DNA of 63,990 bases, the filler included, from Thermoplasmatota archaeon (GTDB taxonomy: Archaea; Thermoplasmatota; E2; JACPAO01; JAHFTW01): NCBI GenBank assembly GCA_041623215.1. It is 7 parts of 7 records of this genome, joined end to end, with 100 filler letters (N's around TTAATTAATTAA, not from the genome) between each part and the next. Parts side by side here need not be neighbours in the genome. Positions count along the whole stretch, not along the records: positions 30,509 to 39,980 come from JBFJXH010000066.1; 6 more parts are not named here. One strand, written 5' to 3'. Within the stretch, counting starts at the first letter, position 1. Every line of letters begins with the position of its first letter. The position numbers and the translations under genes were made by a program. Of the stretch, positions 1 through 63,990 are shown piece after piece. A model generated the notes under the pieces. It saw only the letters and a program-made list of their open reading frames with translations. It was not told the DNA's origin and searched no databases.

Positions 1-1
1 C

Positions 2-700
2 CCAACTACTTGGGGGTACCATCGACCAGGCCAGCGTGCCGTCGGGGCGCCATGCCGAAATGTTGTGGTAGGCAACATGAACGAAGGTGCCATCGTGGCC
101 CACGGGCGCGCCGTGGCTGTGGGGTCGTTCGGCCGTCCACAAAAGTTGGCCATCAAGGTCGGTGGCGACCAAGGTGTTCGTCTCGCCCTCCACCATGCGG
201 GTTACCGTACCTCCGATTACCGCGGGCCCGCCCGAAAGGGGGTTCCATGCGTTGCCGTTGGGGGCCCTACTGGTCCACAGCGGTTGGCCATCAAGTCCGA
301 AGGCCATCAAATTCGAGTCATGGTCTTCGAACAGGATGCGGTCGCCGAGTACGGTGATGCCGCCGTTCCCATCGGGGTATTCCCCACGGTCGATAACATG
401 GCTCCACAACAGCTCACTTGTTGCCACGTCCCGCGCTGCAAAGTGAATCTCGTAGCTTGGATGGAGGCCGTGCAACTCCGTACTGTACAGAATCCCGTCT
501 TCAATCGCCAAGGCGAACGGATATTGCATCGTGCCCTGTTCGGACCACGCCAGCGCAAAGGGGTGAATGCTACCGGGGGTCGGGGAGGGCTCGGTTGCTG
601 CCGCATGGGACAGGGCCGGCCAGGCCACCAGAGCGACCAGGACAAAGGTGGTCAGGGCGGACAGGGGGGTGGCACCATGGGGCCTGGCGCGGCGGGTCAT
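2..700 (-). CDS. Secreted PQQ/BamB-like beta-propeller repeat protein (3'-truncated at window edge)
   Basis: Manual translation of the minus strand from ATG at 700: signal peptide (LSALTTFVLVALVAWPALSHA) followed by repeated propeller-blade motifs (ATSELLW, GLDGQPLW, DLDGQLLW, RPDGTLAW). Frame is open to the window edge. The + ORF 65..751 is its antisense shadow. Confidence 0.7.
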   Translation of the reverse strand, partial: MTRRARPHGATPLSALTTFVLVALVAWPALSHAAATEPSPTPGSIHPFALAWSEQGTMQYPFALAIEDGILYSTELHGLHPSYEIHFAARDVATSELLWSHVIDRGEYPDGNGGITVLGDRILFEDHDSNLMAFGLDGQPLWTSRAPNGNAWNPLSGGPAVIGGTVTRMVEGETNTLVATDLDGQLLWTAERPHSHGAPVGHDGTFVHVAYHNISAWRPDGTLAWSMVPPSSW

Positions 701-791
701 GCCACCAGACAATGTCCTGTCTTACATAAGGAGCCTGGGAACGTCGTCTGACGGCCAAACGATTTCAAGCCCCCGTCCAGGTGCGCGTGGC

Positions 792-2615
792 ATGCGTGCA
801 TGGCTGATGGCCACGACCTTGACTGTAGTGGCGCTTTCTGGTTGCCTCATTGACGACCCGCCCGCCGACGAGCGATACGGCCACTTGGCAGCGCCCGGAG
901 CCGAAATTACGGACCAAGGCAACGTGCGCATCTTGTCGTGGGCAGGTGAAGTGGGGCCAGGGGCATCCGCGCCGCTACTCGGAGGATTGCCGGGCTCGGA
1001 TGAGGCGGGTGTCCAGTTTGAGGCCGATGCCAGCGTCGGCTATGTATCGGTGGCCGCTACTGCCGATGACCCGGTGGTGGTCCTCCTCCGGGACCCGGAC
1101 GGCCGCATCGCTTGCGGCACGCCTGGGGGTCCGGGTTCACCCATGCCCTGCACGGCACCCATTGATCCAACTGCGGGTGGCGGCACCTACAATGTAACCA
1201 TCCGGCACGGCGGCGCGGGCGAGGCGACTGCGTTTCGCCTCCTCGTTGAACTGCATCCGCCGGAGCACGTCCGTTATGGCGAGGTGCACGGACTGTCCGA
1301 CAACCTGACCTTCCACGTGAGTGACACCGGCATTGCGGGTGGCGAGCCAACCGTTGGCGTCACCAGTGACGGCACCATCTTCGTCGTTGAAGGGACGACC
1401 GTCTTGCGCAGCCAGGACGATGGCACCTCGTGGCAGGATGTCACGCCAGACGGCCACGAATTGACCTTGGACCCGATGCTGTATGTGGACCCGTGGACCG
1501 ACCGAGTCTATGTCAACCACCTCTACGTCGCGTGCTCCTACCTAGCATGGAGTGACGACCTGGGCGAAACATGGGTTACCAATCCCGCAGCCTGTGGTGA
1601 TACCGCCATTGACCACCAAAAACTGGCCGTCGGGGCAAGCCCCTTGCCCATTGCGCCCTTCTTTGACGGGACCGTCTACTTCACGTTCAATTCCTTCGCC
1701 CTCCTCGTCGATGGCGCCAGCCACATCGTCGCCAGCCGCAGCCTAGATGGTGGAATCACCTGGAGCAATGCCATCGCTTTGACTGAAGGCGACCTCGGCA
1801 CCTACCGGACCGGTGGACCGGTCGCGGCCGACCAGGATGGCCACGCCTACATTCCCTTCTACCTGTGTGATGGCGGCTTCGGCGTCACGGCAAGCAGCGA
1901 CTACGGCGTCACCTGGACGCCCACTCGTGCAGGGGGCCAGAGCGGCGCCTGCGAGGGGATTGACCCCGGCCTTGCCATTGACACCGCTGGTAACGTCTAC
2001 GGCGCGTATTGGGGGCCGACCGGCATTCGGGTGGTCGCCAGCAGCGACCACGGCGGCAGCTGGATTGATGTGGGGCCGCGCCAAGGCATGGATGCAGATG
2101 CAGGCCCCGTGAGTGCCGAGGGATTGCGCTCCAGCGTCCTCGTTGATGCCATCGCTGGCGATGAAGGCCGAGTGGCTGTTGCCTACCTCGCCACCGCCGA
2201 TTCGGCAAACGGGCCCAACCGCGCGCACGGATGGAGCACGTGGCACCTCTATGTCAGTGTCAGCGACGACGCATTGGCTGCGCTGCCGACGTGGACCACC
2301 ACGCGCGTCACGCCGGATGACGACCCCGTCCAAATCGGTACCATTTGCACCGGCGGCATCGGCTGCTTTGGCGGCAATCGTAACCTGCTTGATTTCATCG
2401 ACATCCAACTCACGCCCGACGGCCGCATTGTGGTTGCCTACACGGACGGCTGCCTGGATGATTGCCAAGCGTCCCCCCTGCCTCAGACCAGCCGGGACCG
2501 GCGCGGCGTCGTTGCGGTGCAACGCGATGGCCCGACGCTCTTTGAGGCGGGGGCACCATGGAGCACGGCTGGCGACGACGGCGCGGCAGCAGCGGTCTTC
2601 CAGATTGCCTCGTAG
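792..2615 (+). CDS. Lipoprotein with sialidase-like BNR/Asp-box beta-propeller
   Basis: Lipobox-like VVALSGC; Asp-box repeats SQDDGTSW, SDDLGETW, SLDGGITW, SSDYGVTW, SSDHGGSW. Start placed at the ATG of MRAWLM. Confidence 0.8.
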   Translation: MRAWLMATTLTVVALSGCLIDDPPADERYGHLAAPGAEITDQGNVRILSWAGEVGPGASAPLLGGLPGSDEAGVQFEADASVGYVSVAATADDPVVVLLRDPDGRIACGTPGGPGSPMPCTAPIDPTAGGGTYNVTIRHGGAGEATAFRLLVELHPPEHVRYGEVHGLSDNLTFHVSDTGIAGGEPTVGVTSDGTIFVVEGTTVLRSQDDGTSWQDVTPDGHELTLDPMLYVDPWTDRVYVNHLYVACSYLAWSDDLGETWVTNPAACGDTAIDHQKLAVGASPLPIAPFFDGTVYFTFNSFALLVDGASHIVASRSLDGGITWSNAIALTEGDLGTYRTGGPVAADQDGHAYIPFYLCDGGFGVTASSDYGVTWTPTRAGGQSGACEGIDPGLAIDTAGNVYGAYWGPTGIRVVASSDHGGSWIDVGPRQGMDADAGPVSAEGLRSSVLVDAIAGDEGRVAVAYLATADSANGPNRAHGWSTWHLYVSVSDDALAALPTWTTTRVTPDDDPVQIGTICTGGIGCFGGNRNLLDFIDIQLTPDGRIVVAYTDGCLDDCQASPLPQTSRDRRGVVAVQRDGPTLFEAGAPWSTAGDDGAAAAVFQIAS

Positions 2616-2642
2616 GCCGCATCGCCGCTAAGCAGCGGGTCG

Positions 2643-3320
2643 TCAGGACCGACGGCCGGGTGGCCGAATCGATTCGTCGAGCCACGCCTCGTGCTCCTTG
2701 GGCGCCGGGGGGACAAGCGAACGAACCGTTTCTGACGACTCCACCTCGTGGGCGTTTCGCCACGAACCCAACGCCTTGTCAAAAACCTGGCTCGTAACGC
2801 CAAACCAGTATTGCTCGTTCTTGTAGTGGTGCAGCAAGTGGCTGCGTTTCAAAGGCCGGAGCCAAGGCATCCAGGGGCGAACCCCGGGCCGGTGGGATGT
2901 CAGGTGCACGTATTCGTAATGGACCAGACCAACGAAATTGCCGGTGCTGAAGGCCGCCGCCGCAGGCAGCCCGGCTAGCGCCCATGCGAGTAGAAAATAC
3001 ACGATGCCGAACGTGACGCTGATGCGAGGGTCGTTGAAGAGAACATCCAGTTCGCCAGGGTCTTCGTGATGCAGGATGTGCTGACGGCTCGTAACTCGGC
3101 CAAGGCGTTTGTTCACCAACCCATGAAAGGCAAAGCGGTGCACCAAGTATTCATTCGGGTAAAACCAAAGAAAACCAATTGTGGCCGTAAGAGTCGTATG
3201 CCACCACATTTCCAGTGGCCACCCCATGGCGGCTCCCACCATGACGAAGAGGCCGGCCCACTTGGGTAGCATGCGTCGATGACGAAGCCAAGGCCACAGC
3301 GAGGTGCCCGCCTGAACCAT
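2643..3320 (-). CDS. Fatty acid hydroxylase / sterol desaturase family di-iron membrane enzyme
   Basis: Histidine boxes HRFAFH, HILHH, HLTSH, HLLHH, plus FGVTS..FD and transmembrane segments. Confidence 0.85.
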   Translation of the reverse strand: MVQAGTSLWPWLRHRRMLPKWAGLFVMVGAAMGWPLEMWWHTTLTATIGFLWFYPNEYLVHRFAFHGLVNKRLGRVTSRQHILHHEDPGELDVLFNDPRISVTFGIVYFLLAWALAGLPAAAAFSTGNFVGLVHYEYVHLTSHRPGVRPWMPWLRPLKRSHLLHHYKNEQYWFGVTSQVFDKALGSWRNAHEVESSETVRSLVPPAPKEHEAWLDESIRPPGRRS

Positions 3321-3489
3321 AGATGGACATGGGGGCCTGCGATTGAAACTTTACACGCCTCCCGTGGAAGGGCGCCATGCTCAGCGGCAAGAGGCCTGGC
3401 GGTGCAGGGCGCGGGCGGCCAGAGCAAATCACCCGAGTGGGGGAATGGATGAGGAATCGAAGGCCAAGACTGGCAAGGTCCTCAGGAGA

Positions 3490-4707
3490 CTACACGAACT
3501 CCTTGCGGATAATCCGTAGCGCGTCGGCCAGGGCAAACATCAGGCTGGCAAGCGCGACCACTAGAATTGCCATGATGAGTCCGGTTGACCAGTAGTAGGC
3601 CTGTAATTGGAACAGTCCAGGCGTCTTGTCTAGCAATTGGGCAAGAATGAGGCTACCCACAATCAGGACCAAGAAAACCACGCCCATGACGACATAAACC
3701 TTGGACCGGGCGCGAATGCGGCTGGTCACGATGCCGACGCGGCGCCGGTTGGCATCGGCGGCATCCACTGCTTCCTGCACCATACTTTCCACATCCGACA
3801 GGGTCGCGTCGCGTTCCTTACCAATCAGCCGAAGCACCGTGGCCTCGTCGGTGCCGCTGGCGAAACCGCTGATGCGGCGGTTCAACTCCTCCACATCGCG
3901 GTCGGTGCGAGCATCATGGCTTGCGAGTGCGTCCTGCGCGTGCGCCAAGTCGCCCTCCAGCGCCTGCGCCCGGTGCTGGGCTTCCGCAGCTTGCGCTTCG
4001 GCAGCCTGCAGCCGCGACTCCAGCTCGGCCAAGTCGCGCTGCATCGCCTCTGCGTTTGCACCGCCACCATCCTTCTGAAGTCCAACGACGGCCATGTTGA
4101 GGCGCTCAATGGCGTCATTGGTGCCCCGCTGGTGCTCGGCCGTGGCATGAGAATCCGCCTTGTTGCGAAGCGCATCCTGGAGGCCCTGAACGCGCTCATG
4201 CAGGCCCTGCACTTGCTGGCGAACCGATGCCAAAGCAGCGTCACTCAGATTGGCACCCGCTCCGGCCACGGCGCCGTGCATGCCTGCATCGTGCGCGTGG
4301 CCGTCCAGGGTGCGCTCCAGTTCACTTAACTCGCGTCGGATACCGGACAGGTCGGTCTCCTGGGTCCGCATCGCCAGGATGACGCTGCGCAGTGTAAACA
4401 GAACCACCGCCGTAACGAGGACAATCAAGCCCACCGTGAAGATGGTGCTCGCCATCGCCTCATCGGGGCTCATCAGCCCTTCGCCATCCGTGTAGATGAC
4501 GTCGAGTCCCCCCAGAGCGCCAACGACGATGGTCGCGAGGGTGGCGACGACGAGAACGCCGCCAAGCCACATGTACAGTCCCAATCGACTCTCGGCTCGA
4601 TCGCGGGTTGCCCTCGCCGGCTCGTGCGACTCGGATGTAGCCACGTGGCCGCCGGGGGCGGGGGCCTCGTGTCGAGTCGCGGTTGTGACAGTGGTGGTCT
4701 CGCTCAT
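3490..4707 (-). CDS. Membrane protein with two TM hairpins flanking a long coiled coil
   Basis: Two N-terminal and two C-terminal hydrophobic helices; central Ala/Glu/Gln-rich heptad region (ELESRLQAAEAQAAEAQHRAQALE). Confidence 0.7.
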   Translation of the reverse strand: MSETTTVTTATRHEAPAPGGHVATSESHEPARATRDRAESRLGLYMWLGGVLVVATLATIVVGALGGLDVIYTDGEGLMSPDEAMASTIFTVGLIVLVTAVVLFTLRSVILAMRTQETDLSGIRRELSELERTLDGHAHDAGMHGAVAGAGANLSDAALASVRQQVQGLHERVQGLQDALRNKADSHATAEHQRGTNDAIERLNMAVVGLQKDGGGANAEAMQRDLAELESRLQAAEAQAAEAQHRAQALEGDLAHAQDALASHDARTDRDVEELNRRISGFASGTDEATVLRLIGKERDATLSDVESMVQEAVDAADANRRRVGIVTSRIRARSKVYVVMGVVFLVLIVGSLILAQLLDKTPGLFQLQAYYWSTGLIMAILVVALASLMFALADALRIIRKEFV

Positions 4708-4741
4708 GGTGACACCGATGGCAGACCAGCGGGGCCTCCCT

Positions 4742-5488
4742 TCATAAACGGGCCGGGGTGGATTCCCTAGAACGCCAACTGAGGCCTGCCGCGGAAGCTG
4801 GCTCGCGCTCGTCGTTTTCCGTCCGGTAGCCGGCCGCTGCCAAGCCGGCCGACGGGCAAAACTCGGCTAGCGGGCAGACGCCGCAGCGAGGGCGCCGCGC
4901 TACGCACATGAGCCTGCCATGGTCGATGATGCGGTGTGTGTAGGCATTCCAAGTGTCGGGGGGCAGCAACGCCTCCAACTCTCGACTCATGCCATCGGCC
5001 GTTGTTGCCTGCGAAAGCTTGAGCAATCGATTGATGCGAAGCATGTGGGTGTCCACCGTAACGCCGGCGGGAAGGCCGAACGCCGTCCCGAGAACGGCGG
5101 TGGCGGTTTTCTTGCCCACCCCGGGCAACTTGGTCAATTCGTCTACGCTCGTTGGCACCTGACCGTCGTGCTCAGCGACGAGGTGCTTGGCGGTGGCAAC
5201 GATATTGTGCGCCTTGTTGCGCCACAGTCCGATGCGGTTGATGATGGTGCCAACCTCCAGCGGGTCGGCGCCGGCCAGGTCCCGCGCCGTGGGCCACGAG
5301 GCAAACAAGTCCACGGTGACCTCATTCACCTTCACGTCTGTTGTTTGCGCCGATAGCATGGTGGCCACCAGCAACTGGAATGGGGAATCGTGGCGCAAGG
5401 CGCAGGTGCTTTGCGGGTAGGCCGCCGCCAAGGCGTCCACGATGTGTCGCGCCCGTTCGCGTCGGGCGACCTTGCCTTCTCGCGGCAC
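4742..5488 (-). CDS. nth: Endonuclease III
   Basis: LLVATMLSAQTTD, HhH motif LPGVGKKTA, VDTH, and [4Fe-4S] motif CVARRPRCGVCPLAEFC. Confidence 0.93.
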   Translation of the reverse strand: MPREGKVARRERARHIVDALAAAYPQSTCALRHDSPFQLLVATMLSAQTTDVKVNEVTVDLFASWPTARDLAGADPLEVGTIINRIGLWRNKAHNIVATAKHLVAEHDGQVPTSVDELTKLPGVGKKTATAVLGTAFGLPAGVTVDTHMLRINRLLKLSQATTADGMSRELEALLPPDTWNAYTHRIIDHGRLMCVARRPRCGVCPLAEFCPSAGLAAAGYRTENDEREPASAAGLSWRSRESTPARL

Positions 5489-5570
5489 GAGCGCCCGAGC
5501 CCGTGGCGTTACTTGTAGGCCAACACTCGTCGATGCCAGGTCCTAAACGGCTGTGGATGGTGGCACGGTC

Positions 5571-6764
5571 GTGGCGTTCACCGTCCGCGATGCGGTCCAC
5601 GGCTCAATCCATGTGCCTGACTGGATGGAGCCCATCATTGATTCACCGACGTTGCAGCGCCTGCGACGCGTGCGCCAACTTGGCACCGGCCACCTTGTTT
5701 ACCCTGGCGCGCATCACAATCGATTCGAGCACAGCCTTGGTGCCAGCCATGTCGCCGGCCGCTTGGCCGAATTACTGGGGTTTGACGACGATGATACGCG
5801 GCTGGTCAGGGCGGCCGCGCTGTTGCACGACGTTGGGCATGGGCCCTTCAGTCATGCGTTCGAGGAATTGACGAAGCAGCACGGCCACCGGCATGAGGAG
5901 GCCACCGTTGATTTGGTGCAATGGGGTCCGTTGGCAGATCCCCTTCGCCGCGGCGGCGTGGACCCCGTCGCCGTGGCGGAGGCAGTCCAGGGACAAGGTC
6001 GGTTGGGTCCCTTGGTCGCCGGCAGTCTTGATGCCGACCGCATGGACTACCTGGTGCGCGATGCGCACTACACGGGCGTCCGTTCCGCTGCCGACCCAGA
6101 CCGCATCTGCGGCGTTCTGCAATTGGATGATGACCATGGCGTGGTCCTTCGGGAAGCCGGCGTCGTGGCCGCAGAGGCCTTCCTGGCGACGCGGTTCTTG
6201 ATGTACCCCGCGGTGTACCTCCATCACACCGTACGTGCCAGCGAAACCATGCTGCAAGCCGCCATCGAAGCGCTGCTGGCCGACCCCGGCAGTGGGGGCC
6301 AGGAGCGCCCAGCGTTGCAGACCCTAGCGCGCGAGACTGACGATGGTCTGGAACACCTGCTGCGGCAAGGTCCGCCCGTCGCGGCCGAGCTCATGGAACG
6401 CCTCGATGCACGGCGCCTCTACAAGCGCGCGCACGAAGGGCGCTGGGCCGACTTTGAAGCGCTGGCGCAGCCAGCCTTGGCGACGGATGGCGCTGCCCGC
6501 CGGCAGGTTGCCGCAGAGATTGCGGGTGCCGCCGGTTTGGCCCCGCACGAGGTAATTCTAGACGTTCCGCACGCCCCGAAGTACCGCGAGCTTGACTTGC
6601 GCGTGCTGCGCCGCGACGGGGACGTGGTACCTTTGGTTGATGCCAGCCGCTTGGTGCGGGCGCTGCACGAGGCTCGCATGGACCACTGGCGGTTCTGGGT
6701 CTTTGCACCCGCCAGGCAGACCGACGCCGTGGCAACGGCCGCCGCCGACGTGCTGGCGTCCTAG
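5571..6764 (+). CDS. HD-domain phosphohydrolase (dNTP triphosphohydrolase/SAMHD1-like family)
   Basis: RDAVHG, QRLRRVRQLG, RFEHSLG, ALLHDVGHGPFSH, LDADRMDYLVRD, VYLHH. Confidence 0.9.
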   Translation: MAFTVRDAVHGSIHVPDWMEPIIDSPTLQRLRRVRQLGTGHLVYPGAHHNRFEHSLGASHVAGRLAELLGFDDDDTRLVRAAALLHDVGHGPFSHAFEELTKQHGHRHEEATVDLVQWGPLADPLRRGGVDPVAVAEAVQGQGRLGPLVAGSLDADRMDYLVRDAHYTGVRSAADPDRICGVLQLDDDHGVVLREAGVVAAEAFLATRFLMYPAVYLHHTVRASETMLQAAIEALLADPGSGGQERPALQTLARETDDGLEHLLRQGPPVAAELMERLDARRLYKRAHEGRWADFEALAQPALATDGAARRQVAAEIAGAAGLAPHEVILDVPHAPKYRELDLRVLRRDGDVVPLVDASRLVRALHEARMDHWRFWVFAPARQTDAVATAAADVLAS

Positions 6765-6826
6765 CGCCGCCGCGTAAGTGCCGCCCGGCACCATCCCTTC
6801 AAGAGGGTGCCCAGCGTGCACCGCTT

Positions 6827-8287
6827 GTGGAGAGGAGCCTCAAGGACCTCGTAGAGCGCCATTTTCGGGTCTATGAGCACCGTCGAGAGACCGTCGCCAC
6901 TGGGCTGACGGCCGAAGCCTTTCACATTCTGCTTCGAGACGGAGACCTCGTCGATTTCGACACTGCCTACGCTGCTTTCCAAGCTGACCTGAAGGCACTC
7001 GACCCCGAATTAGTGAGCATGTACCGCCACCACCTTGGCGAAGACCTCCTGCTCATCGCGGACAAGCCGCCCGTTCCCCCCGTCAAAGTGGGCCTCCACG
7101 TCGGCCTATTGCTGGCAACCATCTTGACCACGGTGGTGGGGGGTGCAATCTTCGCGGCCGGCTTCACCGACCCTGCCGGCACGAGTGGCACGAGCATTTG
7201 GGACCAAGAGAATCTGATTCGCGGGGCGCTGTGGTTTGCCCTGCCACTCATGCTCATCTTGGGCATCCATGAAATGGCCCACTTCGTCGCAGCCAGGCGC
7301 CACGGCCTGCGCGCTACCCCGCCCTTCTTCATTCCCTTCCCCCCGCTGGGCTTGCCTATTGGAACGCTTGGCGCCTTCATCAGTCTGCGCGACCCGATGC
7401 CGGACCGCAAGGCCCTCTTCGACGTCGGCGCCAGCGGACCGCTCGCCGGCTTCGCGGTGGCCATTCCCGTGGTCATCTTGGGTGCACTTCTCACGCAGGG
7501 AGCCGCCGTCGCGATTCCCGACCTGGCGACCCCGATTCTCGACGAGAGTCCATGGTATGACGTCTCCTGGGGCGAGAATGGCCACGCCACCCTGACATTT
7601 TCCATGGATGCCTTGAGTGGCGGCTTCAACGCGTCATCGAACCAGCCGGGGACCGGGGAGGCGGCCGACGCCCAATCCAATGGCACCATCATTCCTTGGC
7701 GCGTCACTGCGCCCGATGGCGACCGCGACTGGACAGTCGCCGCCACCTTGTTTGTCACGCGCGGGGACGACGTGGACGAGGTGTCCTTCACCCGAACCTT
7801 GGAGCCAGGCCAAAGCGAGGCACGCACGGTCACACTCCCCGCCGACACGACGGCCGCGCGACTTGAGCTGGACTGGGATGATGGCCTGGTGAGTTTTGGC
7901 GACCCCCTGCTCCTGCTGGCACTCGATCAATGGATTGGCAACGACGATTACCTGAGTCACCCCACGTTCATTGCTGGCTGGGTCGGTTTGCTACTGACGG
8001 GCATTAACCTGCTGCCCGCAGGCCAATTGGACGGTGGCCACGTCGCCCGGGCCGTACTCGGCGAGCGAACCCGGTACGCGGCCTACGCCGCCGTCGGGTT
8101 GCTCTTCTTCCTCGGCCTACAGTTCAGTTCGTGGCTGCTGATGGCAGCCTTCGTACTGTTCACGGGCATCCACCACCCGCCGCCCATGAATGACCGGACC
8201 GGCCTCGGGCCAGGTCGCCGCATCATAGCCGGTGTGGTTGTAGCGGTGCTTCTGTTGACCTTCGTCCCCATCCCCATTCAAATCTAG
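6827..8287 (+). CDS. Site-2 protease (peptidase M50) with soluble insertion
   Basis: HEMAH zinc motif, GTLGAFI, ASGPLAG, NLLPAGQLDGGH, multiple TM helices. Confidence 0.9.
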   Translation: MERSLKDLVERHFRVYEHRRETVATGLTAEAFHILLRDGDLVDFDTAYAAFQADLKALDPELVSMYRHHLGEDLLLIADKPPVPPVKVGLHVGLLLATILTTVVGGAIFAAGFTDPAGTSGTSIWDQENLIRGALWFALPLMLILGIHEMAHFVAARRHGLRATPPFFIPFPPLGLPIGTLGAFISLRDPMPDRKALFDVGASGPLAGFAVAIPVVILGALLTQGAAVAIPDLATPILDESPWYDVSWGENGHATLTFSMDALSGGFNASSNQPGTGEAADAQSNGTIIPWRVTAPDGDRDWTVAATLFVTRGDDVDEVSFTRTLEPGQSEARTVTLPADTTAARLELDWDDGLVSFGDPLLLLALDQWIGNDDYLSHPTFIAGWVGLLLTGINLLPAGQLDGGHVARAVLGERTRYAAYAAVGLLFFLGLQFSSWLLMAAFVLFTGIHHPPPMNDRTGLGPGRRIIAGVVVAVLLLTFVPIPIQI

Positions 8288-8324
8288 CGTCCCGCGCCCC
8301 GGATGCTGATGCTCTTGCGACCGC

Positions 8325-8537
8325 TCAGCGAGTCGTCGGTTGCGAGCGCCGCTCGGGTCGCTTGGTGGGCCTAGCCTGCCAAGTCGGTGCGCCACCGAAG
8401 AAGGCCAGCACGCCGATGGACGCCAACGTGATGCCGGCTCCCAGCAGCAAGTAGCTATGCCAAAGCACGGCTACGCGGAGCACGCCGATGCCGGTCAACG
8501 CATACATGAATGCGATGGACCGAACACCGAAGAGCAT
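8325..8537 (-). CDS. Small 2-TM membrane protein (hypothetical)
   Basis: 70-aa ORF filling the intergenic gap, with two hydrophobic helices and a basic tail. Confidence 0.4.
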   Translation of the reverse strand: MLFGVRSIAFMYALTGIGVLRVAVLWHSYLLLGAGITLASIGVLAFFGGAPTWQARPTKRPERRSQPTTR

Positions 8538-8649
8538 TAGATAGACTGGGAGTAGAACTGCTACTTAATCCGCCTGGCCGGGGCGTCGAACCACCAAGGA
8601 CCTTGCCACCTGTCGCTGGTCTTATGGCAGAGTTCGGTTTCGTCGGACT

Positions 8650-9045
8650 ATGCAGCAATATCCTGTCAAGCCGGGCCACGCCGGCAAGATTGACTTCAAG
8701 ATGATCTTCGAAGCGGCCTTCATGGGATACACCGAGGAAGATGGCTGGCTCAAATCCAGCTACGGGTCCATGCCGAAAATCTGGGCCAAGCAAGACGGCA
8801 AGAAATTCGTCATCGTAGACACCGAGACCGACTTGGAAGTTGCCAAGAAGATGGTCCACCTCGGCAGCGACGACCCCGCACTGGCCGCCGAAGCAGAGCA
8901 GGCGGCCACGGTCGCCAAGGACACGCAGCGGACGTGGAACGACTTCTTGGAAGGCGTCACTGGCTACGATGCCAAGAAGCGCTCGAAGAAGATTCAAGAA
9001 CAAGCCAAGAAGGACGCGAAGGCGGCGGCTGAAAAGGCCGCTTAG
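8650..9045 (+). CDS. DUF5611-like archaeal protein
   Basis: MQQYPVK N-terminus and C-terminal WNDFLEGVTGYDAKKRSKK motif typical of this archaeal family. Confidence 0.75.
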   Translation: MQQYPVKPGHAGKIDFKMIFEAAFMGYTEEDGWLKSSYGSMPKIWAKQDGKKFVIVDTETDLEVAKKMVHLGSDDPALAAEAEQAATVAKDTQRTWNDFLEGVTGYDAKKRSKKIQEQAKKDAKAAAEKAA

Positions 9046-9086
9046 CTAGTGCGCCCTGCGTCCAAGATTGCGGCACCCCGGTCAAG

Positions 9087-10136
9087 TCATTGCTGGCCAA
9101 GACCGGCGCCAACCACGGCAGGACTCCAGTCGCCTGGAGAGCGGAACCCGGGCGCGGCTTCTGCGTGTAGAAATGCGGCGCCGGCTGCCCGTACGTCCGG
9201 GCCCTGCGCGTTTGTGGAGCCGTGCAAGCCGCAGGTCGGTGTGTCGCCGTAGGTTGTGATGGACCAAGTTGCATGCGCTTCGCGCATGGCATCGCGCAGT
9301 CGAACCACGGCGCTGCCGGGCGCCGGGACGGCTTTCTCGCCACCGGTGATGTAAATGTCCACCCCGTCGCAGGAGGTGGCCGCCATGCCGTGGACCTGTA
9401 ACACATCGGCGGCGGCGCCGGCTATGTCAAGGACGGCACGCAGGCTTGCCTGGAACATGGTCCCTGTCTGGTGCGCCATGTCGGTCTCGCTGTGGCCGCC
9501 GGCGGGTTTTGGTAACGTGTAGCGATGGGCGCCTGCAATGGCGAGGGAGCGCGCTGCGGCGTCTTGGAAGATGCCGGCTGCCTCCTCCGGCGTCGTCCGG
9601 TCATGCAAAGGATGCGGGGCTTGGAGGTGGAGCTCGCGATTCCACGATGAGGCGGTGATAAACGCGCCCCAGCCGAGGTCGCTGGTTCCGTCTTTGTCAT
9701 CGTCGCGGGCATCCACCAGGACACAGAAACTCGTCCCCAATCCGGCATCCGCGAGTCGCCGCAATTCCACATCGCCGCGCAGGTGCTTCGAAATCGAGAT
9801 GTCCAGGCACGAACCCGTGAGCATGGCGGTCGCAATGGTCCGCCACGCCGCCTGTTCCTTTGCACCGGGGGCCACGTAGGTGCCCGAGCCGCCCCGGGGC
9901 ATGCGCGCTTTGAGGCACGCAACGAGTTCGTCCATCGTTGCGGCGTCGGGGCAAACTGTTGGCCCCAGCGGTCCGCCGCCACCGCCTTTGCCGCCGCCGG
10001 GGCTGCCCCTGCTGCCGTCCTTTTCGCCTCCTTTGCCCGCCTCGGCGAGCGGAATGGATGCAGCAACGACTAGCAGGGCCACGGCCAATACAACCACGCG
10101 CACGGCAGCGCGAAACTCTGTCGGCACCTTCAGCAT
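9087..10136 (-). CDS. Secreted protein, possible metal-dependent hydrolase
   Basis: Signal peptide, Gly-rich linker, then His-rich motifs QAPHPLHD, AGAHR, DMAH, LQVHG, FLHAE. Confidence 0.6.
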   Translation of the reverse strand: MLKVPTEFRAAVRVVVLAVALLVVAASIPLAEAGKGGEKDGSRGSPGGGKGGGGGPLGPTVCPDAATMDELVACLKARMPRGGSGTYVAPGAKEQAAWRTIATAMLTGSCLDISISKHLRGDVELRRLADAGLGTSFCVLVDARDDDKDGTSDLGWGAFITASSWNRELHLQAPHPLHDRTTPEEAAGIFQDAAARSLAIAGAHRYTLPKPAGGHSETDMAHQTGTMFQASLRAVLDIAGAAADVLQVHGMAATSCDGVDIYITGGEKAVPAPGSAVVRLRDAMREAHATWSITTYGDTPTCGLHGSTNAQGPDVRAAGAAFLHAEAAPGFRSPGDWSPAVVGAGLGQQ

Positions 10137-10180
10137 TCCGGGCGGGATGGGCCCTTAAATCAGGTCGGGGTCGCGGGGCC

Positions 10181-10236
10181 GTGGCTATCCTGGGCATTGA
10201 ATCCACCGCCCACACGTTCGGCGTCGGCATCGCCGA
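10181..10236 (+). CDS. kae1: tRNA threonylcarbamoyltransferase Kae1 (N-terminal fragment, truncated by contig end)
   Basis: GTG-start MAILGIESTAHTFGVGIA matches the Kae1/OSGEP N-terminus; TATA-like TTAAAT about 25 nt upstream. Confidence 0.85.
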
Positions 10237-10336
10237 NNNNNNNNNNNNNNNNNNNNNNNNNNNNNNNNNNNNNNNNNNNNTTAATTAATTAANNNNNNNN
10301 NNNNNNNNNNNNNNNNNNNNNNNNNNNNNNNNNNNN
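10237..10336. other. Artificial contig linker
   Basis: N-run/TTAATTAATTAA/N-run, 100 nt; stops in all frames. Confidence 0.98.
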
Positions 10337-12690
10337 GGGTCGCCTTCCACGTTGTCCGTGGCCCAGTGTTGCAACGAGACATTGAATGGGCCACCCAGGT
10401 ACGTCACCGAGGCCAGGAAGTCCTTCACTTCGGCATCCCCGTTTTCGTCTCGGAACGCCAAGGCCCCCATGGCGACGGGTGTGGAGGTCGCCTGCGCGCC
10501 GTCGTCGCAAACGAAGGCTCCGGCGATGCCGTCCGACTCCGTGCGGCGGGCACAGCCATTGCCTTCGTACCAACCTTCCTTGAAGGTCAAATCAAGCGGA
10601 TTGGGATTGGTGGAGGCCACGAGAATCCAGCCATCTTCCAGGAGCGGCTGGGCGGCCTCGTCGTGGAGGGCTAGGCGTAGCGGTTGAGAAATGCCGGAGC
10701 CACTCCACAGCCACTCAACGTGGCGCGTCGCATCGGCTGAGCCAGCCGAGCCTACGACGCCCCGCGATAGTGGCAGGTGCACGCTAGTTTGCAGGGGCAC
10801 CATCTCCCCAACGGGACGGCCCGAAAGGTCCAGCAAGACCGGATGTACGTCGGCGTCATCACCGGCTAGGTCCAATCCAAGAGGAACCGTCCCGGTATTT
10901 TCGAGCCAAGCGCCAATAATGAGTCGCTCGCCCTGCTCGACGGAGCGACCCGAACTAATACTGTCCGCCTCACGCTCGATGGTGATTTCCTTGGCCTGCC
11001 AACCCGTGACGTTGCTTGCCACAAAGTGGAAGTCGCGGCCGGAGCCCTGGAGCGGTTCAATGGCCCCGTCAACCGCCGAGGCCGTGCCTGATTGCGGCGT
11101 GGCCGTCGCATGGGCGCGGTACACGCCGGACGGCAACCCGTTCGTTAGCCCACTAAGATCGTCGTCAAAGGCCAGCAGGGTGCGCGCCGTCGGTCCGACG
11201 CCAAGGACGCCCGATGCAGCGCCGGTTGCACCCGGTTGAATGCGAAGCTCAGCTGATACGGCGACCGCGCTGGTTCCCGTATTGTGCAGCAACACCGAAG
11301 GCACGACATCGCTGCCCAGAGGGACGGCGATGCCATTTCCTGGGTCCACCAAATCAATGACTTGGACTCCCGGGCTCCCTTGTGCGTGGACAGCCGCTTG
11401 CGATAGGACCCAGCCCAGACCCGGCCATACCTCAACGTCACTGGTTGGATCGGCCGTTGCGGCTTGGAACCGGAATCGGACCATGTGGCCGGCGTAGGGC
11501 GTTAGGTCGAAGACGGACTCGATCAAGCGCCCCGTACTGTTGCCACCAAACCCGGTCCACGGCCCATTGTCGGCCTGCTTGGAAGATTCGACTTGCCCAC
11601 GGTACATCCACGGCGGCGCCACGAGATTCGCGTCGGTGCCGTTGATGCGCTCGTTGATTAGCTCATTAAATACGCCATTCGCCAGGGCGTCCGGCCCGGT
11701 GTTGTTGAACAGGGCCGCCTGGGTTTCCGATACGAAACCTTCCGGGTCCGGGTCCTCGTGGCGGTAAACGCCCTCGACGTACAAATTGCCGCCGTTGATG
11801 GTGATGATGGTAGGCGCCTGGGGCGCACCCTCTGGCAGGGGCAACGCGGTGCTGGTGCGGGGCACGGGAATATCCGTAACCCGCGCCCTCAGCGTCATAT
11901 TGTCAACCCGGAGTTGTTGCCCAGTTGGCAGCAGGTCGAGCCACGGGCTCCAGCTACCATCGACGTTCTTGACGGCCACTTCGACGTGGGCGCCGTCTCG
12001 TGCGGCATCGCCGCGCACGTTGAAGTCGTAACCGTGGAGCAACCGGAGGGCTGCAGCGGAGCTGGCTTGCTGGACGAACGCCTCTGCCTGTCCGTCGGGT
12101 AGTGCGCTCTGGTAGGTCGCCTCGGCGCTTCGCAGCTCCGGACTGGCCGAGTCAAACAGCCCCGGTGCGCCGGTGTGCGCATTCACATACAGCGCGCCAT
12201 CGTACAGCGGTTCGATGTCCCGGAGGTCCACGGTGGGACTGACCAGGGTCGCAACCACACCCGCCGGGTAGGTCGCGTTGCCGTCTTCGTCAACGTCGCT
12301 GAATCGCATGGTGGCGCTGTCGCCATCGTGCACCCAAGTTGCAGGGTTGTCACCGCGAGTGTTCTCGATGCCCCAGCGGTACAGGTCATCCCCCCATACA
12401 GCGGGCCCGATGCGACCTCCCGTGGCCACGGCGCCGCCGTAGTAATCCGCCAGGCCGACGGCCTCGTAGTGGTCGGCAGTGAGCTGCGCGAAGTCCTCGA
12501 CAAACATCATGGCGTTGCCGCCGCCCTCAAACGTGTTGCCGGCCGGTGCGAAGGCGCTTTCGAGGGTACCTTCGACCTGGGATTCCTCGTCAGGGGCGAC
12601 CCCTACCAAGCCCATGCCGATGTCCGAGAACAGCAGCAAGGCGATGAGCAGGGGCACAATGGCAGTAGATAGCGTTCGTCGCAGTGTCAT
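10337..12690 (-). CDS. Large secreted/surface protein (C-terminus truncated)
   Basis: Signal peptide; beta-sandwich motifs (LVSPTVDL, DGAHVEV, FDLTPYAGHMVRFRF, GLGW) resembling immune-inhibitor-A/cleaved-adhesin-type domains; CARDB-like NTGT segments. Start overlaps the stop of the upstream giant gene (ATGA). Confidence 0.75.
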
Positions 12691-15600
12691 GGGTGGTCCT
12701 CCCGCCGGCGCAGGGCACCGACGAGCATGGCAAGAAGAACAAAGAGGGCGGACAAGGCAGGGGCAGGGGCCCCCTTGTCCAGGGCATCCGGCTGCGCTGT
12801 GGCGCGAGCGAGCACCATCGGTCCATCCGCCATGGGTGTTGCCACCTCATGGCCATCGAAGGAGGCGATGAACCGGTGCTGGTAAGGATCCAGGAGGGTG
12901 GAAGGCGCAAGCAGCAGGTCAGCCTGGTACCGCAGGCGGCCATCGCTGAAGTTCTGCGCGGCGGGCCACAGGGGAATGCGGCGGCCGTTCAGTTCCACCC
13001 AGACCTTGTCAGGGGCGTCGCCTTCCAGTGGTAGCACGGAGACGGCAAAGAGAACCGGGTCGGTCACGTTGACAACCTTCGGCGCCATGAGGCGGTCGGC
13101 CAACAATTCCTGCGCCGGCAGCGTCGCCGCAGCCGCACCATCAATGCCTGTAGGTGCTGGAGGGGTCGCAGCGAACCGGAATGGCTCGCCAACGTTGCCT
13201 GCTGCATCCCGCACTTGGAAGACCACGCCGTCGTCACCGTAGTGCCCCAGGGGCACCGGGATGACCTGCCGGCCGTTGTTGTCAAACCAGGTGGTCCAAG
13301 CTCCTTCCATGGTCTTGAACCGTACCTCGGCGACGCCAGCCGGGAGGCCGCCGCCATCAACGAGGTCCCTGGCAACGACTTGGAGAAGCGGCCGGGCAAA
13401 CTCATCCCAGCCTACCCAGCGACCCATTGTGATCTCGGGGGGCGCTGTGTCATAGACGACCGAAACCGAGCGCCGGGCAATGTTGCCCGCAACGTCACGA
13501 GCTTCCATGTGCACCCATTGTTCACCCGGTTTGCTTTGGTCAATGGTCACGTGGGCCGGGGCCTCTGTGCTCCAGGAACTCCACCCCGCGTCATTGCCAA
13601 CGCGGTAGTCCAGCACGCCGGAGCCAAGTCCATCGTGGGCCTGAATCTCAACGGCGAGACTGTTTTGGGCCGTCGCCCCCGAGCCGGGCACCGTGACCTC
13701 AATGACAGGCACGCTGCGGTCGATGCGGACGGATTGTTGGATATGTCGGACGTTGGGCGGTTCGGCGCCGTCAAGCACGCGAATTTGTACTTGATACGCG
13801 CCGTCCTGGGACAGGGTGACTGCGTCGTCCAACAGCCAGGGGCCATCGTCCACCTTGACCTGGGTGGTCACGGGCCCCGTGTCATCCAAGGAGTTGAGCC
13901 GTACGACGGTTGTATCAGCATACCAGCCAAGGCCGTTCGTCGTGCCATCCAGCAGGACATCGACCGCGGGAGCAAGGTTGTCAACGCGGCGGGGGAAATG
14001 GACCGGTTCGAGTGGCGTCGCTGTTTCAAGGTCAACGGTCAGGTTGCCATCCCAGACGCCTGGGAACGTGCGCGTCGTGTTCCATTTGAAAATGAATTCT
14101 TGCCCGTCGAAGGCCAAGATGCCCTGTCCGCCGCTCAGAGAATCTGGACGACCGACCGTAAGGCGCCGTTCAATGAGCCGCTGGTCGTCCGCCTTAATCG
14201 TAACCACGTACGATTCTCCGCTGGCAATCGCGACGTTTCCGCTGATTGGCACGACGCCGGACCACGCAAGCGCATCGGGTGCCGATACAGTCGATGCAAT
14301 GGAAATGGGCGGCAACGTCGTTGCCTGTAGCGTCTGGTTCAGAATCCAGCCGCTGGCGTCTTTCAAGTCGAGGTGCAGCAAGTAGTTGGTCTCGGGTTCG
14401 AGGCCCGTGAACTTCGCCACGTAGGCCCCCGGAGACCCTTGCAGGCGTGCATCCCATGTAGCCGCCGGGTCCGAAACGGACGACAGCCAAACACGGGTCC
14501 CTTCGGCCGCGAGCGGCCGGTCGGTGGCCCATTGGAAGGTCAACCCATTGGTCTTGCGAAGGGCCGTTTGGAGGCCTTGCACGTCAATCGTGTGTTGGTA
14601 GATGGTGCTGTTGACGACCGAGGTCGCCACATTACCCGCCTTGTCCACGGCCCGCATGACCAGTGGCACGTCGCCGTGCGGCAAAGGCCCGGAACCGGCA
14701 ACACAGGCGGGGTCGAGTGCACCCTCGCCGGGAACCACCCAGGTGCCCGTCTTCTTTCCGACCTGGGTCAGGTCTAACGGACACGACGCGTAGGCGGGGG
14801 CCCCAAAGTCTAGGGCAACTTGGGCAAGACCGGCCAGTTGGTCGGAAACTTCGACCGCGACGCTTACCGCATCGCCTGGGCGCAGCACAAGCGGGCCGCT
14901 GCGCGGGCCGGTGACGGCGTACGTGAAAATGTCTGGCGCATCGCGGTCGATAGCGAACGAGAAGCCGGGGTTCTTGGAGAGAACATTCTCGACGCCATCG
15001 GACGCAGTGAGAATTACTTCGTAGCGGCCCGAGGCAGGGGCGCCGGAGCCACGCCAGGTCAAGTCCAGCACCAGTTTGCCATCGGCGGCTTGCCTGGTGA
15101 CTAGGTCAAGCGATTGCAACGTCCCATCAGGGTGGCGAATCAAACCGACGACCGTGTCGGGGCGGACACCCGAGCCCGGCGGGCAAACGGGCAGCGAACA
15201 GGCCTGCACGCTGTGGTCTTCGAGCGTTGCCTGGAGCCGAATGGGGAAGCTCGCGGCTGACCCTTGCAGGCCGGCTGCGCTGGCGAAGGACACGATGCGC
15301 GGGGCGTCGTAATCGAGCAGGACCGTTCCAAGCGTAGTCCACGCGCCCAGGCTCTTGGTAGCGTCTTGGCCCCGGGCCTGTACCACCACGTAGCCGCCGG
15401 GGAACTGGACATTCGGCAGCAATCCTACGTCCCACCGAGCCTGTTGTTGACCGGTGGAGGTCTTGAGCGTGGCCTCCAGTGCATCGACCTGGAGAGCGCC
15501 CTGCATGACCTTGATGACTTCGCCCGTGGCGGCGTCAAGAAGTCGTGCCTGCACGCTCGTAATCGGGGCACTGTCAGTGGCCACACCGGAAACCGGCAAG

Positions 15601-18600
15601 GGGACCTGCGCACGCCATTGGGCCGGCACATATTCCAGCGCTACGACTGGCGGCGCTTGGTCAACGTCCAGCACCGTGACTTGGTGTTCGTGACTGGATT
15701 GGAGTGTGGCGTCCGTAAACGGCCAAGCTGTCGTCGCCGATAGCGTGTAGGCGCCTGGCGCGCGACCCGAACCAGGGTTCCATTGCACCGTCGTCTTAGC
15801 CACACCATCTTCCAGCACCCATCCGCTCACGGGAAGAGCACTTACACCGCCAGGGCCAGACACCCGAAGCGTAACGGTTGGCTCCATGTAGGCCACTAAG
15901 GGGTCGCGGATGGCGAGGTCCACGAGGAACCCATTCTCGTCAATGTCAACCGGGGCATCTAGGACCACGGTCGGGGCGCGGATGACGGGCACGGTACCAA
16001 AGCGGGCACCCCATGCACTGGCATCCTCGCCGGAGCCGGTGCGGACAAAGACCGCAACCTGCAAGCAACCGGCGGGATGCACCGGGCCGTCAGGGCGTTC
16101 ACTGGCATCTAGGACCACCAGTTGGTGACTTACACCTGGTGGGACCGACCCGGCAAAGATTGTCGTGGCCGGGCCAATGGGTACATTGCGGCAACTGGCA
16201 CCGGAAGAACGTGGTTCCAGGGGAACGGTAACGACGCGAACCTCGCGAGCGTCGCCGACACTCCCCCCGCTGAAGGATACATTGACGAAGTCACTGTCAC
16301 GGTCCATGGTGTCCGGTAGCGAGATTGCAAACGACGGGGCGTCCCTGCCAGCATCTAGTGCCGCCGCAGACAAGTCGACAGGTGAGCCACAGGAAACGCG
16401 GCATCTGACCAGGGAATCCTCGTGGGCAAGGAGTGCGGCAACGCCTACCCCGGGCCCTTCCGGCCCCTCCGCTGTTACGGAATCTCCGTGGCCAGCTAAG
16501 CCTACCACTGCAAGGCTCGGGCCAGCTAACGCGACGGAGGCAGCACCACCATAGCCGAACGCTTGGGCCAAGGCAGTCGCGCGCAAGGTCGAGCCGCCAG
16601 CCGTGTCCAAGAGAAGGCCGCGGCCGTTGGGCGCACTGGCACCCTGTGACAGGGCGTGGGCGTCCATCGTTGCCGAGCCGTCGGTCATAAGAACGCCGAG
16701 GCCGGCGCCGTAGTATTGTTGCTCGGCCAAGAAGTCGATGAGCGGTGCCGGGTCCGGCACGCCGACAATGTCAAACACTGCCTCCGTGCCGCGAGGTGGT
16801 TCGCCAGGACCGGAGGGCACACCGACCGCGCAGCGCGCGTCATCGAGGACGCTCCCGATGTTGGGTCCAAACAAGATGCGATTCGCACATGCCTCGCCCG
16901 GGAAGAAGTAAGGTGTAATGCGAGATTCGGCGTGTCCCCCGACGCCTTGACTCACTTGACCGGCCCGCAAGAAATCATCACCGCCCAGATCCATGAGCAT
17001 GCCGACGCCGTCGATGCCAACACCCTGCACACCCCACGCGGAGGATGGCTGCAGCGCGGCCCGGGGAAGCGCGGCCACGGCGTCCTGCAAACTCAGGGAC
17101 GGGAAGCCGCGACTTGCATCCGCGGCCGCTGCCACGGCGCTATCGGAATCTACTGGATTGTACGCATCGTTTCCTTGGGCGTCCAGCAGAAGGCCAATAC
17201 CTCCAGCCACCGCGGCGCCCTGTGCCAAGCCCTTTGCGACGTAAATGTCGTCGCCGCCCAAGTCGGCCAACAGCGCGACGGTGCCGAAGGCGCCGAACGC
17301 CTGGGCACCCATCTCATCGGCCAGGTAGACGTCGTCGCCAGCTAGGTCGATGGCCAAGGCCGGGCGTGCCATGGGCAAGTCATCGTCAACGGGCGTATTG
17401 GCCACCACTGGCCTGCGAGATACTGCCACCGGGCCGCCGTAGAAGTCGTCGCCGCCAGCATCCACGATTAGGTGCGCGGTCGTGCCGGATAGCCACGTCG
17501 AGCGGGTTGCTCCGAGGGCAAGGAACATGATGGAGTCGCTGCCGGTCTTCAGCTCGAAGGCATCTTCGGCATGAACCTTGGTCAACAAGGTGCGCGAGGG
17601 CGCACCGGCGCTTGGCTGGCTGACAAGGTGCACCTCGTACGGTGTGGCCGACACGGGCCACGCATGCTCGAAGACGTAGCGGCTGCTTTTGCGGATGCTC
17701 GTTTGACACGCCTGTTTTCCATCGCCAAAGTCCAGGCAGACCACGCCGCCCAAGTCCGTGTGGTTGGCCCTTACGGCAATCTTGTACGTCTGCCCAGCGG
17801 CCAGGGTCGCCTCGCGGGCCGGACCACGTGGGCCAACGGTGTCGAGCGTGAAGCGCTCGGGCTCGGGGTCTCCCGTGACGCGGAAGCCGACCACGCTGGC
17901 GGTAGCCTTGCCGCCGTAATCGTTGACGACCGCTAGGTCGAAGGCGAACTCGCCGGGCCCAGTCCACGAGCCAGTTGCGCCAGGCCCGTAAGCCGACAAT
18001 TGTTGCAAGAACAAGCCATTGCCCGCGTTGTGCGCTTGACCGGGCTGCAAGATTTGCCGCACCTGGATGGCCCCAAGGGTCCGAAGGCCAGCGTCAAAGG
18101 TGCCAATGTCCGGAGCCGCAGCATCGCGCGATGTAACCGCCATCGTGCCAAGCACGGTGGTTTGGCCAGCATCATCTACTGCCTCCACCGACAACTGTAC
18201 GGGATCCGAAACTGCCGGGATGTAGGCGCGTACCTCCACATGGTCCACCATGCGGGGGCCTGGAGGGAAGGCCGTCATGGCGACTGCCGGACACGCCTGG
18301 TCCCATTCAAACAGGGCGGCCGTTGTGGGGTCGCCGTCCAAGACATTGGCTGGAGGCGCCGCGAAATCAGAGCAGACGGCCACGGACCGACCATCCGGTC
18401 GCGGCGCAAAGGGCAGTCGAAGACGCCCATCCCACGTTGACTCAAGCCAATCCACACCGTCCACATCGTACAGGACCGGACCGAGACCCCAGTCCGCTTG
18501 TGTCTGGGCGTTACGGGTGGCGGGCGTGACCTTGAACGGGACCTGGAACGCTGCCTTGGCTTCGCCATCGCTGAGGGTTGCCACGGCGGGGCCGCGCACC

Positions 18601-20330
18601 GTACCGAGAATCTCGGGGGGGGCGTTGCGGACCAAGAAAACGGCGCCCTCGGGTCGCGAGGATTGGTACTCAACCGGCTTGCCGCCGGGGTCGGTCAGCA
18701 CGAGGCTGAAGGGGAATCCGACTTGGTCTTTGCCGGTTTTGGAATCGGTTGGGACGTGGTCAAAGCGCGTGGCGAATAGGCCTCGGCCGGCGTTCAAGTC
18801 AATGCATTGCGTGTCCTGCCATAGCCCGGTCTCGTCGCCGTCAATGGTCAAGCAAGCACGCAGCGGGTCGCCTTCTGGATCCACGGCGCGAATACCCCAT
18901 TGGTAGGTTCGCCCTGCCTGCAACGGGTTGGCCGGCGGACGAACGTCCGAGAAGGAAGGCGGCGTGTTCTTGCCCATGTTGAGACTGTACCCACTGACAT
19001 AGCCGATGTGGACGTCATCGCCGGCATCCGAGGTTCCGCGCGGGGCACGGCGCCCGGTGGTGGAAGCAAACAGTGCGGCGACTTCGTCGTAGTAGATGCT
19101 CTCTACCGCCACTTCCTCGGCGGTACACGAACCCGAAGAACACACGAACGGCACAGAGATGGCGCCCTCGTCGGGGTCGCCTTTGGCATCAGGCGTGAAG
19201 GTTCGCGCTTCGTTTGGCAGTGCCTCGAAGGAGCCCAAGGGGGGTGCGGTGGCGCCGTAGCCCGGGCGGCCATCGCTGGCCTGGTTGTGGGCACCGGTGG
19301 CAACGAAGACACCGAATCCGCCGAGGTGCCCTTGGCCTTGCGCCATGGGGGCAGCCTGGAATGCATTGACTTCGGCACCGCCGACGTGGTAAGGGACACC
19401 TAGGTCCACCAGCGCTCCAATGCCCCCGGCCACACCAACGCCTTGGGCGGCAGACGGGGCACTGTAGGTGTCGCTGCCAGCCATGTCGAGGTGGAGCGCG
19501 AAGGCGCCGCCGGAGGCGTAGCCTTGCGTTCCGGCGTGGGGCGTGGCATAGAGGTCGTTGCCATCGCGGTCCAAGTGAAGAGCAAGAAGGTGGGAGACAA
19601 TGGCGGGCCCTGACGGAGCGGTCGTTGCCTTGCGGCCCATCGTAAAGGTGGTTCCCACATTGTTGGCGTCGTCGATCTCCGTCACCGCTTCGTCAACGTG
19701 GTTAGCGACGCCAGCTTGTAGGCCGCCGGTGGGGCCCGCAGCGGCGGCCGTGCGACCTAGGTAGGCGTCTGCGCCGCCGAGGTCAAACAGCAGCGTGCTC
19801 TCGAAACCTGTTCCGTAGGTTTGTGAGCCAGCTGCGGACAAGACGAACGCGTAGGGTTCGTCCAGCAGGTGGGCTTCTTCGCCCCAGTTGATGTAGAACG
19901 CCGCTGGTGCCGGCAGGGCCGTGCTGCGGCTGTCGTTGGGGTCGCTGTTCCAGGCGGCAATTGTGTCGGCCCAAAGGGTCTCCAGCGCGGCGGGCAGCAA
20001 GTCACCGTCACGGTCGTCGCTGGCAATGTCAAACCCTCCGGTGCGATTGGATTCAACCTCCCCCACTTGGCTCACAAACACTGCCTGACTGGTCTCTCCC
20101 CAGGTGCGGTTGTTGCCGGGACCATCTTCGGACTCTTCCACATAGTGGTCGTCGCCACCAAGGTCCACGAAATAGCCGAGATTGCTTCCAAACCCGAGCG
20201 GCGAGCCCACGTGGGTGTCATCGCTACTATCGCCACCGTGCGCCAGTCGCGCATTGGCACTGGTGCCGCTGACGGTGGCCGCATTGTCGGGTTGTGGTGG
20301 CAGGACACCGTCGAGGAACAGGGCAATGTA
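12687..20330 (-). CDS. Giant (>2500 aa) cell-surface protein with DxGGDDxY repeats, PKD/Ig-like domains and C-terminal anchor (N-terminus truncated)
   Basis: Frame is open to the contig edge; repeated hDhGGDDxY...AQG motifs; PKD-like DFGDG; Big-like DxAGN repeats; C-terminal GAPAP + hydrophobic helix + RRR resembling an archaeal sorting signal. Confidence 0.85.
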   Translation of the reverse strand, partial: YIALFLDGVLPPQPDNAATVSGTSANARLAHGGDSSDDTHVGSPLGFGSNLGYFVDLGGDDHYVEESEDGPGNNRTWGETSQAVFVSQVGEVESNRTGGFDIASDDRDGDLLPAALETLWADTIAAWNSDPNDSRSTALPAPAAFYINWGEEAHLLDEPYAFVLSAAGSQTYGTGFESTLLFDLGGADAYLGRTAAAAGPTGGLQAGVANHVDEAVTEIDDANNVGTTFTMGRKATTAPSGPAIVSHLLALHLDRDGNDLYATPHAGTQGYASGGAFALHLDMAGSDTYSAPSAAQGVGVAGGIGALVDLGVPYHVGGAEVNAFQAAPMAQGQGHLGGFGVFVATGAHNQASDGRPGYGATAPPLGSFEALPNEARTFTPDAKGDPDEGAISVPFVCSSGSCTAEEVAVESIYYDEVAALFASTTGRRAPRGTSDAGDDVHIGYVSGYSLNMGKNTPPSFSDVRPPANPLQAGRTYQWGIRAVDPEGDPLRACLTIDGDETGLWQDTQCIDLNAGRGLFATRFDHVPTDSKTGKDQVGFPFSLVLTDPGGKPVEYQSSRPEGAVFLVRNAPPEILGTVRGPAVATLSDGEAKAAFQVPFKVTPATRNAQTQADWGLGPVLYDVDGVDWLESTWDGRLRLPFAPRPDGRSVAVCSDFAAPPANVLDGDPTTAALFEWDQACPAVAMTAFPPGPRMVDHVEVRAYIPAVSDPVQLSVEAVDDAGQTTVLGTMAVTSRDAAAPDIGTFDAGLRTLGAIQVRQILQPGQAHNAGNGLFLQQLSAYGPGATGSWTGPGEFAFDLAVVNDYGGKATASVVGFRVTGDPEPERFTLDTVGPRGPAREATLAAGQTYKIAVRANHTDLGGVVCLDFGDGKQACQTSIRKSSRYVFEHAWPVSATPYEVHLVSQPSAGAPSRTLLTKVHAEDAFELKTGSDSIMFLALGATRSTWLSGTTAHLIVDAGGDDFYGGPVAVSRRPVVANTPVDDDLPMARPALAIDLAGDDVYLADEMGAQAFGAFGTVALLADLGGDDIYVAKGLAQGAAVAGGIGLLLDAQGNDAYNPVDSDSAVAAAADASRGFPSLSLQDAVAALPRAALQPSSAWGVQGVGIDGVGMLMDLGGDDFLRAGQVSQGVGGHAESRITPYFFPGEACANRILFGPNIGSVLDDARCAVGVPSGPGEPPRGTEAVFDIVGVPDPAPLIDFLAEQQYYGAGLGVLMTDGSATMDAHALSQGASAPNGRGLLLDTAGGSTLRATALAQAFGYGGAASVALAGPSLAVVGLAGHGDSVTAEGPEGPGVGVAALLAHEDSLVRCRVSCGSPVDLSAAALDAGRDAPSFAISLPDTMDRDSDFVNVSFSGGSVGDAREVRVVTVPLEPRSSGASCRNVPIGPATTIFAGSVPPGVSHQLVVLDASERPDGPVHPAGCLQVAVFVRTGSGEDASAWGARFGTVPVIRAPTVVLDAPVDIDENGFLVDLAIRDPLVAYMEPTVTLRVSGPGGVSALPVSGWVLEDGVAKTTVQWNPGSGRAPGAYTLSATTAWPFTDATLQSSHEHQVTVLDVDQAPPVVALEYVPAQWRAQVPLPVSGVATDSAPITSVQARLLDAATGEVIKVMQGALQVDALEATLKTSTGQQQARWDVGLLPNVQFPGGYVVVQARGQDATKSLGAWTTLGTVLLDYDAPRIVSFASAAGLQGSAASFPIRLQATLEDHSVQACSLPVCPPGSGVRPDTVVGLIRHPDGTLQSLDLVTRQAADGKLVLDLTWRGSGAPASGRYEVILTASDGVENVLSKNPGFSFAIDRDAPDIFTYAVTGPRSGPLVLRPGDAVSVAVEVSDQLAGLAQVALDFGAPAYASCPLDLTQVGKKTGTWVVPGEGALDPACVAGSGPLPHGDVPLVMRAVDKAGNVATSVVNSTIYQHTIDVQGLQTALRKTNGLTFQWATDRPLAAEGTRVWLSSVSDPAATWDARLQGSPGAYVAKFTGLEPETNYLLHLDLKDASGWILNQTLQATTLPPISIASTVSAPDALAWSGVVPISGNVAIASGESYVVTIKADDQRLIERRLTVGRPDSLSGGQGILAFDGQEFIFKWNTTRTFPGVWDGNLTVDLETATPLEPVHFPRRVDNLAPAVDVLLDGTTNGLGWYADTTVVRLNSLDDTGPVTTQVKVDDGPWLLDDAVTLSQDGAYQVQIRVLDGAEPPNVRHIQQSVRIDRSVPVIEVTVPGSGATAQNSLAVEIQAHDGLGSGVLDYRVGNDAGWSSWSTEAPAHVTIDQSKPGEQWVHMEARDVAGNIARRSVSVVYDTAPPEITMGRWVGWDEFARPLLQVVARDLVDGGGLPAGVAEVRFKTMEGAWTTWFDNNGRQVIPVPLGHYGDDGVVFQVRDAAGNVGEPFRFAATPPAPTGIDGAAAATLPAQELLADRLMAPKVVNVTDPVLFAVSVLPLEGDAPDKVWVELNGRRIPLWPAAQNFSDGRLRYQADLLLAPSTLLDPYQHRFIASFDGHEVATPMADGPMVLARATAQPDALDKGAPAPALSALFVLLAMLVGALRRREDHP

Positions 20331-20430
20331 NNNNNNNNNNNNNNNNNNNNNNNNNNNNNNNNNNNNNNNNNNNNTTAATTAATTAANNNNNNNNNNNNNN
20401 NNNNNNNNNNNNNNNNNNNNNNNNNNNNNN
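20331..20430. other. Artificial contig linker
   Basis: N-run/TTAATTAATTAA/N-run. Confidence 0.98.
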
Positions 20431-23400
20431 AGGTTAGCCGGGCCGGCCGTGAATCCGGCTGTAGCGCTGCGGTAGACATTGTAGTGGTCGACGCCGACGT
20501 TGTCGGTGGCGGCGTTCCAGATTAGGTCAATGGCGTCCGGTCCGGTAGCCGTCGCCTGTAAGCCGGTGGCTTGCGACGGGGCTTCGGTGTCGGGCCCATC
20601 GCCGACGGTAAAGGTCACGCTAACTGGGCCATCGTTGAGGGCAAACCCGCTGCCGTCGTCAAACCAGTGTTCAGCGGTGGCGGTCCATACACCGTCAGAA
20701 AGCGTGCCAGCCGGGTTGAGGGTCCAGGTGCCAGCTGCGGCGTTCAGGACCGCATTCCCGTTGACGGATGCACCGGCAGGGCCAGCCAAGTTAACCCGGA
20801 CCTCATCGGTTCCGGGGTTGACGGGGCCGCCGCCATTACTGGTGCTGATGGTGCCGACGTCGGGAACGCGGTCGTCGGCTACTAGGCCGCCAACAGAGCA
20901 CGGCCGGCCGGTCATGGCGTTAGCGTAGACGTCGAACGGCGCACTGGCGGCGGTCGCGAGTTCGCTTGCGGGGTATTCGAGGTGGAGCTCGCCGCTAGCA
21001 AAGTCATACGCGGCGCTGGCCGTGGCTATGTATTCTCCCTGTGCACCAACAGCGTAGTTGTAGATGGTAACCTCGCCGTCGCTGTAGCAGACACCGATGC
21101 GTTCGTCGTTGATGTAGAAGTTGTACTCAACGAGGTCCTCTTGTTCGGCCGAGCTCAGCGTCAAATCGGCGACCGTGAGGTCAAGGACGATGTCGCCACC
21201 GGCCGTGTACGTTGCATCAAGGCTCAGCAGGTCCGTGAAGGGCGTTGCGCCATCACCTGCGGGGTCCGTCGTGCTGGCTCGCGCATCGCGGCCAAGCAGT
21301 CGGCGACCATCTTGTTGCAGGGACAAGTCCATGTCGCGGTCGCTGCCACCGAGGTTGTCGTCACCGTCGATGTCCCAGAGAATGAAACCATCATCTTGGA
21401 ACATGTCGCTGTCCATTTGGTCAACGAGTTGGAACATCTGCTGGATACCGATGTAGTCCACGTAGCCGTAGTTGGATCCGCCACCTTGGACCGAATCGAG
21501 GGCGCACCAGTAGGCTTCTTCGAGCGTGATGACGCCGTCCGGGTCATGGTGGTTCGGGTCGCTGACGGGCCAATCGTCTTGGTTGTCGCCGCTGCCAGAC
21601 AGGAGCGGGTTGGCCAGGCCGGATTCGGGCACGAACGGTCCAAAGCCATCGGCGGCGCCCTTGAAGGTGCACTCGTTGAACATGTGGTCGTAGGTGACCG
21701 CGGGGTTGCCAAAGCACTCGGTAATCCAAGTGCAGCCGACCACGAGGGCGCGGTTTTCTCCTACCACGTTGGCCGAGTCTACCTCGGTCGTCGTGGTGCC
21801 GGGGAACCAGAAGGGCGAATCGCCAAAGCCGCCGCAGAAGGAACAATCGACGAGAATGCCCGCTTCAATGTCGACGCCTTCGTAGGCTGCTTCTGCGTTG
21901 TCCAGAGCGGCGGTAATGGTGTCACCGAAGTCCTTGTCGTGGACACAAGCTTCCTGCAAGGCCATGCAACTGCCCGTGGCGTGGTCGCCGGGGATGGAGG
22001 GGCTGTAGAAGCCGTGGCTGGAGTGCATGATGAAGACACGCGCAGGAGCCCCACCGTTGGCTTCGTTAGCAGCCGCTTGCAGCATGGCTGCTTCGAGGCT
22101 GGGGCCAAACGTGTTGAGTTCGGCAGGACCCTCATAGATACTGCCGCCTTGCTTGTATTCGTCGTCGAGTTGATCGTAGTGCGCAGGGTCACTTTGCCGG
22201 CAAATGTCACCATTTTCATTGAAGAAGTGAATGTTGCTGGTCGGCAGGCCCAACGAGTCGCGAGCGTGGTTGTTGATCTTGTTCGCGATGAGGATATCCC
22301 CATGGCCCAAGTCGTCGTCGCACCAGACGTCGTTGAGGTTCATCAAGAAGAAGTAGTGGGTGTTGGCAAAGTTGCCAGTGCCGCCACTGCCTCCACCTCC
22401 GGGGGAGAACTGACCGTCAATTGAGGTATCACCAGACACTTGCACGGCGCCATCCGTCGGGTTGGTAATCGCCAGCGGCGTTGGGCTGGTGCCCGCTTGG
22501 GGCGTGGCGAGGACCTCGGGCGCAAGGGTTTCCCCAGCACTGTTGTAGGCAGCCACTTCGAAGGCATACGTGACACCGTTCGTCAAGCCGGTGACCGCAT
22601 AGTTGGTGCTCGTGAGCGTGGCCTCAAGGACGTTGTCGACGTAGACCTTGTAGCCAAGAAGCTCGCCGCCGTTGTTAGCGGGGGCACCCCAGGTGAGGGC
22701 CACTTGGCCATCGCCGGCGTTTGCGGTTACGCTTTGCGGCGCGGAGGGTGCGACCACTTGCGGGTCGAGGTTCAGGGTAATCTGTTCGAGAACTGGGTCA
22801 ACGTTATCTTGGTTGGCGCGGCGGAGGTAGAGGAACGCCCAGTTCGTATCCGCAGGTACCGTGCCACTCTTCTCGGCGGGACTCTGGCCGAGGTTGCGGC
22901 CCGTGAAGTCGGTCGGCCAGTCCAGCCAGTCGTTGAAGAAGTAGATGTCTGCGGGTTCGCCGAATTGCAGTTCTACATTGTAGCCGGCGCCGGCGTAGCC
23001 AGTAATGTCGAACCAGTAGCCGTCGACCCCGTTGGCGACCTCCTTGTCGCTGAAGGAGGCGCTCGAAAATAGGCCGGTGCCATCATTGAGTGGCTGACCG
23101 GCGGGCGTGCTGGGCGTGCCTTGGCAGAGGCTGCAGGCAGCCGCGATGGACCCCTGAAGCGCGACGGCGCGTAGGCCGCCACGACTACCCGAGGTAAGGG
23201 GATGGCCGTAGTAATTGAGACCCGCGGGTTGACCGCTTTCTGTATGTCCGGCAATGCCGCTAATGGCAATTTCTCCGCTCAGTGGGAAGTCACCGGCTGG
23301 GTCGTTGGCCGGTTCCTGGATGTCAATCATGGCGCCACCGGTCGAACCTCCAGAGACCGCGATGGTTTTGCTGTCGGTAGCCAGCAGCGTATCGTCAGCG

Positions 23401-26400
23401 TCGAACCACTTGGCCGTCAGGGTCACGGTTGTGCCAGCCTTGTCAGATAGGTCAATCTGCGTGCTCCAAGCATCCGTGGGACTGTTGGCGTCGGTCGCCG
23501 TCGGGTCCGTACCGCGCGGCACCGTCTCTGCGTCAACGTAGACTTCAACGCGTTCGCCGGCAGGTGCGGTGCCGACGCTTACGGCGGCACTTGACTGGGC
23601 GCTGTCCTGGCCGTCGTCAACCGTCAGCGTGACACTGTGACTACCTGCGCTTCCAAACGTCACGGATGTGTCGCACTGATTGGCATCACCGAAGCTGGCG
23701 CCGGCTGCGCTCCACGAGCACGTGTAGGTGCCGCTGCCGCCGCTGCCGGAACCGCTGATGGGGATGGCTGCGTTGACGAGGCCGCTGTAAGGCCCACCCG
23801 CGTCAGCGCTCAGGGGCGTGGGGGCATTACCCAACGTGTAGTCGCGGGCAGTTGCGGGGTCCGTTGCGTCGAAAATTGCGGTGGGTCCCCAGGCGACACT
23901 GGCAAGGTCATTGCCAACGCGCGCGCCTGTAGAGCCCGACATGCGGCTCACGATTGTTCCATCTACGGCTGTGTTGCCATTGCGTGTTACGCTGGAACAA
24001 TCGGTGACCGACGTGCCAGTCGCGTCGACATTCAAGGCGTCGCGAAGGATTGTCCACGAGATTTGGCTGCTGGCGACATTGAAGGAACTGGTGGTTGCGT
24101 CGACGTAGGGGTCCTCGGTCGAGCCGCACGAGTCGTTGTTTGTGGACGCCTTGGCGGAGCCGGAGAATGTAGCACCCGTCACGGCGCTGGTTGCTTGCAA
24201 GCCGTAGCAAACGCGGTCACTGAACCCGGCGTGAGCACTAGTACCGCTGTAGGTGATTGCGTTCGAGTTGACGCAGAATCCAGCTTGATAGACAATCGCC
24301 GAGGCGGGGGTGCTCGGAGGCATGCCACTTAGATCGTCAATTTGCATGACCACGTCAAAGGAATCGGCGTCTTCGTTGGCAATCCAGATTTTCGTGATGT
24401 CAAGGAAAGGTGCTCGGGCATCGCCGGATGGGTCATTGACCTCCGGGTCACTCGATGAGCCCTGCGTGGTGGCAACGTTGGAGAGAAGCTTCTTGCCGCT
24501 GGGCTGCCAGGCGGCTTTCAGTTCGACGCCACCAGCATCGGGGGCCCGGTCGTCCATCACCAAGCCGCCTGCTTGGCCTTCGCCGAAGCGTGCTTCGATG
24601 TGGCCGGTGCACGGGCAATCAGCGCCGTTAGCAAGTAGGTAGGCACGTTCGATGCTCAGGCGAATCTCGCCGGCGGCGGCATCCCACTCGGCGGTGCCGG
24701 TTGCTGCTTGATTGTTGGTTACGTCCCACAGGGACGGTCCGGTGCCTAGGATATAGGACTCAATGTTGAGGCCATTGACGACCACGGCGTAAAGGAAGGG
24801 CGAGTCGCCCGCGCCAACGGGGTGGACCTGCTCAACCTTGATGGTGACATCAAGGCTGTCAGCGTCTACGGCAGTGTCAACCCATTGAATCTCAGTGAAG
24901 GGCGTCGATGCGTCATCATTGGCGTCGCCGATGGAGTGTCCGGCATCGTCGTCAATGGCGCCTGGGAGGCCCGGCGGTGTTGCCGGGTTAAGGACGTTGA
25001 TCCAGTACAGTCCGCCTTGGCGGTTGTCGTGCAGCCAGAGTTGTTCGGAGCCAACGTCGAATTCCATGCCGACGATGTAGTAGCCAGACCAATCGGCCGG
25101 GATTGTGAAGTCGCGGTGGTCATACCGGAAGTTGGAGCCGTCGGTGGCTCCAACCATGTCCACTGGACCGTAAACCACGTCGCCGTCGGGTGTGAAGACG
25201 GTCATTTCAACAGGAGTGGCGACGCCAATCGTGGGTCCAGTACTAATCGTCGTGCGGGAGCTGAAGCTAATGGGTTCGCCAGCGAGGTGAATCGCAGCGC
25301 GGTCGTCTAGCCCAGCGCCGGTGGCGGTTGCCAGGTTGTCCGTTACGCCGATTTGCCCTCCGTTGTAGGTCCAGACGGTTGCGGTGATTCGACCGTCGGG
25401 GACAGGTAGGCTGTCAGCGCGCGCGTCAATGGTGAGCGCGGCGGTGCCGTCGGCACCATCATTGTCAGTTACGGTCAAGGTTGCCGTGTAGCTGCCAACG
25501 GCACTGTAGGTGTGGGCCACTTGTTCGCTGCCACTGTAGGCACCGGCGGCCGGCGTGCTGCCGTCGCCGAAGTCAAGGCTCCACGATTGAACCGTGCCAT
25601 CGCTGTCGGACCCATCAACGGTGAATGTGACCGTCACGGGGGCTTCGCCGCCGGATACATCACTTTGGAGGCTAGCCGACGGAGGGTCGTTGGTGACCAC
25701 ATGGCCGTCGCGGTTTACCTGGCCGCTGACGGTGACGGGGGCTTCGCTGCTGGCGCTGCCCTCAGGTTGCTCAATGGTGACGACGGGGTCGCCTTCGGGT
25801 CCGCCGTACTTCATTTCGTAGGCGGTCATGACGGCCTGATAGGCATCGACGAGACCACGACCACGCTTGTAGTCCCGGCAGATGTAGTTGTCCGGGTCGC
25901 CGCCGCGGTCAACAATCGCCTGGAAGTCAGGGAACTTGGTGAGTACAGTCGGGTCGCCCGCCTTCGCCTTCGCGGCGTCCGCCGGCGTAACAGTACAGGA
26001 ATCTAAGTCAGTGAAGCCGTCGGCCGCGTTGTTGTCCACGGCGTCGCCCCACATGGTGGTGCCCGTGATGCCACGGGCGCCAATGCCATCGCTCCAAGGC
26101 GTGGCGGTCTCAATGAGGATTTTTTCAATTTGGGCCGGCGTCAGGTCGGGGTTGGCCTGTTGCATCAAGGCAACAACGCCAGCGACGTGCGGGGACGCCA
26201 TGCTGGTGCCCGTGGCACCGCCGTAGAACGGCGGGTCCCAGAGCGCGGGGATTCCGGAGGCAGGATTGGCGGTGCTGGCGATGCTAGTGCCGGGGGCGGC
26301 AACGTCAGGCCAGCGGTGGATGAAGTCGCCAGTGGAGCCGGAGCCCGAGCAGCCGTCGCTGCTGCCCGAGTTGATGGCGGCGTTGCGGCTGGAGGATTGG

Positions 26401-27473
26401 CCATCGTTGTAGTTGGCCACACTCAGGACGCCCGGGGTCGGGTTACTGGCCAAGGTGCTGGTCCAAGTCGGACCGCCGCGGTAGTTGCTGGCCGCCCATA
26501 CGACGACGACGCCAGCGTCAACGAGGCGGTCGGTGATGGCGAATAGACTGCCGGAGGCCGGGTTGGCGCCGCATTCGTTTCCGCTGGAGAAGCTCCAGGA
26601 GTTGTTGATGACTGAGATATTGTACACGTCGCGGTTGGTGTACATCCAATCCAACGCGATGTCGGTGAAGAAAAGACCCACTTCGGCGACGCCGAGGCCT
26701 CCGCCGACCAGCTTGGCGCCGGGCGCCACACCCACGTAGGGGCCGGTGGTGAATACTGGGTCGAGGCCGTTGCGGGAGGCAAAGCCGTTACCGGCGGCGA
26801 TGCCGGCAACGTGCGTGCCGTGACCGACGGTTTGGTCACAGTGGGGGTTGTCGGAGGCGTCGCGGCCGGCGGCACTTAGCAAGCCAGGGATATTGACGCA
26901 AGCAAGGACCTTGGCGTCCATGCCGGCGGCTTCTGTTCCGGCATTGCTGGCGGGGGCGTACAGGAGGTCAGGGTGGAGAGCGTAAATCCCTGAGTCCACA
27001 ACGCCGATGGTGACGCCGGTGCCGTCCACAACGCTGCCATCTGGCAACGTGATTTGCGGTCGTTCGGCGGAACTTCCGCCGGGCCACCACTTGTCGCCCC
27101 AGACATCGCGAGCGTACGTAACAGCGGTCGCGTCGTCCATGTCCATCTGAATGGGACGGTCCCATTCCAGGTAGTCGAATCCAACGTCTTGTTCGCGCGC
27201 CGCAATGTCGGCTGCGGCACCACGGACGCCGATGGCTGGAATGGCGTTGAATCGGTACACCGGCTCCAGGCCCCATGCCGCGAACACTTCGTCGCTCGGG
27301 ATATCACTCCAGTCATCGTAGGCGAGAATTGCCTGGGTGTCTCCTTCGGGCATGAAGCTGTCGGCGAGCGCCGTGCCGAAGAACGGTACGGGGCTTGCTA
27401 GGGCGGCTACAATCAGGACGGCCCAGCTGATACGTCGGGCGTTACGGGCGTTACGTGTGTTCATCCAAGACAT
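20431..27473 (-). CDS. Giant secreted S8 subtilase with PKD, FN3 and caspase-like domains (C-terminus truncated)
   Basis: Signal peptide; catalytic triad GVVDSG, HGTHVAG, GTSMASPHVAG; PKD (WSLDFGDG); FN3 (VTGLTNGVTYAFEVAAYN; WNAATDNVGVDHYNVYR). Confidence 0.92.
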
Positions 27474-27562
27474 GGATATTGCTCTCCAGTTGACTCTCGC
27501 TCAAAGCGTCCATGGCGCAGCCACGGAATCACCTACCTGTCACCACCGACAGTGCGAGTTGA

Positions 27563-27593
27563 CCTGTGGACCACAGGGGTCAGAGGTTTAACC
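27563..27593 (-). promoter_or_regulatory. Putative promoter and palindromic operator upstream of the subtilase
   Basis: Palindrome CCTGTGG-A-CCACAGG (27563-27577) next to TATA-like GGTTAAACC on the minus strand. Confidence 0.35.
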
Positions 27594-27753
27594 ATTCCCG
27601 AGCCGAAACGGCCGCAAACCTGGGCATTTCTTTCATGCAATGGCCCGGCTGGAATCGCCTCGTGGCCGGCCTGGTGGCCGCCGGTCCATGTCCAACGCCC
27701 TTGGCCTGCCTGGCTTCGACATCGGCTTATACGAAGCTGCTAGGTCGACCATT

Positions 27754-28773
27754 GTGGAGGCCGCGTCGCTGCTTGCTTGGTACGCTACGTCGGCGCGCGA
27801 TTTGCCGTGGCGAACGGCGGCCCATGCCCGCGACCCTTACGCCCGGCTCGTCAGCGAAGTGATGCTGCAGCAAACCCGCGTTTCCACTGTTGTGGAGCGC
27901 TTTGAAGCGTGGATGGCACGCTGGCCGACGGCCGAGGCCCTGGCAGAGGCGGACGAAGATGAGTTGTTGGCCGCTTGGGCTGGTTTGGGATATTATGCAA
28001 GGGCTCGACGCTTGCATGCGGCGGCGAAGGTTGTGGCATCCAACGGCTGGCCGTCGGATGCGAAAGGCTTGGAGGGCTTGCCGGGACTGGGGCCGTACAC
28101 GGCAGCCGCGCTGGCTTCAATGGTCTTCGATGAGCCTGCGCCTGCGGTGGATGGCAATGTTGCCCGCGTCGTCATCCGGCACGAGGCCCTCTTGCTCGAT
28201 GCGGGAGCCCCCGCTGCCCGGCAGGCCGTGACTCGCCGCTTGGCTCATGCCGTGCCCGAGGCCGGTCCGGGGCAATTCAACGAAGCGCTCATCGAACTGG
28301 GCGCGACTGTATGCACCCCGACGACGCCGGCATGCGACGCCTGCCCCTGGGCCAAATCGTGTCAAGCGCTGGCGAAGCAGGAAGTGGCGTCGTTGCCTTT
28401 GCGGCCGCCGCGCAAGCGGCCCCAGCTTGTTGTCATGACGGCCGGTTTGGCCACGACCGATTCCGATGCCGGCTCGCCCCCGTCGGTGTTGCTGCGTCGT
28501 CGCGGTGGCGGGCTACTCGCGGGGGCGTGGGGCTTGCCCATGTGGCCCACGGCGGAGCCCGCCCCGCCGGGACTAGCGTTGATTGGGGACCAGCCCGCCG
28601 GGACGATTGAGCACGTGTTTACCCATCGTAAATGGCGCGTGGACGTACGCCCCGTGTCGCTGGAGCCCACCTACCTCGACGAAGCCTTCGAATGGGTGCC
28701 CACGCATGAGTTGGCCGGGCGCCTGCATACCCGCCTTGACCAGAAGGTCATGGCGGCCGCCGGCCTCTTATAG
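27754..28773 (+). CDS. mutY: A/G-specific adenine DNA glycosylase
   Basis: RDLPWR, SEVMLQQT, WAGLGYYARAR, LPGLGPYTA, VDGNVARV, Fe-S motif CTPTTPACDACPWAKSC, HVFTH. GTG start chosen from TTATA about 25 nt upstream. Confidence 0.93.
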   Translation: MEAASLLAWYATSARDLPWRTAAHARDPYARLVSEVMLQQTRVSTVVERFEAWMARWPTAEALAEADEDELLAAWAGLGYYARARRLHAAAKVVASNGWPSDAKGLEGLPGLGPYTAAALASMVFDEPAPAVDGNVARVVIRHEALLLDAGAPAARQAVTRRLAHAVPEAGPGQFNEALIELGATVCTPTTPACDACPWAKSCQALAKQEVASLPLRPPRKRPQLVVMTAGLATTDSDAGSPPSVLLRRRGGGLLAGAWGLPMWPTAEPAPPGLALIGDQPAGTIEHVFTHRKWRVDVRPVSLEPTYLDEAFEWVPTHELAGRLHTRLDQKVMAAAGLL

Positions 28774-28793
28774 GACCTGCCTTGGGAACCACC

Positions 28794-29624
28794 ATGGCCC
28801 TCGCGGTGGCAACCCTTCTTTCGGCGCTAGCTGCGGGCCTCGCGGTCGTGGCAGTGACCTGGTTTGCCGACCGAATTGGCGGTTCGGCGGGCGGCTTGTT
28901 GGCCACAGCTCCTGTGACCACGACGGCTGCGTTTCTGTACCTCACGGCCGAGCAGGGGCCGGATGTCATCACGAGCCGCATCCTGCTGGGCGGGGCGAGC
29001 TTGTTCTTCGCCATTGCGCCCATGCCGGCCTATTTCTACATCCAAAAGTGGCTGAGTCGGCCGCCGCTGGTGCTGCGCATTGGGCTTGGCATCACCGTGT
29101 ACCTCGGCCTGTTCACGGCCGGCGTACTCGTCGCCGACGCGTGGGTCCCGCGTGACCTGGCGCGACTCTGGTTCCCGGCCACCTTCCTTCTGGTGTTGTT
29201 GTTTTACCAGACGTTCATGTGCGTGCCCATTGACCCCAAGTACTTGCGCGGCAAGAAGGGGCCGCTCACCTGGTGGGAGGGCGTGCTTCGTTTTGGCGCC
29301 GGCGCGGCCGTCATTTTCCTGGTCGATTGGCTTGGCACCGTCAATCCCACGCTCGGCGCGGCGTGGGCCGTTTTCCCGGGCGTCTTCGTGGTGACCCTGA
29401 TTGTGTTGGGCCTTGGACACGGCGCGGCCTTCAGCGCCCGCGCGGCTCAAGCGGCGAGCCTTGGCGGAGCGCCCCTTGCTCTGTTTCTGGTGACGTACTG
29501 GTTCTTGTTGCCGGTCAGCCCCGCTGCATGGTGGTCCTGGGCCGCCATGGCGTTTGCGTGGGGGGCCTATTTTGGCGCCTTGGTGCCACTGTATCGCATG
29601 CGTAAGGCGAGCGTCGGGTATTAA
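28794..29624 (+). CDS. Multi-pass membrane protein (two-fold internal repeat)
   Basis: About 8 TM helices; halves with similar motifs (GGLLATAP / GAAWAVFP). Confidence 0.7.
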   Translation: MALAVATLLSALAAGLAVVAVTWFADRIGGSAGGLLATAPVTTTAAFLYLTAEQGPDVITSRILLGGASLFFAIAPMPAYFYIQKWLSRPPLVLRIGLGITVYLGLFTAGVLVADAWVPRDLARLWFPATFLLVLLFYQTFMCVPIDPKYLRGKKGPLTWWEGVLRFGAGAAVIFLVDWLGTVNPTLGAAWAVFPGVFVVTLIVLGLGHGAAFSARAAQAASLGGAPLALFLVTYWFLLPVSPAAWWSWAAMAFAWGAYFGALVPLYRMRKASVGY

Positions 29625-29645
29625 CCGGCCTTCCGGTGGCGACGC

Positions 29646-29960
29646 GTGACCTGGCACACCGTGGCACGCCTCGCAGACCTTCCCCAAGGTCAACCCAAGG
29701 TCCACCAAGCTGGCAGCCGGCCGGTCCTTGTCACGCGTATTGGTGACGAGGTTTTTGCCACGGAACCCGTTTGCCCGCACAAGTTTGCCGGACTGGAGGC
29801 GGGCACCGTGGAGCCCAATTGTTTCCTTGCTTGCCCGCTGCATGATGCTCATTTTGACCTTCGCACCGGGGAAACACGACCGGGTGACGAGTGGGCTGGA
29901 ACCCTACCGACGTTTCCGGTTCGCATAGCGGGCGAATCGGTGGAAGTCTTAGCCGAGTAG
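29646..29960 (+). CDS. Rieske [2Fe-2S] ferredoxin
   Basis: CPH...CPLH ligand motifs, FDLRTG, LPTFPVR. Confidence 0.9.
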   Translation: MTWHTVARLADLPQGQPKVHQAGSRPVLVTRIGDEVFATEPVCPHKFAGLEAGTVEPNCFLACPLHDAHFDLRTGETRPGDEWAGTLPTFPVRIAGESVEVLAE

Positions 29961-30073
29961 ATTGGACGCTGCCGCATCCTTTCTTGCCTCGTCGAAGCAA
30001 CGACGGCCGTGGTTTCGACAGGCGACGAGCGGGTCGGCTCCACCGTTATATTCGAGCAAAAGCAGTGAGGTGC

Positions 30074-30408
30074 ATGGTCTCTTGGAAACAAGTGTTGGCC
30101 TTCTCCCCCGCGTTGGTCCTTGCCAACAGCATGCTGGGCTTGTCGCAAGTTCTGGACGCGTTCTTTGATGTCTGGGCCGCCAGTCTCCTTGGCGATTTGA
30201 TTTTCATCGCCGGCACCACAGGCGTGGCCTTTCTTGCCTGGAGGATGCTGACGGCGACGAGTCCGGCGCTTTCTTGGCTGGCTGCGCCCGCGGTTTTTTT
30301 CGCCAATTGGACGACGTATGTTTTGGCCTGGATGGCCACCGGCTCTGCCATGCTCGACGAATGGCAAGGCTGGCAATGGAGTGGCATCCTCGAAACCGGT
30401 TGGCCGGG
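30074..30408 (+). CDS. Membrane protein (3'-truncated)
   Basis: ATG about 25 nt after TTATAT; hydrophobic helices; runs into the linker. Confidence 0.55.
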
Positions 30409-30508
30409 NNNNNNNNNNNNNNNNNNNNNNNNNNNNNNNNNNNNNNNNNNNNTTAATTAATTAANNNNNNNNNNNNNNNNNNNNNNNNNNNNNNNNNNNN
30501 NNNNNNNN
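30409..30508. other. Artificial contig linker
   Basis: N-run/TTAATTAATTAA/N-run. Confidence 0.98.
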
Positions 30509-30509
30509 G

Positions 30510-30848
30510 TTTCTCGCGGTATTCGCCCTAGCCATCTTGGTTGGGCCCACTTTCTTGGAACATGGCCGGGAAGCATTCCGGCATTGGGGTCGTTTCATTG
30601 CCACGAGTGAAATCCTCGTCATGGTAGGAACGTTGGCCCAGATTGGTCTGTTGACGATTGCCCTCATGAGTTACCCTGAGATGAGTCTCTTCGAACGCGT
30701 TGGCGTGGGAACCTTTGGCGCCATGGGCCTGTATGGCGGTGCTCGCGAAGTTTACTTCGGCTTGCGCCCCAATGACGAGCAGGCTGCCCGTGACGCAAGC
30801 CACCGGCCCGGTCACGTGCGGCGCCGTCGCCGCCACGCTCACCCGTAA
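30510..30848 (+). CDS. Membrane protein (5'-truncated)
   Basis: Frame open from the contig edge; three hydrophobic helices. Confidence 0.5.
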   Translation, partial: FLAVFALAILVGPTFLEHGREAFRHWGRFIATSEILVMVGTLAQIGLLTIALMSYPEMSLFERVGVGTFGAMGLYGGAREVYFGLRPNDEQAARDASHRPGHVRRRRRHAHP

Positions 30849-30950
30849 CCGGCACCAGCTGCTGGAGGCCCGTGGGTTGGACCGGGGCATCGTCGCGCCG
30901 AGACGCATACCGGCCCGGTTGCCGCAACCATTTTTTCGCCCCCAGCCGTA

Positions 30951-31142
30951 ATGCCAAGCATGGATGTGCTAAGGGAAGTGGACGCCTTCTGTGCCTCATG
31001 CCAAGACGTGACCCGCCATGTTGTAGTCCGCGATGACCCGGCTAGCTGCTCCTGCCAGCGATGCAATGCACGGCAAGTCTTGGTTGTGCCATTGGCACCA
31101 GCAAGCGGTGGCGATGGCCACGGCGCTGCGGGCGCGGCGTGA
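30951..31142 (+). CDS. Small zinc-ribbon protein
   Basis: CASC...H...CQRC in a 63-aa ORF. Confidence 0.6.
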   Translation: MPSMDVLREVDAFCASCQDVTRHVVVRDDPASCSCQRCNARQVLVVPLAPASGGDGHGAAGAA

Positions 31143-31201
31143 TACCGTCGTAGTTGCGTCCGTTCCCCGCCGCCCAGGGCGTCACCTGGATGAGCCTGGC
31201 G

Positions 31202-31747
31202 TCACACGGTGCTGTGGAAGCGCCACACCTCGTTCCCATCGTGGGTGACGTTCCACCCAATCGCCTGCACCGCCTCCAACGTCACCGAGCGGTCGGGCCA
31301 CTGAATGGTCAGCGCCTCGGCCGGAGCGACTAGGAGTGCCGCTAGCTGTAACGATCCTCCATCGAAGGAGCGGACGATGGTCCATTCGTCACCGCCGAGC
31401 TTCGCCGGTGCGCTCGTGGCAGTCTGAAAGGGCATCGCTAGACCGCTGGCAAGAACGAGTTGTGCACGCTTCACGGGGCTCGAGGACGTGCCGCTACCCC
31501 CGCTGGAGCCGGATGAGCCGCCCCCCGTTCCTGATGAGCTGCTGCCTCCGCTGCCGCTGCCGCCGCTGCTGTCGGGCGCCGGTTCATCAGCCGCCCCCTC
31601 GTCGCCAGGTGCCGGTTCCGGTGACGGCGCTGGTTCGTCGGACGATACCTCGTCGTCTGACATCGCATCATCGGTCCCGTCGCTATCCGAGCCAAAGCAA
31701 CCGGCCGTGACGAGCGCGATGGAGATGGCGAACAGGAGCAGCCGCAT
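31202..31747 (-). CDS. Lipoprotein with acidic/Gly-Ser linker and small C-terminal beta domain
   Basis: Lipobox-like LVTAGC, low-complexity D/E/P/G/S linker; starts 1 nt after the stop of the Hcp-like gene. Confidence 0.75.
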   Translation of the reverse strand: MRLLLFAISIALVTAGCFGSDSDGTDDAMSDDEVSSDEPAPSPEPAPGDEGAADEPAPDSSGGSGSGGSSSSGTGGGSSGSSGGSGTSSSPVKRAQLVLASGLAMPFQTATSAPAKLGGDEWTIVRSFDGGSLQLAALLVAPAEALTIQWPDRSVTLEAVQAIGWNVTHDGNEVWRFHSTV

Positions 31748-31748
31748 G

Positions 31749-32225
31749 TCACTCCACCTCCGCTACGAGAATTACGTCATCAATGGCCGTCATAGCATCA
31801 TCTCCGACCGATTGGTACTCAACCTTGATTTCGGCAAACGCGAGCGTAATGTGCTCGCGAGGTGTGGTGTCGTCGACAACTTCGTAGCTGGTAATGATGA
31901 TGTGCTGCATGTCTAGCACGATGTCGCCTTGGCCGCGCAGGCCACGGGCGGCTAGTTCGAGGCCGGCAATGGGCCCGCCAGCCGCTACTGCGTCGGCTAG
32001 GACGGGACTGGTATCATCCATCCATTTGACGATGGTTGCACTGCCGTGTAGGATGTCGCCTGTTCGCTCAATGCCCCAACTCCACGACAAGACCTTCGTG
32101 GGCTCATTGGGGTCGATGACGGCCAAAGGGCCCGCGTCCAATCCTTCCCACTGCATTGAAGGGGCAGCCGACACTCCGGCTGCTGCGACCAAAAGTACTA
32201 TCGCCACAAGGAACGGCCCGCGCAT
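31749..32225 (-). CDS. Hcp-like (type VI secretion tube family) protein with N-terminal signal peptide
   Basis: VLSWSWG...TIVKWMDDTSPVLADA...IIITSY...PREHITLAFAEIKVEY follows the Hcp consensus (VLSWSWG...TKxxDxxSPxL...ISS...PxExhsLxFxKIxxxY). Signal peptide MRGPFLVAIVLLVAAAGVSA. Confidence 0.75.
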   Translation of the reverse strand: MRGPFLVAIVLLVAAAGVSAAPSMQWEGLDAGPLAVIDPNEPTKVLSWSWGIERTGDILHGSATIVKWMDDTSPVLADAVAAGGPIAGLELAARGLRGQGDIVLDMQHIIITSYEVVDDTTPREHITLAFAEIKVEYQSVGDDAMTAIDDVILVAEVE

Positions 32226-32364
32226 GCTTTTAGCTCGCCCAATCGCCCTCAAGACCATTTCCAAGAATCCCCTTGGCCCCATGGGGAGGAAGGGCACATC
32301 GGGCGTTGCCGGCACAAGGCCGCTACGCCGTCATGGTGAAGTTGGGCCTAGGTATCATTGACCC

Positions 32365-33471
32365 ATGGCACCTGACATCGGGGCATTGGCTCTGGGCTTC
32401 ATTGAGCAATATGGGTTGCTGGCGATGTTCATTTTGCTCGTCCTTGACAGCGCCCTGTTACTACCCGTGTTTCCGGGCGAAATTGTGCTCATCATGGCTG
32501 TCGCCACCTATGGGACAGATCCCAGCGGCCTCCTGATGCTGATTGTCCTTGCCACCACGGCAGCCCTCGTCGGCAGCTTGCTTCTGTACGCCGTTCTGCG
32601 AGGCGGTGGCAGGCGTCTGGTGGAGCGCTACCCGAAGTTCTTCATGATGCCGAGGAAACGACGCGAAAAGATGGAGGCGCTATTCCAAAAGAAGAGCGGC
32701 CAGAGCCTCGTCATGTTTCTGCGCATCATTCCCCTGACGAGGATTATCGTTACCATTCCAGCGGGGCTTGCACGCATGCCGGCGCTACGGTTCATTATCC
32801 TGTCCACAATTGGTTTGGCGGCTTACCACATCGCGTTCCTTTGGTTTACCTTTGAGGCGAATCGACCCGGCAGCACCATCTCGCAACAGAAGGATCAGCT
32901 TGCGCAAGCTTACGCCAGCCCCATGTATGACTACGTCACGGCAAACACCGCCGTCACCGGCGCCGGTCTGCTGCTGTTTGGAGCCTTCCTGTCCATGCGC
33001 GCATCAGTCAAGATGCGCACGGCAGAGCCCGATGAATCCACCGGTAGTCTCCTGGGCTCGCTAACGATTGCCATCCTCATGGCGGGTGGCCTGCTGGTGG
33101 CCGCGCTTGCTTACCTGGAGCCAGAAACCGCCTACCGGGGCGCCGAAATGGGAGGCCTTGACATTCATCAAATTGCAGGGGCCATCAACTACGAACCGGT
33201 GCAGTTGCTTTGGACGACGGCGGCAGTGGCGGTAAGTCTCGGCATGTTTCTGGAAATTCTCAACCGGGATGCAGCGCAACGGCGGCGACGCTTCCTCAAG
33301 AAATGGCATGCCAAGGAGGCCGAGCGACGAGCCGCAGAAGCTGCCAGTGAATCTCCTGACGGACCGGCTAGCCCTAGCGACAACCAAGCGGCGGCGCCGG
33401 ACGCGCCACTCGCGGCGACCGACGTATCCGATCCCGCGCCACGCGCCTCCAGTGCGTCGTCGGAAAGCTAG
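32365..33471 (+). CDS. DedA/VTT (SNARE-associated) family membrane protein with C-terminal extension
   Basis: PVFPGEIVL, GSLLLY..LRGGG, FLRIIPLTR, PAGLARM motifs. Confidence 0.85.
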   Translation: MAPDIGALALGFIEQYGLLAMFILLVLDSALLLPVFPGEIVLIMAVATYGTDPSGLLMLIVLATTAALVGSLLLYAVLRGGGRRLVERYPKFFMMPRKRREKMEALFQKKSGQSLVMFLRIIPLTRIIVTIPAGLARMPALRFIILSTIGLAAYHIAFLWFTFEANRPGSTISQQKDQLAQAYASPMYDYVTANTAVTGAGLLLFGAFLSMRASVKMRTAEPDESTGSLLGSLTIAILMAGGLLVAALAYLEPETAYRGAEMGGLDIHQIAGAINYEPVQLLWTTAAVAVSLGMFLEILNRDAAQRRRRFLKKWHAKEAERRAAEAASESPDGPASPSDNQAAAPDAPLAATDVSDPAPRASSASSES

Positions 33472-33474
33472 GCC

Positions 33475-34194
33475 ATGTGCAACTTCGTCGATCAATTTGG
33501 CGAAATCCATCACCATGTGCTGAAGCATGGAGTGGATGTATCTCGGGTAGACGCGGAGGTCGCCTTTCCACGTCGTTGCCGACCGCACGACCGCATCAGC
33601 CTCCTGCACACCGCCCCACCGGCACCAGGCAAGGCCCCCACCCTCGTGCTGGAGGACGGCAATTGGGGCCTTCACTTGCCCGGATTTCGGGGCCTAACGA
33701 CGAACGCGCGGGATGACCGTTTGGCGACCAGCCCCCTGTGGCAAACCATGTGGGGTCAAGCCGGACACCATGTGGTAATTCCCATTAGCCATGGCTATGA
33801 ATTTACGAAGCGCACGGGCGAACGGGTCTGGAGCTGCATCCAGCGGCGCGATGGAGACCCATGGCTGGTCGCGGGCCTTGGGCGCGAGCAGGATGGTCGC
33901 CATCGCCGTGAATGGCATGTCAGCATGGTGACCACGGACGCCGGTTCCGTTTTCGAGCCGATTCATGACACGCCTCGGGAAGTGGTTTGCTTACGCGACT
34001 GGGACGAGGCGCTAACGTGGCTCGACGCTGACCGCGGCGAGTGCCAGAAACTCATCCGTGCGGCAACGCCCGATGTGCTAGCCACCCATCGGGTCAGTGA
34101 CGATGTGCTGAGGGAAGGGTTTCCCCCCGGCGCCTGGCCAAACAGGTACCAGCCGTCGTCCGGCCCCCAGCAAGGCCTCGACGCCTTCGGGTAG
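33475..34194 (+). CDS. SOS response-associated peptidase (SRAP/HMCES/YedK family)
   Basis: N-terminal Met-Cys, NWG, NAR, GYEF, AGL, MVTT, PIHD-P motifs. Confidence 0.8.
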   Translation: MCNFVDQFGEIHHHVLKHGVDVSRVDAEVAFPRRCRPHDRISLLHTAPPAPGKAPTLVLEDGNWGLHLPGFRGLTTNARDDRLATSPLWQTMWGQAGHHVVIPISHGYEFTKRTGERVWSCIQRRDGDPWLVAGLGREQDGRHRREWHVSMVTTDAGSVFEPIHDTPREVVCLRDWDEALTWLDADRGECQKLIRAATPDVLATHRVSDDVLREGFPPGAWPNRYQPSSGPQQGLDAFG

Positions 34195-34272
34195 TGGCAG
34201 GCAATTGCTCGCAACCCGTCCCCATCATGGCACGTTGGCCGTCTCGTGGCAGACGGCGCGTTTGCCGCAGCC

Positions 34273-35673
34273 TCAGTCCGCTGTTTGTGTTTCCATGGCT
34301 GCACCGGACGCTTGCAGGACGACGCTCAAGGGATTGCCCAAGATTTCGTCACCGCCCAAGCGCGGGGTATTTTGCTCAATTTCGGAGAGCACCATGTAGC
34401 CACGGCCATCAGGTCCGAGCGCCGCGCCTTGCACGTGGCGAGACGCATGGGGGCCCTTGTCGACGGCGAGGCTTGCATTGCGAATTTCGGGTTGGCCATC
34501 GATGCCGATGTGAACATGGCCAAGGTACCAGTCGGTGCCGGCATCGTGGCGAATTCCCCAGTTCACAAGGGCGCCTTCGCCCCACTTGTTGCCGTCTAGG
34601 TAAATGCTTGAAACAGGCTCGTCAAAGGTGAAGTTGCTGACCGCGAAGTTGGCACCATCGTCGCTACTCACGGCGAGTTGGAAGCCGCCCTTGGCGTATT
34701 GGCCGTTGTTCATGGCGCCCACAAACAAGGCCCCCGTTGCATCAAACACGGCTTGGCCGTAATGTCCGATTTGACTGGCCGACTTGTGCGTGTTTTCGAA
34801 GACTGGACGCTCCTCCACGCTCATGACATCGGCCACGTTGCCCGTCACCACCACGAACGTTCCGGCTTGGTCCTGGGGCACGGCAAAGAAACCGTCGTCT
34901 CGGACGTCTGGAATGCCGGGAATGAAGCCGCCGCTGGAGGCGCATAAATTCCACGTTGGACCCGTGAGGGGGTTACCGATGCCGACGTAATCGGATGGCG
35001 GCACCTCCATTGCGCCGACCTGCACCGGTCCTCCGCCAGCATTGTTGACCATCAAAAGCGTGCCATTGGCATAGGCAGCCCAGGGCCGGTCGTTGATACT
35101 GAGGCTGAAGCAGGGTCGCCCGGCACGAGTCTGCATCGCTTGCACCTCATCGTACGCGTTCGGGTTGTGGTAGCAATGCCGTGCACCGTCGTCACACCAA
35201 CCATTGACGGGGAACGTGACGAGCGTGATGTCCACGCCCCACAATTGACCATCGTCGCCAGCGACAACGAAAATTTCGTCGCTTGGCGGTGGGGTCGCGC
35301 CATGCACCGGCTCTGGCGTCTCAAGCGAGTCTAGGAAGGGCAATTGAGCCCACGAAGTGCCGTTGTCCTTGCTGAAGAACACCGGGGCGCCCGTGGTGTC
35401 TACGCCGGCGGTGTGGGCGGTCACATAGATGACGCCCGTATCGGAAACTTCCATGGTTGGCTCATAGAGGCCGATGCCGAAGTGGACCGCAGCGTCCACG
35501 ACGACTTCTTGGAAGGCCATGGTGTTTGTGATGGAGACCGTGACGCCGTCGGCGCCATCATCGCTCACCGCGTCCAGGGGCATAGCATTCGAATCTGGGG
35601 TGTCGGAAAGGCACCCGGTGAGCGTCAAGGCGCCAAGGGTCAAGGCCGCAAGCCACGGCATGCCACGTTGCAT
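34273..35673 (-). CDS. Lipoprotein with BNR/sialidase-like propeller
   Basis: LTGC lipobox; EPTMEV, SKDNGTSW, DRPW, SSDDGANF; same family as 792..2615. Confidence 0.75.
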   Translation of the reverse strand: MQRGMPWLAALTLGALTLTGCLSDTPDSNAMPLDAVSDDGADGVTVSITNTMAFQEVVVDAAVHFGIGLYEPTMEVSDTGVIYVTAHTAGVDTTGAPVFFSKDNGTSWAQLPFLDSLETPEPVHGATPPPSDEIFVVAGDDGQLWGVDITLVTFPVNGWCDDGARHCYHNPNAYDEVQAMQTRAGRPCFSLSINDRPWAAYANGTLLMVNNAGGGPVQVGAMEVPPSDYVGIGNPLTGPTWNLCASSGGFIPGIPDVRDDGFFAVPQDQAGTFVVVTGNVADVMSVEERPVFENTHKSASQIGHYGQAVFDATGALFVGAMNNGQYAKGGFQLAVSSDDGANFAVSNFTFDEPVSSIYLDGNKWGEGALVNWGIRHDAGTDWYLGHVHIGIDGQPEIRNASLAVDKGPHASRHVQGAALGPDGRGYMVLSEIEQNTPRLGGDEILGNPLSVVLQASGAAMETQTAD

Positions 35674-35787
35674 GCGGCGGCCAATGGAGCCACGGCATTA
35701 TGTTTTCGACGGCGTCTGATGGAAGAAACGACCTCCCAATCCTAGACTCGACCCCAGCCCCTTTTTGCTACCCGGTGATGGCCCCTC

Positions 35788-36972
35788 ATGGTCGATGATG
35801 CATGGCGCCAAGTGGGCCTCGTCATCGATGCCGGTAGCGGTGTATTATTCCTGGCCTTGGCTGCGTTTGTTGGCCTCAAGCGGCCACGAACGCGAACCGG
35901 GGCATGGTTTGCTTTCTTCGCTGCATCACTGGGGTTGCGAGCCACGCTTGACAACGGCTGGCGTCTGGGCTGGTTTGGCAACAACCTCGTGACCGGCCAA
36001 ATGCTGGTTCTCATCGCTACCGCCGTGATGGCCATGGTAGCCATCTTGGGCCTGGGCCGTTCGCTGGGTGTGCGCATGGCTTGGGCTCCGTTGGCGCTGG
36101 GCGGCGTTGCCGGCGCCTCGTTCGGCCTGGCGTTGTCCCTGGGCCGCGAGTGGCCAGGGGCAGGTGCCAGCGCGACGGCGGCGGCCTTCACAGTCGGCTT
36201 GTGGGTGCTGGTCGTCATCGTGACACGGGCGCCCGACATGGCTTGGCTCAACAAGCCAATGGCACCCTATGCTACAGCCTTCACGCTCGTCAATCTGACC
36301 AACTCCTTTGGTTATGTGGCCCGCCAGACGGGGCCCGAGTTACTCCTCTTCGCGCTGAACTGGATGGCGCCGGTGGTGGCCATGGTGTGGGCGTTACTGC
36401 AACTTGGAAAACACAGCCAACGGGCAGCCATCGTCATCGTCGTTGCAGCCGGTCTGGTGTCGCTGGCGTGGAACGTGATGGCCGGCGAGAATGTGAACGA
36501 CAAGGGTCTCATTGGGGCTACGCGCATCGTCGCCGTCCTCGCTGTGGGTTACGCCATTGTCCAAAACCGTGCCTTCGACTTAGATGTCAAGATTCGGCGT
36601 TCGCTACAACGCTCGGTGCTCGTCTCGTTCTTCATTGCCGCCTTTGCCGGCGCCCAGACCTTCGTCGGGGAGTACTTCACGGAATCTGGTGGGCTGTTGC
36701 CGGGCGCGCTGGCCACAACCTTACTCGTGCTCGCGATTGCCCCTTTGCAACGGCTGGCAGCCAAGGTCGGGAGTGCCGCTATGCCGAACGCGCGCCCCAT
36801 CGACGAGCGCAGCCAGGCGGACCGCGAGCGTTTGTATCGTCGTGTTAGTGAAGCGGCTTGGGAAGATGGCATCATTACGAAAAAGGAATTGACGCTGCTC
36901 GACGTTGCGCGCGAAGAGTTGGGCCTAGACCTTGGCACCACCGCTCGCATTGATTCGCAGGTGCGGGTGTGA
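35788..36972 (+). CDS. Polytopic membrane protein with C-terminal TerB-like helical domain
   Basis: About 10 TM helices, YAIVQNRAFDLDVKIRR motif, C-terminal AWEDGIITKKELTLLDVAREELGL. Confidence 0.7.
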   Translation: MVDDAWRQVGLVIDAGSGVLFLALAAFVGLKRPRTRTGAWFAFFAASLGLRATLDNGWRLGWFGNNLVTGQMLVLIATAVMAMVAILGLGRSLGVRMAWAPLALGGVAGASFGLALSLGREWPGAGASATAAAFTVGLWVLVVIVTRAPDMAWLNKPMAPYATAFTLVNLTNSFGYVARQTGPELLLFALNWMAPVVAMVWALLQLGKHSQRAAIVIVVAAGLVSLAWNVMAGENVNDKGLIGATRIVAVLAVGYAIVQNRAFDLDVKIRRSLQRSVLVSFFIAAFAGAQTFVGEYFTESGGLLPGALATTLLVLAIAPLQRLAAKVGSAAMPNARPIDERSQADRERLYRRVSEAAWEDGIITKKELTLLDVAREELGLDLGTTARIDSQVRV

Positions 36973-37046
36973 GTTTCGGCCCCGGCGTGGCGGCCCTCAA
37001 GCCTTAAGAGGAACACCTGCCACGGAGGCCTCAGGCAGCCATGCTC

Positions 37047-37125
37047 GCCGGTGTGTCGCTCTGACACCGGCTTTGACGCCCTGGACGCGGCTTTGCCGCA
37101 GCGGCGGAGTGCGACACTGTCCAGG
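37047..37125 (+). promoter_or_regulatory. Putative structured 5' leader of the DEAD-box helicase mRNA
   Basis: Stems GCCGGTGT/ACACCGGC, CCTGGAC/GTCCAGG, GCGGC/GCCGC; TATA-like CTTAAG at about 37003, roughly 130 nt upstream of the ATG. Confidence 0.45.
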
Positions 37126-37133
37126 AATTCACT

Positions 37134-38486
37134 ATGCAGTTCAACGACCTGCCCATAGCCGACGGCACGAAAGATGCCGTCGCCGCCATGGGCTATTTCG
37201 ACGCCACACCCATCCAGCGTGATGCAATCCCCCATTTGCTCAAGGGCCGGGACCTTATTGGTCGGGCCCAAACCGGCACCGGCAAGACGGCCGCCTTTGG
37301 CGTGCCCCTCATTGACAAGCTTCGCGACGTTCGTGGCGACGGCATTCGTGGCCTCGTGCTGTGCCCGACGCGCGAATTGGCCTTACAAGTAACAGAGGTG
37401 CTAACAGCCGTGGCCGCGGGCAGCCGCGTCCGCGTTGTGCCGGTGTATGGAGGCGCGGGCTTTGACAAACAAGAGAAAGGCTTGGCCCAGCGCGCTCCGC
37501 TTGTGGTGGTTGCATGTCCCGGACGCTTGCTGGACCTCATGGGTCGCGGCGTGGCGGACATTGCCACGACGGAGTTCTTCATTCTCGACGAAGCGGATCG
37601 CATGTTGGACATGGGTTTCATCCACGACATCAAGCGCATCGAAAAGGAGCTGCCCCACCACCGCCAAACGGCGCTATTCTCGGCCACGTTTGATGGCCCG
37701 ATTCGTCGCCTAGCGCATGATTTCCTACAGGACCCCGTGACGGTTGAAGTGGAAGACACCATTACAACTGACTTGGTGGATGATTATCACATCAAGGTGG
37801 AAAAGTCGCTCAAGAAGCAGCTTCTGCTTACACTCATGGCACGGGAGGAACCCTCCAAGGCCATCATCTTCACCAAGATGAAGCACCAGGCGAAGCGCCT
37901 GGCGGGCGACTTGAACAAACACGGCTGGGCCGCCGTCGCCTTACAGGGCAACATGACCCAAGGCCAGCGCGAACGCGCCATGGATGCGTTTCGCGACGGT
38001 CGGGCCCGTGTCATGGTCGCAACCGATGTTGCCGCGCGCGGCCTCGACGTTCCCGACATCAGTCACGTCATCAATTATGACTTGCCCACCGAGGTGGAAA
38101 ACTACGTCCACCGGGTTGGACGCACCGGCCGCAATGGCCAGACTGGCCGGGCCCACAGCTTCGTGCAATCGGATGAGCACGCGCACTTTCGAGACATCAA
38201 GCGCTTGGCGGGAAACATTCCGGGCGATCCGGTTGAACCTGAGTCAAATGCCGCGCGCGGTCCCGACGCTCCCCTGATTCTTGTTGCCCCCCAGCAGCAG
38301 CGACAGCCGAGTGGCTCGACTGCCCGTCGCAGTCGGCGCCGCGCCGGTAAGGCCGGCCAGGGAGGCGGTGGCCAGCAAGGCAGCCATGGCGGTCGTCAGC
38401 AAGGCGTTTCCAGCGGTAATCGCCAGGGACGTGGCGGACGACGCGGCCGTGGTGGCCGCGGGGGCGGCTACCGGTCCACAGGCTGA
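37134..38486 (+). CDS. DEAD-box RNA helicase
   Basis: Q motif TPIQ, AQTGTGKT, PTRELA, DEAD, SAT, ARGLD, HRVGRTGR; Arg/Gly-rich tail. Confidence 0.96.
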   Translation: MQFNDLPIADGTKDAVAAMGYFDATPIQRDAIPHLLKGRDLIGRAQTGTGKTAAFGVPLIDKLRDVRGDGIRGLVLCPTRELALQVTEVLTAVAAGSRVRVVPVYGGAGFDKQEKGLAQRAPLVVVACPGRLLDLMGRGVADIATTEFFILDEADRMLDMGFIHDIKRIEKELPHHRQTALFSATFDGPIRRLAHDFLQDPVTVEVEDTITTDLVDDYHIKVEKSLKKQLLLTLMAREEPSKAIIFTKMKHQAKRLAGDLNKHGWAAVALQGNMTQGQRERAMDAFRDGRARVMVATDVAARGLDVPDISHVINYDLPTEVENYVHRVGRTGRNGQTGRAHSFVQSDEHAHFRDIKRLAGNIPGDPVEPESNAARGPDAPLILVAPQQQRQPSGSTARRSRRRAGKAGQGGGGQQGSHGGRQQGVSSGNRQGRGGRRGRGGRGGGYRSTG

Positions 38487-38531
38487 CCCATCTCAGAGCG
38501 GCCGTCTGTCCAAGCCACCGTGCATTATTCC

Positions 38532-38537
38532 TTTATA
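38532..38537 (+). promoter_or_regulatory. Archaeal TATA box of the proteasome beta-alpha operon
   Basis: TTTATA 24-29 nt upstream of the ATG at 38561, consistent with a leaderless transcript. Confidence 0.7.
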
Positions 38538-38560
38538 CAAGTGCTAACTTACTCTGTCCG

Positions 38561-39175
38561 ATGACTACCACCGTGGGCCTTCGCACACCGGAAGGCATCG
38601 TCTTGGCGACGGACCGCCGCGCCACCATGGGCTACTTCGTCGCCGACAAAGACGTCGTCAAGATTGAGCCCCTTGGAGACGATGCAGCAATCACCATCGC
38701 CGGCAGCGTTGCCCAAGCACAAGCGTACGCACACAGCCTGCGCATGAACATTGACTACACCAAGGCCCGGCGAGGCTGGAGCCTTTCCCCGAATGAGCTG
38801 GCCAAATTGGCCGCTTACAACATCCAACGCGCGGGCGGCGTGTATGGCCAATTCATCCTGGCCACGCGCGACGGCACCAACACCCATCTTTGGGACGTAG
38901 GTGGCGACGGCTCACTGATTATCAAGAAGGATTACACGGTAACTGGCAGCGGAACGGGACCCGCCATCGGCGTGCTCGAATCGCAAGACTGGTCCACGAT
39001 TACCACCCTCGAAGCGGCGCGAGAAGCGGCGCGAAAGGCCATCCAGGCGAGTACGCAGCGCGACGCCGGTAGTGGCAACGGTCTGGTGGTTTACACGCTT
39101 CCCAACGAGGGCGAAGCAGAACTCAAGACCTACACGTTCAAGCAATCCGTCGAAGAAGATGAGGTGACGGCATGA
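38561..39175 (+). CDS. psmB: 20S proteasome beta-type subunit, no propeptide
   Basis: M-TTTVG; after Met removal Thr1, Asp17 and Lys33 fall at the canonical positions; AGSVA, TGSG, RDAGSG motifs present. Confidence 0.9.
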   Translation: MTTTVGLRTPEGIVLATDRRATMGYFVADKDVVKIEPLGDDAAITIAGSVAQAQAYAHSLRMNIDYTKARRGWSLSPNELAKLAAYNIQRAGGVYGQFILATRDGTNTHLWDVGGDGSLIIKKDYTVTGSGTGPAIGVLESQDWSTITTLEAAREAARKAIQASTQRDAGSGNGLVVYTLPNEGEAELKTYTFKQSVEEDEVTA

Positions 39176-39834
39176 AGCCCCACGTCGATACCACCTACCT
39201 GCACTTCGATGAATCCGGCTCCGTTCCGGCCATCAAGTACGCCCGCATTGCGCTTGCCAATGGCTTGCCCATCATTGCGGCCCACGATGGTAAGTCGGTC
39301 GCCGTCGCCACCGTCAACCGCGAAGGCAACATGCTGGCGACCGGCGCGGACAAGCTCATTCATGTCAGTCTCGACTGCGTGGTGCTGGTTACAGGCCACG
39401 GCGGCGACACCAACCAGGTCCGCCAGGTACTACGTGACTTGGCCGTGAACCACAAGTTCGTTTTTGGCTCTGAAATCAGCCCCAAAGAAATCAGCCTCGC
39501 GCTCTCGGACTACCTGCATGAGCTTGGCATGAGCTATCGGCGTCCCCTGGGCGTCGGCATCATCGTAGCTGGCTTCGACCGCCACGGAACCGAGGCCGCC
39601 ATCTACCACTGTGATGTGGATGGCAACGCCCTCGAACGCCGTGGCATTGCTCTGGGCAAGTCCGCCTCCGAAGCGGAACACGCTATCCAGCAGGGCCTCA
39701 AAGAAGGCCAAGACCTAGAGGCCATGCTCAAGGCGGCAGCCGACGCCACTATCCGTGCAATGCAGGAGTCCAGTGTTGACTTGAAGGACGCCACTTTCCG
39801 TACGGACCTGGAAGTCCTCCAGGCTCGCAACTAG
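39172..39834 (+). CDS. psmA: Divergent 20S proteasome alpha-type subunit
   Basis: F..SG....KYA..A..NG, DKL, TGHGGD, RPLGVGIIVAGFD, DVDG, ALGK align to the alpha fold; ATGA overlap with the beta gene. Confidence 0.82.
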   Translation: MKPHVDTTYLHFDESGSVPAIKYARIALANGLPIIAAHDGKSVAVATVNREGNMLATGADKLIHVSLDCVVLVTGHGGDTNQVRQVLRDLAVNHKFVFGSEISPKEISLALSDYLHELGMSYRRPLGVGIIVAGFDRHGTEAAIYHCDVDGNALERRGIALGKSASEAEHAIQQGLKEGQDLEAMLKAAADATIRAMQESSVDLKDATFRTDLEVLQARN

Positions 39835-39895
39835 ACTCTGCGTTCACCTGCGCGTTCCGGGGCCTTCATATCAGGAAGGTGCGTCGTCAATCGCG

Positions 39896-39980
39896 ATGGC
39901 GATGCAGGATGGCATCGGAAGGACCGGCTACCGCGTCATTGCGGATGTTTTCATGGCCGTAGGGCTATTGGGATTGGGCA
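39896..39980 (+). CDS. Start of a hypothetical membrane/secreted protein (truncated)
   Basis: ATG followed by a hydrophobic stretch running into the linker. Confidence 0.3.
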
Positions 39981-40080
39981 NNNNNNNNNNNNNNNNNNNN
40001 NNNNNNNNNNNNNNNNNNNNNNNNTTAATTAATTAANNNNNNNNNNNNNNNNNNNNNNNNNNNNNNNNNNNNNNNNNNNN
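39981..40080. other. Artificial contig linker
   Basis: N-run/TTAATTAATTAA/N-run. Confidence 0.98.
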
Positions 40081-42618
40081 CAGGACATCGGCATCGCCGT
40101 CACCAACGCCACCGGAAACGGCGTGTGGCAGTGGAGCAGCGACAACGGAACGTCATGGATGAACATCACGGGTGCAACGGATGCCAACAGCATCCTGGTC
40201 CCCCACGACGCGTTGCTGCGTTACGTCCCCGATGGCGTCAACGGCGAAGTGGCCAAGGTCGTGGTGCGGGCGTGGGATGGAACGCATCCGACGCCGGTGC
40301 AAGTGGCTGCTGGCGACCGGCATTCGTGTGCCGTGCTCTCGGATGGCACGGTGACGTGCTGGGGCAGTGATGCCTATGGTCAAGGGTCGCCACCCACAGG
40401 CGTCAACACCACAGTAAACGGCGGCACCACCGCCTTCAGCGCCGCCGCCCACGACCTCACAATCGACGTCACGGAACTGGAAGACGCCCCCATCTTCGGC
40501 GACCTTGGGGATGGCGGCGTCACAGGCTTCGAGCACACAACCCTGACGTTCAACGTCACCGCGACCGACCCCGAAGGCCTCGCCGTTACCTACGCCCTGA
40601 CGGATGCGGCTGGCACCAACGCCACCATCAACGAAACCACGGGCGTCCTGTCCCTCTGGGGAAGTGAAGCGCTTGGCGGCATGAACCTCACCTTCACGGT
40701 GACGGCCAACGCCACCGGCGCCGACCACACCGCGACCACGGTATGGTTCAATGTCACCGAATTCGATGACCTGCCCATCTTTGACCCCGCGGCCGGTGTC
40801 ACCGGGCCCGAACACACCCTGCTCGGTTTGCAAGTGGGCGCCACCGACCCCGACGGCGTGCCGGTTTGGTTCAGCATCAGCGACGACGGTGGCAGTGGTG
40901 CCACCATCGACAACGTGACCGGCATGGTCACCTTGAATGCCAACGAAACCCACGGCGGCAACAACTACACCGTCACCGTGCAAGCCAATGGCACCGCCGG
41001 AGGAGCCGACGCGGCGTTCACGACCATTTGGTTCAATGTCCTTGAAGTGGACGACATGCCCGACTTCAGCGACCTTGGAGCCGGCGGCGTATCGGGCCTG
41101 GAGCACACGTTGCTGACATTCAACGTCACCGCAACGGACCCCGAAGAGCTCCCCGTCACCTACACCCTCACCAATGCCAACGGCACAAACGCCACCATCA
41201 ACGAGACCACGGGGGTTCTGTCCCTGTGGGGCAGCGAGGCCCTTGGCGGCATGAACCTCACCCTGGAAGTGACCGTCAATGCCACCGGCGCCGACCACGC
41301 TACCGTGGATGTTTGGTTCAACGTCATCGAAGTGAACGACTTCGTGGAACTCACCATTGACCCGCTGCCAGGCAACCACACGCCGCCAGAATTGTTTGAA
41401 GATCCGCAGCTCAACGATACAGTGCTCCTGTACGCGTTTGCGTTCGAGCACCAGGAATTCGGCTTCGTCCTGAACGGAACCGATCCGGAAGGTGCAACCG
41501 TGACCTACTGCTTCGTCCATGATGATTCGCCTGATGCACCCTTCTCGGTGAGCGCATGGCTCACAGCCGAACGCGATGTGCCATCAGATGCAACCATCAA
41601 TGGCGTCCCCGCATGGACGCTCAACACGACCACCGGCGAATTCCGCTGGACGCCCACAGAATCGGACGGCATGAACATGACCGACCCCGAAGGAGGCTCT
41701 GAGCCATACCCCGGGCTGCACTTCTTCTGGCTGTGCGCCGACGATGGGGAAACGCAAACACTCCAATCCTTTGCGTTGCTCATCTACGAAACGGACGACG
41801 CCCCCGTCTTCGACACCATGCCGTTCCCGGTGACCGAACGGGTCCGCCGCACCATCAATGAAACCGTGGTCGCGAGCGACCCCGAAGGTGGCCTGGTCAC
41901 CTACAGCCTGCGAAATGGCACCGAGGGAGGGGTTCCCGACGGCCTCACCATCAACGAAACCACGGGCCAAGTGACCTGGGAAATTGGCAGTCGTCAGCGA
42001 GGCACATTCATCTTCGACATTTGTGCCCGCGACGCGCCGGCGCCCGCCGGACTCGAGACCTGCCACACGACCCACATCCTGACCCGGAGTTCGGGCGGCG
42101 GAGGCGGCGGTGGAACGCCGCCCCCGACCGGCGGCGGAGGTGGCACGTTGCCGCCGGAAGATGGCACGGGCGGAGGCGGTCAAACCGGCGACCGCCTGGG
42201 CCTTGACGACATCACCGACAGCGACGGCGACGGCCTCGATGACGTGGACGAAGTAGCCTTGGGCACCGACCCATTGGACCCCGACACGGACGATGATGGG
42301 CTCGTCGACGGCGATGAAGGCCTCTACCGCGCCGACCCCCTGAATCCTGACACCGACGGCGATGGCCTAACGGACGGCGACGAGGTGCACCTGCACGGCA
42401 CGCGTCCGGATCTGTCTGATACGGATGGCGACGGCTTTGCAGACGGCTTCGAAGTCGCCCAAGGCCGCGCGCCCGTAGACGAGGAGCAGCCCGTCGATGA
42501 CGCAGAATCCAAGGGTGGCAAGGGCTTCCTGTGGGTCTTGCTGCTCCTGGTGCTCGTGGCGGCGGTTATTGGCGGCCTCATCGCCTGGCGAAAGCATCAG
42601 GAAAGCAGGGAAGAGTAG
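40081..42618 (+). CDS. Surface adhesin-like glycoprotein with cadherin/Ig repeats, Ca-binding DTDGDG repeats and C-terminal TM anchor (5'-truncated)
   Basis: Repeated ATDPEG units, many N-x-T sequons, poly-Gly linker, DSDGDGL/DTDGDGL repeats, hydrophobic helix followed by RKH. Confidence 0.85.
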   Translation, partial: QDIGIAVTNATGNGVWQWSSDNGTSWMNITGATDANSILVPHDALLRYVPDGVNGEVAKVVVRAWDGTHPTPVQVAAGDRHSCAVLSDGTVTCWGSDAYGQGSPPTGVNTTVNGGTTAFSAAAHDLTIDVTELEDAPIFGDLGDGGVTGFEHTTLTFNVTATDPEGLAVTYALTDAAGTNATINETTGVLSLWGSEALGGMNLTFTVTANATGADHTATTVWFNVTEFDDLPIFDPAAGVTGPEHTLLGLQVGATDPDGVPVWFSISDDGGSGATIDNVTGMVTLNANETHGGNNYTVTVQANGTAGGADAAFTTIWFNVLEVDDMPDFSDLGAGGVSGLEHTLLTFNVTATDPEELPVTYTLTNANGTNATINETTGVLSLWGSEALGGMNLTLEVTVNATGADHATVDVWFNVIEVNDFVELTIDPLPGNHTPPELFEDPQLNDTVLLYAFAFEHQEFGFVLNGTDPEGATVTYCFVHDDSPDAPFSVSAWLTAERDVPSDATINGVPAWTLNTTTGEFRWTPTESDGMNMTDPEGGSEPYPGLHFFWLCADDGETQTLQSFALLIYETDDAPVFDTMPFPVTERVRRTINETVVASDPEGGLVTYSLRNGTEGGVPDGLTINETTGQVTWEIGSRQRGTFIFDICARDAPAPAGLETCHTTHILTRSSGGGGGGGTPPPTGGGGGTLPPEDGTGGGGQTGDRLGLDDITDSDGDGLDDVDEVALGTDPLDPDTDDDGLVDGDEGLYRADPLNPDTDGDGLTDGDEVHLHGTRPDLSDTDGDGFADGFEVAQGRAPVDEEQPVDDAESKGGKGFLWVLLLLVLVAAVIGGLIAWRKHQESREE

Positions 42619-42677
42619 GCGTCCGGCGGCCTGCCCAAGTCCGAGTCCTTAAAGGTGACTCAAGAAGTGGGTGGCCC

Positions 42678-45600
42678 ATGCACGGGCCGCTGCGGTACTC
42701 TAGTGGAGCCGCGTTTGCCACGACCGCCATAATTCTGCTTTTGGCAGCAACGTTTGCCTCGCCGGCTGGCTCAGCGCAGGACGTCATCACCGTCAGTATC
42801 GGGCATGGCGTTCCGGTCATTGAAGGTAAGGCGCAGAATATTCGAGGAAATCAGCCGGTTCCGGTGGCGGCGAATGAGGTCTTGCAAACAATTGCGTTCC
42901 CGGTTCGGTTGTCGCAGCCGTATTTGACGAATGTCGAGGTTACCGTAGCTTTCACGGGCTATGGTGAATTTCCGGCATTGGGGCATGATGCTCCGGCCCG
43001 CACATGGCGCCAGACAGTAACCATTCCGGATGGTGAGACGGAAGCCACCGCTCACTTCGAGGTTTTTGCAGGCTATTGCCCGGAGGCCGATGAAACCTTG
43101 GAGGGGTACATTGAAAGTGCCAGTACCGGGGTCTTGGTCAATTCGGCGCGCGGTCGCAGCACGATCATTGACGACGACAACAATGATGCGTCGTTTGCAC
43201 CGGGTACACCGGCTAGTTTTACGTTTGACACCGACTCGCCGGGAGAGTTTTGGGTTAGTGCAATTGACGGTGACATGCCGAATATTCATGGCCAGTCCTG
43301 GTCGCCGCTCGGCGACCCAACAACGAAGCCGCATCAGAATCGGCAGCGTTTGAATTTCCTGACGGGTGATGGCGTGCCAGATTGGCTGGAAGTGCAGGAC
43401 ATGGGCAATGGTTCGTTGCGCCTGAAAAATGACCTCACGGTCGCAACGGGAGGCACTTACTTCCTGAATGTCACGCTGACCAACACGTGGCACTATTCGG
43501 TACCGCATCCGCCTGAGGCCGCTGGTCAGGGTGTCAATTGCGGGGAGGGAATTGTTTTGTCGCGGGAAACGCGGCAGTTCCGTATTGACCGCGACAATGT
43601 CAATGCTGGTCCCACCTGGGACGACGTTGACACGAACTTCCTCGGCGGCAGTGTCAATGAGTTGGAGACGCCTGAGATGCAGCCGTTTCGTTTCACGGTG
43701 GGTGCGGTGGATTTCGAGGGTACGGATGTGACCTATTCTCAGATTTCTGGGCCGTCGGTGTTGATTGAGCCCTGGGGCGACACGAGGTACGCCAATGTCA
43801 CGTGGAACATGCCCACTGAGCCGGAAGGCCCCGGGTCATTCGTCTTCACGTTCCGCGCCACCGATGAGGACGGGGCCTACGCCGACCACGATGTGACGGT
43901 TCACGTGCGGGAAGTCAACCGGGCCCCGGTCCAAGCGGCCCACGCCGACCAATCGACGCCCGAGATGGAAGTCTTCACCTACACGCCTGCGTCGCCGGGT
44001 GCCACCGACCCAGACATTCCTGCAAACATGTTGTTTTGGTCGCTCGTCAGCGGTCCGTCGGGCAGCTCAGTGGACGCAGCCACAGGAACCGTCACATGGA
44101 ACGGTCCTGGCGAGGCAGATGACCGCCCCGCCCCCTTCCAGTTCCTCCTGCGCGTGACCGACGATGGCACGCCGCCCCTGTCCCATGACCAACCGCTCAA
44201 CGTGTACGTTGTCGAGGTCAACCGGCCGCCCTCCATGTCCCCTATCACGGATCAAGTGGTGGACGAAGGAAGCCGCGTCGAAGTCGATGCCGAGGCCACG
44301 GACCCGGACATTGTGAACGGCGCCGCCGACGAGTTGACCTACAGCGTTTGCTCCCCGCACCAATTGCCTTCGGGCGGCGACTGGGGCATCAACGCCGCGA
44401 CAGGTGAATTCTACTGGAACACGTTGGAAGCGGATGGCCCCGGCAATTACACGGTGACCATTTGCGCGACGGACGGCGAATCGACGCCCGTGTCTGCCAG
44501 CTTTGTCATTGAAGTCATCGAGAGCAACACGGCTCCGGTCTGGAGCGACCATCAGGATCGAACCATTCCCGAAGAAGTCCTGGCAGATTTTACCATCAAC
44601 GCCACCGACCCAGATGACCCGCCTTCCTTTGTCACGCTCACCAAGCTTTCGGGGCCCGCCGGCCTTTCGTTTTCGCAGGAAGGAAGTGGACGCGGACGCG
44701 TCCAATGGACGCCCACAGAAACGGATGACCCCGGGCCCTATGACTTGGTTCTCCGGGCCAGCGATGGCGTGGAAACGAGCACCGTGACCGTGCGCCTAAC
44801 AGTCCAAGATGTCAACGTTGCGCCCGATGTCAATCCAATTGGGGTGCTGAGCGCTGAACAAGAAGGCCAACTCGTGACCTTTGACGCGGATGCCGTCGAA
44901 GATGATGTCACTAATGGCGTCCCCGACAGCTACACCTTCAGCTTGTCAAGCGCGGCACCACCTGGGTCCAGTATTCACCCGGTCACAGGGCAGTTCAGTT
45001 GGACGCCATCGGAAGACCAGGAAGGAATCTGGGACTTCCACGTCATTGCAACGGACACCCATGACGCCTTCGACGCTGAACCGGTTCGCATCATTGTGGA
45101 CGAGGTTGACACGACCCCCAGCCTTGATTGTCCTGCGTCCTTGTCGCGCGACGAAATGTTGCCCTTCAGTCTTCTTGTGACCGCGACGGATCCGGATACA
45201 ACGGGCGGCTCGCCGCAAGGCCTCACCATCAGCATGGTTGGGTCGCTGCCGCCGGGGGCCTCTTGGACGCCCGACAACGCCGCGCGCCAGGGAACCTTTT
45301 CGTGGACGCCGGGCGAAGGCGACGACGGCAGTTACACCCTGCATTTCCGCGTCACCGACGATGCCGGTCTGCAACAGAATTGCTTCACCGCCTTGACCAT
45401 CAACGAAGTGAATCGGTTACCGACGCTCCTCGTGAATGGCCAACCGTCTGACGCTTCCTTTGCCGTGGACGAGCGAGACACCATGACGGTCCTTCTCACG
45501 TCCAGTGACGGCGACCTCGTTGGTGGCTCCCCCCAGGACCTGACTTGGACCCTGGTTAATGGACCTGGCAATGCCACCCTGACGCCCACCCCCGCCGACC

Positions 45601-48600
45601 CCGACAACCGGACCTTCACGTTCACGCCCAGCGAGGCGCAGGGAGGACCCACCACCTACCGTGTCAACGTCACCGTCAGCGACGGCGTTGCCACGGTGCA
45701 ACGTCAACTGGTAATCTCCGTCAATGAAGTGCCCGACCCGCCCCTCATGGACGCCATTGCCAGCCAAGTGGTTGCGGAAGGAGACAGCGCGGCGCCGGTC
45801 TTCATCAACGGCTACGACCAAGACATTCCCTCCGACCCCTTGACGCTCAGCGTTACCGGCTTGCGAAGCGGCATGGTGTTTCTGAACAACGGCGACGGCA
45901 CCGGCTGGATTTGGTGGAACAACACCGGCGAAGACGACAACGGCGAACACATGTTCACTGCCGCCGTGAGCGACGACGACGGCTCTGCGACCCGGTCCTT
46001 CTGGATTAATGTCACAGAGCTCAACGCGCCTCCGCACTTCCTCAATGACCCCAGCAGCTGGGGCGGCAACTACCCGGAGAACGAGCCGGTTGGTCCCTTC
46101 ACGGCCACGGCTGCGGACCCCGAAAACGACCCCCTGACGTTCTGTCTAGAAGCGGTTCCAGGCGGCGACCCAGTACCCGCCGGAGCCTCAATCCATCCAA
46201 CCACCGGCGTGTTCACTTGGACCCCGTCGGAAGCCCAAGGGCCAGGGACGTACACGTTCAACGTGTGCGTCACCGACTCCTTTGGTCTCAAGGACGCCGT
46301 GGCGGTGACCTTCGTCATTGATGAGGTGCAAAGCCCGCCCGTCATTGACGACTTGGAGGACCAATCCGTATCCGAATGTTCGACGGTTACGGCCGACGCC
46401 AACGCCACAGACCCGGACCTGCCCGCGCAGACGTTGGTATTCAGCCTAGGCAGCGGCAGCGCAGGGACCATTGACCCTGCCACGGGATTCTGGTCCTGGA
46501 CCCCCTGCGAAGCGGACAACGGCGTGCACACCATCACCGTCATTGTCGGCGACGGCAGTATGCCCACCAACCTCACCGACAGCACGTCCTTCCAAGTTGA
46601 TGTGGGCGAGGCGAACCTGCCTCCGAACTTCCCACCCGGCCTGGATGGTGGCTCCTTTACCACCGACGAACACGCAACCTGGACGCTGGATGCTGAGGCC
46701 ACGGACGATGACTTGCCCGCGCAAACCCTCACCTACAGCAAGGTGAGCGGCCCGGCGGGCCTCACCATTGGCTCGTCGTCCGGCTTCATCAGCTGGACGC
46801 CTGGAGAAACACACGGTGGCAGCCCCCACGCCGTGACCGTCAAGGTCACAGATGGCCTCGATGAGGTCACCGCCACATTCACGGTCACCGTCGTAGAAAC
46901 CAACGAAGTGCCGACGTTGACGGCCACGCCGGCAACAGGAACCGCCGACGAGCATCAGCCAGTGACGTTTACCGTCACAGGAAGCGACGCGGACTTGCCG
47001 ACCCAATCGCTGACGTATTCACTTGGCGGCAACCCGCCTCCCAGCATGAGCATCAATGCCGGCACCGGCGCCATTACGTGGACGCCGGGTGAAAGCGAAG
47101 GCGGCAACACTTACTCCTTCTCGGTCACCATCGCCGACGACTGGTCGCCGACGCCCGCATCCGCAACCCAAGCGCTCACGTGGGCCGTTCGAGAAGCAAA
47201 CGGTCTGCCCGTGTGGAACTCCACGCACGGCACGCCGGGCGGTGACGAATCGTCGCCTGAGGAAACGCTTCTTTCCCTGGACCTAGGCGCCACCGACACG
47301 GACGAGGTCGGAGGCTCCCCGCAAACCCTGACCTTCTCGCTAGCGGCGGCGGCGGGCAGTCCGGCGCTTCCGTGCCTGCCTGCCTGCTTCAATACTGGTA
47401 CGGGTGCCTTCAGCTGGACACCCACGGAAAGTCAGGAAGGCAATTACCGCGTCACGGAAACCGTGAGCGACGGCGTCGGCAGCGTGGCGAGGACCTTCTG
47501 GATCAACATCACGGAAGTTCACACGCAACCGGTTGTCTCCCTAACGGGTCCGGGCAGCATCGACGAGCACACTACCCTAACCCTGAGTCCCACAGTCGCC
47601 GATGACGACGTGCGTGGCGGCGTAGCTGAGTCCCACGTGTGGAGTCTCAGCCAAGCGCCGGCCGGGGCCACCATCGATTCTGCGACCGGAGAAATCACCT
47701 GGGTCACGAATGACTCGCATGGCAACAACGGGCCCTATGTCTTCACGGCGGTTGCCACGGACGGCACTGGCCGCAGCGGCTCCGACAGCGTGGCCGTGAC
47801 GGTCACGGAAACCAACGAAGTGCCAATTTTGGCCGTCCCCAATGCCGTCATTGACGAGGGTGACTTCTACCAAGCCCAGGCCGTAGCAACCGACGGCGAC
47901 ACGGACCCCGCCGATACGCTGAGCTTTGCTCTCGTAGGGGCACCTGCGGGGCTGCAAATCGGGCCTAACAATGGCACTCTGTGGTGGCAAACGGACGAAG
48001 CTGACGACGGCATTTACCACTTCAACGTCAGCGTCAATGACACCAAAACCACCGTGCTTGACGCGGTGACGCTCACGGTGCGGGAGTTGGGTGGCGCGCC
48101 CCGCTTTGTTGACCTGCCGGACAGCCCCCTAACGTTCCCCGAACTGCAAGCCTTCGCGCTGACCTTCTCGGCCAGTGACCCGGAGGGTGACGCGCTCACC
48201 TTCAGCATGGATGCGCCACCAACCGGCGCCAACATGGCAAGCAACGGCACCTTCACATGGACGCCGGCCGAAGACCAAGATGGCCTCTACGAGGTCACCT
48301 TCCGCGTTACTGACGAAGGCGGTCTGGGCGATGCCGCCCTGATGACCTTGAACGTCACAGAGGTCAACACAGCACCCGAACTAGCGCCGATTGCAAACAT
48401 CACGGTCCTGGAAACGCAGCCCATGAGCCTGACGGCGTCGGCAACGGACCCGGACCTCATCGCTGGCGCGCCGCAAGTGTTGGCCTTCAGCAACGTGACT
48501 CCCCTTCCGTCCGGCGCTACGCTTGACGCTGCAACTGGTGAATTGGCCTGGACGCCTGGCTCCGGCGACAATGGCTCATACCCGGTGACCCTACGCGTGA

Positions 48601-49411
48601 GTGATGGCCAACTGACGGACGACGAATCCTTCACCATCCACGTGGGCGACTTCAACCAGCCGCCCGAAATGGATCCGCTTCGCGACCGCAGTGTTCGCGC
48701 CGGTCGGGAAATCTGTGAAACCTTCGTGGCCAGCGACCCCGACGGCGACCCCCTGACGTTCAACGTCACCGGAGGCAACGGAAACGTCACGCAAAACGGC
48801 AACGAAGCTACTTGGTGCTGGCAGACCGAGCGCAGTGATGCTGGCGTTCATACCATCACCGTGGTTGTTAGCGACGGCAGCGCGACCGCAACCCAGTCAT
48901 TCGATGTCCGCGTCCGCGCCGGCGGCGGTGGCGGTGGCGGGGGTGGCCGCGTGCAACCACGTGAGGTGGATGCCACCGCCGGCAACGATGGCCCCATCCG
49001 CTGGATTCGCGATGCGGGCAACAAGGACCTGTCCTTTGCGCAATGGTCCCCGGGCGGCGTCGCCGCCGTCAGCGCCGTGCTACCTGACTTGCCGCCGGGC
49101 TTCCGCGCCTTCGACTACGCCGTGTTGTTTTCAGGGGAAGAAGGCGACGTGGTGCAAGTGCATGTCGACACCAACGCCGTTGTCCTTGGCAACTTCACGC
49201 ACCTTGGTGCCCTTCGCCTCATGGATGGCTCCTGGGTTCCCGCGCAGGCCGCCTTGGCGGGCATTGTATGGGATGGCGACCAAGCGACGGTGGACATTAT
49301 GCTACCTTGTTGCGGCGTTTTCGTATTGGGTCAAGATGACCAGTCTCCACTCCTGAACGTGTGGCCGGGCGACGGCGAGGGTGGCAGCCGCACAGATTGG
49401 CGGATTGTTGA
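42678..49411 (+). CDS. Giant surface protein with roughly 15-20 tandem putative Ig/cadherin-like domains (3'-truncated)
   Basis: Signal peptide; Calx-beta-like N-terminal domain; repeats with ATDPD...GxFSWTPxE...VxEVNxxP; poly-Gly linker; TATA-like TTAAA about 27 nt upstream. Confidence 0.9.
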
Positions 49412-49511
49412 NNNNNNNNNNNNNNNNNNNNNNNNNNNNNNNNNNNNNNNNNNNNTTAATTAATTAANNNNNNNNNNNNNNNNNNNNNNNNNNNNNNNNN
49501 NNNNNNNNNNN
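49412..49511. other. Artificial contig linker
   Basis: N-run/TTAATTAATTAA/N-run. Confidence 0.98.
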
Positions 49512-49712
49512 AGGACTACTGTTTCACTCGCTCATTGGCGAGTGGTTGGAACCTCGCCGAGGGCAGCTTGCTGCCCTCGGAGGCCGGCCGGGTCACTTGT
49601 GGCCCGGGCGGCGGGACCGCGGTTCGAATCCGCGCAGGACTACTGGTTCACTCGCTCATTGGCGAGTGGTTGGAACCTCGCCGAGGGCAGCTTGCTGCCG
49701 TCGGAGGCCGGC
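49512..49712 (+). repeat. Direct repeat (77 bp, period 124 bp) of hairpin-rich units containing a tRNA 3'-end copy
   Basis: 49512-49588 and 49636-49712 differ at only 2 positions; 49615-49642 GACCGCGGTTCGAATCCGCGCAGGACTA is a T-arm plus acceptor strand. Confidence 0.85.
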
Positions 49713-49807
49713 ACCATAGACCCCGGCCCCCGGGCCCGGCATCTGCGTCCGGCGTCAGAGGAAATGCACGTCAAGCCTTAAGTCGAAACAAGCGCCCGGC
49801 CAGGGAC

Positions 49808-50050
49808 GTGCTTGTGCATCGCGTGGAAATTCTTGCCCGACTTGGAACTGGCCATTACAAGAGTGCTACCGGCGACATCGAGGTCTTCGATGACGGTGGG
49901 ACCTGGTCGCTCCATTGGCGCCGGAAGCACGGCGACGTGATGCTGGCGGGGCTGATGGACCGCAAGCGCTTGCTAGCCGCCGTTGCCATGAACCACGGCT
50001 TGCACCTCATTATGGACGTTGAAACGCAGCCAACCGCCTCGGCGGCCTAG
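49808..50050 (+). CDS. Small hypothetical protein
   Basis: GTG start about 27 nt after CTTAAG; 80 aa. The upstream part of the listed ORF lies in the repeat and is probably non-coding. Confidence 0.5.
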   Translation: MLVHRVEILARLGTGHYKSATGDIEVFDDGGTWSLHWRRKHGDVMLAGLMDRKRLLAAVAMNHGLHLIMDVETQPTASAA

Positions 50051-50097
50051 ACCAAAACCATCCTGGCACCGCGTGCGTACGATTGGTGGCCGCGGGC

Positions 50098-51894
50098 CTA
50101 GGATTCGTTGAGGCCGGACGCGCCCATTGCATTGTGGGCGGCAGCTTGGTATGGTAGGTACGGCAGGCGAACGCCAGCCACTTCAGTTGGCTCCGGGGGC
50201 GTGTTCATCCAGTCACAGCCGACGGGCGGGTTGAAGATTGTCCGGTCGTTTTTGTCAAAGAGGGCACATGGTACGAGCGTGCCCAGCTTCGGACTTGGTG
50301 GCTTGTACTGGGCGCGGACCACTTGGTAGGCGGCGTCGGCGCCGGCATCGTCGAGGCTGCATGGGGGCAAGACGGCCGGGTCGCTGAGCACGAACCCACC
50401 GCTGGCTACGTTGTCCTGCCAACAATTTCCGGCCCCCGCTTCGTCCCACCAGAAGTCGAGCCCGTTGTGGTCTTGCGGGCCCGTTACGTCACCAGTGGGA
50501 TTCACGCTCTTGTTGAAGCCCATCACGTTGCCGTAGAATTCGTTCCAGTGGCTTGTGTCCACTACGAGTGCCGGATCGTATTCGTCGCGCAGGGGGGCCG
50601 GGACGGTGAACAGCATCATGCCATAGCGGTGGTTGTCCCAAACGTGGTTGTAGCGGAACGTATTGTTGTTGCCGCCTGCCACCAAGAGACCGGTCCCGAC
50701 CGGCAATGGAACCACGGGGCAAACCGTTCCATTTTGGATGCCGCGTTCGGCCACGGGGCGGCCGCAGTAGTCCTCCTTGCCGTAGTAACCGTAGTTCAGA
50801 TAGTGGTTGACATTGTTGGAGTAAATCTCATTGTATTCGAACAGGCTGGAGTCCTGGGGCAGGCCAGGGTGCCCGGGGAACAGGCTGTCCATGGCAAGGC
50901 CGGCAGCGTTGTTGTAGAACTTGTTGTGGTGAACCCAGACGTTGTTGCCGGCGGTGCCCGAGTAGCCAAGCGCATTGTCATGTAGGTCGCAGTTGCGAAT
51001 TTCGACACTGAAGGGGCCGAGGCCATCGGCGCTGCGGATGCCTTCGCCGGGATATTCGCTGGCGCTACCGGGGTACACACCTGAGTCGCCATTGGCGTAG
51101 GCTTCGCAATGGTCGATGAGGACGGAGTCGACGGCAAAGGTGAGGATGCCATATTCCCAGTTGTTGCTGGCGGTGACGTTGTCGAGGACCACGCCGTCAC
51201 TTTCCAGGACGTAAATGGCATTGAATTCGGTCTCCTTGAAGTGCATGTTCTTCAGGTAGAAGCCGCCGACGCGGTCAAGGCGGATTGCGTTCAGGCGGCT
51301 AAAGCCCGCTTCGACGACCGTGTCTTCTGCTTCATGGCCAACGCCTTCGATTTGTAAGTCGCAAAGACGCTCAATGGAGGGGTCTCCGTCGCCGCAGAAA
51401 ACGCCGCTGTCAGCCGGGTCATCGCCGTTGATACCGATGAGGGCCTGCGCCGTTGGGCACGCGAAGTGGTTGGCGTAGGAGATGATGCCACGTGGGCTGC
51501 CGCACGCGGTGCTGCGACTTGGTTCCTCGTGGTAGACGCCCGGCAGGACGTAGATATTGGCCCCTGGCCCTGTTACCGCGTCCACTGCGGCTTGAATGTG
51601 TTCGAAGCCTTCGTCGGCGCAACGGTCCAGAAGTTCCCCAGCGTGGGGCGCAAAGGCCGGTGAAAAGTCAGCCGCCAAGAGGCCTTGGCCGGCCTGCTTG
51701 CACACCACCAGCACCTGGTGACTGTGGTCATGGCCATCGTCGAACGGGCGATAGGCTGGCACGCCACGAAGGTCGCCATCGGGGAAGTCCACCTCGCGCT
51801 CACTGTGGCCACTCGCGGACCACGCGACGGTTAGGATGAGCAGGCTTGCAGTCAGGAAGGCTTTGCCACGCACGACGGCCACCGCGAGCGCCAT
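50098..51894 (-). CDS. Secreted right-handed parallel beta-helix protein
   Basis: Signal peptide, IQAAVD, repeated N/G ladder motifs (NNWEYGI, NGDSGVY, NALGYSG, NAAGL, NHRYGM). Confidence 0.82.
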   Translation of the reverse strand: MALAVAVVRGKAFLTASLLILTVAWSASGHSEREVDFPDGDLRGVPAYRPFDDGHDHSHQVLVVCKQAGQGLLAADFSPAFAPHAGELLDRCADEGFEHIQAAVDAVTGPGANIYVLPGVYHEEPSRSTACGSPRGIISYANHFACPTAQALIGINGDDPADSGVFCGDGDPSIERLCDLQIEGVGHEAEDTVVEAGFSRLNAIRLDRVGGFYLKNMHFKETEFNAIYVLESDGVVLDNVTASNNWEYGILTFAVDSVLIDHCEAYANGDSGVYPGSASEYPGEGIRSADGLGPFSVEIRNCDLHDNALGYSGTAGNNVWVHHNKFYNNAAGLAMDSLFPGHPGLPQDSSLFEYNEIYSNNVNHYLNYGYYGKEDYCGRPVAERGIQNGTVCPVVPLPVGTGLLVAGGNNNTFRYNHVWDNHRYGMMLFTVPAPLRDEYDPALVVDTSHWNEFYGNVMGFNKSVNPTGDVTGPQDHNGLDFWWDEAGAGNCWQDNVASGGFVLSDPAVLPPCSLDDAGADAAYQVVRAQYKPPSPKLGTLVPCALFDKNDRTIFNPPVGCDWMNTPPEPTEVAGVRLPYLPYQAAAHNAMGASGLNES

Positions 51895-51947
51895 CGCTCC
51901 GGGGGCTTAAAGCTGAAGGCCACGGCCGAAACCCAGGGACGGGTGGC

Positions 51948-52658
51948 TTAGCGGCGGAAACAGTCGCGGCAGTAAACCGGGCGCTCGCCCGTCGGCTTGA
52001 AGGGAACCGTGGTTTTGACGCCGCACTCGGCGCACGTCACGTCAAACTGCGGTCGTTCGCCGTCGTGGCCACCGCGTCGGTCGCCACGCCCGCCACGGCC
52101 ACCATAGCCGCCGCCACCGCCACCGCCACCTTCGCGGCGTGGAGGGCGACTCTTCTGGTAGCAGTCATCACACTTGACGGGGCGGTCGCCGCGGGGCTTG
52201 AAGGGAACCGTCGTTTCGATGCCACATTCGTCGCAGGTCACGTCGAATTCTTCCTTCCAGGTGTCCTCTTCGCCGCCGGTGAAGCAGCTCCGGCATAGGA
52301 CCGGCTTGCCCTCTACGGGCTTGAAGGGGACTGTCGTTTCCTCGCCGCATTCGGAGCAAGTTACTTCGAATTCGGCTTGCCAGTTGGGCTTCTCTCCGCC
52401 CGTGAAACAGCTGCGGCAGAGAATCTCCTTGCCCGGCACGGGCCGGAAAGGTACGGTTGTGTTGATACCACACTGGGCACAAGTAACCTTGAACTCCTTT
52501 TGCCAGCCGGCATCACGTCCGCCGCGCCGGTCATTGCGGCCTTGGCCGCCACCGGGTCGGAAGCAATCTCGACACTTCACTGGGCGCGAGCCCGAAGGCT
52601 TGAACGGCACCGTCGTCTCCACGCCACACTCGGCGCACGTCACATCATATTCCGCCAT
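51948..52658 (-). CDS. CxxC-x17-CxxC zinc-ribbon repeat protein (5 copies)
   Basis: Five copies of VTCxxCG..TTVPFKP....V.CxxC[FY] with Arg/Gly-rich linkers. Confidence 0.9.
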   Translation of the reverse strand: MAEYDVTCAECGVETTVPFKPSGSRPVKCRDCFRPGGGQGRNDRRGGRDAGWQKEFKVTCAQCGINTTVPFRPVPGKEILCRSCFTGGEKPNWQAEFEVTCSECGEETTVPFKPVEGKPVLCRSCFTGGEEDTWKEEFDVTCDECGIETTVPFKPRGDRPVKCDDCYQKSRPPRREGGGGGGGGYGGRGGRGDRRGGHDGERPQFDVTCAECGVKTTVPFKPTGERPVYCRDCFRR

Positions 52659-52741
52659 GCAAACAGACCTGGGCCATGGGGGCCCGGGTGCGGCGACGAA
52701 GGAGTAGTAGATAAACGATTGAGCACGCGTCGGGCGGACGC

Positions 52742-53329
52742 CTACGCGTCTTGGTGTTCAAACCAGGGCCGCTGGACCGCGCGCAAGAACTGTTGCTCCT
52801 CGGGCGTCGATGGGCGGCCGAGCAACTGGTTGCGGTCGGGGAAGCGACCATACGCTTGCACAATGGCCGCGTGGTCGATGGCGTAGTCCAACCCGCCAAC
52901 CGAGGGCGTCCGTCGGGCGAGGTCTACGAAACGGGCCACGCTCCGATGCTGTAGTGCAGCATCTTCGGCGTGCATGAACGGCATGGCGAGGCAATAAGCG
53001 TGGTCGGGCGGCAACTCACGCAAGAAATCCTCAGGGACGTCCGCAAACCCCTGCGCACGTTCATCGCCAGAAAACGCCGCCGGCGAATCCCGGTAGGCGT
53101 TGCGGGTGAATTGATCGAGCACGATTACCAACGCAACTCGGCCGGCGGGCGTCGCGGCCCAGTCGTCGAGCTGCCCCGCCACGGCGGCCGCGATGGTGGG
53201 CCCGAACCGGTCGCGGATTTCTTGGTCTACCTCCGGCCCGCCAGCGTACCAGCGCTCCTGGTGCTCCCACGGGGTGCTGCCAAGCCAATAGTCAAGCACT
53301 TGCTCGGGGCCAGCGAGGGCCGCGCCCAC
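52742..53329 (-). CDS. DUF924 family protein
   Basis: VLDYW, DQEIRDRF, IVLDQFTRN, MPFMHAE, YGRFPDRN..LGRPSTPEE. Confidence 0.88.
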   Translation of the reverse strand: MGAALAGPEQVLDYWLGSTPWEHQERWYAGGPEVDQEIRDRFGPTIAAAVAGQLDDWAATPAGRVALVIVLDQFTRNAYRDSPAAFSGDERAQGFADVPEDFLRELPPDHAYCLAMPFMHAEDAALQHRSVARFVDLARRTPSVGGLDYAIDHAAIVQAYGRFPDRNQLLGRPSTPEEQQFLRAVQRPWFEHQDA

Positions 53330-53331
53330 GT

Positions 53332-54216
53332 CTAGAGCCCCAGGTCGGCCTTCACGAGGGGTACGATATCGGTTGGGAAATCGACCACTTTGACGCCGGC
53401 GGCCTTGAATGCGTTGAGCTTGCTTTCGGCCGTCCCCACACCTTTTTCGACGAGGGCGCCCGCGTGGCCCATCTTCTTGCCTTCCGGCGCACTGCGCCCG
53501 GCGACAAATGCGTACACGGGCTTCCGGTTCACGAGGCCAACTTCTTGGATGTAGGCAGCCGCTTCTTCTTCCGCGCCACCTCCAATCTCACCCACTAGCA
53601 CGATGGCTTTGGTCTCGTCGTCCTGCTCGAACAACTTGACCGCATCCAGCAGCGTGGTGCCAGGAATGGGGTCGCCACCTAGGCCAAGGCACGTGGTTTG
53701 ACCGACGCCGGCGTCACTCAGGGCGCCGACAATCTCGTAGGTTAGCGTGCCAGACTTACTGGCAACTGCCACGGGGCCCCCGGGCTTGAAAATCTGGCCC
53801 GGGAGAATGCCGACCTTCGCGACGCCGGCGGTGCAGGCGCCGGGGCAGTTGGGACCGATGAGGGTCACGCCATGCTTGCGGGCGTAGTTGACAAAGTGGG
53901 CCGCGTCGTGCACCGGGATGTGCTCGGTGATGACGATGACGGCTTCCATGCCGGCGTCGACTGCTTCTACCACAGCGGCCTTGGCAAAGCGAGCGGGGAC
54001 GAACACCAGGCTCACATTGCAGCCTGTGGCCGCCTTCGCCTCGGCCACCGTGTCGAACACAGGGACGCCGTACACTTCTTGGCCTGCTTTACCCGGCGTC
54101 ACGCCGGCAACGACGTACTCCCCGTATTCCTGCATTTGACTAATGTGGAAGGAACCCACGGAGCCGGTTGCCCCTTGCACCACAATCTTGGATTGTTCGT
54201 TGAGGACCACGCTCAT
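53332..54216 (-). CDS. sucD: Succinate--CoA ligase alpha subunit
   Basis: VQGATG, GVTPGKAG, IGPNCPG, SKSGTLTYE, GEIGG, MGHAGA. Confidence 0.96.
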   Translation of the reverse strand: MSVVLNEQSKIVVQGATGSVGSFHISQMQEYGEYVVAGVTPGKAGQEVYGVPVFDTVAEAKAATGCNVSLVFVPARFAKAAVVEAVDAGMEAVIVITEHIPVHDAAHFVNYARKHGVTLIGPNCPGACTAGVAKVGILPGQIFKPGGPVAVASKSGTLTYEIVGALSDAGVGQTTCLGLGGDPIPGTTLLDAVKLFEQDDETKAIVLVGEIGGGAEEEAAAYIQEVGLVNRKPVYAFVAGRSAPEGKKMGHAGALVEKGVGTAESKLNAFKAAGVKVVDFPTDIVPLVKADLGL

Positions 54217-55355
54217 GCTAGGACCTCCTTGGCTAGCGGCATGTCTTTGGCCATCTCAGTGGCCTTTTCGGCCGCCTCTTGCAGCGTGTCGGCCACAGTG
54301 AAGCCGTATTTCTCGAGGATGACCTTGGCCTCGGCTTCCTTGGTGCCCTTGATGCGCGTGATGATAGGGAAGTCAACGCCTTCGTGGTCAATGACCTTGA
54401 CGAGGCCCTCGGCGACCACGTCACAACGCGTGATACCGCCAAACAAGTTGAGAAGCATGACGCCCGGGTTGGATTTCTTCATGAGCCGCACCGCTTCCGC
54501 CACTTTCTCGGGGTCCGTAGCGCCGCTCAAGTCGAGGAACGTTCGCGGCTTGCCGCCGTAGTGGGTCAGCGCGTCCAGGGTGGCCATGGTCAAGCCGGCG
54601 CCATTGGCGATGACACCGATGTTGCCATCGAGTTCAATGAGGGCAACACCTGCGTCTCGAGCTTCCTGTTCGAGGTCAGTGAGGCTGTGGTCCCGTTGCT
54701 TCAGCTCGGGGTGGCGGAACATGGCCGAGTCGTTGATGGTGACCTTGCTGTCTGCGGCCACGATGGCGCCGTCGGCAGTCTTGGCCAATGGATTAACCTC
54801 GACGAGTTCCGCATCCATTTCAGTGAACATCCGGTAAAGGCCAGCCATGACGGGCTTGATGCCAGCTTTGGTGGCATCGTCAAATGTGGTCTTGTCAAAG
54901 GCCATGTCTGCGTGGGCGTCGGTGAAGCCCTCCAGCGGGTCGATGGCCACCTTGGCCAGCCGCTCTTCAGGGACCGATTCGATGTCCATGCCACCGTCCT
55001 GGCTAAAGATCATCATGTAGCCGCGGGCGTTGCGGTCAATGAGGAAACTACAGTAGTATTCCTCGGCAAAGTCGAGCATCGCAGCCACCATGACTTTGTC
55101 CGCCGTGTGGCCCTTGATGTCCATGCCTAAGATGGCTTCAACATGAGCGCGCAGTTCAGCTTCATTGTGGGCAAACTTGACCCCGCCCGCCTTGCCACGC
55201 CCGCCGACTAGGACCTGCGCTTTCACGACAACCGGGTAGTCGACATTCGGCAGATGCTGCTCAAGCTCTGGCAACGATTCGACCACGAAGCCCTTGGCGC
55301 AGGGAATGTCGAATCGCTCGTACAGGTCGCGACCCTGGTACTCATACAGGTCCAT
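54213..55355 (-). CDS. sucC: Succinate--CoA ligase beta subunit
   Basis: MDLYEYQG, VVKAQV..GGRGKAGGVK, EVNPL, NGAGLTMATLD, FGGITRCD. Confidence 0.96.
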   Translation of the reverse strand: MDLYEYQGRDLYERFDIPCAKGFVVESLPELEQHLPNVDYPVVVKAQVLVGGRGKAGGVKFAHNEAELRAHVEAILGMDIKGHTADKVMVAAMLDFAEEYYCSFLIDRNARGYMMIFSQDGGMDIESVPEERLAKVAIDPLEGFTDAHADMAFDKTTFDDATKAGIKPVMAGLYRMFTEMDAELVEVNPLAKTADGAIVAADSKVTINDSAMFRHPELKQRDHSLTDLEQEARDAGVALIELDGNIGVIANGAGLTMATLDALTHYGGKPRTFLDLSGATDPEKVAEAVRLMKKSNPGVMLLNLFGGITRCDVVAEGLVKVIDHEGVDFPIITRIKGTKEAEAKVILEKYGFTVADTLQEAAEKATEMAKDMPLAKEVLA

Positions 55356-55405
55356 GCGCGGGCGACAAAGGTGTCCCTGATAAGCGGCGCGGCGCATGAG
55401 GCGCC

Positions 55406-55711
55406 GTGGGCCACCCGCATCGCACCCTCATCTTGTCACCAACGTGGACCAAGGTGCTAACGACGATTCAAGTCGTGGTGCCCGGCGTCGGCGCCATCAT
55501 CGCCGGCTACCGCAACCCCCACACGGGCCTCTGGGGTCGCGGCTGGGTGCAGCTGGCCCTCGTCCTGTTTGGCAGTTGGCCCCTCATCGTTCCGGGCATT
55601 GCAGGCGCACTGTGGGCCTGGTGGGACGCCGCCACCATCTACCGCAATGCTACCTGGCCACCGCCCCCCACATCCAGCCCCCTCCCGGGGCATGAAGGGG
55701 GCGAAGCGTAA
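55406..55711 (+). CDS. Small membrane protein
   Basis: Hydrophobic segments (VVVPGVGAIIAG; GWVQLALVLFG...WAWWD). Start uncertain. Confidence 0.5.
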   Translation: MGHPHRTLILSPTWTKVLTTIQVVVPGVGAIIAGYRNPHTGLWGRGWVQLALVLFGSWPLIVPGIAGALWAWWDAATIYRNATWPPPPTSSPLPGHEGGEA

Positions 55712-55772
55712 GCGCCTGGGCGGCGAGTTCAGGCCGGTGGCCTCAAACGTTGCCTGCTTCGTCGCCAGCGCC

Positions 55773-56606
55773 ATGGAAGGAGAACGACCCGTTGCCCTCA
55801 TCACTGGCTGCAGCACCGGCTTTGGGCGGGCAATCGTGCCTCGACTCGTGGCCAAGGGTTGCCATGTGGTGGCGACTGCCCGCAACCCGGGTGACGTAGC
55901 CGATTTGGCTGGCGAGCATGTGACGACCCTGCAACTCGACGTGACAGACGAGGCCAGCATGGCCAAAGCGGTCAAAGACGTGGAAACGCAGTTCGGCCGC
56001 ATCGATATCCTCCTGAACAATGCAGGCTACGGCACGACGCTTCCCCTCGAGGAAACAACGGAGGCGGACTGGCGGCGCATGTACGACGTCAACGTGTTTG
56101 GCCTCGTCCGCCTGACGCAATTGGTGCTGCCGGGGATGCGGCACCGGGGAACCGGCCGCATTGTCAACGTGGCAAGCATCGCCGGCCACGTGGCGCCGCC
56201 GATGATGGCGGCCTACTGCTCGAGCAAGTTTGCTGTGCGCGCATTGTCCATGAGTCTCCACGGCGAATTAGCCCCGCATGGCCTGCACGTCAGCCTCATT
56301 GAGCCGGGCCACTTCGCCACCAATTTTGACGCCAGGAGCATTTCAGAGAAGGCGGCACGCGACACCAAGAAGTCACCGTATGCTGGGTTGCACCAACGGT
56401 GGGCCATGCTGCGCGGCCAAGACGGTGGCAAGAAGAACCTGAATCCGGTTCTCCGTGCCATGGTGCACGCATCAACTGCACGCCGTCCCCGTTTCCATTA
56501 CTTCTGCGGCCTTGACGCCAAGGTCTTGAACTTGGGCAAGCGACTGACCCCAGACGGCGTGTTGCTACGGGCGTTCCGCTTTGTCTTCCGGCCCGCCAAC
56601 AGCTAA
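55773..56606 (+). CDS. Short-chain dehydrogenase/reductase
   Basis: ITGCSTGFG, LDVT, NNAG, YCSSK, IEPG. Confidence 0.92.
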   Translation: MEGERPVALITGCSTGFGRAIVPRLVAKGCHVVATARNPGDVADLAGEHVTTLQLDVTDEASMAKAVKDVETQFGRIDILLNNAGYGTTLPLEETTEADWRRMYDVNVFGLVRLTQLVLPGMRHRGTGRIVNVASIAGHVAPPMMAAYCSSKFAVRALSMSLHGELAPHGLHVSLIEPGHFATNFDARSISEKAARDTKKSPYAGLHQRWAMLRGQDGGKKNLNPVLRAMVHASTARRPRFHYFCGLDAKVLNLGKRLTPDGVLLRAFRFVFRPANS

Positions 56607-56775
56607 GCTAGGCTCTCGACGCAGGTCCACGATCTCGTAGGCAGCACCACGATGCCGGCTACTTCGCCGCCTTACGGCCGCGCCGACTCCAAGCGTTTCC
56701 CCCATGCACACTTCATCGTCGCTTGTCGAAGCCCTTGTAAGAAGCTTCAACAATCACGACAACCACGGTGGCGCG

Positions 56776-57879
56776 TTGAAGTCCCTCATCCTGTACGTAG
56801 ACCGCGACAACGACGTCGGTGACAAAGCCGGCATTGAGACGCCGGTCATCGGGCGACGCGGCATTGTTGCGGCAGCCCAGGCGCTGGGTTTAGCGGACCC
56901 CGAGGACTCGGATACGAATGCCTTGTTTGCCGCCGCGCGTCTGTACGACCAGGAATTGGCTCGCGGCAAGGAGACTGGCGACCAGGTGGAAGTGGCGGCC
57001 TTGGCCGGACACCGCCGGGTTGGCCTTCGCAGCGACCGCATCCTGGCAGCTCAATTGGATCAAGTCCTCGCCGCAACCGGCGCAGACGATGTGATTCTGG
57101 TTACCGATGGTGCCGAGGACGAGCAAATCCTGCCCATCATCCAAAGCCGTGTGCCTGTAAGCCACATGTACCGCAGCATTGTCAAGCAGGCACCCCGGTT
57201 GGAAGGCGCCTACTACACCATCACGAGGATGATGGACGACGACAAGATGGCACGCCGCTTTGTCATGCCCATTGGCATCGTCATGTTGGTCTGGGCGTTC
57301 GCCTTCCTAACCGACATGGTCGCCTACGCCTGGGGCGTCACGCTTGGAATTGCCGGCGCCTGGCTACTCGTGCATGCCCTTCGCTGGGAGCAACCACTTG
57401 GACGGTTTGCCCGCGACTTCATGGAAGGCCTGCGCAGTGGACGCGTCCAATTACTGGCTAATATCGGCATGGTAATTCTCCTGGCGTGGGGCGCCGTCGC
57501 GGCCTTCAACGTGCCCAGTCTTGCCAACGCCACTCGCCTGCATCATACGCTCCGTGTCCTGGACGTGCTCCTGCCCTTTGTGATTAGCGCGCTGCTGGTC
57601 TACATTGGTGGCGCGATTCTGGATGGCTGGCTCCGGACGGGTGGCGCCCGAATCCGCACGTGGACCGCCGCCTTCATGCTGATTGCCTTCGGCTTCCTCG
57701 CGAGTGCCGGATTGGATGCCTGGATTGGCACCATCGAGGGACTGGCCGTGGCCCGGATTCTCACCTTTGACCTCGTGCTGCGTGTATTCGTCGGGCTAAG
57801 CGTCGGAGCCGCCGGCCTCATTGTCAGCCGCTACGTACGCTCGTTCGTCGATGGGCCCACCGTGATTCGCCGTGCCTAA
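56776..57879 (+). CDS. DUF373 family archaeal membrane protein
   Basis: LILYVDRDNDVG.KAG..TPVIGR, DPEDSDTN, VTDGAEDE, VKQ; C-terminal TM helices. Confidence 0.88.
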   Translation: MKSLILYVDRDNDVGDKAGIETPVIGRRGIVAAAQALGLADPEDSDTNALFAAARLYDQELARGKETGDQVEVAALAGHRRVGLRSDRILAAQLDQVLAATGADDVILVTDGAEDEQILPIIQSRVPVSHMYRSIVKQAPRLEGAYYTITRMMDDDKMARRFVMPIGIVMLVWAFAFLTDMVAYAWGVTLGIAGAWLLVHALRWEQPLGRFARDFMEGLRSGRVQLLANIGMVILLAWGAVAAFNVPSLANATRLHHTLRVLDVLLPFVISALLVYIGGAILDGWLRTGGARIRTWTAAFMLIAFGFLASAGLDAWIGTIEGLAVARILTFDLVLRVFVGLSVGAAGLIVSRYVRSFVDGPTVIRRA

Positions 57880-58149
57880 GCAAAGACCCGCCGCGACGGT
57901 TCTACCTGGGCCGCCACATGCTCTTGGCGCCGGCGCAAGTGGCCGCAAAGGCCCCGTCGCAACAGAGGCTGCCTTGGCCCGTTGGCACGAACACTACCCC
58001 CGGATTCTTACTGAATTCGGTTGGAGGGAAGCGGCGGATGGCGACGCTGCGCGGGTGCTTGCCCGGGAAGTGGCCAAGGCATCTGGGTTAGCCGCTGGCG
58101 GGGACACCCGCCAACGGGCGGCGGCTGGAACGCACGCCAGCATCGCCGG
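57872..58149 (+). CDS. Probable MptE-like (DUF115) 6-hydroxymethylpterin diphosphokinase, N-terminal fragment
   Basis: W..HY.RIL.EFG....D..AARVL N-terminal motif; truncated by the linker. Start uncertain. Confidence 0.55.
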
Positions 58150-58249
58150 NNNNNNNNNNNNNNNNNNNNNNNNNNNNNNNNNNNNNNNNNNNNTTAATTA
58201 ATTAANNNNNNNNNNNNNNNNNNNNNNNNNNNNNNNNNNNNNNNNNNNN
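58150..58249. other. Artificial contig linker
   Basis: N-run/TTAATTAATTAA/N-run. Confidence 0.98.
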
Positions 58250-58255
58250 CGATGC

Positions 58256-59440
58256 CTAATCAACGAGCCAAGGCTTCTCTTCGGTGCGCTGGGTTTCGCC
58301 CGACTGCTGGCGCTCGATGCTCTCGAACAAGGCGCGGAAGTTGCCTTCGCCGAAGCCTTGTTCGCCGTGGCGCTGGATGACCTCGTAGAAGAACGGGCCC
58401 GCCGCTGCCTCGTCATACATGAGCGCTGCTTCTTGCATGAAGATTTGCAGAAGGTACCGATTGTCGCGGCCATCCACGAGAATGCGGCGTTTCCGCAGGT
58501 CCTCGATGTCCTCCTTCAGGTTCTCGACGGCGCGCTCGGCCATGCGGGATGGGAGCATCTCGTAGTATGCGTCCGGTGTTTCGAGGAACTTGCAGCCGGC
58601 GCTGCGCAAATCGGGAATGACGTCCATGATCTTGGCCGTCGACAGGGCAACGTGCTGAACGCCGGGCCCACCGTTGTCTTCCACATATTTTTGAATCTGC
58701 GATGCGTAGAAATCGGGACTGAGCGGCTCGTTGGTGGCGAACTTGATGTTCGCCTTAGGCTCGCGCATGACAATCGAGTTCAGCCCACTGCCGGTCGCAT
58801 CCGGATTCGAGTCTTTGGTGTGGAACCGAATGTCCCAAAAATGTTCGAAACCGAGGATGTCTCGGTACCAATTGACGAGTGACCGCATGTCGCGCGTGTT
58901 GCTCGTGATGTGATCCATATGGGTAAATCCGTGTGCGTTGGTGCCTTTGGCCCCAACAATCGGCGTGAATCTCTGGTCCACTCCGTCCGGGGCGTCCTTT
59001 TGCACGAAGGCGTAGTCCACGTCGCCAAGGGGGCTGGCGATGCTGAACGAACGGCGCCCGGGGGATCCGGTTGGCTCTCCAACAATATTGGCCCCGCGTT
59101 CGGCCAGGGTCTTCCAGGCATGTTCGATGTCTTCAACTTCGAAGGACACGGTGCGAATGCCGTCAGGATGGTTCCGCAGGAACTTGTGGGCGTGGCTGGG
59201 TCCGGCGGGGGCGTCGGCGATTGGCGCCGAAACTTGCACCCGTGCCTTGGCCGCCTGAAATACGAGGCTCCGCTCGCCGGTGGCTTGCTCGTAGTCCGGG
59301 CTGCTGGTCGCAATGTGAGCGAAGTCCATTTTGTCTTCGTAGAAGGCACGGCTTCGCTCCAGGTCATGAACCACGAAGTCAACCGACTCAATGCGTTGGA
59401 TGCCGAGGTTGTCTGGGGCCATGGTCGCCGCCGACGGCAC
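58256..59440 (-). CDS. hppD: 4-hydroxyphenylpyruvate dioxygenase
   Basis: DHITSN, SGLNS, NEP, SQIQKY, GVQHVAL, LLQIF, FYEVIQR, GFGEGNFRALFESIE. Confidence 0.93.
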   Translation of the reverse strand: MPSAATMAPDNLGIQRIESVDFVVHDLERSRAFYEDKMDFAHIATSSPDYEQATGERSLVFQAAKARVQVSAPIADAPAGPSHAHKFLRNHPDGIRTVSFEVEDIEHAWKTLAERGANIVGEPTGSPGRRSFSIASPLGDVDYAFVQKDAPDGVDQRFTPIVGAKGTNAHGFTHMDHITSNTRDMRSLVNWYRDILGFEHFWDIRFHTKDSNPDATGSGLNSIVMREPKANIKFATNEPLSPDFYASQIQKYVEDNGGPGVQHVALSTAKIMDVIPDLRSAGCKFLETPDAYYEMLPSRMAERAVENLKEDIEDLRKRRILVDGRDNRYLLQIFMQEAALMYDEAAAGPFFYEVIQRHGEQGFGEGNFRALFESIERQQSGETQRTEEKPWLVD

Positions 59441-59607
59441 CTCTTACTTCAAAGTTGGTCTTTGGGGGCGAGAGGGCATTATCCGCGAGCCCGTTCCGGG
59501 GCCATTCCCTCTGGTACGAAAGTTGGATTTTCACCCCGGATGATTTGAGCCGCTTGCCATAATGGCTAAATGGACCGGAGAACCACCGTCAGGTTTGGAG
59601 GAAGCGA

Positions 59608-60114
59608 ATGAAGCAGCAGACCCTTGCCTCACTGGTACACGCGCCCTTGGATGCCGACTACGTCGGGAACTTCCAAGCTCTGGCAGCTGTGAACCTCGAA
59701 CTTGAGCGCCACGGCCCGAGCCACCGCCGATTGCTGCGCAAAGGCATCCTTGAACTGGATGTGGGCAACTTCGAAGCAGGGCACGAAACCCTGCACCAAG
59801 CGCTCCGCTACGATGACTCGGATGCGGAAACGCACTTCCAACATGCCGTTGCCTCGCTGCTTGTGGCCTGTGTTAAGGCCGATGCAATTGTCGCGGCACC
59901 TGGGTCCAACATCCAGCAAGACGGGAGGACTATCGTCGAGCACCTACGCAGTGCTGCCAAAAGCTTGGCCGCCGTGGTCCGACTCAACCCGCACGACGAC
60001 GAAGCGAAGGAAGGCCTTGGCCACCTAGCGGAAGTCATGGCCGATGACCCCGACGACGCAGCGCTTCGCAACCTGCTCCAGGATTTACGCCTCGACGAAG
60101 CCCGCGACGCGTAA
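59608..60114 (+). CDS. TPR-like helical protein
   Basis: TPR-like segments (LLRKGIL...GNFEAG..TL.QAL..D...AE.HF; AVVRLNPHD.EA). Confidence 0.6.
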   Translation: MKQQTLASLVHAPLDADYVGNFQALAAVNLELERHGPSHRRLLRKGILELDVGNFEAGHETLHQALRYDDSDAETHFQHAVASLLVACVKADAIVAAPGSNIQQDGRTIVEHLRSAAKSLAAVVRLNPHDDEAKEGLGHLAEVMADDPDDAALRNLLQDLRLDEARDA

Positions 60115-60160
60115 GCTCCGGTGACGCCAAGCCTTTGAAGGTCGGCGTCGTGGAAGCGCC

Positions 60161-61162
60161 GTGGCGTCCCCTAGTGGCCTTTTGCCTGCTCAACGGCCTC
60201 GCAAGCGGCTGATTCGTCAGCCATCTTCGACGGACCCCCGCCATGGCAAGGCGCCCGAGGCTCGCAGCATGGACGAGTTGCTGTGGGCAGGTGTTGTGCC
60301 GTTGGACAAGCCCCCGGGACCCAGCAGCCACCAAGTGACGGCCTGGCTACGTAATGCGTTGGAGGTGACGGACGTCGGCCACGGAGGCACGCTTGACCCC
60401 AATGTCACTGGGGCGCTTCCGGTGACCGTCGGGAATGGGACGAAGGTGGTCCGGAGTCTGCTGACGAGTGGCAAGGAGTACGTCGCAGTGGCGCGTTTGC
60501 ATGAGGATCGGCCCGAGGCTGCCATTCGCGCGGCCGCCAGGCGCTTTGTTGGCAAGATTGACCAAACACCTCCGGTTCGCTCAGCCGTCAAGCGGCGACC
60601 CCGCATTCGCCGCATTTACTACCTGGACGTCCTAGAGATTGAGGGCCGGGACGTGCTGTTTCGTGTGGGGTGTCAAGCTGGAACCTACATCCGGAACCTC
60701 TGTGTTGACTTGGGTCGCGCATTGGGCACCAGGGGACATATGCAGGAGCTACGACGAAGCCGCACGGGCCTGTTCGAGGAGCGTGAGCTGGTCACCCTCC
60801 ACGATTGCCTTGACGCCCGCATTCTGTGGCAAGAAACCGGTGATGAAACGGAGCTTCGACGATGTGTGCTGCCCGTCGAGCGAGTAACGGAACACCTCAA
60901 CAGTGTTGTTCTGCGTGATACGGCCATCGATGCTATTTGCCACGGTGCTCCCTTGGCGGTGCAGGGCATCGCTCAGGCCGACGCTGGAATCGAAGCGGGC
61001 GAATTGGTTGCCTTAATGAGTCTCAAGGGGGAGCTGGTAGGCCTCGGTGAAGCTGACCTGACGAGCCGTGCCATGATGGAGGATGAGTCCGGCATTGCGG
61101 CTCGGCCGACGCGTATTGTTATGCGCAAGGGCACCTACCCACGGGTCTGGAAGCGAGGCTGA
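60161..61162 (+). CDS. cbf5: H/ACA RNP / tRNA pseudouridine synthase Cbf5
   Basis: LDKPPGPSSHQV, GHGGTLDP, KEYV, PPVRSAVKRRPR, AGTYIR, ELRR, C-terminal PUA domain. Confidence 0.95.
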   Translation: MASPSGLLPAQRPRKRLIRQPSSTDPRHGKAPEARSMDELLWAGVVPLDKPPGPSSHQVTAWLRNALEVTDVGHGGTLDPNVTGALPVTVGNGTKVVRSLLTSGKEYVAVARLHEDRPEAAIRAAARRFVGKIDQTPPVRSAVKRRPRIRRIYYLDVLEIEGRDVLFRVGCQAGTYIRNLCVDLGRALGTRGHMQELRRSRTGLFEERELVTLHDCLDARILWQETGDETELRRCVLPVERVTEHLNSVVLRDTAIDAICHGAPLAVQGIAQADAGIEAGELVALMSLKGELVGLGEADLTSRAMMEDESGIAARPTRIVMRKGTYPRVWKRG

Positions 61163-62115
61163 TGGGCTGGCTGGCTGCCGCGGAATGGTTGGACTGGCGA
61201 GGCATCCGTTTGGGGGCCTGGGCGCTCGCCGCCATCGTGGCACTAGCCCTGAGGTTTACTGGACGCCCCAAGCACGTGGCGGCTGCCGCTTGGTTTCTGG
61301 CCGTCCCGCCCTCGCAAAGCTTGCTGGTGTTTCTGGATAGCCTCGAAGTACTCCGAGACCCGTCGAGTGTATTGTCGGCAATCTCGCCGCGCCGCCTGAG
61401 CCGTATCTTCAGTCGTAGCTTGCTGGCGGATATCGGGTACGCCGGCGTGGGACTGGCAATTCTGGTGTCTGGGGGCAAGCGCAGTAACTGGGCAGCATGG
61501 CGGCCCGGTTCCGCCGCCCGCTGGCTCCAGGCCCGCGGCTGGCCAACCGGCGGCCGTAGCGAAATGGCTAGCCTCCGCGTAGGCCTGCTGCTGTTCCCCC
61601 TAGTACTCGTGGCGGCCTGGGGCGTCAACCTAATTCTATACGGGACACTCCCTGAACTTCGAAACGGCGATGAGTCGAGCGTATGGAATCACATGACGCT
61701 GTACCACGCCATTCTGATCAGCCTCGCCGCAGGAGTTGGCGAGGAGATTTGGTATCGGGGCATCTACCAAACACTGTTGGCACGCGTGATGCCGGTCTCG
61801 GCCGCCATTGTGTTGCAAGCGCTCCTCTTCGGATTTGCGCATGCAGGCTACGGAACGTGGGCGCACGTGCTTGGACCGGCTCTATTTGGCTTGCTGGCCG
61901 GCGTTGTGGCATGGCGGTTTGGCTTGTGGGCCGCCATCGTCTTGCACACTCTGGCCGACGTCGCAGCCTTTGGCTTTGAAGCAACCCGGAATCAGCCGTG
62001 GGTGGGACCCCTGCTCCTGTCGCTTCTATTGGCAAACCTGCTGGTGAGCCTGCTATGGTTGGCCAACTGGCTGAGGCGGGGCTTCCGGCAGCAAGTCAGT
62101 GGCATGCAAGACTAG
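61162..62115 (+). CDS. CPBP (CAAX/Abi) intramembrane metalloprotease
   Basis: EEIWYRG, LFGFAH, AAIVLHTLAD motifs. Confidence 0.88.
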   Translation: MGWLAAAEWLDWRGIRLGAWALAAIVALALRFTGRPKHVAAAAWFLAVPPSQSLLVFLDSLEVLRDPSSVLSAISPRRLSRIFSRSLLADIGYAGVGLAILVSGGKRSNWAAWRPGSAARWLQARGWPTGGRSEMASLRVGLLLFPLVLVAAWGVNLILYGTLPELRNGDESSVWNHMTLYHAILISLAAGVGEEIWYRGIYQTLLARVMPVSAAIVLQALLFGFAHAGYGTWAHVLGPALFGLLAGVVAWRFGLWAAIVLHTLADVAAFGFEATRNQPWVGPLLLSLLLANLLVSLLWLANWLRRGFRQQVSGMQD

Positions 62116-62229
62116 GTGCCCATGCACGGCAAGGGGCCGCATCTGCGACAGGCTTCGGTGCCCGACCGCGGACATCGCGCTGGCATGCACTGTCGCGGGC
62201 GGGCCACGCGCCGGCAGGGGAATAAAAAG

Positions 62230-62313
62230 CGCCGAGAGGGAGATTTGAACTCCCGCGGGATTGCTCCCACGAGCTTTCCAGGCTCGCGCCTTACCAGACT
62301 AGACTACCTCGGC
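62230..62313 (-). tRNA. tRNA-Ser (GGA)
   Basis: Reverse complement GCCGAGG TA GTCT...CGAGC CTGGAAA GCTCG, long variable arm, GGGAG TTCAAAT CTCCC TCTCGGC G; no encoded CCA; T-rich tract downstream. Confidence 0.95.
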
Positions 62314-62389
62314 ATGGGTCGCCCACACTGGTGGCGGGCAGGCCGCGCGACACGGGGCCGCTATTAAACCGGTGCTGTGTGCCGCCGCC

Positions 62390-63109
62390 ATGGCTTGGCT
62401 TTGGACTGTGATGCGACCCTGGGCGATGCTGATTCTGCGGGTTGTGTTCCGGATCCGCGTGGCAGGGGCTCATCACGTGCCCAAGAAAGGCCCTGCAATC
62501 CTGGCGAGCAATCACTTGTCGGCGGTGGACCATGTCGTGCTGCCTGCGGTAACGCGGCGCGTCATCATTAACATCAGCAAAGCGGAGCATTTTGAAAAGC
62601 CGGTGAAGGCGTGGTTTATGCGTCAATGGGGCGTGATTCCTCTCAAGCGTGGCACCGGTGACAACGCCGCTATTGAAACGGCCAAGGAGCAGATCAAGAA
62701 CGGTCATCTGTTCGCTATTTACCCTGAGGGAACAAGGAGTCGCGACGGCAAGCTCCACAAGGGCCACACGGGCGTGGCACGCCTGGCTTTGGAGCTGCGC
62801 GTTCCCATCATCCCTGTGGCCATGGTCGGCACGTATGAAGCAAAGCCCAAGGGCAAGCGAATGCGTTTCTTCACGCCATGCGCGGCCGTCGTCGGCGAAC
62901 CGATGATTTTTGAGGAACACTGGGGGAAGCACCAGGATCGAGGCGTGTGCCGCCAGGTGACGAACGAGGTAATGCGTGCCCTCGCCGAGCTTGGGGGCCA
63001 GGAGTACGTTGACGAGTACCAATTCAATCCAGACGTCCCCGGTTACGGCAAGAAGGGGGCCGATGGTGGCGAAGGCCGCAAGGCGGACAAGACTTCGCAG
63101 TCGGTCTGA
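62390..63109 (+). CDS. 1-acyl-sn-glycerol-3-phosphate acyltransferase-like (PlsC/LPLAT family)
   Basis: NHLSAVD (HxxxxD), SKAE, YPEGTRS, PIIPV; TATTAAA about 25 nt upstream. Confidence 0.9.
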   Translation: MAWLWTVMRPWAMLILRVVFRIRVAGAHHVPKKGPAILASNHLSAVDHVVLPAVTRRVIINISKAEHFEKPVKAWFMRQWGVIPLKRGTGDNAAIETAKEQIKNGHLFAIYPEGTRSRDGKLHKGHTGVARLALELRVPIIPVAMVGTYEAKPKGKRMRFFTPCAAVVGEPMIFEEHWGKHQDRGVCRQVTNEVMRALAELGGQEYVDEYQFNPDVPGYGKKGADGGEGRKADKTSQSV

Positions 63110-63293
63110 TGATTCACGCACGGCGGCCAACGGGAAGGAACCTGGCAGGCGGCTGCGAACCCGGATGTGTTATCAGCGAGCCTCGGGGGGACAACTGGGA
63201 AGAATCGGCAGGCTCGTCACCCCCTACTTTTGCTTCGGCGGCAGACAAGTCTGAAATAACGCACGTCGAATGGAGGACGCACCGAGGTCCTTC

Positions 63294-63527
63294 ATGGCAG
63301 TCGGATTTGTCCTAATCAGCGCAGCACCCCAGAAAGAACATGACGTGTACAACGCCATGCTGAAGGTGCCAGAAATCGTGGAGTTGCACCCGCTCTTTGG
63401 CGAGTACGACTTGATTGCCAAGCTGGAGGCGACAGACTTTGACACCCTCGGGCATGTCATCGTCAACCGCATCCGTAGCATCGAAGGTGTTGTGGACACG
63501 AAGACCCTTACCGGGACCAAGTTCTGA
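63294..63527 (+). CDS. Lrp/AsnC ligand-binding-domain-only protein
   Basis: GFVLI, LFGEYDLIAKLE, IRSIEGVVDTKT; no HTH domain. Confidence 0.88.
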   Translation: MAVGFVLISAAPQKEHDVYNAMLKVPEIVELHPLFGEYDLIAKLEATDFDTLGHVIVNRIRSIEGVVDTKTLTGTKF

Positions 63528-63832
63528 TGGCTGGCGCCGGCGGCATTTTCTTGTCCAATTTCCTGCTGGCGTTTGCCATCGCCCTCTTGGTAGCAGGCTT
63601 CTTTGGGGCGAAATTTAGCACTGGCAAAGGCCGGAGCGTGGGTCTCATTCTGGGACTCGTAGCGGTGCTGCTCATGGGCTTGTTCGCTGCGCTCACCTGG
63701 GACCTTGTGCCTGGATTGGTGCCGGTGTTTGATGCCGAGCTGATTAGTCAGTCTGTCATTGCTGTTACGGCGGCGCTACTGGGCACGGTCGCCGCTGGAA
63801 CGCTGTTTGTTGCCAGCGTCATGCGCAGTTAG
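63527..63832 (+). CDS. Small 3-TM membrane protein
   Basis: Three hydrophobic helices, G.F.A.FS.GKGRSVG motif; translationally coupled to the Lrp-domain gene. Confidence 0.7.
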   Translation: MAGAGGIFLSNFLLAFAIALLVAGFFGAKFSTGKGRSVGLILGLVAVLLMGLFAALTWDLVPGLVPVFDAELISQSVIAVTAALLGTVAAGTLFVASVMRS

Positions 63833-63888
63833 CCGGGGCTGCGGCTACGCCCGCCGGTCAAACCGGTTTACGACGGTCCACGCTGCCG

Positions 63889-63990
63889 CTAGGCTTGCCT
63901 GAGGGCTGCAATGCCCGGAAGGTCCTTGCCTTCGAGGAACTCCAAGCTCGCCCCACCGCCCGTGGAGACATGCGTCATCTGGGACGTCAA
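63889..63990 (-). CDS. pgk: Phosphoglycerate kinase, C-terminal fragment
   Basis: Minus strand reads [33 protein letters not shown], the conserved PGK C-terminus. Confidence 0.9.

Follow-up and report, generated by a model that had tools for sequence, protein, structure and literature searches.

An Hcp-family protein with a predicted Sec signal peptide and an adjoining putative lipoprotein gene in a Thermoplasmatota archaeon

Organization of the locus

The DNA analysed here, a stretch of 63,990 nucleotides that we call the window, consists of seven contigs out of a 223-contig MAG, with runs of N between them. The genome (G000) is that of a marine archaeon and is 88% complete; the archaeal assignment of the host, given in an earlier, sequence-only reading of this DNA, is supported by proteasome alpha/beta, Cbf5 and DUF373 genes within the window. 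On contig C66 (window positions 30509-39980, 9,472 bp), two adjoining genes encode an Hcp-like protein, P0001, and a putative lipoprotein, P0002, with the following features.

31749..32225, minus strand: Hcp-like gene P0001, an ORF of 158 aa plus stop
32166..32225, minus strand: predicted Sec signal peptide of P0001, residues 1-20, MRGPFLVAIVLLVAAAGVSA, read from the sequence
32154..32156, minus strand: alternative start of P0001 at Met24, from the public gene call P0003
31752..32165, minus strand: mature Hcp domain of P0001, residues 21-158, from the AF2 model
31755..31761, minus strand: GGAGGTG, a Shine-Dalgarno-like site 7 nt before the start codon of P0002, within the 3' end of the Hcp gene
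31202..31747, minus strand: putative lipoprotein partner gene P0002, an ORF of 181 aa plus stop
31697..31747, minus strand: putative signal peptide of P0002 with lipobox-like TAGC, residues 1-17 (Cys17), judged from the residues themselves
31475..31696, minus strand: putative flexible linker of P0002, residues 18-91, from its composition (acidic/Pro-rich, then Gly/Ser-rich)
31205..31474, minus strand: putative small C-terminal domain of P0002, residues 92-181, from AF2 at low confidence

The stop codon of the Hcp gene (TGA, 31751-31749) is followed by one spacer base and then by the ATG of P0002 at 31747. The N-terminus of P0002, MRLLLFAISIALVTAGC, is lipobox-like: compared with the pattern [LVI][ASTVI][GAS]C, it reads V-T-A-G-C, with Thr at -3 instead of the classical L/V/I, and it fits a looser pattern that 86 of 1,745 crude genes of the host genome (about 4.9%) fit. 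A linker of about 74 residues, to which AF2 assigns no secondary structure, leads to a C-terminal part of about 90 residues that is predicted to be beta-rich (strands E120-160) at pLDDT below 60, and the model of the whole protein, built from 3 sequences, reached pLDDT 50.6 and was unusable for a fold search. The earlier description of a lipoprotein starting 1 nt after the Hcp gene therefore holds for the spacer, the lipobox-like signal and the long linker, and its small beta domain is retained at low model confidence only.

P0002 belongs to no family in Pfam, NCBIfam or PHROG, and a word search of 5.8 billion proteins gave no relatives. Word-index searches with P0001, with the C-terminal domain of P0002 and with that of a related partner on contig C2 (see below) returned the queries themselves only, and the P0002 domain had no usable match in the ESM Atlas. 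When this domain was compared with 38 genomes of the order, the best match beyond its own locus had E 0.0014, and the C2 paralogue was missed. The idea that P0002 might be a hidden Hcp was rejected, as hhalign of partner against Hcp alignments paired the signal peptides only, with a probability of 1.2%.

Family, fold and N-terminus of the Hcp-like protein

The Hcp of type VI secretion systems (T6SS) is assembled in the cytoplasm, has no signal peptide and stacks as hexameric rings homologous to phage tail tubes; it also acts as a receptor/chaperone for T6SS substrates. To our knowledge, Hcp is known solely as the tube, and as the substrate receptor, of a contractile machine that is put together in the cytoplasm. 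The sequence-only reading had proposed that P0001 follows the Hcp pattern along its length and begins with a Sec-type signal peptide, and both proposals are borne out by the analyses below.

All the motifs quoted in that reading are present (VLSWSWG at residues 45-51, TIVKWMDDTSPVL at 64-76, IIITSY at 109-114 and PREHITLAFAEIKVEY at 122-137). Against the Pfam family T6SS_HCP (PF05638), P0001 scored 40.8 bits with a cut-off of 23.5 (E 3.2e-10), residues 44-137 corresponding to positions 21-129 of the 129-position profile, and its C2 paralogue and an orthologue in a sister-genus genome (G004, 90% complete) scored 77.1 and 81.4 bits, respectively. With NCBIfam TIGR03344 (TssD; cut-off 58.9), P0001, P0004 and P0005 all remained below the cut-off, at 21.4, 46.3 and 38.3 bits. 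A profile built from four archaeal sequences matched Hcp1 of Pseudomonas aeruginosa (PDB 1Y12) at E 2e-29, as well as 17 other solved Hcp sequences. The AF2 model of P0001 (pLDDT 79.8, pTM 0.72) has pLDDT values of 80-96 across most of residues 41-140, above 90 in the fold core, and shows the secondary structure elements E23-27, E43-68, H73-82 and E85-138. A Foldseek search with this model yielded 63 PDB matches at E<=0.001, those listed being Hcp structures or Hcp fusions; the best matches were all Hcp (8yun, 4tv4, 3v4h, 3eaa and 1y12, E about 1e-9), headed by 8yun with E 8e-10 and TM 0.77. By profile and by predicted fold, P0001 is a genuine Hcp-family protein. The tubes of phage tails and extracellular contractile systems (Phage_T4_gp19, PF06841) have a tube fold distantly related to that of Hcp and differ in being assembled in the cytoplasm with sheath and baseplate; P0001 gave no match to PF06841 at E up to 10.

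The comparison with 1Y12, the Hcp1/TssD of the P. aeruginosa H1-T6SS (PA0085), shows what is shared and what is not. Besides family and fold (Foldseek E 1e-8, TM 0.70), both proteins have the same domain length without fused domains. In contrast to Hcp1, P0001 has a shorter beta-hairpin without the Gly-rich loop, is encoded by a single-membrane archaeon whose genome yielded no T6SS genes, and has a putative lipoprotein gene next to it instead of effectors or VgrG downstream. It also has a predicted Sec signal peptide before the first strand, a 20-residue extension conserved in its relatives that TssD, assembled in the cytoplasm, does not have.

The N-terminus of P0001 reads MRGPFLVAIVLLVAAAGVSA/AP, and cleavage is predicted after VSA by the -3/-1 rule. 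In the profile alignment, residue 8 of Hcp1 pairs with position 22 of P0001, so the hydrophobic segment is an N-terminal addition before the canonical first strand. Among 41,609 ATG-initiated, stop-free 23-mers in the six frames of the host genome, only 51 (0.12%) were as good a signal-peptide-like sequence. Because the public gene call P0003 (135 aa, 85% of the 158-aa ORF) begins at Met24 and therefore omits this segment, the choice of start was argued from relatives. Equivalent N-terminal segments occur in P0004 and P0005; the C2 paralogue begins MRVLMLCIVAFALVLPQVSG/AAYMKIGDIKGE and has a Met at the site equivalent to Met24 as well, and the orthologue begins MSWRVIAVAILLVPVVSG/AAYIKFDGLDGE, Met1 being the sole ATG in the printed residues before its Hcp strand. 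Together with the sequence layout, the base rate and the recurrence in most related proteins, this argues for a signal peptide of the Sec type, and the prediction is that the Hcp domain leaves the cytoplasm via Sec.

The public call could also be taken at face value, P0001 then being a cytoplasmic protein, translated from Met24 or later and without a present function, that has been decaying since its bacterial hcp gene arrived by horizontal transfer. Within its clade, no member has diverged further than P0001 (end branch 2.49), which is 26-32% identical to its closest relatives. Residues 30-40, modelled at low confidence, are where the nearly invariant G-E...H of the family is missing, and the protein could be decaying. 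The distribution of Hcp is patchy as well: it occurs in 4 of the 38 genomes of the order, and the search among these did not find it in the same-genus genome G001. A remnant translated from Met24 is nevertheless hard to reconcile with the full signal-peptide layout of codons that would be untranslated, with the recurrence of the segment in paralogue and orthologue, with a fold core predicted so confidently, and with a pair that has been duplicated and retained. The ORF is also intact, and DNA reads from three runs of one marine study contained a single variant in the Hcp gene, 31920 G>A, which is synonymous by codon count. We consider this explanation very unlikely.

Distribution of the pair and search for an injection machine

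A second pair of signal-bearing Hcp and lipoprotein genes was found in the same genome, on contig C2, and a third in G004. A lipobox gene thus lies immediately downstream of Hcp in all three loci of this archaeal family (f1); the two genes are 1 nt apart in the window and overlap by 4 nt on C2 and by 1 nt in G004. The flanks are housekeeping genes, and no other neighbour is common to the three loci. All three partners retain a lipobox (LIGC on C2, LAGC in G004), a linker and a small domain. The window and C2 partners match at E 3e-7 as whole proteins and at E 1e-4 as C-terminal domains alone, the similarity of these domains being short and in the region of GGDEWTIVRSFDGGSLQLAA (11/20 identical); the G004 and C2 partners do not align, and the searches made gave no relatives of the partners elsewhere.

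In the phylogenetic tree, P0001, P0004, P0005 and P0119 form one clade (SH-aLRT 95) inside a clade of seven sequences, all with a signal peptide. Apart from these, the archaeal profile, run against 1.84 billion proteins, gave 146 top matches, 63 of them single-domain proteins, and 52 of the 63 have an N-terminal signal extension, a share biased towards signal-bearing matches because the search profile included signal-peptide columns. A survey of 401 Thermoplasmatota genomes found an N-terminal hydrophobic segment in all 11 other single-domain Hcps, separated from the Hcp domain by 12-60 residues in most of them and by 2-6 residues in the three f1 proteins. In the Hcps of a Peribacteria locus (L039) and a Thermoproteota locus (L048), a signal or hydrophobic segment is likewise found immediately or shortly ahead of the canonical strand. 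We found no paper on signal-peptide-bearing Hcps, and these single-domain forms from bacteria, CPR and other archaea, which are uncharacterised, resemble P0001, itself a member of an all-signal clade, in the position of the signal before the Hcp strand.

The f1 proteins differ from the other exported single-domain Hcps examined in their downstream lipoprotein gene. No such gene follows Hcp at 27 signal-bearing metagenome loci (scanned with an alignment of 3 closer sequences), at the 11 other Thermoplasmatota loci, at L039 or at L048, so the partner is not generally required by exported Hcps; instead, another Hcp gene with a signal comes next at 8 of the 27 metagenome loci. The conservation of the gene pair, which the sequence-only reading had marked for checking, therefore extends to the three f1 loci and stops there among the loci examined, and the lipoprotein partner is best read as lineage-specific. 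That the other Thermoplasmatota Hcps are anchored by their own N-terminus and linker in cis and those of f1 in trans is no more than a possibility: several of the N-termini in question may be cleaved, their signal-peptidase sites being good.

These loci also bear on a rather unlikely alternative in which exported Hcp is set free as a ring, either extracellular or associated with the S-layer, and the lipoprotein is its cargo or ligand, a folding accessory or a co-transcribed neighbour. The lipoprotein-free loci, the tandem Hcp genes and the fast evolution of the partners would all fit such a ring, as would the size of the C-terminal domain of P0002: T6SS effectors are carried in the Hcp lumen and, by analogy, some 90 residues may be small enough to enter it. 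On the other hand, abutting or overlapping start and stop codons have been kept in all three loci amid otherwise unshared neighbours, the layout of lipobox, linker and small domain has been kept in all three partners, and a cell with a single membrane has no compartment in which to retain a soluble ring. Prediction of a complex between Hcp residues 22-158 (66-row alignment) and P0002 residues 88-181 (3-row alignment) gave a score of 0.01 against a mark of 0.32, with the fold of the partner uncertain, and weighs neither for nor against contact between the two.

The top matches of the archaeal profile were surface proteins with several Hcp domains in a single chain, and exactly six domains were counted in 37 of the 146 matches. 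Many bacteria encode such six-domain chains, which frequently start with a Planctomycete-type LEDRxLLS N-terminus; in three Thermoplasmatota genomes, multi-Hcp chains account for 7-9 Hcp matches per genome, on one contig each. They share with P0001 the Hcp domain family, predicted export and a location away from T6SS genes in the genomes examined. Unlike these chains, which presumably form a ring within one polypeptide, P0001 has a single domain, would need six copies and has a separate lipoprotein.

The statement in the sequence-only reading that no T6SS genes lie nearby carried little weight in itself, as C66 is too short to tell (only 0.7 kb of DNA on one side of the pair and 7.7 kb on the other) and the contigs are artificially joined. 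It agrees with the genome-wide search, in which eight families (VipA, VipB, Phage_sheath_1, GPW_gp25, Phage_GPD, Phage_T4_gp19, PAAR and TssF) yielded no match above threshold in either G000 or G004. In these two incomplete genomes, neither sheath (TssB/TssC), baseplate (TssE/gp25, TssF) nor spike (VgrG, PAAR) genes of a T6SS were found (PF05591, PF05943, PF04965, PF05947, PF05954, PF05488), and the families of phage-like or extracellular contractile systems (PF06841, PF04984, PF04965) likewise gave nothing over cut-off.

P0001 might still form the tube of a contractile injection system, the remaining genes of which are unassembled, unbinned or too diverged for the profiles used. The host genome, 88% complete and in 223 contigs, leaves room for a machine on unassembled DNA, and in G036, a related genome from a different family, a phage-type sheath gene (63.5 bits) lies on a contig other than that of the Hcp. 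Against this stand the eight negative families in two genomes, the housekeeping genes that flank all three loci, and the predicted Sec signal, which is incompatible with assembly inside a cytoplasmic T6SS sheath. Of the explanations considered, we regard this one as the least probable, and highly improbable in itself.

Two further observations concern the surroundings of the pair. In G001, the sole gene matching C66 is a 466-aa lipoprotein gene (55% identity), which is therefore uninformative on insertion of the pair. BNR-type lipoproteins close to Hcp on C66 and in G036 were dropped, as the two are not homologous, and a sigma-70/terminator scan was set aside as not applicable to archaea.

A possible role at the cell surface

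On balance, our findings favour a Sec-signal Hcp, coupled start to stop with a lipobox lipoprotein, that would function extracellularly with no type VI machine and be held at the membrane by the lipoprotein. The two genes would be read from one mRNA, as suggested by the 1-nt spacer and by GGAGGTG before the second ATG, and both products would be translocated by Sec, with cleavage of the Hcp signal after VSA. Cys17 of the partner would be lipid-modified and anchor it to the single membrane from outside. The mature 138-residue Hcp domain would then assemble into a ring, since solved Hcps form rings and the six-domain exported relatives point the same way. Such a ring would be retained at the cell surface by the small C-terminal domain of the partner on its flexible linker, a tether that we propose because an unattached, soluble ring would be lost by diffusion from an organism that lacks an outer membrane. 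As a guess by analogy with the receptor role of Hcp, the ring may provide a platform that binds or holds other proteins exported by the cell.

The proposal of a repurposed, exported tube protein tethered by a lipoprotein, made in the sequence-only reading, thus gains from the Hcp family and fold, the recurrence of the signal and of the pair, and a search that found no machine, and is weakened by the incomplete similarity among the partners; the role as a conduit that it also suggested has no support. We put forward only tentatively the fuller version, a minimal two-gene surface module in which Sec-exported Hcp rings are leashed by a dedicated lipoprotein, which has been duplicated and has diverged within one genome, as one local solution among exported Hcps.

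If this is correct, the tube fold of phage tails and T6SS has an extracellular task for which sheath, spike and baseplate are not needed, and the module belongs to a large and undescribed range of exported Hcps, among them single-chain six-domain rings. A Sec-exported Hcp where no machine was found would imply a second, uncharacterised role of the fold, in the envelope or outside the cell. The archaeal pair offers a small testable handle on that role, with two short genes, a candidate binding partner and three independent occurrences to compare. In annotation, such genes receive the automatic label "type VI secretion system effector/tube", and the signal is trimmed in at least one public call; both faults mask the class and may falsely imply T6SS in archaea.

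Genomic setting and family of the Hcp-like protein

The window is made up of seven contigs (C63, C64, C65, C66, C67, C70 and C110) from a 223-contig, 1.94-Mb MAG that is 88% complete, with N spacers between them, and therefore gene order across the junctions is without meaning. The host of the Hcp and lipoprotein pair is an archaeon. Archaeal genes in the window include proteasome alpha and beta, a Cbf5-type pseudouridine synthase (DKCLD+TruB+PUA) and DUF373, and the public sequence nearest to the Hcp-like protein belongs to a Thermoplasmatota archaeon (locus L020). The pair lies on contig C66 (window 30509-39980, 9,472 bp).

Features read in the window
31749-32225, minus strand: Hcp-like ORF of 158 codons (P0001)
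31202-31747, minus strand: predicted lipoprotein partner ORF of 181 codons (P0002)
10237-10336, 20331-20430, 30409-30508, 39981-40080, 49412-49511, 58150-58249: contig junctions, each of two 44-N runs flanking a 12-base filler

From one marine metagenome study, three DNA runs contain the stretch wholly or partly, two of them with most of the sampled words. Two other runs from that study show a single variant within the Hcp gene, G>A at window 31920, which is synonymous at Ile102 by codon count.

The product of 31749-32225 belongs to the Hcp domain family. The motifs on which the sequence-only reading had based this assignment are all present in the 158-codon ORF, and the assignment was borne out by the Pfam score, by profile matches to solved Hcps and by the AF2/Foldseek fold. 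P0001 reaches 40.8 bits against Pfam T6SS_HCP (cut-off 23.5), covering profile positions 21-129. A four-sequence archaeal profile matches 18 distinct solved sequences, all Hcps or Hcp fusions, with P. aeruginosa Hcp1 (1Y12) as the best (E 2.3e-29). The AF2 model of P0001 (66 sequences; pLDDT 79.8, pTM 0.72) finds the Hcp structures 8yun, 4tv4, 3v4h, 3eaa and 1y12 as its best Foldseek matches (E 8e-10 to 1e-8; TM up to 0.77-0.79).

The window copy is an odd member of its own clade. Its N-terminal residues 24-43 fall outside the Pfam match, have low model confidence and miss the nearly invariant G-E...H residues, and in the 105-domain Hcp tree its end branch measures 2.49 changes per column. A working TssD, the tube protein of type VI secretion systems (T6SS), has the curated score, an accompanying machine and no signal, whereas the window Hcp differs in all three features. 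Against the NCBI curated TssD model P0001 scores 21.4 bits, under the 58.9 cut-off, and its archaeal relatives are under the cut-off too.

The N-terminal signal and the start codon

P0001 begins with MRGPFLVAIVLLVAAAGVSA ahead of AP; after a charged start come a hydrophobic core of 14 residues and then a V-x-A site. When the two proteins are aligned through the profile, Hcp1 residue 8 pairs with P0001 position 22, and therefore the hydrophobic segment is an addition ahead of a complete Hcp domain. The public gene call begins at Met24 and omits this segment; a start downstream of it is what the sequence-only reading had named beforehand as refuting its interpretation. The layout, its rarity and its recurrence in relatives stand on the other side. 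Of 41,609 stop-free 23-mers that begin with ATG, taken from this genome in all six frames, only 51 are equally signal-like, the genome's true signals being counted among the 51. The same N-terminal layout is found in a paralogue on contig C2 and in an orthologue from G004, a sister-genus genome of the same family (MRVLMLCIVAFALVLPQVSG ahead of AAYMKIGDIKGE and MSWRVIAVAILLVPVVSG ahead of AAYIKFDGLDGE), and in the G004 protein Met1 is the sole ATG ahead of the first Hcp strand among the residues printed.

Searching 1.84 billion proteins with the profile gave 13,479 matches, of which the best 150 were inspected, leaving 146 after removal of the window's own genes and query rows. Single-domain proteins account for 63 of these top matches, and 52 of the 63 are extended at the N-terminus by 15 residues or more, with K/R preceding a hydrophobic core, a share biased upward by the signal columns in the search profile; eight of the remaining 11 have a canonical-Hcp-like start. 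Outside the window's family, an N-terminal hydrophobic segment is present in all 11 single-domain Hcp loci of the 401 sampled Thermoplasmatota genomes. P0001 groups with the C2 paralogue, the G004 protein and P0119 in one clade (SH-aLRT 95), nested in a seven-row clade with a signal in every row. Judged by these comparisons, the signal peptide of P0001 is likely to be translated.

The lipoprotein partner and recurrence of the pair

As had been described earlier, the Hcp ORF is followed, after one spacer base, by the 181-codon lipoprotein ORF. The Hcp ORF ends in TGA, and GGAGGTG stands 7 nt ahead of the partner ATG. Behind its N-terminus, MRLLLFAISIALVTAGC, P0002 has a linker, about 74 residues long, that is acidic/Pro-rich and then Gly/Ser-rich, and about 90 C-terminal residues for which beta strands are predicted with low confidence. 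It matched none of the Pfam, NCBIfam or PHROG families, and the searches made returned no relatives for it.

Conservation of the pair was found in relatives, with a second pair on C2 of the same genome and a third in G004. The C2 pair consists of a signal-bearing Hcp of 77 bits, stronger than the window copy, and, across an ATGA overlap, a 160-aa lipoprotein with LIGC, an acidic/Pro linker and a small C-domain. In G004, from another genus, a 155-aa signal-bearing Hcp overlaps by 1 nt a 115-aa lipoprotein (LAGC). The three loci have no other genes in common, their neighbours being a DedA/VTT protein and SRAP at one, pyruvate dehydrogenase E1 with an unnamed ORF of 413 aa at another, and unnamed ORFs at the third. 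Lipobox-type N-termini occur in only 86 of 1,745 crude genes of this genome (about 4.9%), yet a lipoprotein stands in the same position three times, which therefore reflects conservation and not chance. The three pairs surely go back to a single ancestral pair and did not arise independently.

At the sequence level, conservation of the partner is weak. The window and C2 partners align at E 3e-7 as whole proteins and at E 1e-4 as C-domains alone, with 11 of 20 residues identical around W-I-R-FD-SLQLA, and the G004 and C2 partners gave no alignment. The G004 partner (L005 1908-2252) carries GHELTHVVQ, an HExxH stretch missing from the window and C2 partners, and weakly matches eCIS_core/DUF4157 (PF13699; E 0.061, 12 residues only).

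Signal-bearing Hcps, the search for a machine and a proposed working

The distribution of the Hcp family in Thermoplasmatota is patchy. A match was found in 13 of 401 sampled genomes and, within the order, in four of 38 genomes, one by a weak N-terminal match only, and none was found in the same-genus genome G001. The Thermoplasmatota Hcps are scattered over several positions of the tree, in which most deep branches are without support. In three genomes (G062:C18, G073:C112 and G083:C36; L154, L158, L159 and others) 7-9 Hcp-domain matches lie on a single contig each, and those listed with open-frame length are all inside one open frame of 1,261-1,515 codons. Locus L006 of G006 holds tandem genes (1036-1656 and 1895-2386, both minus) whose products have a signal peptide and AAVF[LV]KLPGVEGEV, the first Hcp strand only, followed by acidic repeats in which DSFFDI[FA] motifs occur; the match to the Pfam Hcp family is limited to positions 1-26.

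Among 27 signal-bearing metagenome Hcp loci examined, out of 80 fetched, none has a lipoprotein after the exported Hcp, nor do the 11 Thermoplasmatota loci outside the window's family, L039 (Peribacteria) or L048 (Thermoproteota). Two lipobox pattern matches near metagenome Hcps were discounted, being ORFs of only 42 and 66 aa lying 127-220 nt off. What is specific to the present case is a conserved, duplicated Hcp and lipoprotein pair in one archaeal family. In eight of the 27 loci (L067, L076, L079, L105, L120, L121, L140, L142) a second signal-bearing Hcp-like gene lies directly downstream, which suggests mixed rings or paralogue pairs.

The lack of recognisable T6SS genes near the pair extended to a genome-wide search. 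Eight families (VipA, VipB, Phage_sheath_1, GPW_gp25, Phage_GPD, Phage_T4_gp19, PAAR and TssF) were sought, and none was over cut-off in the window's 88%-complete genome or in G004; as the genomes are 88-90% complete, these families are not found rather than absent. A phage-type sheath gene occurs in G036, a genome of another family, on a contig other than that of its Hcp. The G036 Hcp (P0032, 234 aa; L004 1423-2124, minus; Pfam 133 bits) has a hydrophobic N-terminal segment, then a coiled-coil-like spacer of about 50 residues, then the domain, with no lipoprotein downstream.

We propose that the two genes would be carried on one mRNA with coupled translation and that both products would be exported by Sec, the Hcp being cut by signal peptidase and the partner lipid-anchored at Cys17. 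The 138-residue Hcp domain would assemble into rings. To our knowledge all solved Hcps are rings, and 37 of the 146 related top matches (P0007-P0152) are chains of exactly six domains; of the other multi-domain chains, 12 have five domains, 8 four, 6 three, 19 two and 1 seven. A Planctomycete-type LEDRxLLS motif marks the N-termini of 24 of the 83 multi-domain chains, and a plain hydrophobic signal those of 14. The partner C-domain, on its long leash, would retain the ring at the cell surface. In the T6SS, Hcp is a receptor and chaperone of small substrates; by analogy, our guess is that an exported ring might serve as a platform that holds other exported proteins.

The observation of the pair is confirmed, and its interpretation as a surface-exported, lipoprotein-tethered tube protein is partly supported: comparison supports well an exported, machine-independent Hcp, while we infer the tether and the rings. 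Hcp1 is treated as a T6SS component in one paper (PMC3482391). No paper on a Sec-exported Hcp was found in full-text searches of the literature outside subscription journals.

Elsewhere in the window, a 466-aa lipobox protein (34273-35673, minus) with an Asp-box-like SKDNGTSW and without a Pfam family has a homologue of 55% identity in G001, with neighbours not common to both. Three ORFs of 2,300-2,500 codons (12687-20210, minus; 20379-27473, minus; 42531-49463, plus), some reaching contig ends, and a neighbouring 831-aa ORF (40123-42618) with TSP3, RCC1, He_PIG and Rib domains probably encode giant surface proteins.

Follow-up and report, generated by a model that had tools for sequence, protein, structure and literature searches.

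The archaeal proteasome is a simple model of the eukaryotic machine, built on one alpha and one beta subunit, a propeptide and a YDR gate that HbYX tails open. The gate cluster of Tyr8-Asp9-(Arg10), Pro17 and Tyr26 has a role in gating, and Lys66 is the pocket lysine that receives activator C-termini. Where archaea have additional alpha or beta paralogues, mixed particles are formed, and precedents include Haloferax alpha1/alpha2, the beta paralogues of Sulfolobales and the vertebrate immunoproteasome. In actinobacteria, prcB and prcA lie in one operon, beta then alpha, and PrcB carries a long propeptide. Work in yeast indicates that a free Thr1 may be N-acetylated and so inactivated. As stated by Fuchs et al. 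(2021; PMC8665760), propeptides are found in most beta and HslV subunits and in no other homologue, propeptide-less subunits are inactive until assembly, and the propeptides of archaea are given no known function. For the Phr/HSR1-type regulon of Pyrococcus furiosus, the published account (PMC10746257) describes a repressor-type regulator with sites before each gene, its targets including Hsp20 and the Cdc48/VAT AAA+ ATPase.

Here we analyze a pair of proteasome-type genes, designated beta' and alpha', from a Thermoplasmatota archaeon, in a window of 63,990 bases (the whole stretch of DNA analyzed). Our preferred explanation, which we consider probable, is that this conserved and coupled operon encodes a second, highly diverged beta-alpha pair, likely a separate stress-induced 20S-type protease that would be activated by removal of the start Met. 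Although strongly constrained by selection, the pair breaks with the simple archaeal model at three points: the propeptide is absent, a new invariant motif replaces two of four gate residues, and the promoter is linked to those of chaperones and an unfoldase. The new observation is a rare promoter element that ties a proteasome pair to chaperone and unfoldase genes. If the two proteins form a particle of their own, prokaryotes would have a counterpart of the inducible proteasome subtypes, and the particle would offer a natural test of the purpose of the propeptide and the gate cluster. Both proteins are small, expression should be easy, and the question is directly testable. A literature search found no description of the pair, and the supplements and cluster map of Fuchs et al. 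(2021) could include such sequences inside Psm clusters.

Operon layout and distribution

The features of the locus are as follows:

38530..38557, plus strand: promoter, comprising the TATA box TTTATA at 38532-38537 and, downstream of it, the element CAAGTGCTAAC (sequence reading)
38561..39175, plus strand: beta' gene, propeptide-less catalytic proteasome beta-type subunit of 204 aa (ORF reading; starts with Met directly before TTTVG)
39161..39167, plus strand: Shine-Dalgarno-like GAGGTGA inside beta' at its 3' end and 4 nt 5' of the alpha' start codon (sequence reading)
39172..39834, plus strand: alpha' gene, alpha-type subunit with H0 helix, 220 aa (ORF reading; starts MKPHVDTTYLHFDESGSVPAIKYA)
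39897..39981, plus strand: 5' part of a gene for a membrane plus zinc-ribbon protein (MAMQDGIGRTGYRVIADVF...), truncated at the contig end (sequence reading)

The ATGA overlap of the beta-type and alpha-type genes, already recognized in the first-pass annotation, lies at 39172-39175. Among 28 loci of the family, the two genes were adjacent in every one, the alpha' start and beta' stop shared a 4-nt overlap in 22, and a Shine-Dalgarno-like motif of GGAGG/GAGGT type was present in 27 of the distinct junctions. This is an operon of two genes, translationally coupled and with an internal ribosome-binding site. Of 25 related loci, 22 encode a homolog of the membrane plus zinc-ribbon protein downstream of alpha' and 21 an M61 aminopeptidase. 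The former gene is a conserved neighbor and at most a putative member of the system. The M61 peptidase was also present in two sister-family genomes, where the other operon neighbors were absent within 8 kb, and synteny comparison recovered no M61 match in three genomes of another family.

The genome contains four PF00227 genes, namely beta' and alpha', a canonical PsmA (contig C4) with the YDR gate, and a canonical PsmB (contig C83) with a 15-residue propeptide ending ...AKTG immediately before TTT. The canonical genes are unlinked and lie on other contigs, so that beta'/alpha' is a second pair, as had been proposed, and not the sole set of proteasome genes in this organism. PAN, Cdc48 and two PAC2 genes were also present, the C-termini of Cdc48 and PAN ending in MEFL and GLYA, respectively.

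Whether the pair is conserved in relatives had been raised as a check, and it was recovered from every family genome searched (24/24 and 18/18). Alpha' was present in 23 of the 24 other family genomes at 64-76% identity, and the remaining genome has beta' at a contig edge. In a sample of the phylum searched at E<=1e-12, alpha' was present in 18/18 family genomes and absent from 382 genomes of 49 other Thermoplasmatota families (0/382); the pair is confined to one GTDB family of uncultured Thermoplasmatota archaea. A search of 1.84 billion representatives with alpha' returned only one match at E<=1e-30, the next best being 28% identical. The sole more distant relative of alpha', P0231 at 50% identity, occurs as a singleton with no gene context, on a contig of 934 bases. 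Within the family, the median identity to this genome was 75% for beta' (n=21) and 72% for alpha' (n=21), compared with 76% for PsmA (n=17) and 73% for PsmB (n=9). Judged from these identities, beta' and alpha' are under purifying selection of the same strength as PsmA and PsmB.

The two subunits and their relatives

Beta' retains the fold family and complete catalytic apparatus of an archaeal beta subunit. It scored 107.1 bits against Pfam PF00227 (cut-off 22.4), and in a comparison of the two the PsmB of the same genome scored 177 where beta' reached 106.9. It shared 30% identity with that PsmB; its predicted model has a pLDDT of 83. Against the archaeal PsmB equivalog TIGR03634 it reached 146.6 bits, below the cut-off of 224. 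The residues earlier reported as intact (Thr1/Asp17/Lys33, TGSG and RDAGSG) are indeed so, with Ser129 in TGSG and Asp166 and Ser169 in RDAGSG. Together with Gly47, these residues (T2, D18, K34, G48, S130, D168 and S171 in precursor numbering) were invariant across 41 family members and could be aligned to PsmB.

What beta' lacks is an N-terminal propeptide autolysed between Gly-1 and Thr1. Each of the 24 canonical PsmB proteins examined has a propeptide, about 5-21 residues long. The reading frame at 38561-39175 begins MTTTVG, confirming the placement of the ATG immediately before TTTVG, and this ATG is the first ATG, GTG or TTG following the upstream in-frame stop. The further claim that no room is left for a propeptide was upheld by the 12 loci first checked: Met directly preceded TTTVG in 12/12, the upstream sequence was unconserved, and in three of the 12 an in-frame stop lay 5-8 codons upstream of the start. 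Extending the comparison to 28 distinct beta' loci, all 28 started with Met directly before TTT. A methionine aminopeptidase would then uncover Thr1, as in HslV.

Activation predicted to need removal of Met1 alone is what beta' has in common with HslV, Anbu and BPH, in which Thr1 follows the initiator Met. Those proteins form single-subunit homo-oligomers without an alpha ring, whereas beta' has an alpha-type partner gene. Beta' might by itself assemble an HslV-like double ring, with alpha' serving as a cap, chaperone or adaptor and not as a ring partner; the position of Thr1 and the remodelled alpha' N-terminus would both suit such an arrangement. We consider it very improbable, given that beta' scored only 19-20 bits against HslV models (cut-offs 137-158) as opposed to 146.6 for the archaeal beta model, that alpha' is predicted to retain the whole alpha fold including the H0 helix, and that the conserved coupling of the genes suggests matched production of their products.

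Alpha' scored 79.4 bits against PF00227, well above the family cut-off, and 49.1 and 53 bits against TIGR03633 and NF003075, under their cut-offs of 287 and 219. BLASTP aligned it to 63 residues of the PsmA of the same genome at 24% identity, and across 191 profile columns the identity was 19%. The predicted model (pLDDT 77) has a helix at residues 20-30 (H0), and its best Foldseek matches were 20S alpha subunits with a TM-score of about 0.7. For the two proteins of the pair, the best matches among solved structures were Archaeoglobus fulgidus 6he5/1j2q, Methanocaldococcus 3h4p and Thermoplasma 1pma. Alpha' has no Thr1 nucleophile; the GTT of canonical alpha subunits aligns to GLP.

The N-terminus of alpha' was previously seen to depart from the YDR consensus, and the alignments bear this out while showing that the new N-terminus is itself invariant. 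A motif of V5 D6 .. Y9 L10 H11 F12 D13 E14. G16 stands in place of the YDR/Pro17 gate and, together with K61, was invariant in 40 sequences. Across the gate cluster, Tyr8 corresponds to V/I5, Asp9 to D6, Arg10 to a variable position, Pro17 to E14 and Tyr26 to Y/F/N23. The cluster of four thereby keeps Asp9 and Tyr26 and loses Tyr8 and Pro17; Gly19 and the docking lysine are retained as well. The docking lysine (the Lys66 equivalent) is K61, which aligns with the SIEK lysine. Altered gating or regulator binding had been suggested for this protein. The replacement of Tyr8 and Pro17 agrees with the first part, and the remodelled N-terminus may gate the pore differently; regulator docking is not obviously lost, since the Lys66-equivalent lysine is retained.

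Beta' and alpha' thus resemble archaeal 20S PsmA/PsmB in their membership of PF00227, the full catalytic set of beta', and the alpha fold, H0 helix and pocket lysine of alpha', and differ in falling far below the NCBIfam equivalog cut-offs, in the missing beta' propeptide, in sharing one operon where the canonical genes are unlinked, and in a promoter element of heat-shock type. The order of beta then alpha had been likened to the prcBA arrangement. The layout does resemble it, but the likeness ends there, because both proteins score far higher on archaeal than on bacterial models (bacterial 20S models: beta' 41.1 bits against a cut-off of 191.9, alpha' 23.5 against 139).

A further parallel is found in regulator-beta-alpha cassettes of other archaea (loci L183-L204), in which the beta gene also comes first and, lacking a propeptide, starts with Met directly before TTIVG; their alpha gate is altered to GRxPYFYGPEG. 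The subunits of these cassettes, read from full-length ORFs, are much nearer to canonical proteins than beta' and alpha' are: cassette alpha reached 106-121 bits with PsmA but 38-58 with alpha', and cassette beta 124-140 with PsmB but 87-109 with beta'. In addition, no wHTH gene lies upstream of beta' here, unlike in the cassettes. Alpha' matched P0238 at 27% identity over 175 columns, and P0238 matched canonical alpha at 31% identity over 214 columns. In trees, beta' joined cassette beta weakly (SH-aLRT 82), a join flagged as a possible long-branch effect.

The first-pass annotation had raised the possibility that the pair lies outside ordinary PsmA/PsmB. A free tree, whose canonical beta subunits were all from Thermoplasmatota and from which seven short or fragmentary representative rows were dropped, agreed in placing both proteins outside the clades of Thermoplasmatota PsmA and PsmB, with a stem of 2.82 for alpha' and 1.92 for beta', although branches of this length affect placement. 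AU tests, however, did not reject a duplication within the family, either for alpha' with family PsmA (p=0.106) or for beta' with family PsmB (p=0.36). Candidate origins are a duplication on the stem of the family, a paralogue of greater age, and transfer.

We also considered that beta' and alpha' may be replacement subunits, with stressed cells building mixed 20S subtypes from alpha' and/or beta' and the canonical PsmA/PsmB. Some other Thermoplasmatota families have a second, mildly diverged alpha (YDQAST...), so paralogue use exists in the phylum. Retention of the docking lysine by alpha' would also fit, as would the finding of one PAN and one Cdc48 in this 88% complete genome, from which it follows that the regulators would be shared. 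Nevertheless, mixed particles seem rather unlikely to us. Both rings have a paralogue, and the pair is always adjacent and translationally coupled; the divergence of alpha' from PsmA, at about 19% over 191 columns, is far beyond that of known interchangeable paralogues; and a single ring holding propeptide-bearing and propeptide-less beta subunits would mature unequally. In the separate protease that we favor, alpha'7 and beta'7 rings would pair with each other and not with PsmA/PsmB, and the particle may cooperate with Cdc48 and/or PAN.

A promoter element common to the pair and chaperone genes

A TATA box 24-29 nt upstream of the beta' ATG had been noted, and the coordinates agree: TTTATA at 38532-38537 occupies positions -29 to -24 relative to the ATG at 38561-38563. 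The hexamer occurs only once in the window, both strands counted; this count alone is uninformative because shuffles expect 2.1, and its position is what matters. In relatives, 28 distinct upstream sequences showed an A/T peak at positions -31 to -26, with a fraction of 0.68-0.96 as against roughly 0.35 elsewhere. The spacing between TATA box and ATG suggests a leaderless or near-leaderless transcript.

The promoters of Cdc48, DnaK, DnaJ, Hsp20, an HTH regulator and beta' were found to have in common an element with the consensus TTRTA(G/C)AAG-N3-CYRAC, which at beta' in this genome takes a variant form with TATAC and not TATAG. A matrix trained on 25 Cdc48 promoters from 24 other genomes was scanned across the genome, and its five top matches were Cdc48, the HTH regulator, DnaK, Hsp20 and beta', the last at rank 5 of about 3.9 million positions under this Cdc48-only matrix; DnaJ was ninth, and three of the top nine were intragenic chance matches. 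In the reverse direction, 27 beta' promoters from other genomes were used for the matrix, which ranked the regulator first, Cdc48 second and the beta' promoter of this genome third genome-wide. The element core was present upstream of Cdc48 in 26/26 upstream sequences and of the HTH regulator in 27/29 (read by eye).

Since the element is also found before Cdc48, DnaK, DnaJ, Hsp20 and the HTH regulator, we regard the pair as a likely alternative 20S core induced by stress, with the beta'-alpha' operon probably turned on along with the heat-shock genes. The candidate regulator is the HTH-XRE protein itself (family PRK04140), whose own promoter carries the element; a repressor, possibly of this type, would keep the operon off until proteotoxic stress. 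Phr/HSR1-type regulons are similar in that Hsp20 and a Cdc48-type ATPase fall under one repressor-type regulator, and differ in that the element here also sits on a dedicated second pair and that the candidate regulator is PRK04140 and not Phr. A more detailed form of our explanation, which we advance tentatively, is a dedicated heat-shock proteasome with its own alpha and beta rings, repressed together with Cdc48, Hsp70, Hsp40 and Hsp20, dispensing with autolysis and fitted with a new gate; it may branch from an old and undescribed second-proteasome lineage that recurs in several archaeal phyla. The DNA runs found to contain the locus were four, all from one marine metagenome study, with no RNA run listed among them.

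Alternatively, the element could simply mark a class of strong basal promoters in this lineage, and the pair could be constitutive and free of stress control. The TATA box forms part of the element and supplies part of the matrix score (TATA-like hexamers are rare in this GC-rich genome, at 77), the sequence 3' of GAAG differs among regulator promoters, and the strict core is absent from beta' promoters in 7 of 22 genomes. We judge this unlikely for three reasons. The core TTRTAGAAG has only 16 occurrences in the 1.94 Mb genome, and those that precede a gene belong to the HTH regulator, Cdc48, DnaK, DnaJ and Hsp20, the others being intragenic or before no convincing gene. Canonical psmA, psmB and PAN were absent among the 17 Cdc48-matrix matches above 8 bits. 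Finally, in G005 (GAAGTTCTGAC) and in G014 (GAAGTCCTGAC), the beta' promoter agrees with the Cdc48 promoter of its own genome in the variable bases of the element.

A second proteasome gene pair beside the canonical genes

The source genome, a 1.94-Mb MAG that is 88% complete, contained four genes with a proteasome domain: canonical psmA and psmB and, on contig C66, a propeptide-less beta-type gene followed by an alpha-type gene with a rewritten N-terminus, here referred to as beta' and alpha' (Pfam proteasome domain, 107 and 79 bits). The canonical genes are unlinked, with psmA on contig C4 and psmB, whose N-terminus reads MNATTDGAPPQAKTG followed by TTTLG, on contig C83. In addition, one PAN (513 bits, C-terminus GLYA), one Cdc48 (1081 bits, C-terminus MEFL) and two PAC2-family genes were found. 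The canonical genes that the first-pass annotation proposed to look for (psmA, psmB and pan) are present, and beta' and alpha' are a second pair of proteasome genes that is real, conserved and specific to one family, a variation on a known machine.

Features of the pair and its surroundings in the window
37134-38486, + strand: DEAD-box helicase (DEAD and Helicase_C domains), directly upstream of the pair
38532-38537, + strand: TATA box TTTATA, 23 bases before the beta' ATG at 38561
38561-39175, + strand: beta', 204 codons
39172-39175, + strand: ATGA overlap of the beta' stop and the alpha' start
39172-39834, + strand: alpha', 220 codons
39897-39981: start of the zinc-ribbon gene; the contig ends 85 bases in
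40123-42618, + strand: predicted surface protein, 831 aa

The beta' ATG is the earliest ATG, GTG or TTG past the upstream stop, and its frame reads M-TTTVG. The TATA box that had been noticed close before it recurs as an A/T-rich box fixed at -31..-26 across 28 beta' upstream regions; archaeal transcripts usually begin near the ATG at such spacing, and the position of the box suggests that the beta' transcript would do so too. A 4-base overlap like the ATGA described in the first-pass annotation was kept in 22 of 28 distinct loci. In 4 further loci the distance of the alpha' start from the beta' stop ranges from 1 base before it to 58 bases beyond it, and 2 fell outside the search pattern. GAGGTGA sits 4 bases upstream of the alpha' start, and a GGAGG/GAGGT-type motif precedes this start in 27 of the 28 loci. 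Coupled production of the subunits in matched amounts would fit this layout, in which the first gene has hardly any leader or none and the second is led by a Shine-Dalgarno motif.

The nearest NCBIfam model of beta' was the archaeal beta subunit (146.6 bits, below the cut-off of 224), and its best solved relatives were archaeal beta subunits (Archaeoglobus 6he5/1j2q, E ~1e-22); the bacterial 20S and HslV models scored far lower than archaeal models for both genes of the pair. Identity between beta' and PsmB of the same genome was 30%. The earlier claim of a propeptide-less subunit held across relatives: Met stands immediately before TTT(V/I/L)G in all 28 distinct loci, the reading frame upstream of it is unconserved, and in 3 loci a stop 5-8 codons upstream closes it. 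By comparison, 24 canonical PsmB genes were collected from this genome and its relatives, and every one encodes a propeptide of ~5-21 residues, most ending in Gly-Thr. The beta' propeptide is truly absent, and methionine aminopeptidase would bare the Thr nucleophile, the route used in HslV. The catalytic residues reported as intact proved invariant among 41 beta' sequences (Thr1, Asp17, Lys33, Ser129, Asp166 and Ser169, together with Gly47), and because of this invariance and a confident structure model (pLDDT 83), beta' looks like a competent protease.

For alpha', the nearest NCBIfam models were archaeal alpha subunits (49-53 bits, below cut-offs of 219-287), and the best solved relatives were alpha subunits of eukaryotes and archaea (E 2.5e-11 or weaker). 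BLASTP barely picked up its similarity to PsmA of the same genome (24% over 63 residues), and identity over 191 profile columns was 19%. In the alpha' model (pLDDT 77), residues 20-30 form the helix specific to alpha subunits, and the structures most similar to the model were 20S alpha chains (TM ~0.7).

The rewriting of the alpha N-terminus was borne out by profile alignment, in which canonical Tyr8 corresponds to V/I5, Asp9 to D6, Arg10 to a variable residue, Pro17 to E14, Gly19 to G16, Tyr26 to Y23 and Lys66 to K61. The open-gate cluster of canonical alpha subunits comprises four residues, and Lys66 receives activator C-termini; by these equivalences, two of the four cluster residues are replaced and the putative activator-docking lysine (K61) is kept. 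The new N-terminus is not degenerate: few parts of the protein are as well conserved, and residues D6, Y9, L10, H11, F12, D13, E14, G16, P19-K22, A24-I26 and K61 were invariant in 40 alpha' sequences. The simplest reading of this conservation is that alpha' may have a different, defined gate. Furthermore, alpha' carries unusually many invariant His and Cys residues (H11, H76, H94, H116 and C147; motifs GHGGD and HCDVDGN), with H146 and H170 nearly invariant; these conserved residues have no counterpart in canonical alpha subunits.

Distribution, selection and origin of the pair

Conservation of the pair in relatives, a point raised in the first-pass annotation, was found across the sampled genomes of the GTDB family. 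Of 24 such genomes besides the source genome, 23 encode alpha' at 64-76% identity, and in the remaining one it is cut off because beta' lies at a contig edge. In a 400-genome sample of the phylum (E<=1e-12), alpha' was found in 18/18 family members and in 0/382 genomes of 49 other Thermoplasmatota families. All 25 loci in GTDB species genomes come from uncultured MAGs, titled as Thermoplasmatota or Thermoplasmata (22), Halobacteriales (2) or 'bacterium' (1). A collection of 5.8 billion proteins contained 110 alpha' relatives, each at least 60% identical. Those with a name are called 'hypothetical', '20S proteasome alpha/beta subunit' or 'proteasome subunit alpha 6'. The name given to beta' relatives is 'proteasome subunit beta', and beta' counts as an ordinary beta subunit in public annotation.

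A HMMER search over 1.84 billion representatives gave a sole alpha' match at E<=1e-30, P0231, the next match being 28% identical. This singleton from a 934-base contig, 50% identical to alpha', is the sole relative outside the tight family and hints at an unsampled sister lineage carrying the system. Its N-terminus reads MLPGNDPAYTHFDENG; it keeps the GHGGD motif and is without the His-Cys of HCDVDGN.

Median identity to the source genome within the family was 75% for beta', 72% for alpha', 76% for PsmA and 73% for PsmB. The pair is as conserved as PsmA and PsmB; its great divergence from the canonical subunits therefore predates the family's radiation, and ordinary purifying selection now acts on alpha' and beta' alike.

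In an 89-row tree, alpha' with P0231 formed one fully supported clade and beta' another, both on very long stems and both outside the groups formed by ordinary PsmA (support 93) and PsmB (support 91) of Thermoplasmatota. AU tests did not reject duplication in the family stem (p=0.106 for alpha' and 0.36 for beta'). Metagenome contigs of other archaea (loci L183-L204, found via representative P0238) encode a beta subunit with Met directly before TTIVG and no propeptide, together with an alpha subunit with a GRxPYFYGPEG gate; these subunits are much nearer to canonical ones than to those of our pair. beta' grouped weakly with their beta subunits (support 82), a join flagged as long-branch. A second, mildly diverged alpha paralogue also occurs in other Thermoplasmatota families (L103, L104, L106 and L107; genomes G026, G028, G031 and G037). 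Unlike alpha', it is a more conventional kind of extra subunit, 44-57% identical to PsmA of the source genome, with YDR reading YDQ, YDV or YDG.

A full-text literature search returned no description of the pair. Fuchs, Alva and Lupas, who surveyed new homologues of the proteasome (PMC8665760), list 22 families of single genes in the available text, and nothing like this pair appears there.

The promoter element and a candidate stress regulon

The whole genome was scanned with a weight matrix derived from the sequences upstream of beta' at 27 other loci. The promoter of an HTH-XRE regulator (NCBIfam PRK04140, 317 bits) and that of Cdc48 were its top two, with the genome's own beta' promoter third. 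As an independent test, a 28-base matrix was trained solely on 25 Cdc48 promoters of 24 other genomes. Its top five matches, over all positions and both strands, were Cdc48 (34.1 bits), the regulator (21.4), DnaK (20.2), Hsp20 (16.8) and beta' (16.2). DnaJ ranked ninth, and the other three of the top nine were an intragenic site in alanyl-tRNA synthetase, one that no convincing gene follows and one within a PAC2 frame. Across the whole genome, psmA, psmB and PAN were absent from the 17 matches above 8 bits.

The core of the element, TTRTAGAAG, occurs 16 times in 1.94 Mb. It was present upstream of Cdc48 in 26/26 upstream sequences from 25 genomes and upstream of the regulator in 27/29 (counted by eye), and a relaxed core preceded beta' in 15/22 genomes. 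In two genomes (G005 and G014), the variable bases were identical between the beta' and Cdc48 promoters. The full element, TTRTAGAAG-N3-CYRAC, is rare and marks the promoters of Cdc48, DnaK, Hsp20 and DnaJ and that of the regulator itself.

Element sites in the source genome, by contig
C4:14421-14448, + strand
C89:~2398-2425, - strand
C170:1270-1297, + strand
C172 and C76, - strand: promoters that precede the genes at C172:2146-2757 and C76:5607-6755

The genes so marked seem to form a heat-shock regulon, so far undescribed, in this Thermoplasmatota family. In Pyrococcus, the repressor Phr controls Hsp20 and a VAT/Cdc48 gene via sites before each, and ordinary proteasome genes are not heat-induced (PMC10746257). 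By analogy, the pair likely belongs to a proteotoxic-stress regulon; a DNA-binding factor would act at the element and stress would induce the pair. The promoter link of the pair to chaperone and Cdc48 genes is new here. We predict, on good grounds, a separate particle, activation by Met removal alone, altered gating and induction by stress.

Neighbouring genes

On the same strand after the pair, a membrane and zinc-ribbon protein was encoded in 22/25 family loci (L027-L051), and 21/25 encoded an M61 aminopeptidase that carries a PDZ domain; upstream, a DHH/DHH-CID/DHHA1 protein was found in 13/25 and a small membrane protein in 9/25. This synteny was not kept in a sister family, and synteny within one family is weak evidence of function. 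The M61 protein is a glycyl aminopeptidase, and the zinc ribbon of the membrane protein is C-terminal. In the window, a TATA-like TTCATAT lies ~30 bases before the ATG of the zinc-ribbon gene. The DEAD-box helicase carries a long Gly/Arg-rich C-terminal tail, and in most related loci another upstream neighbour takes its place.

At 39981-40081, N runs stand on either side of the linker TTAATTAATTAA; the window consists of contigs joined artificially, so features across the linker are not genomic neighbours. The 831-aa protein beyond it has many ~100-residue repeated domains in which N-x-T/S sites abound. It also has a linker rich in Gly, calcium-binding-like repeats of the DTDGDG type and, at its C-terminus, a membrane anchor.
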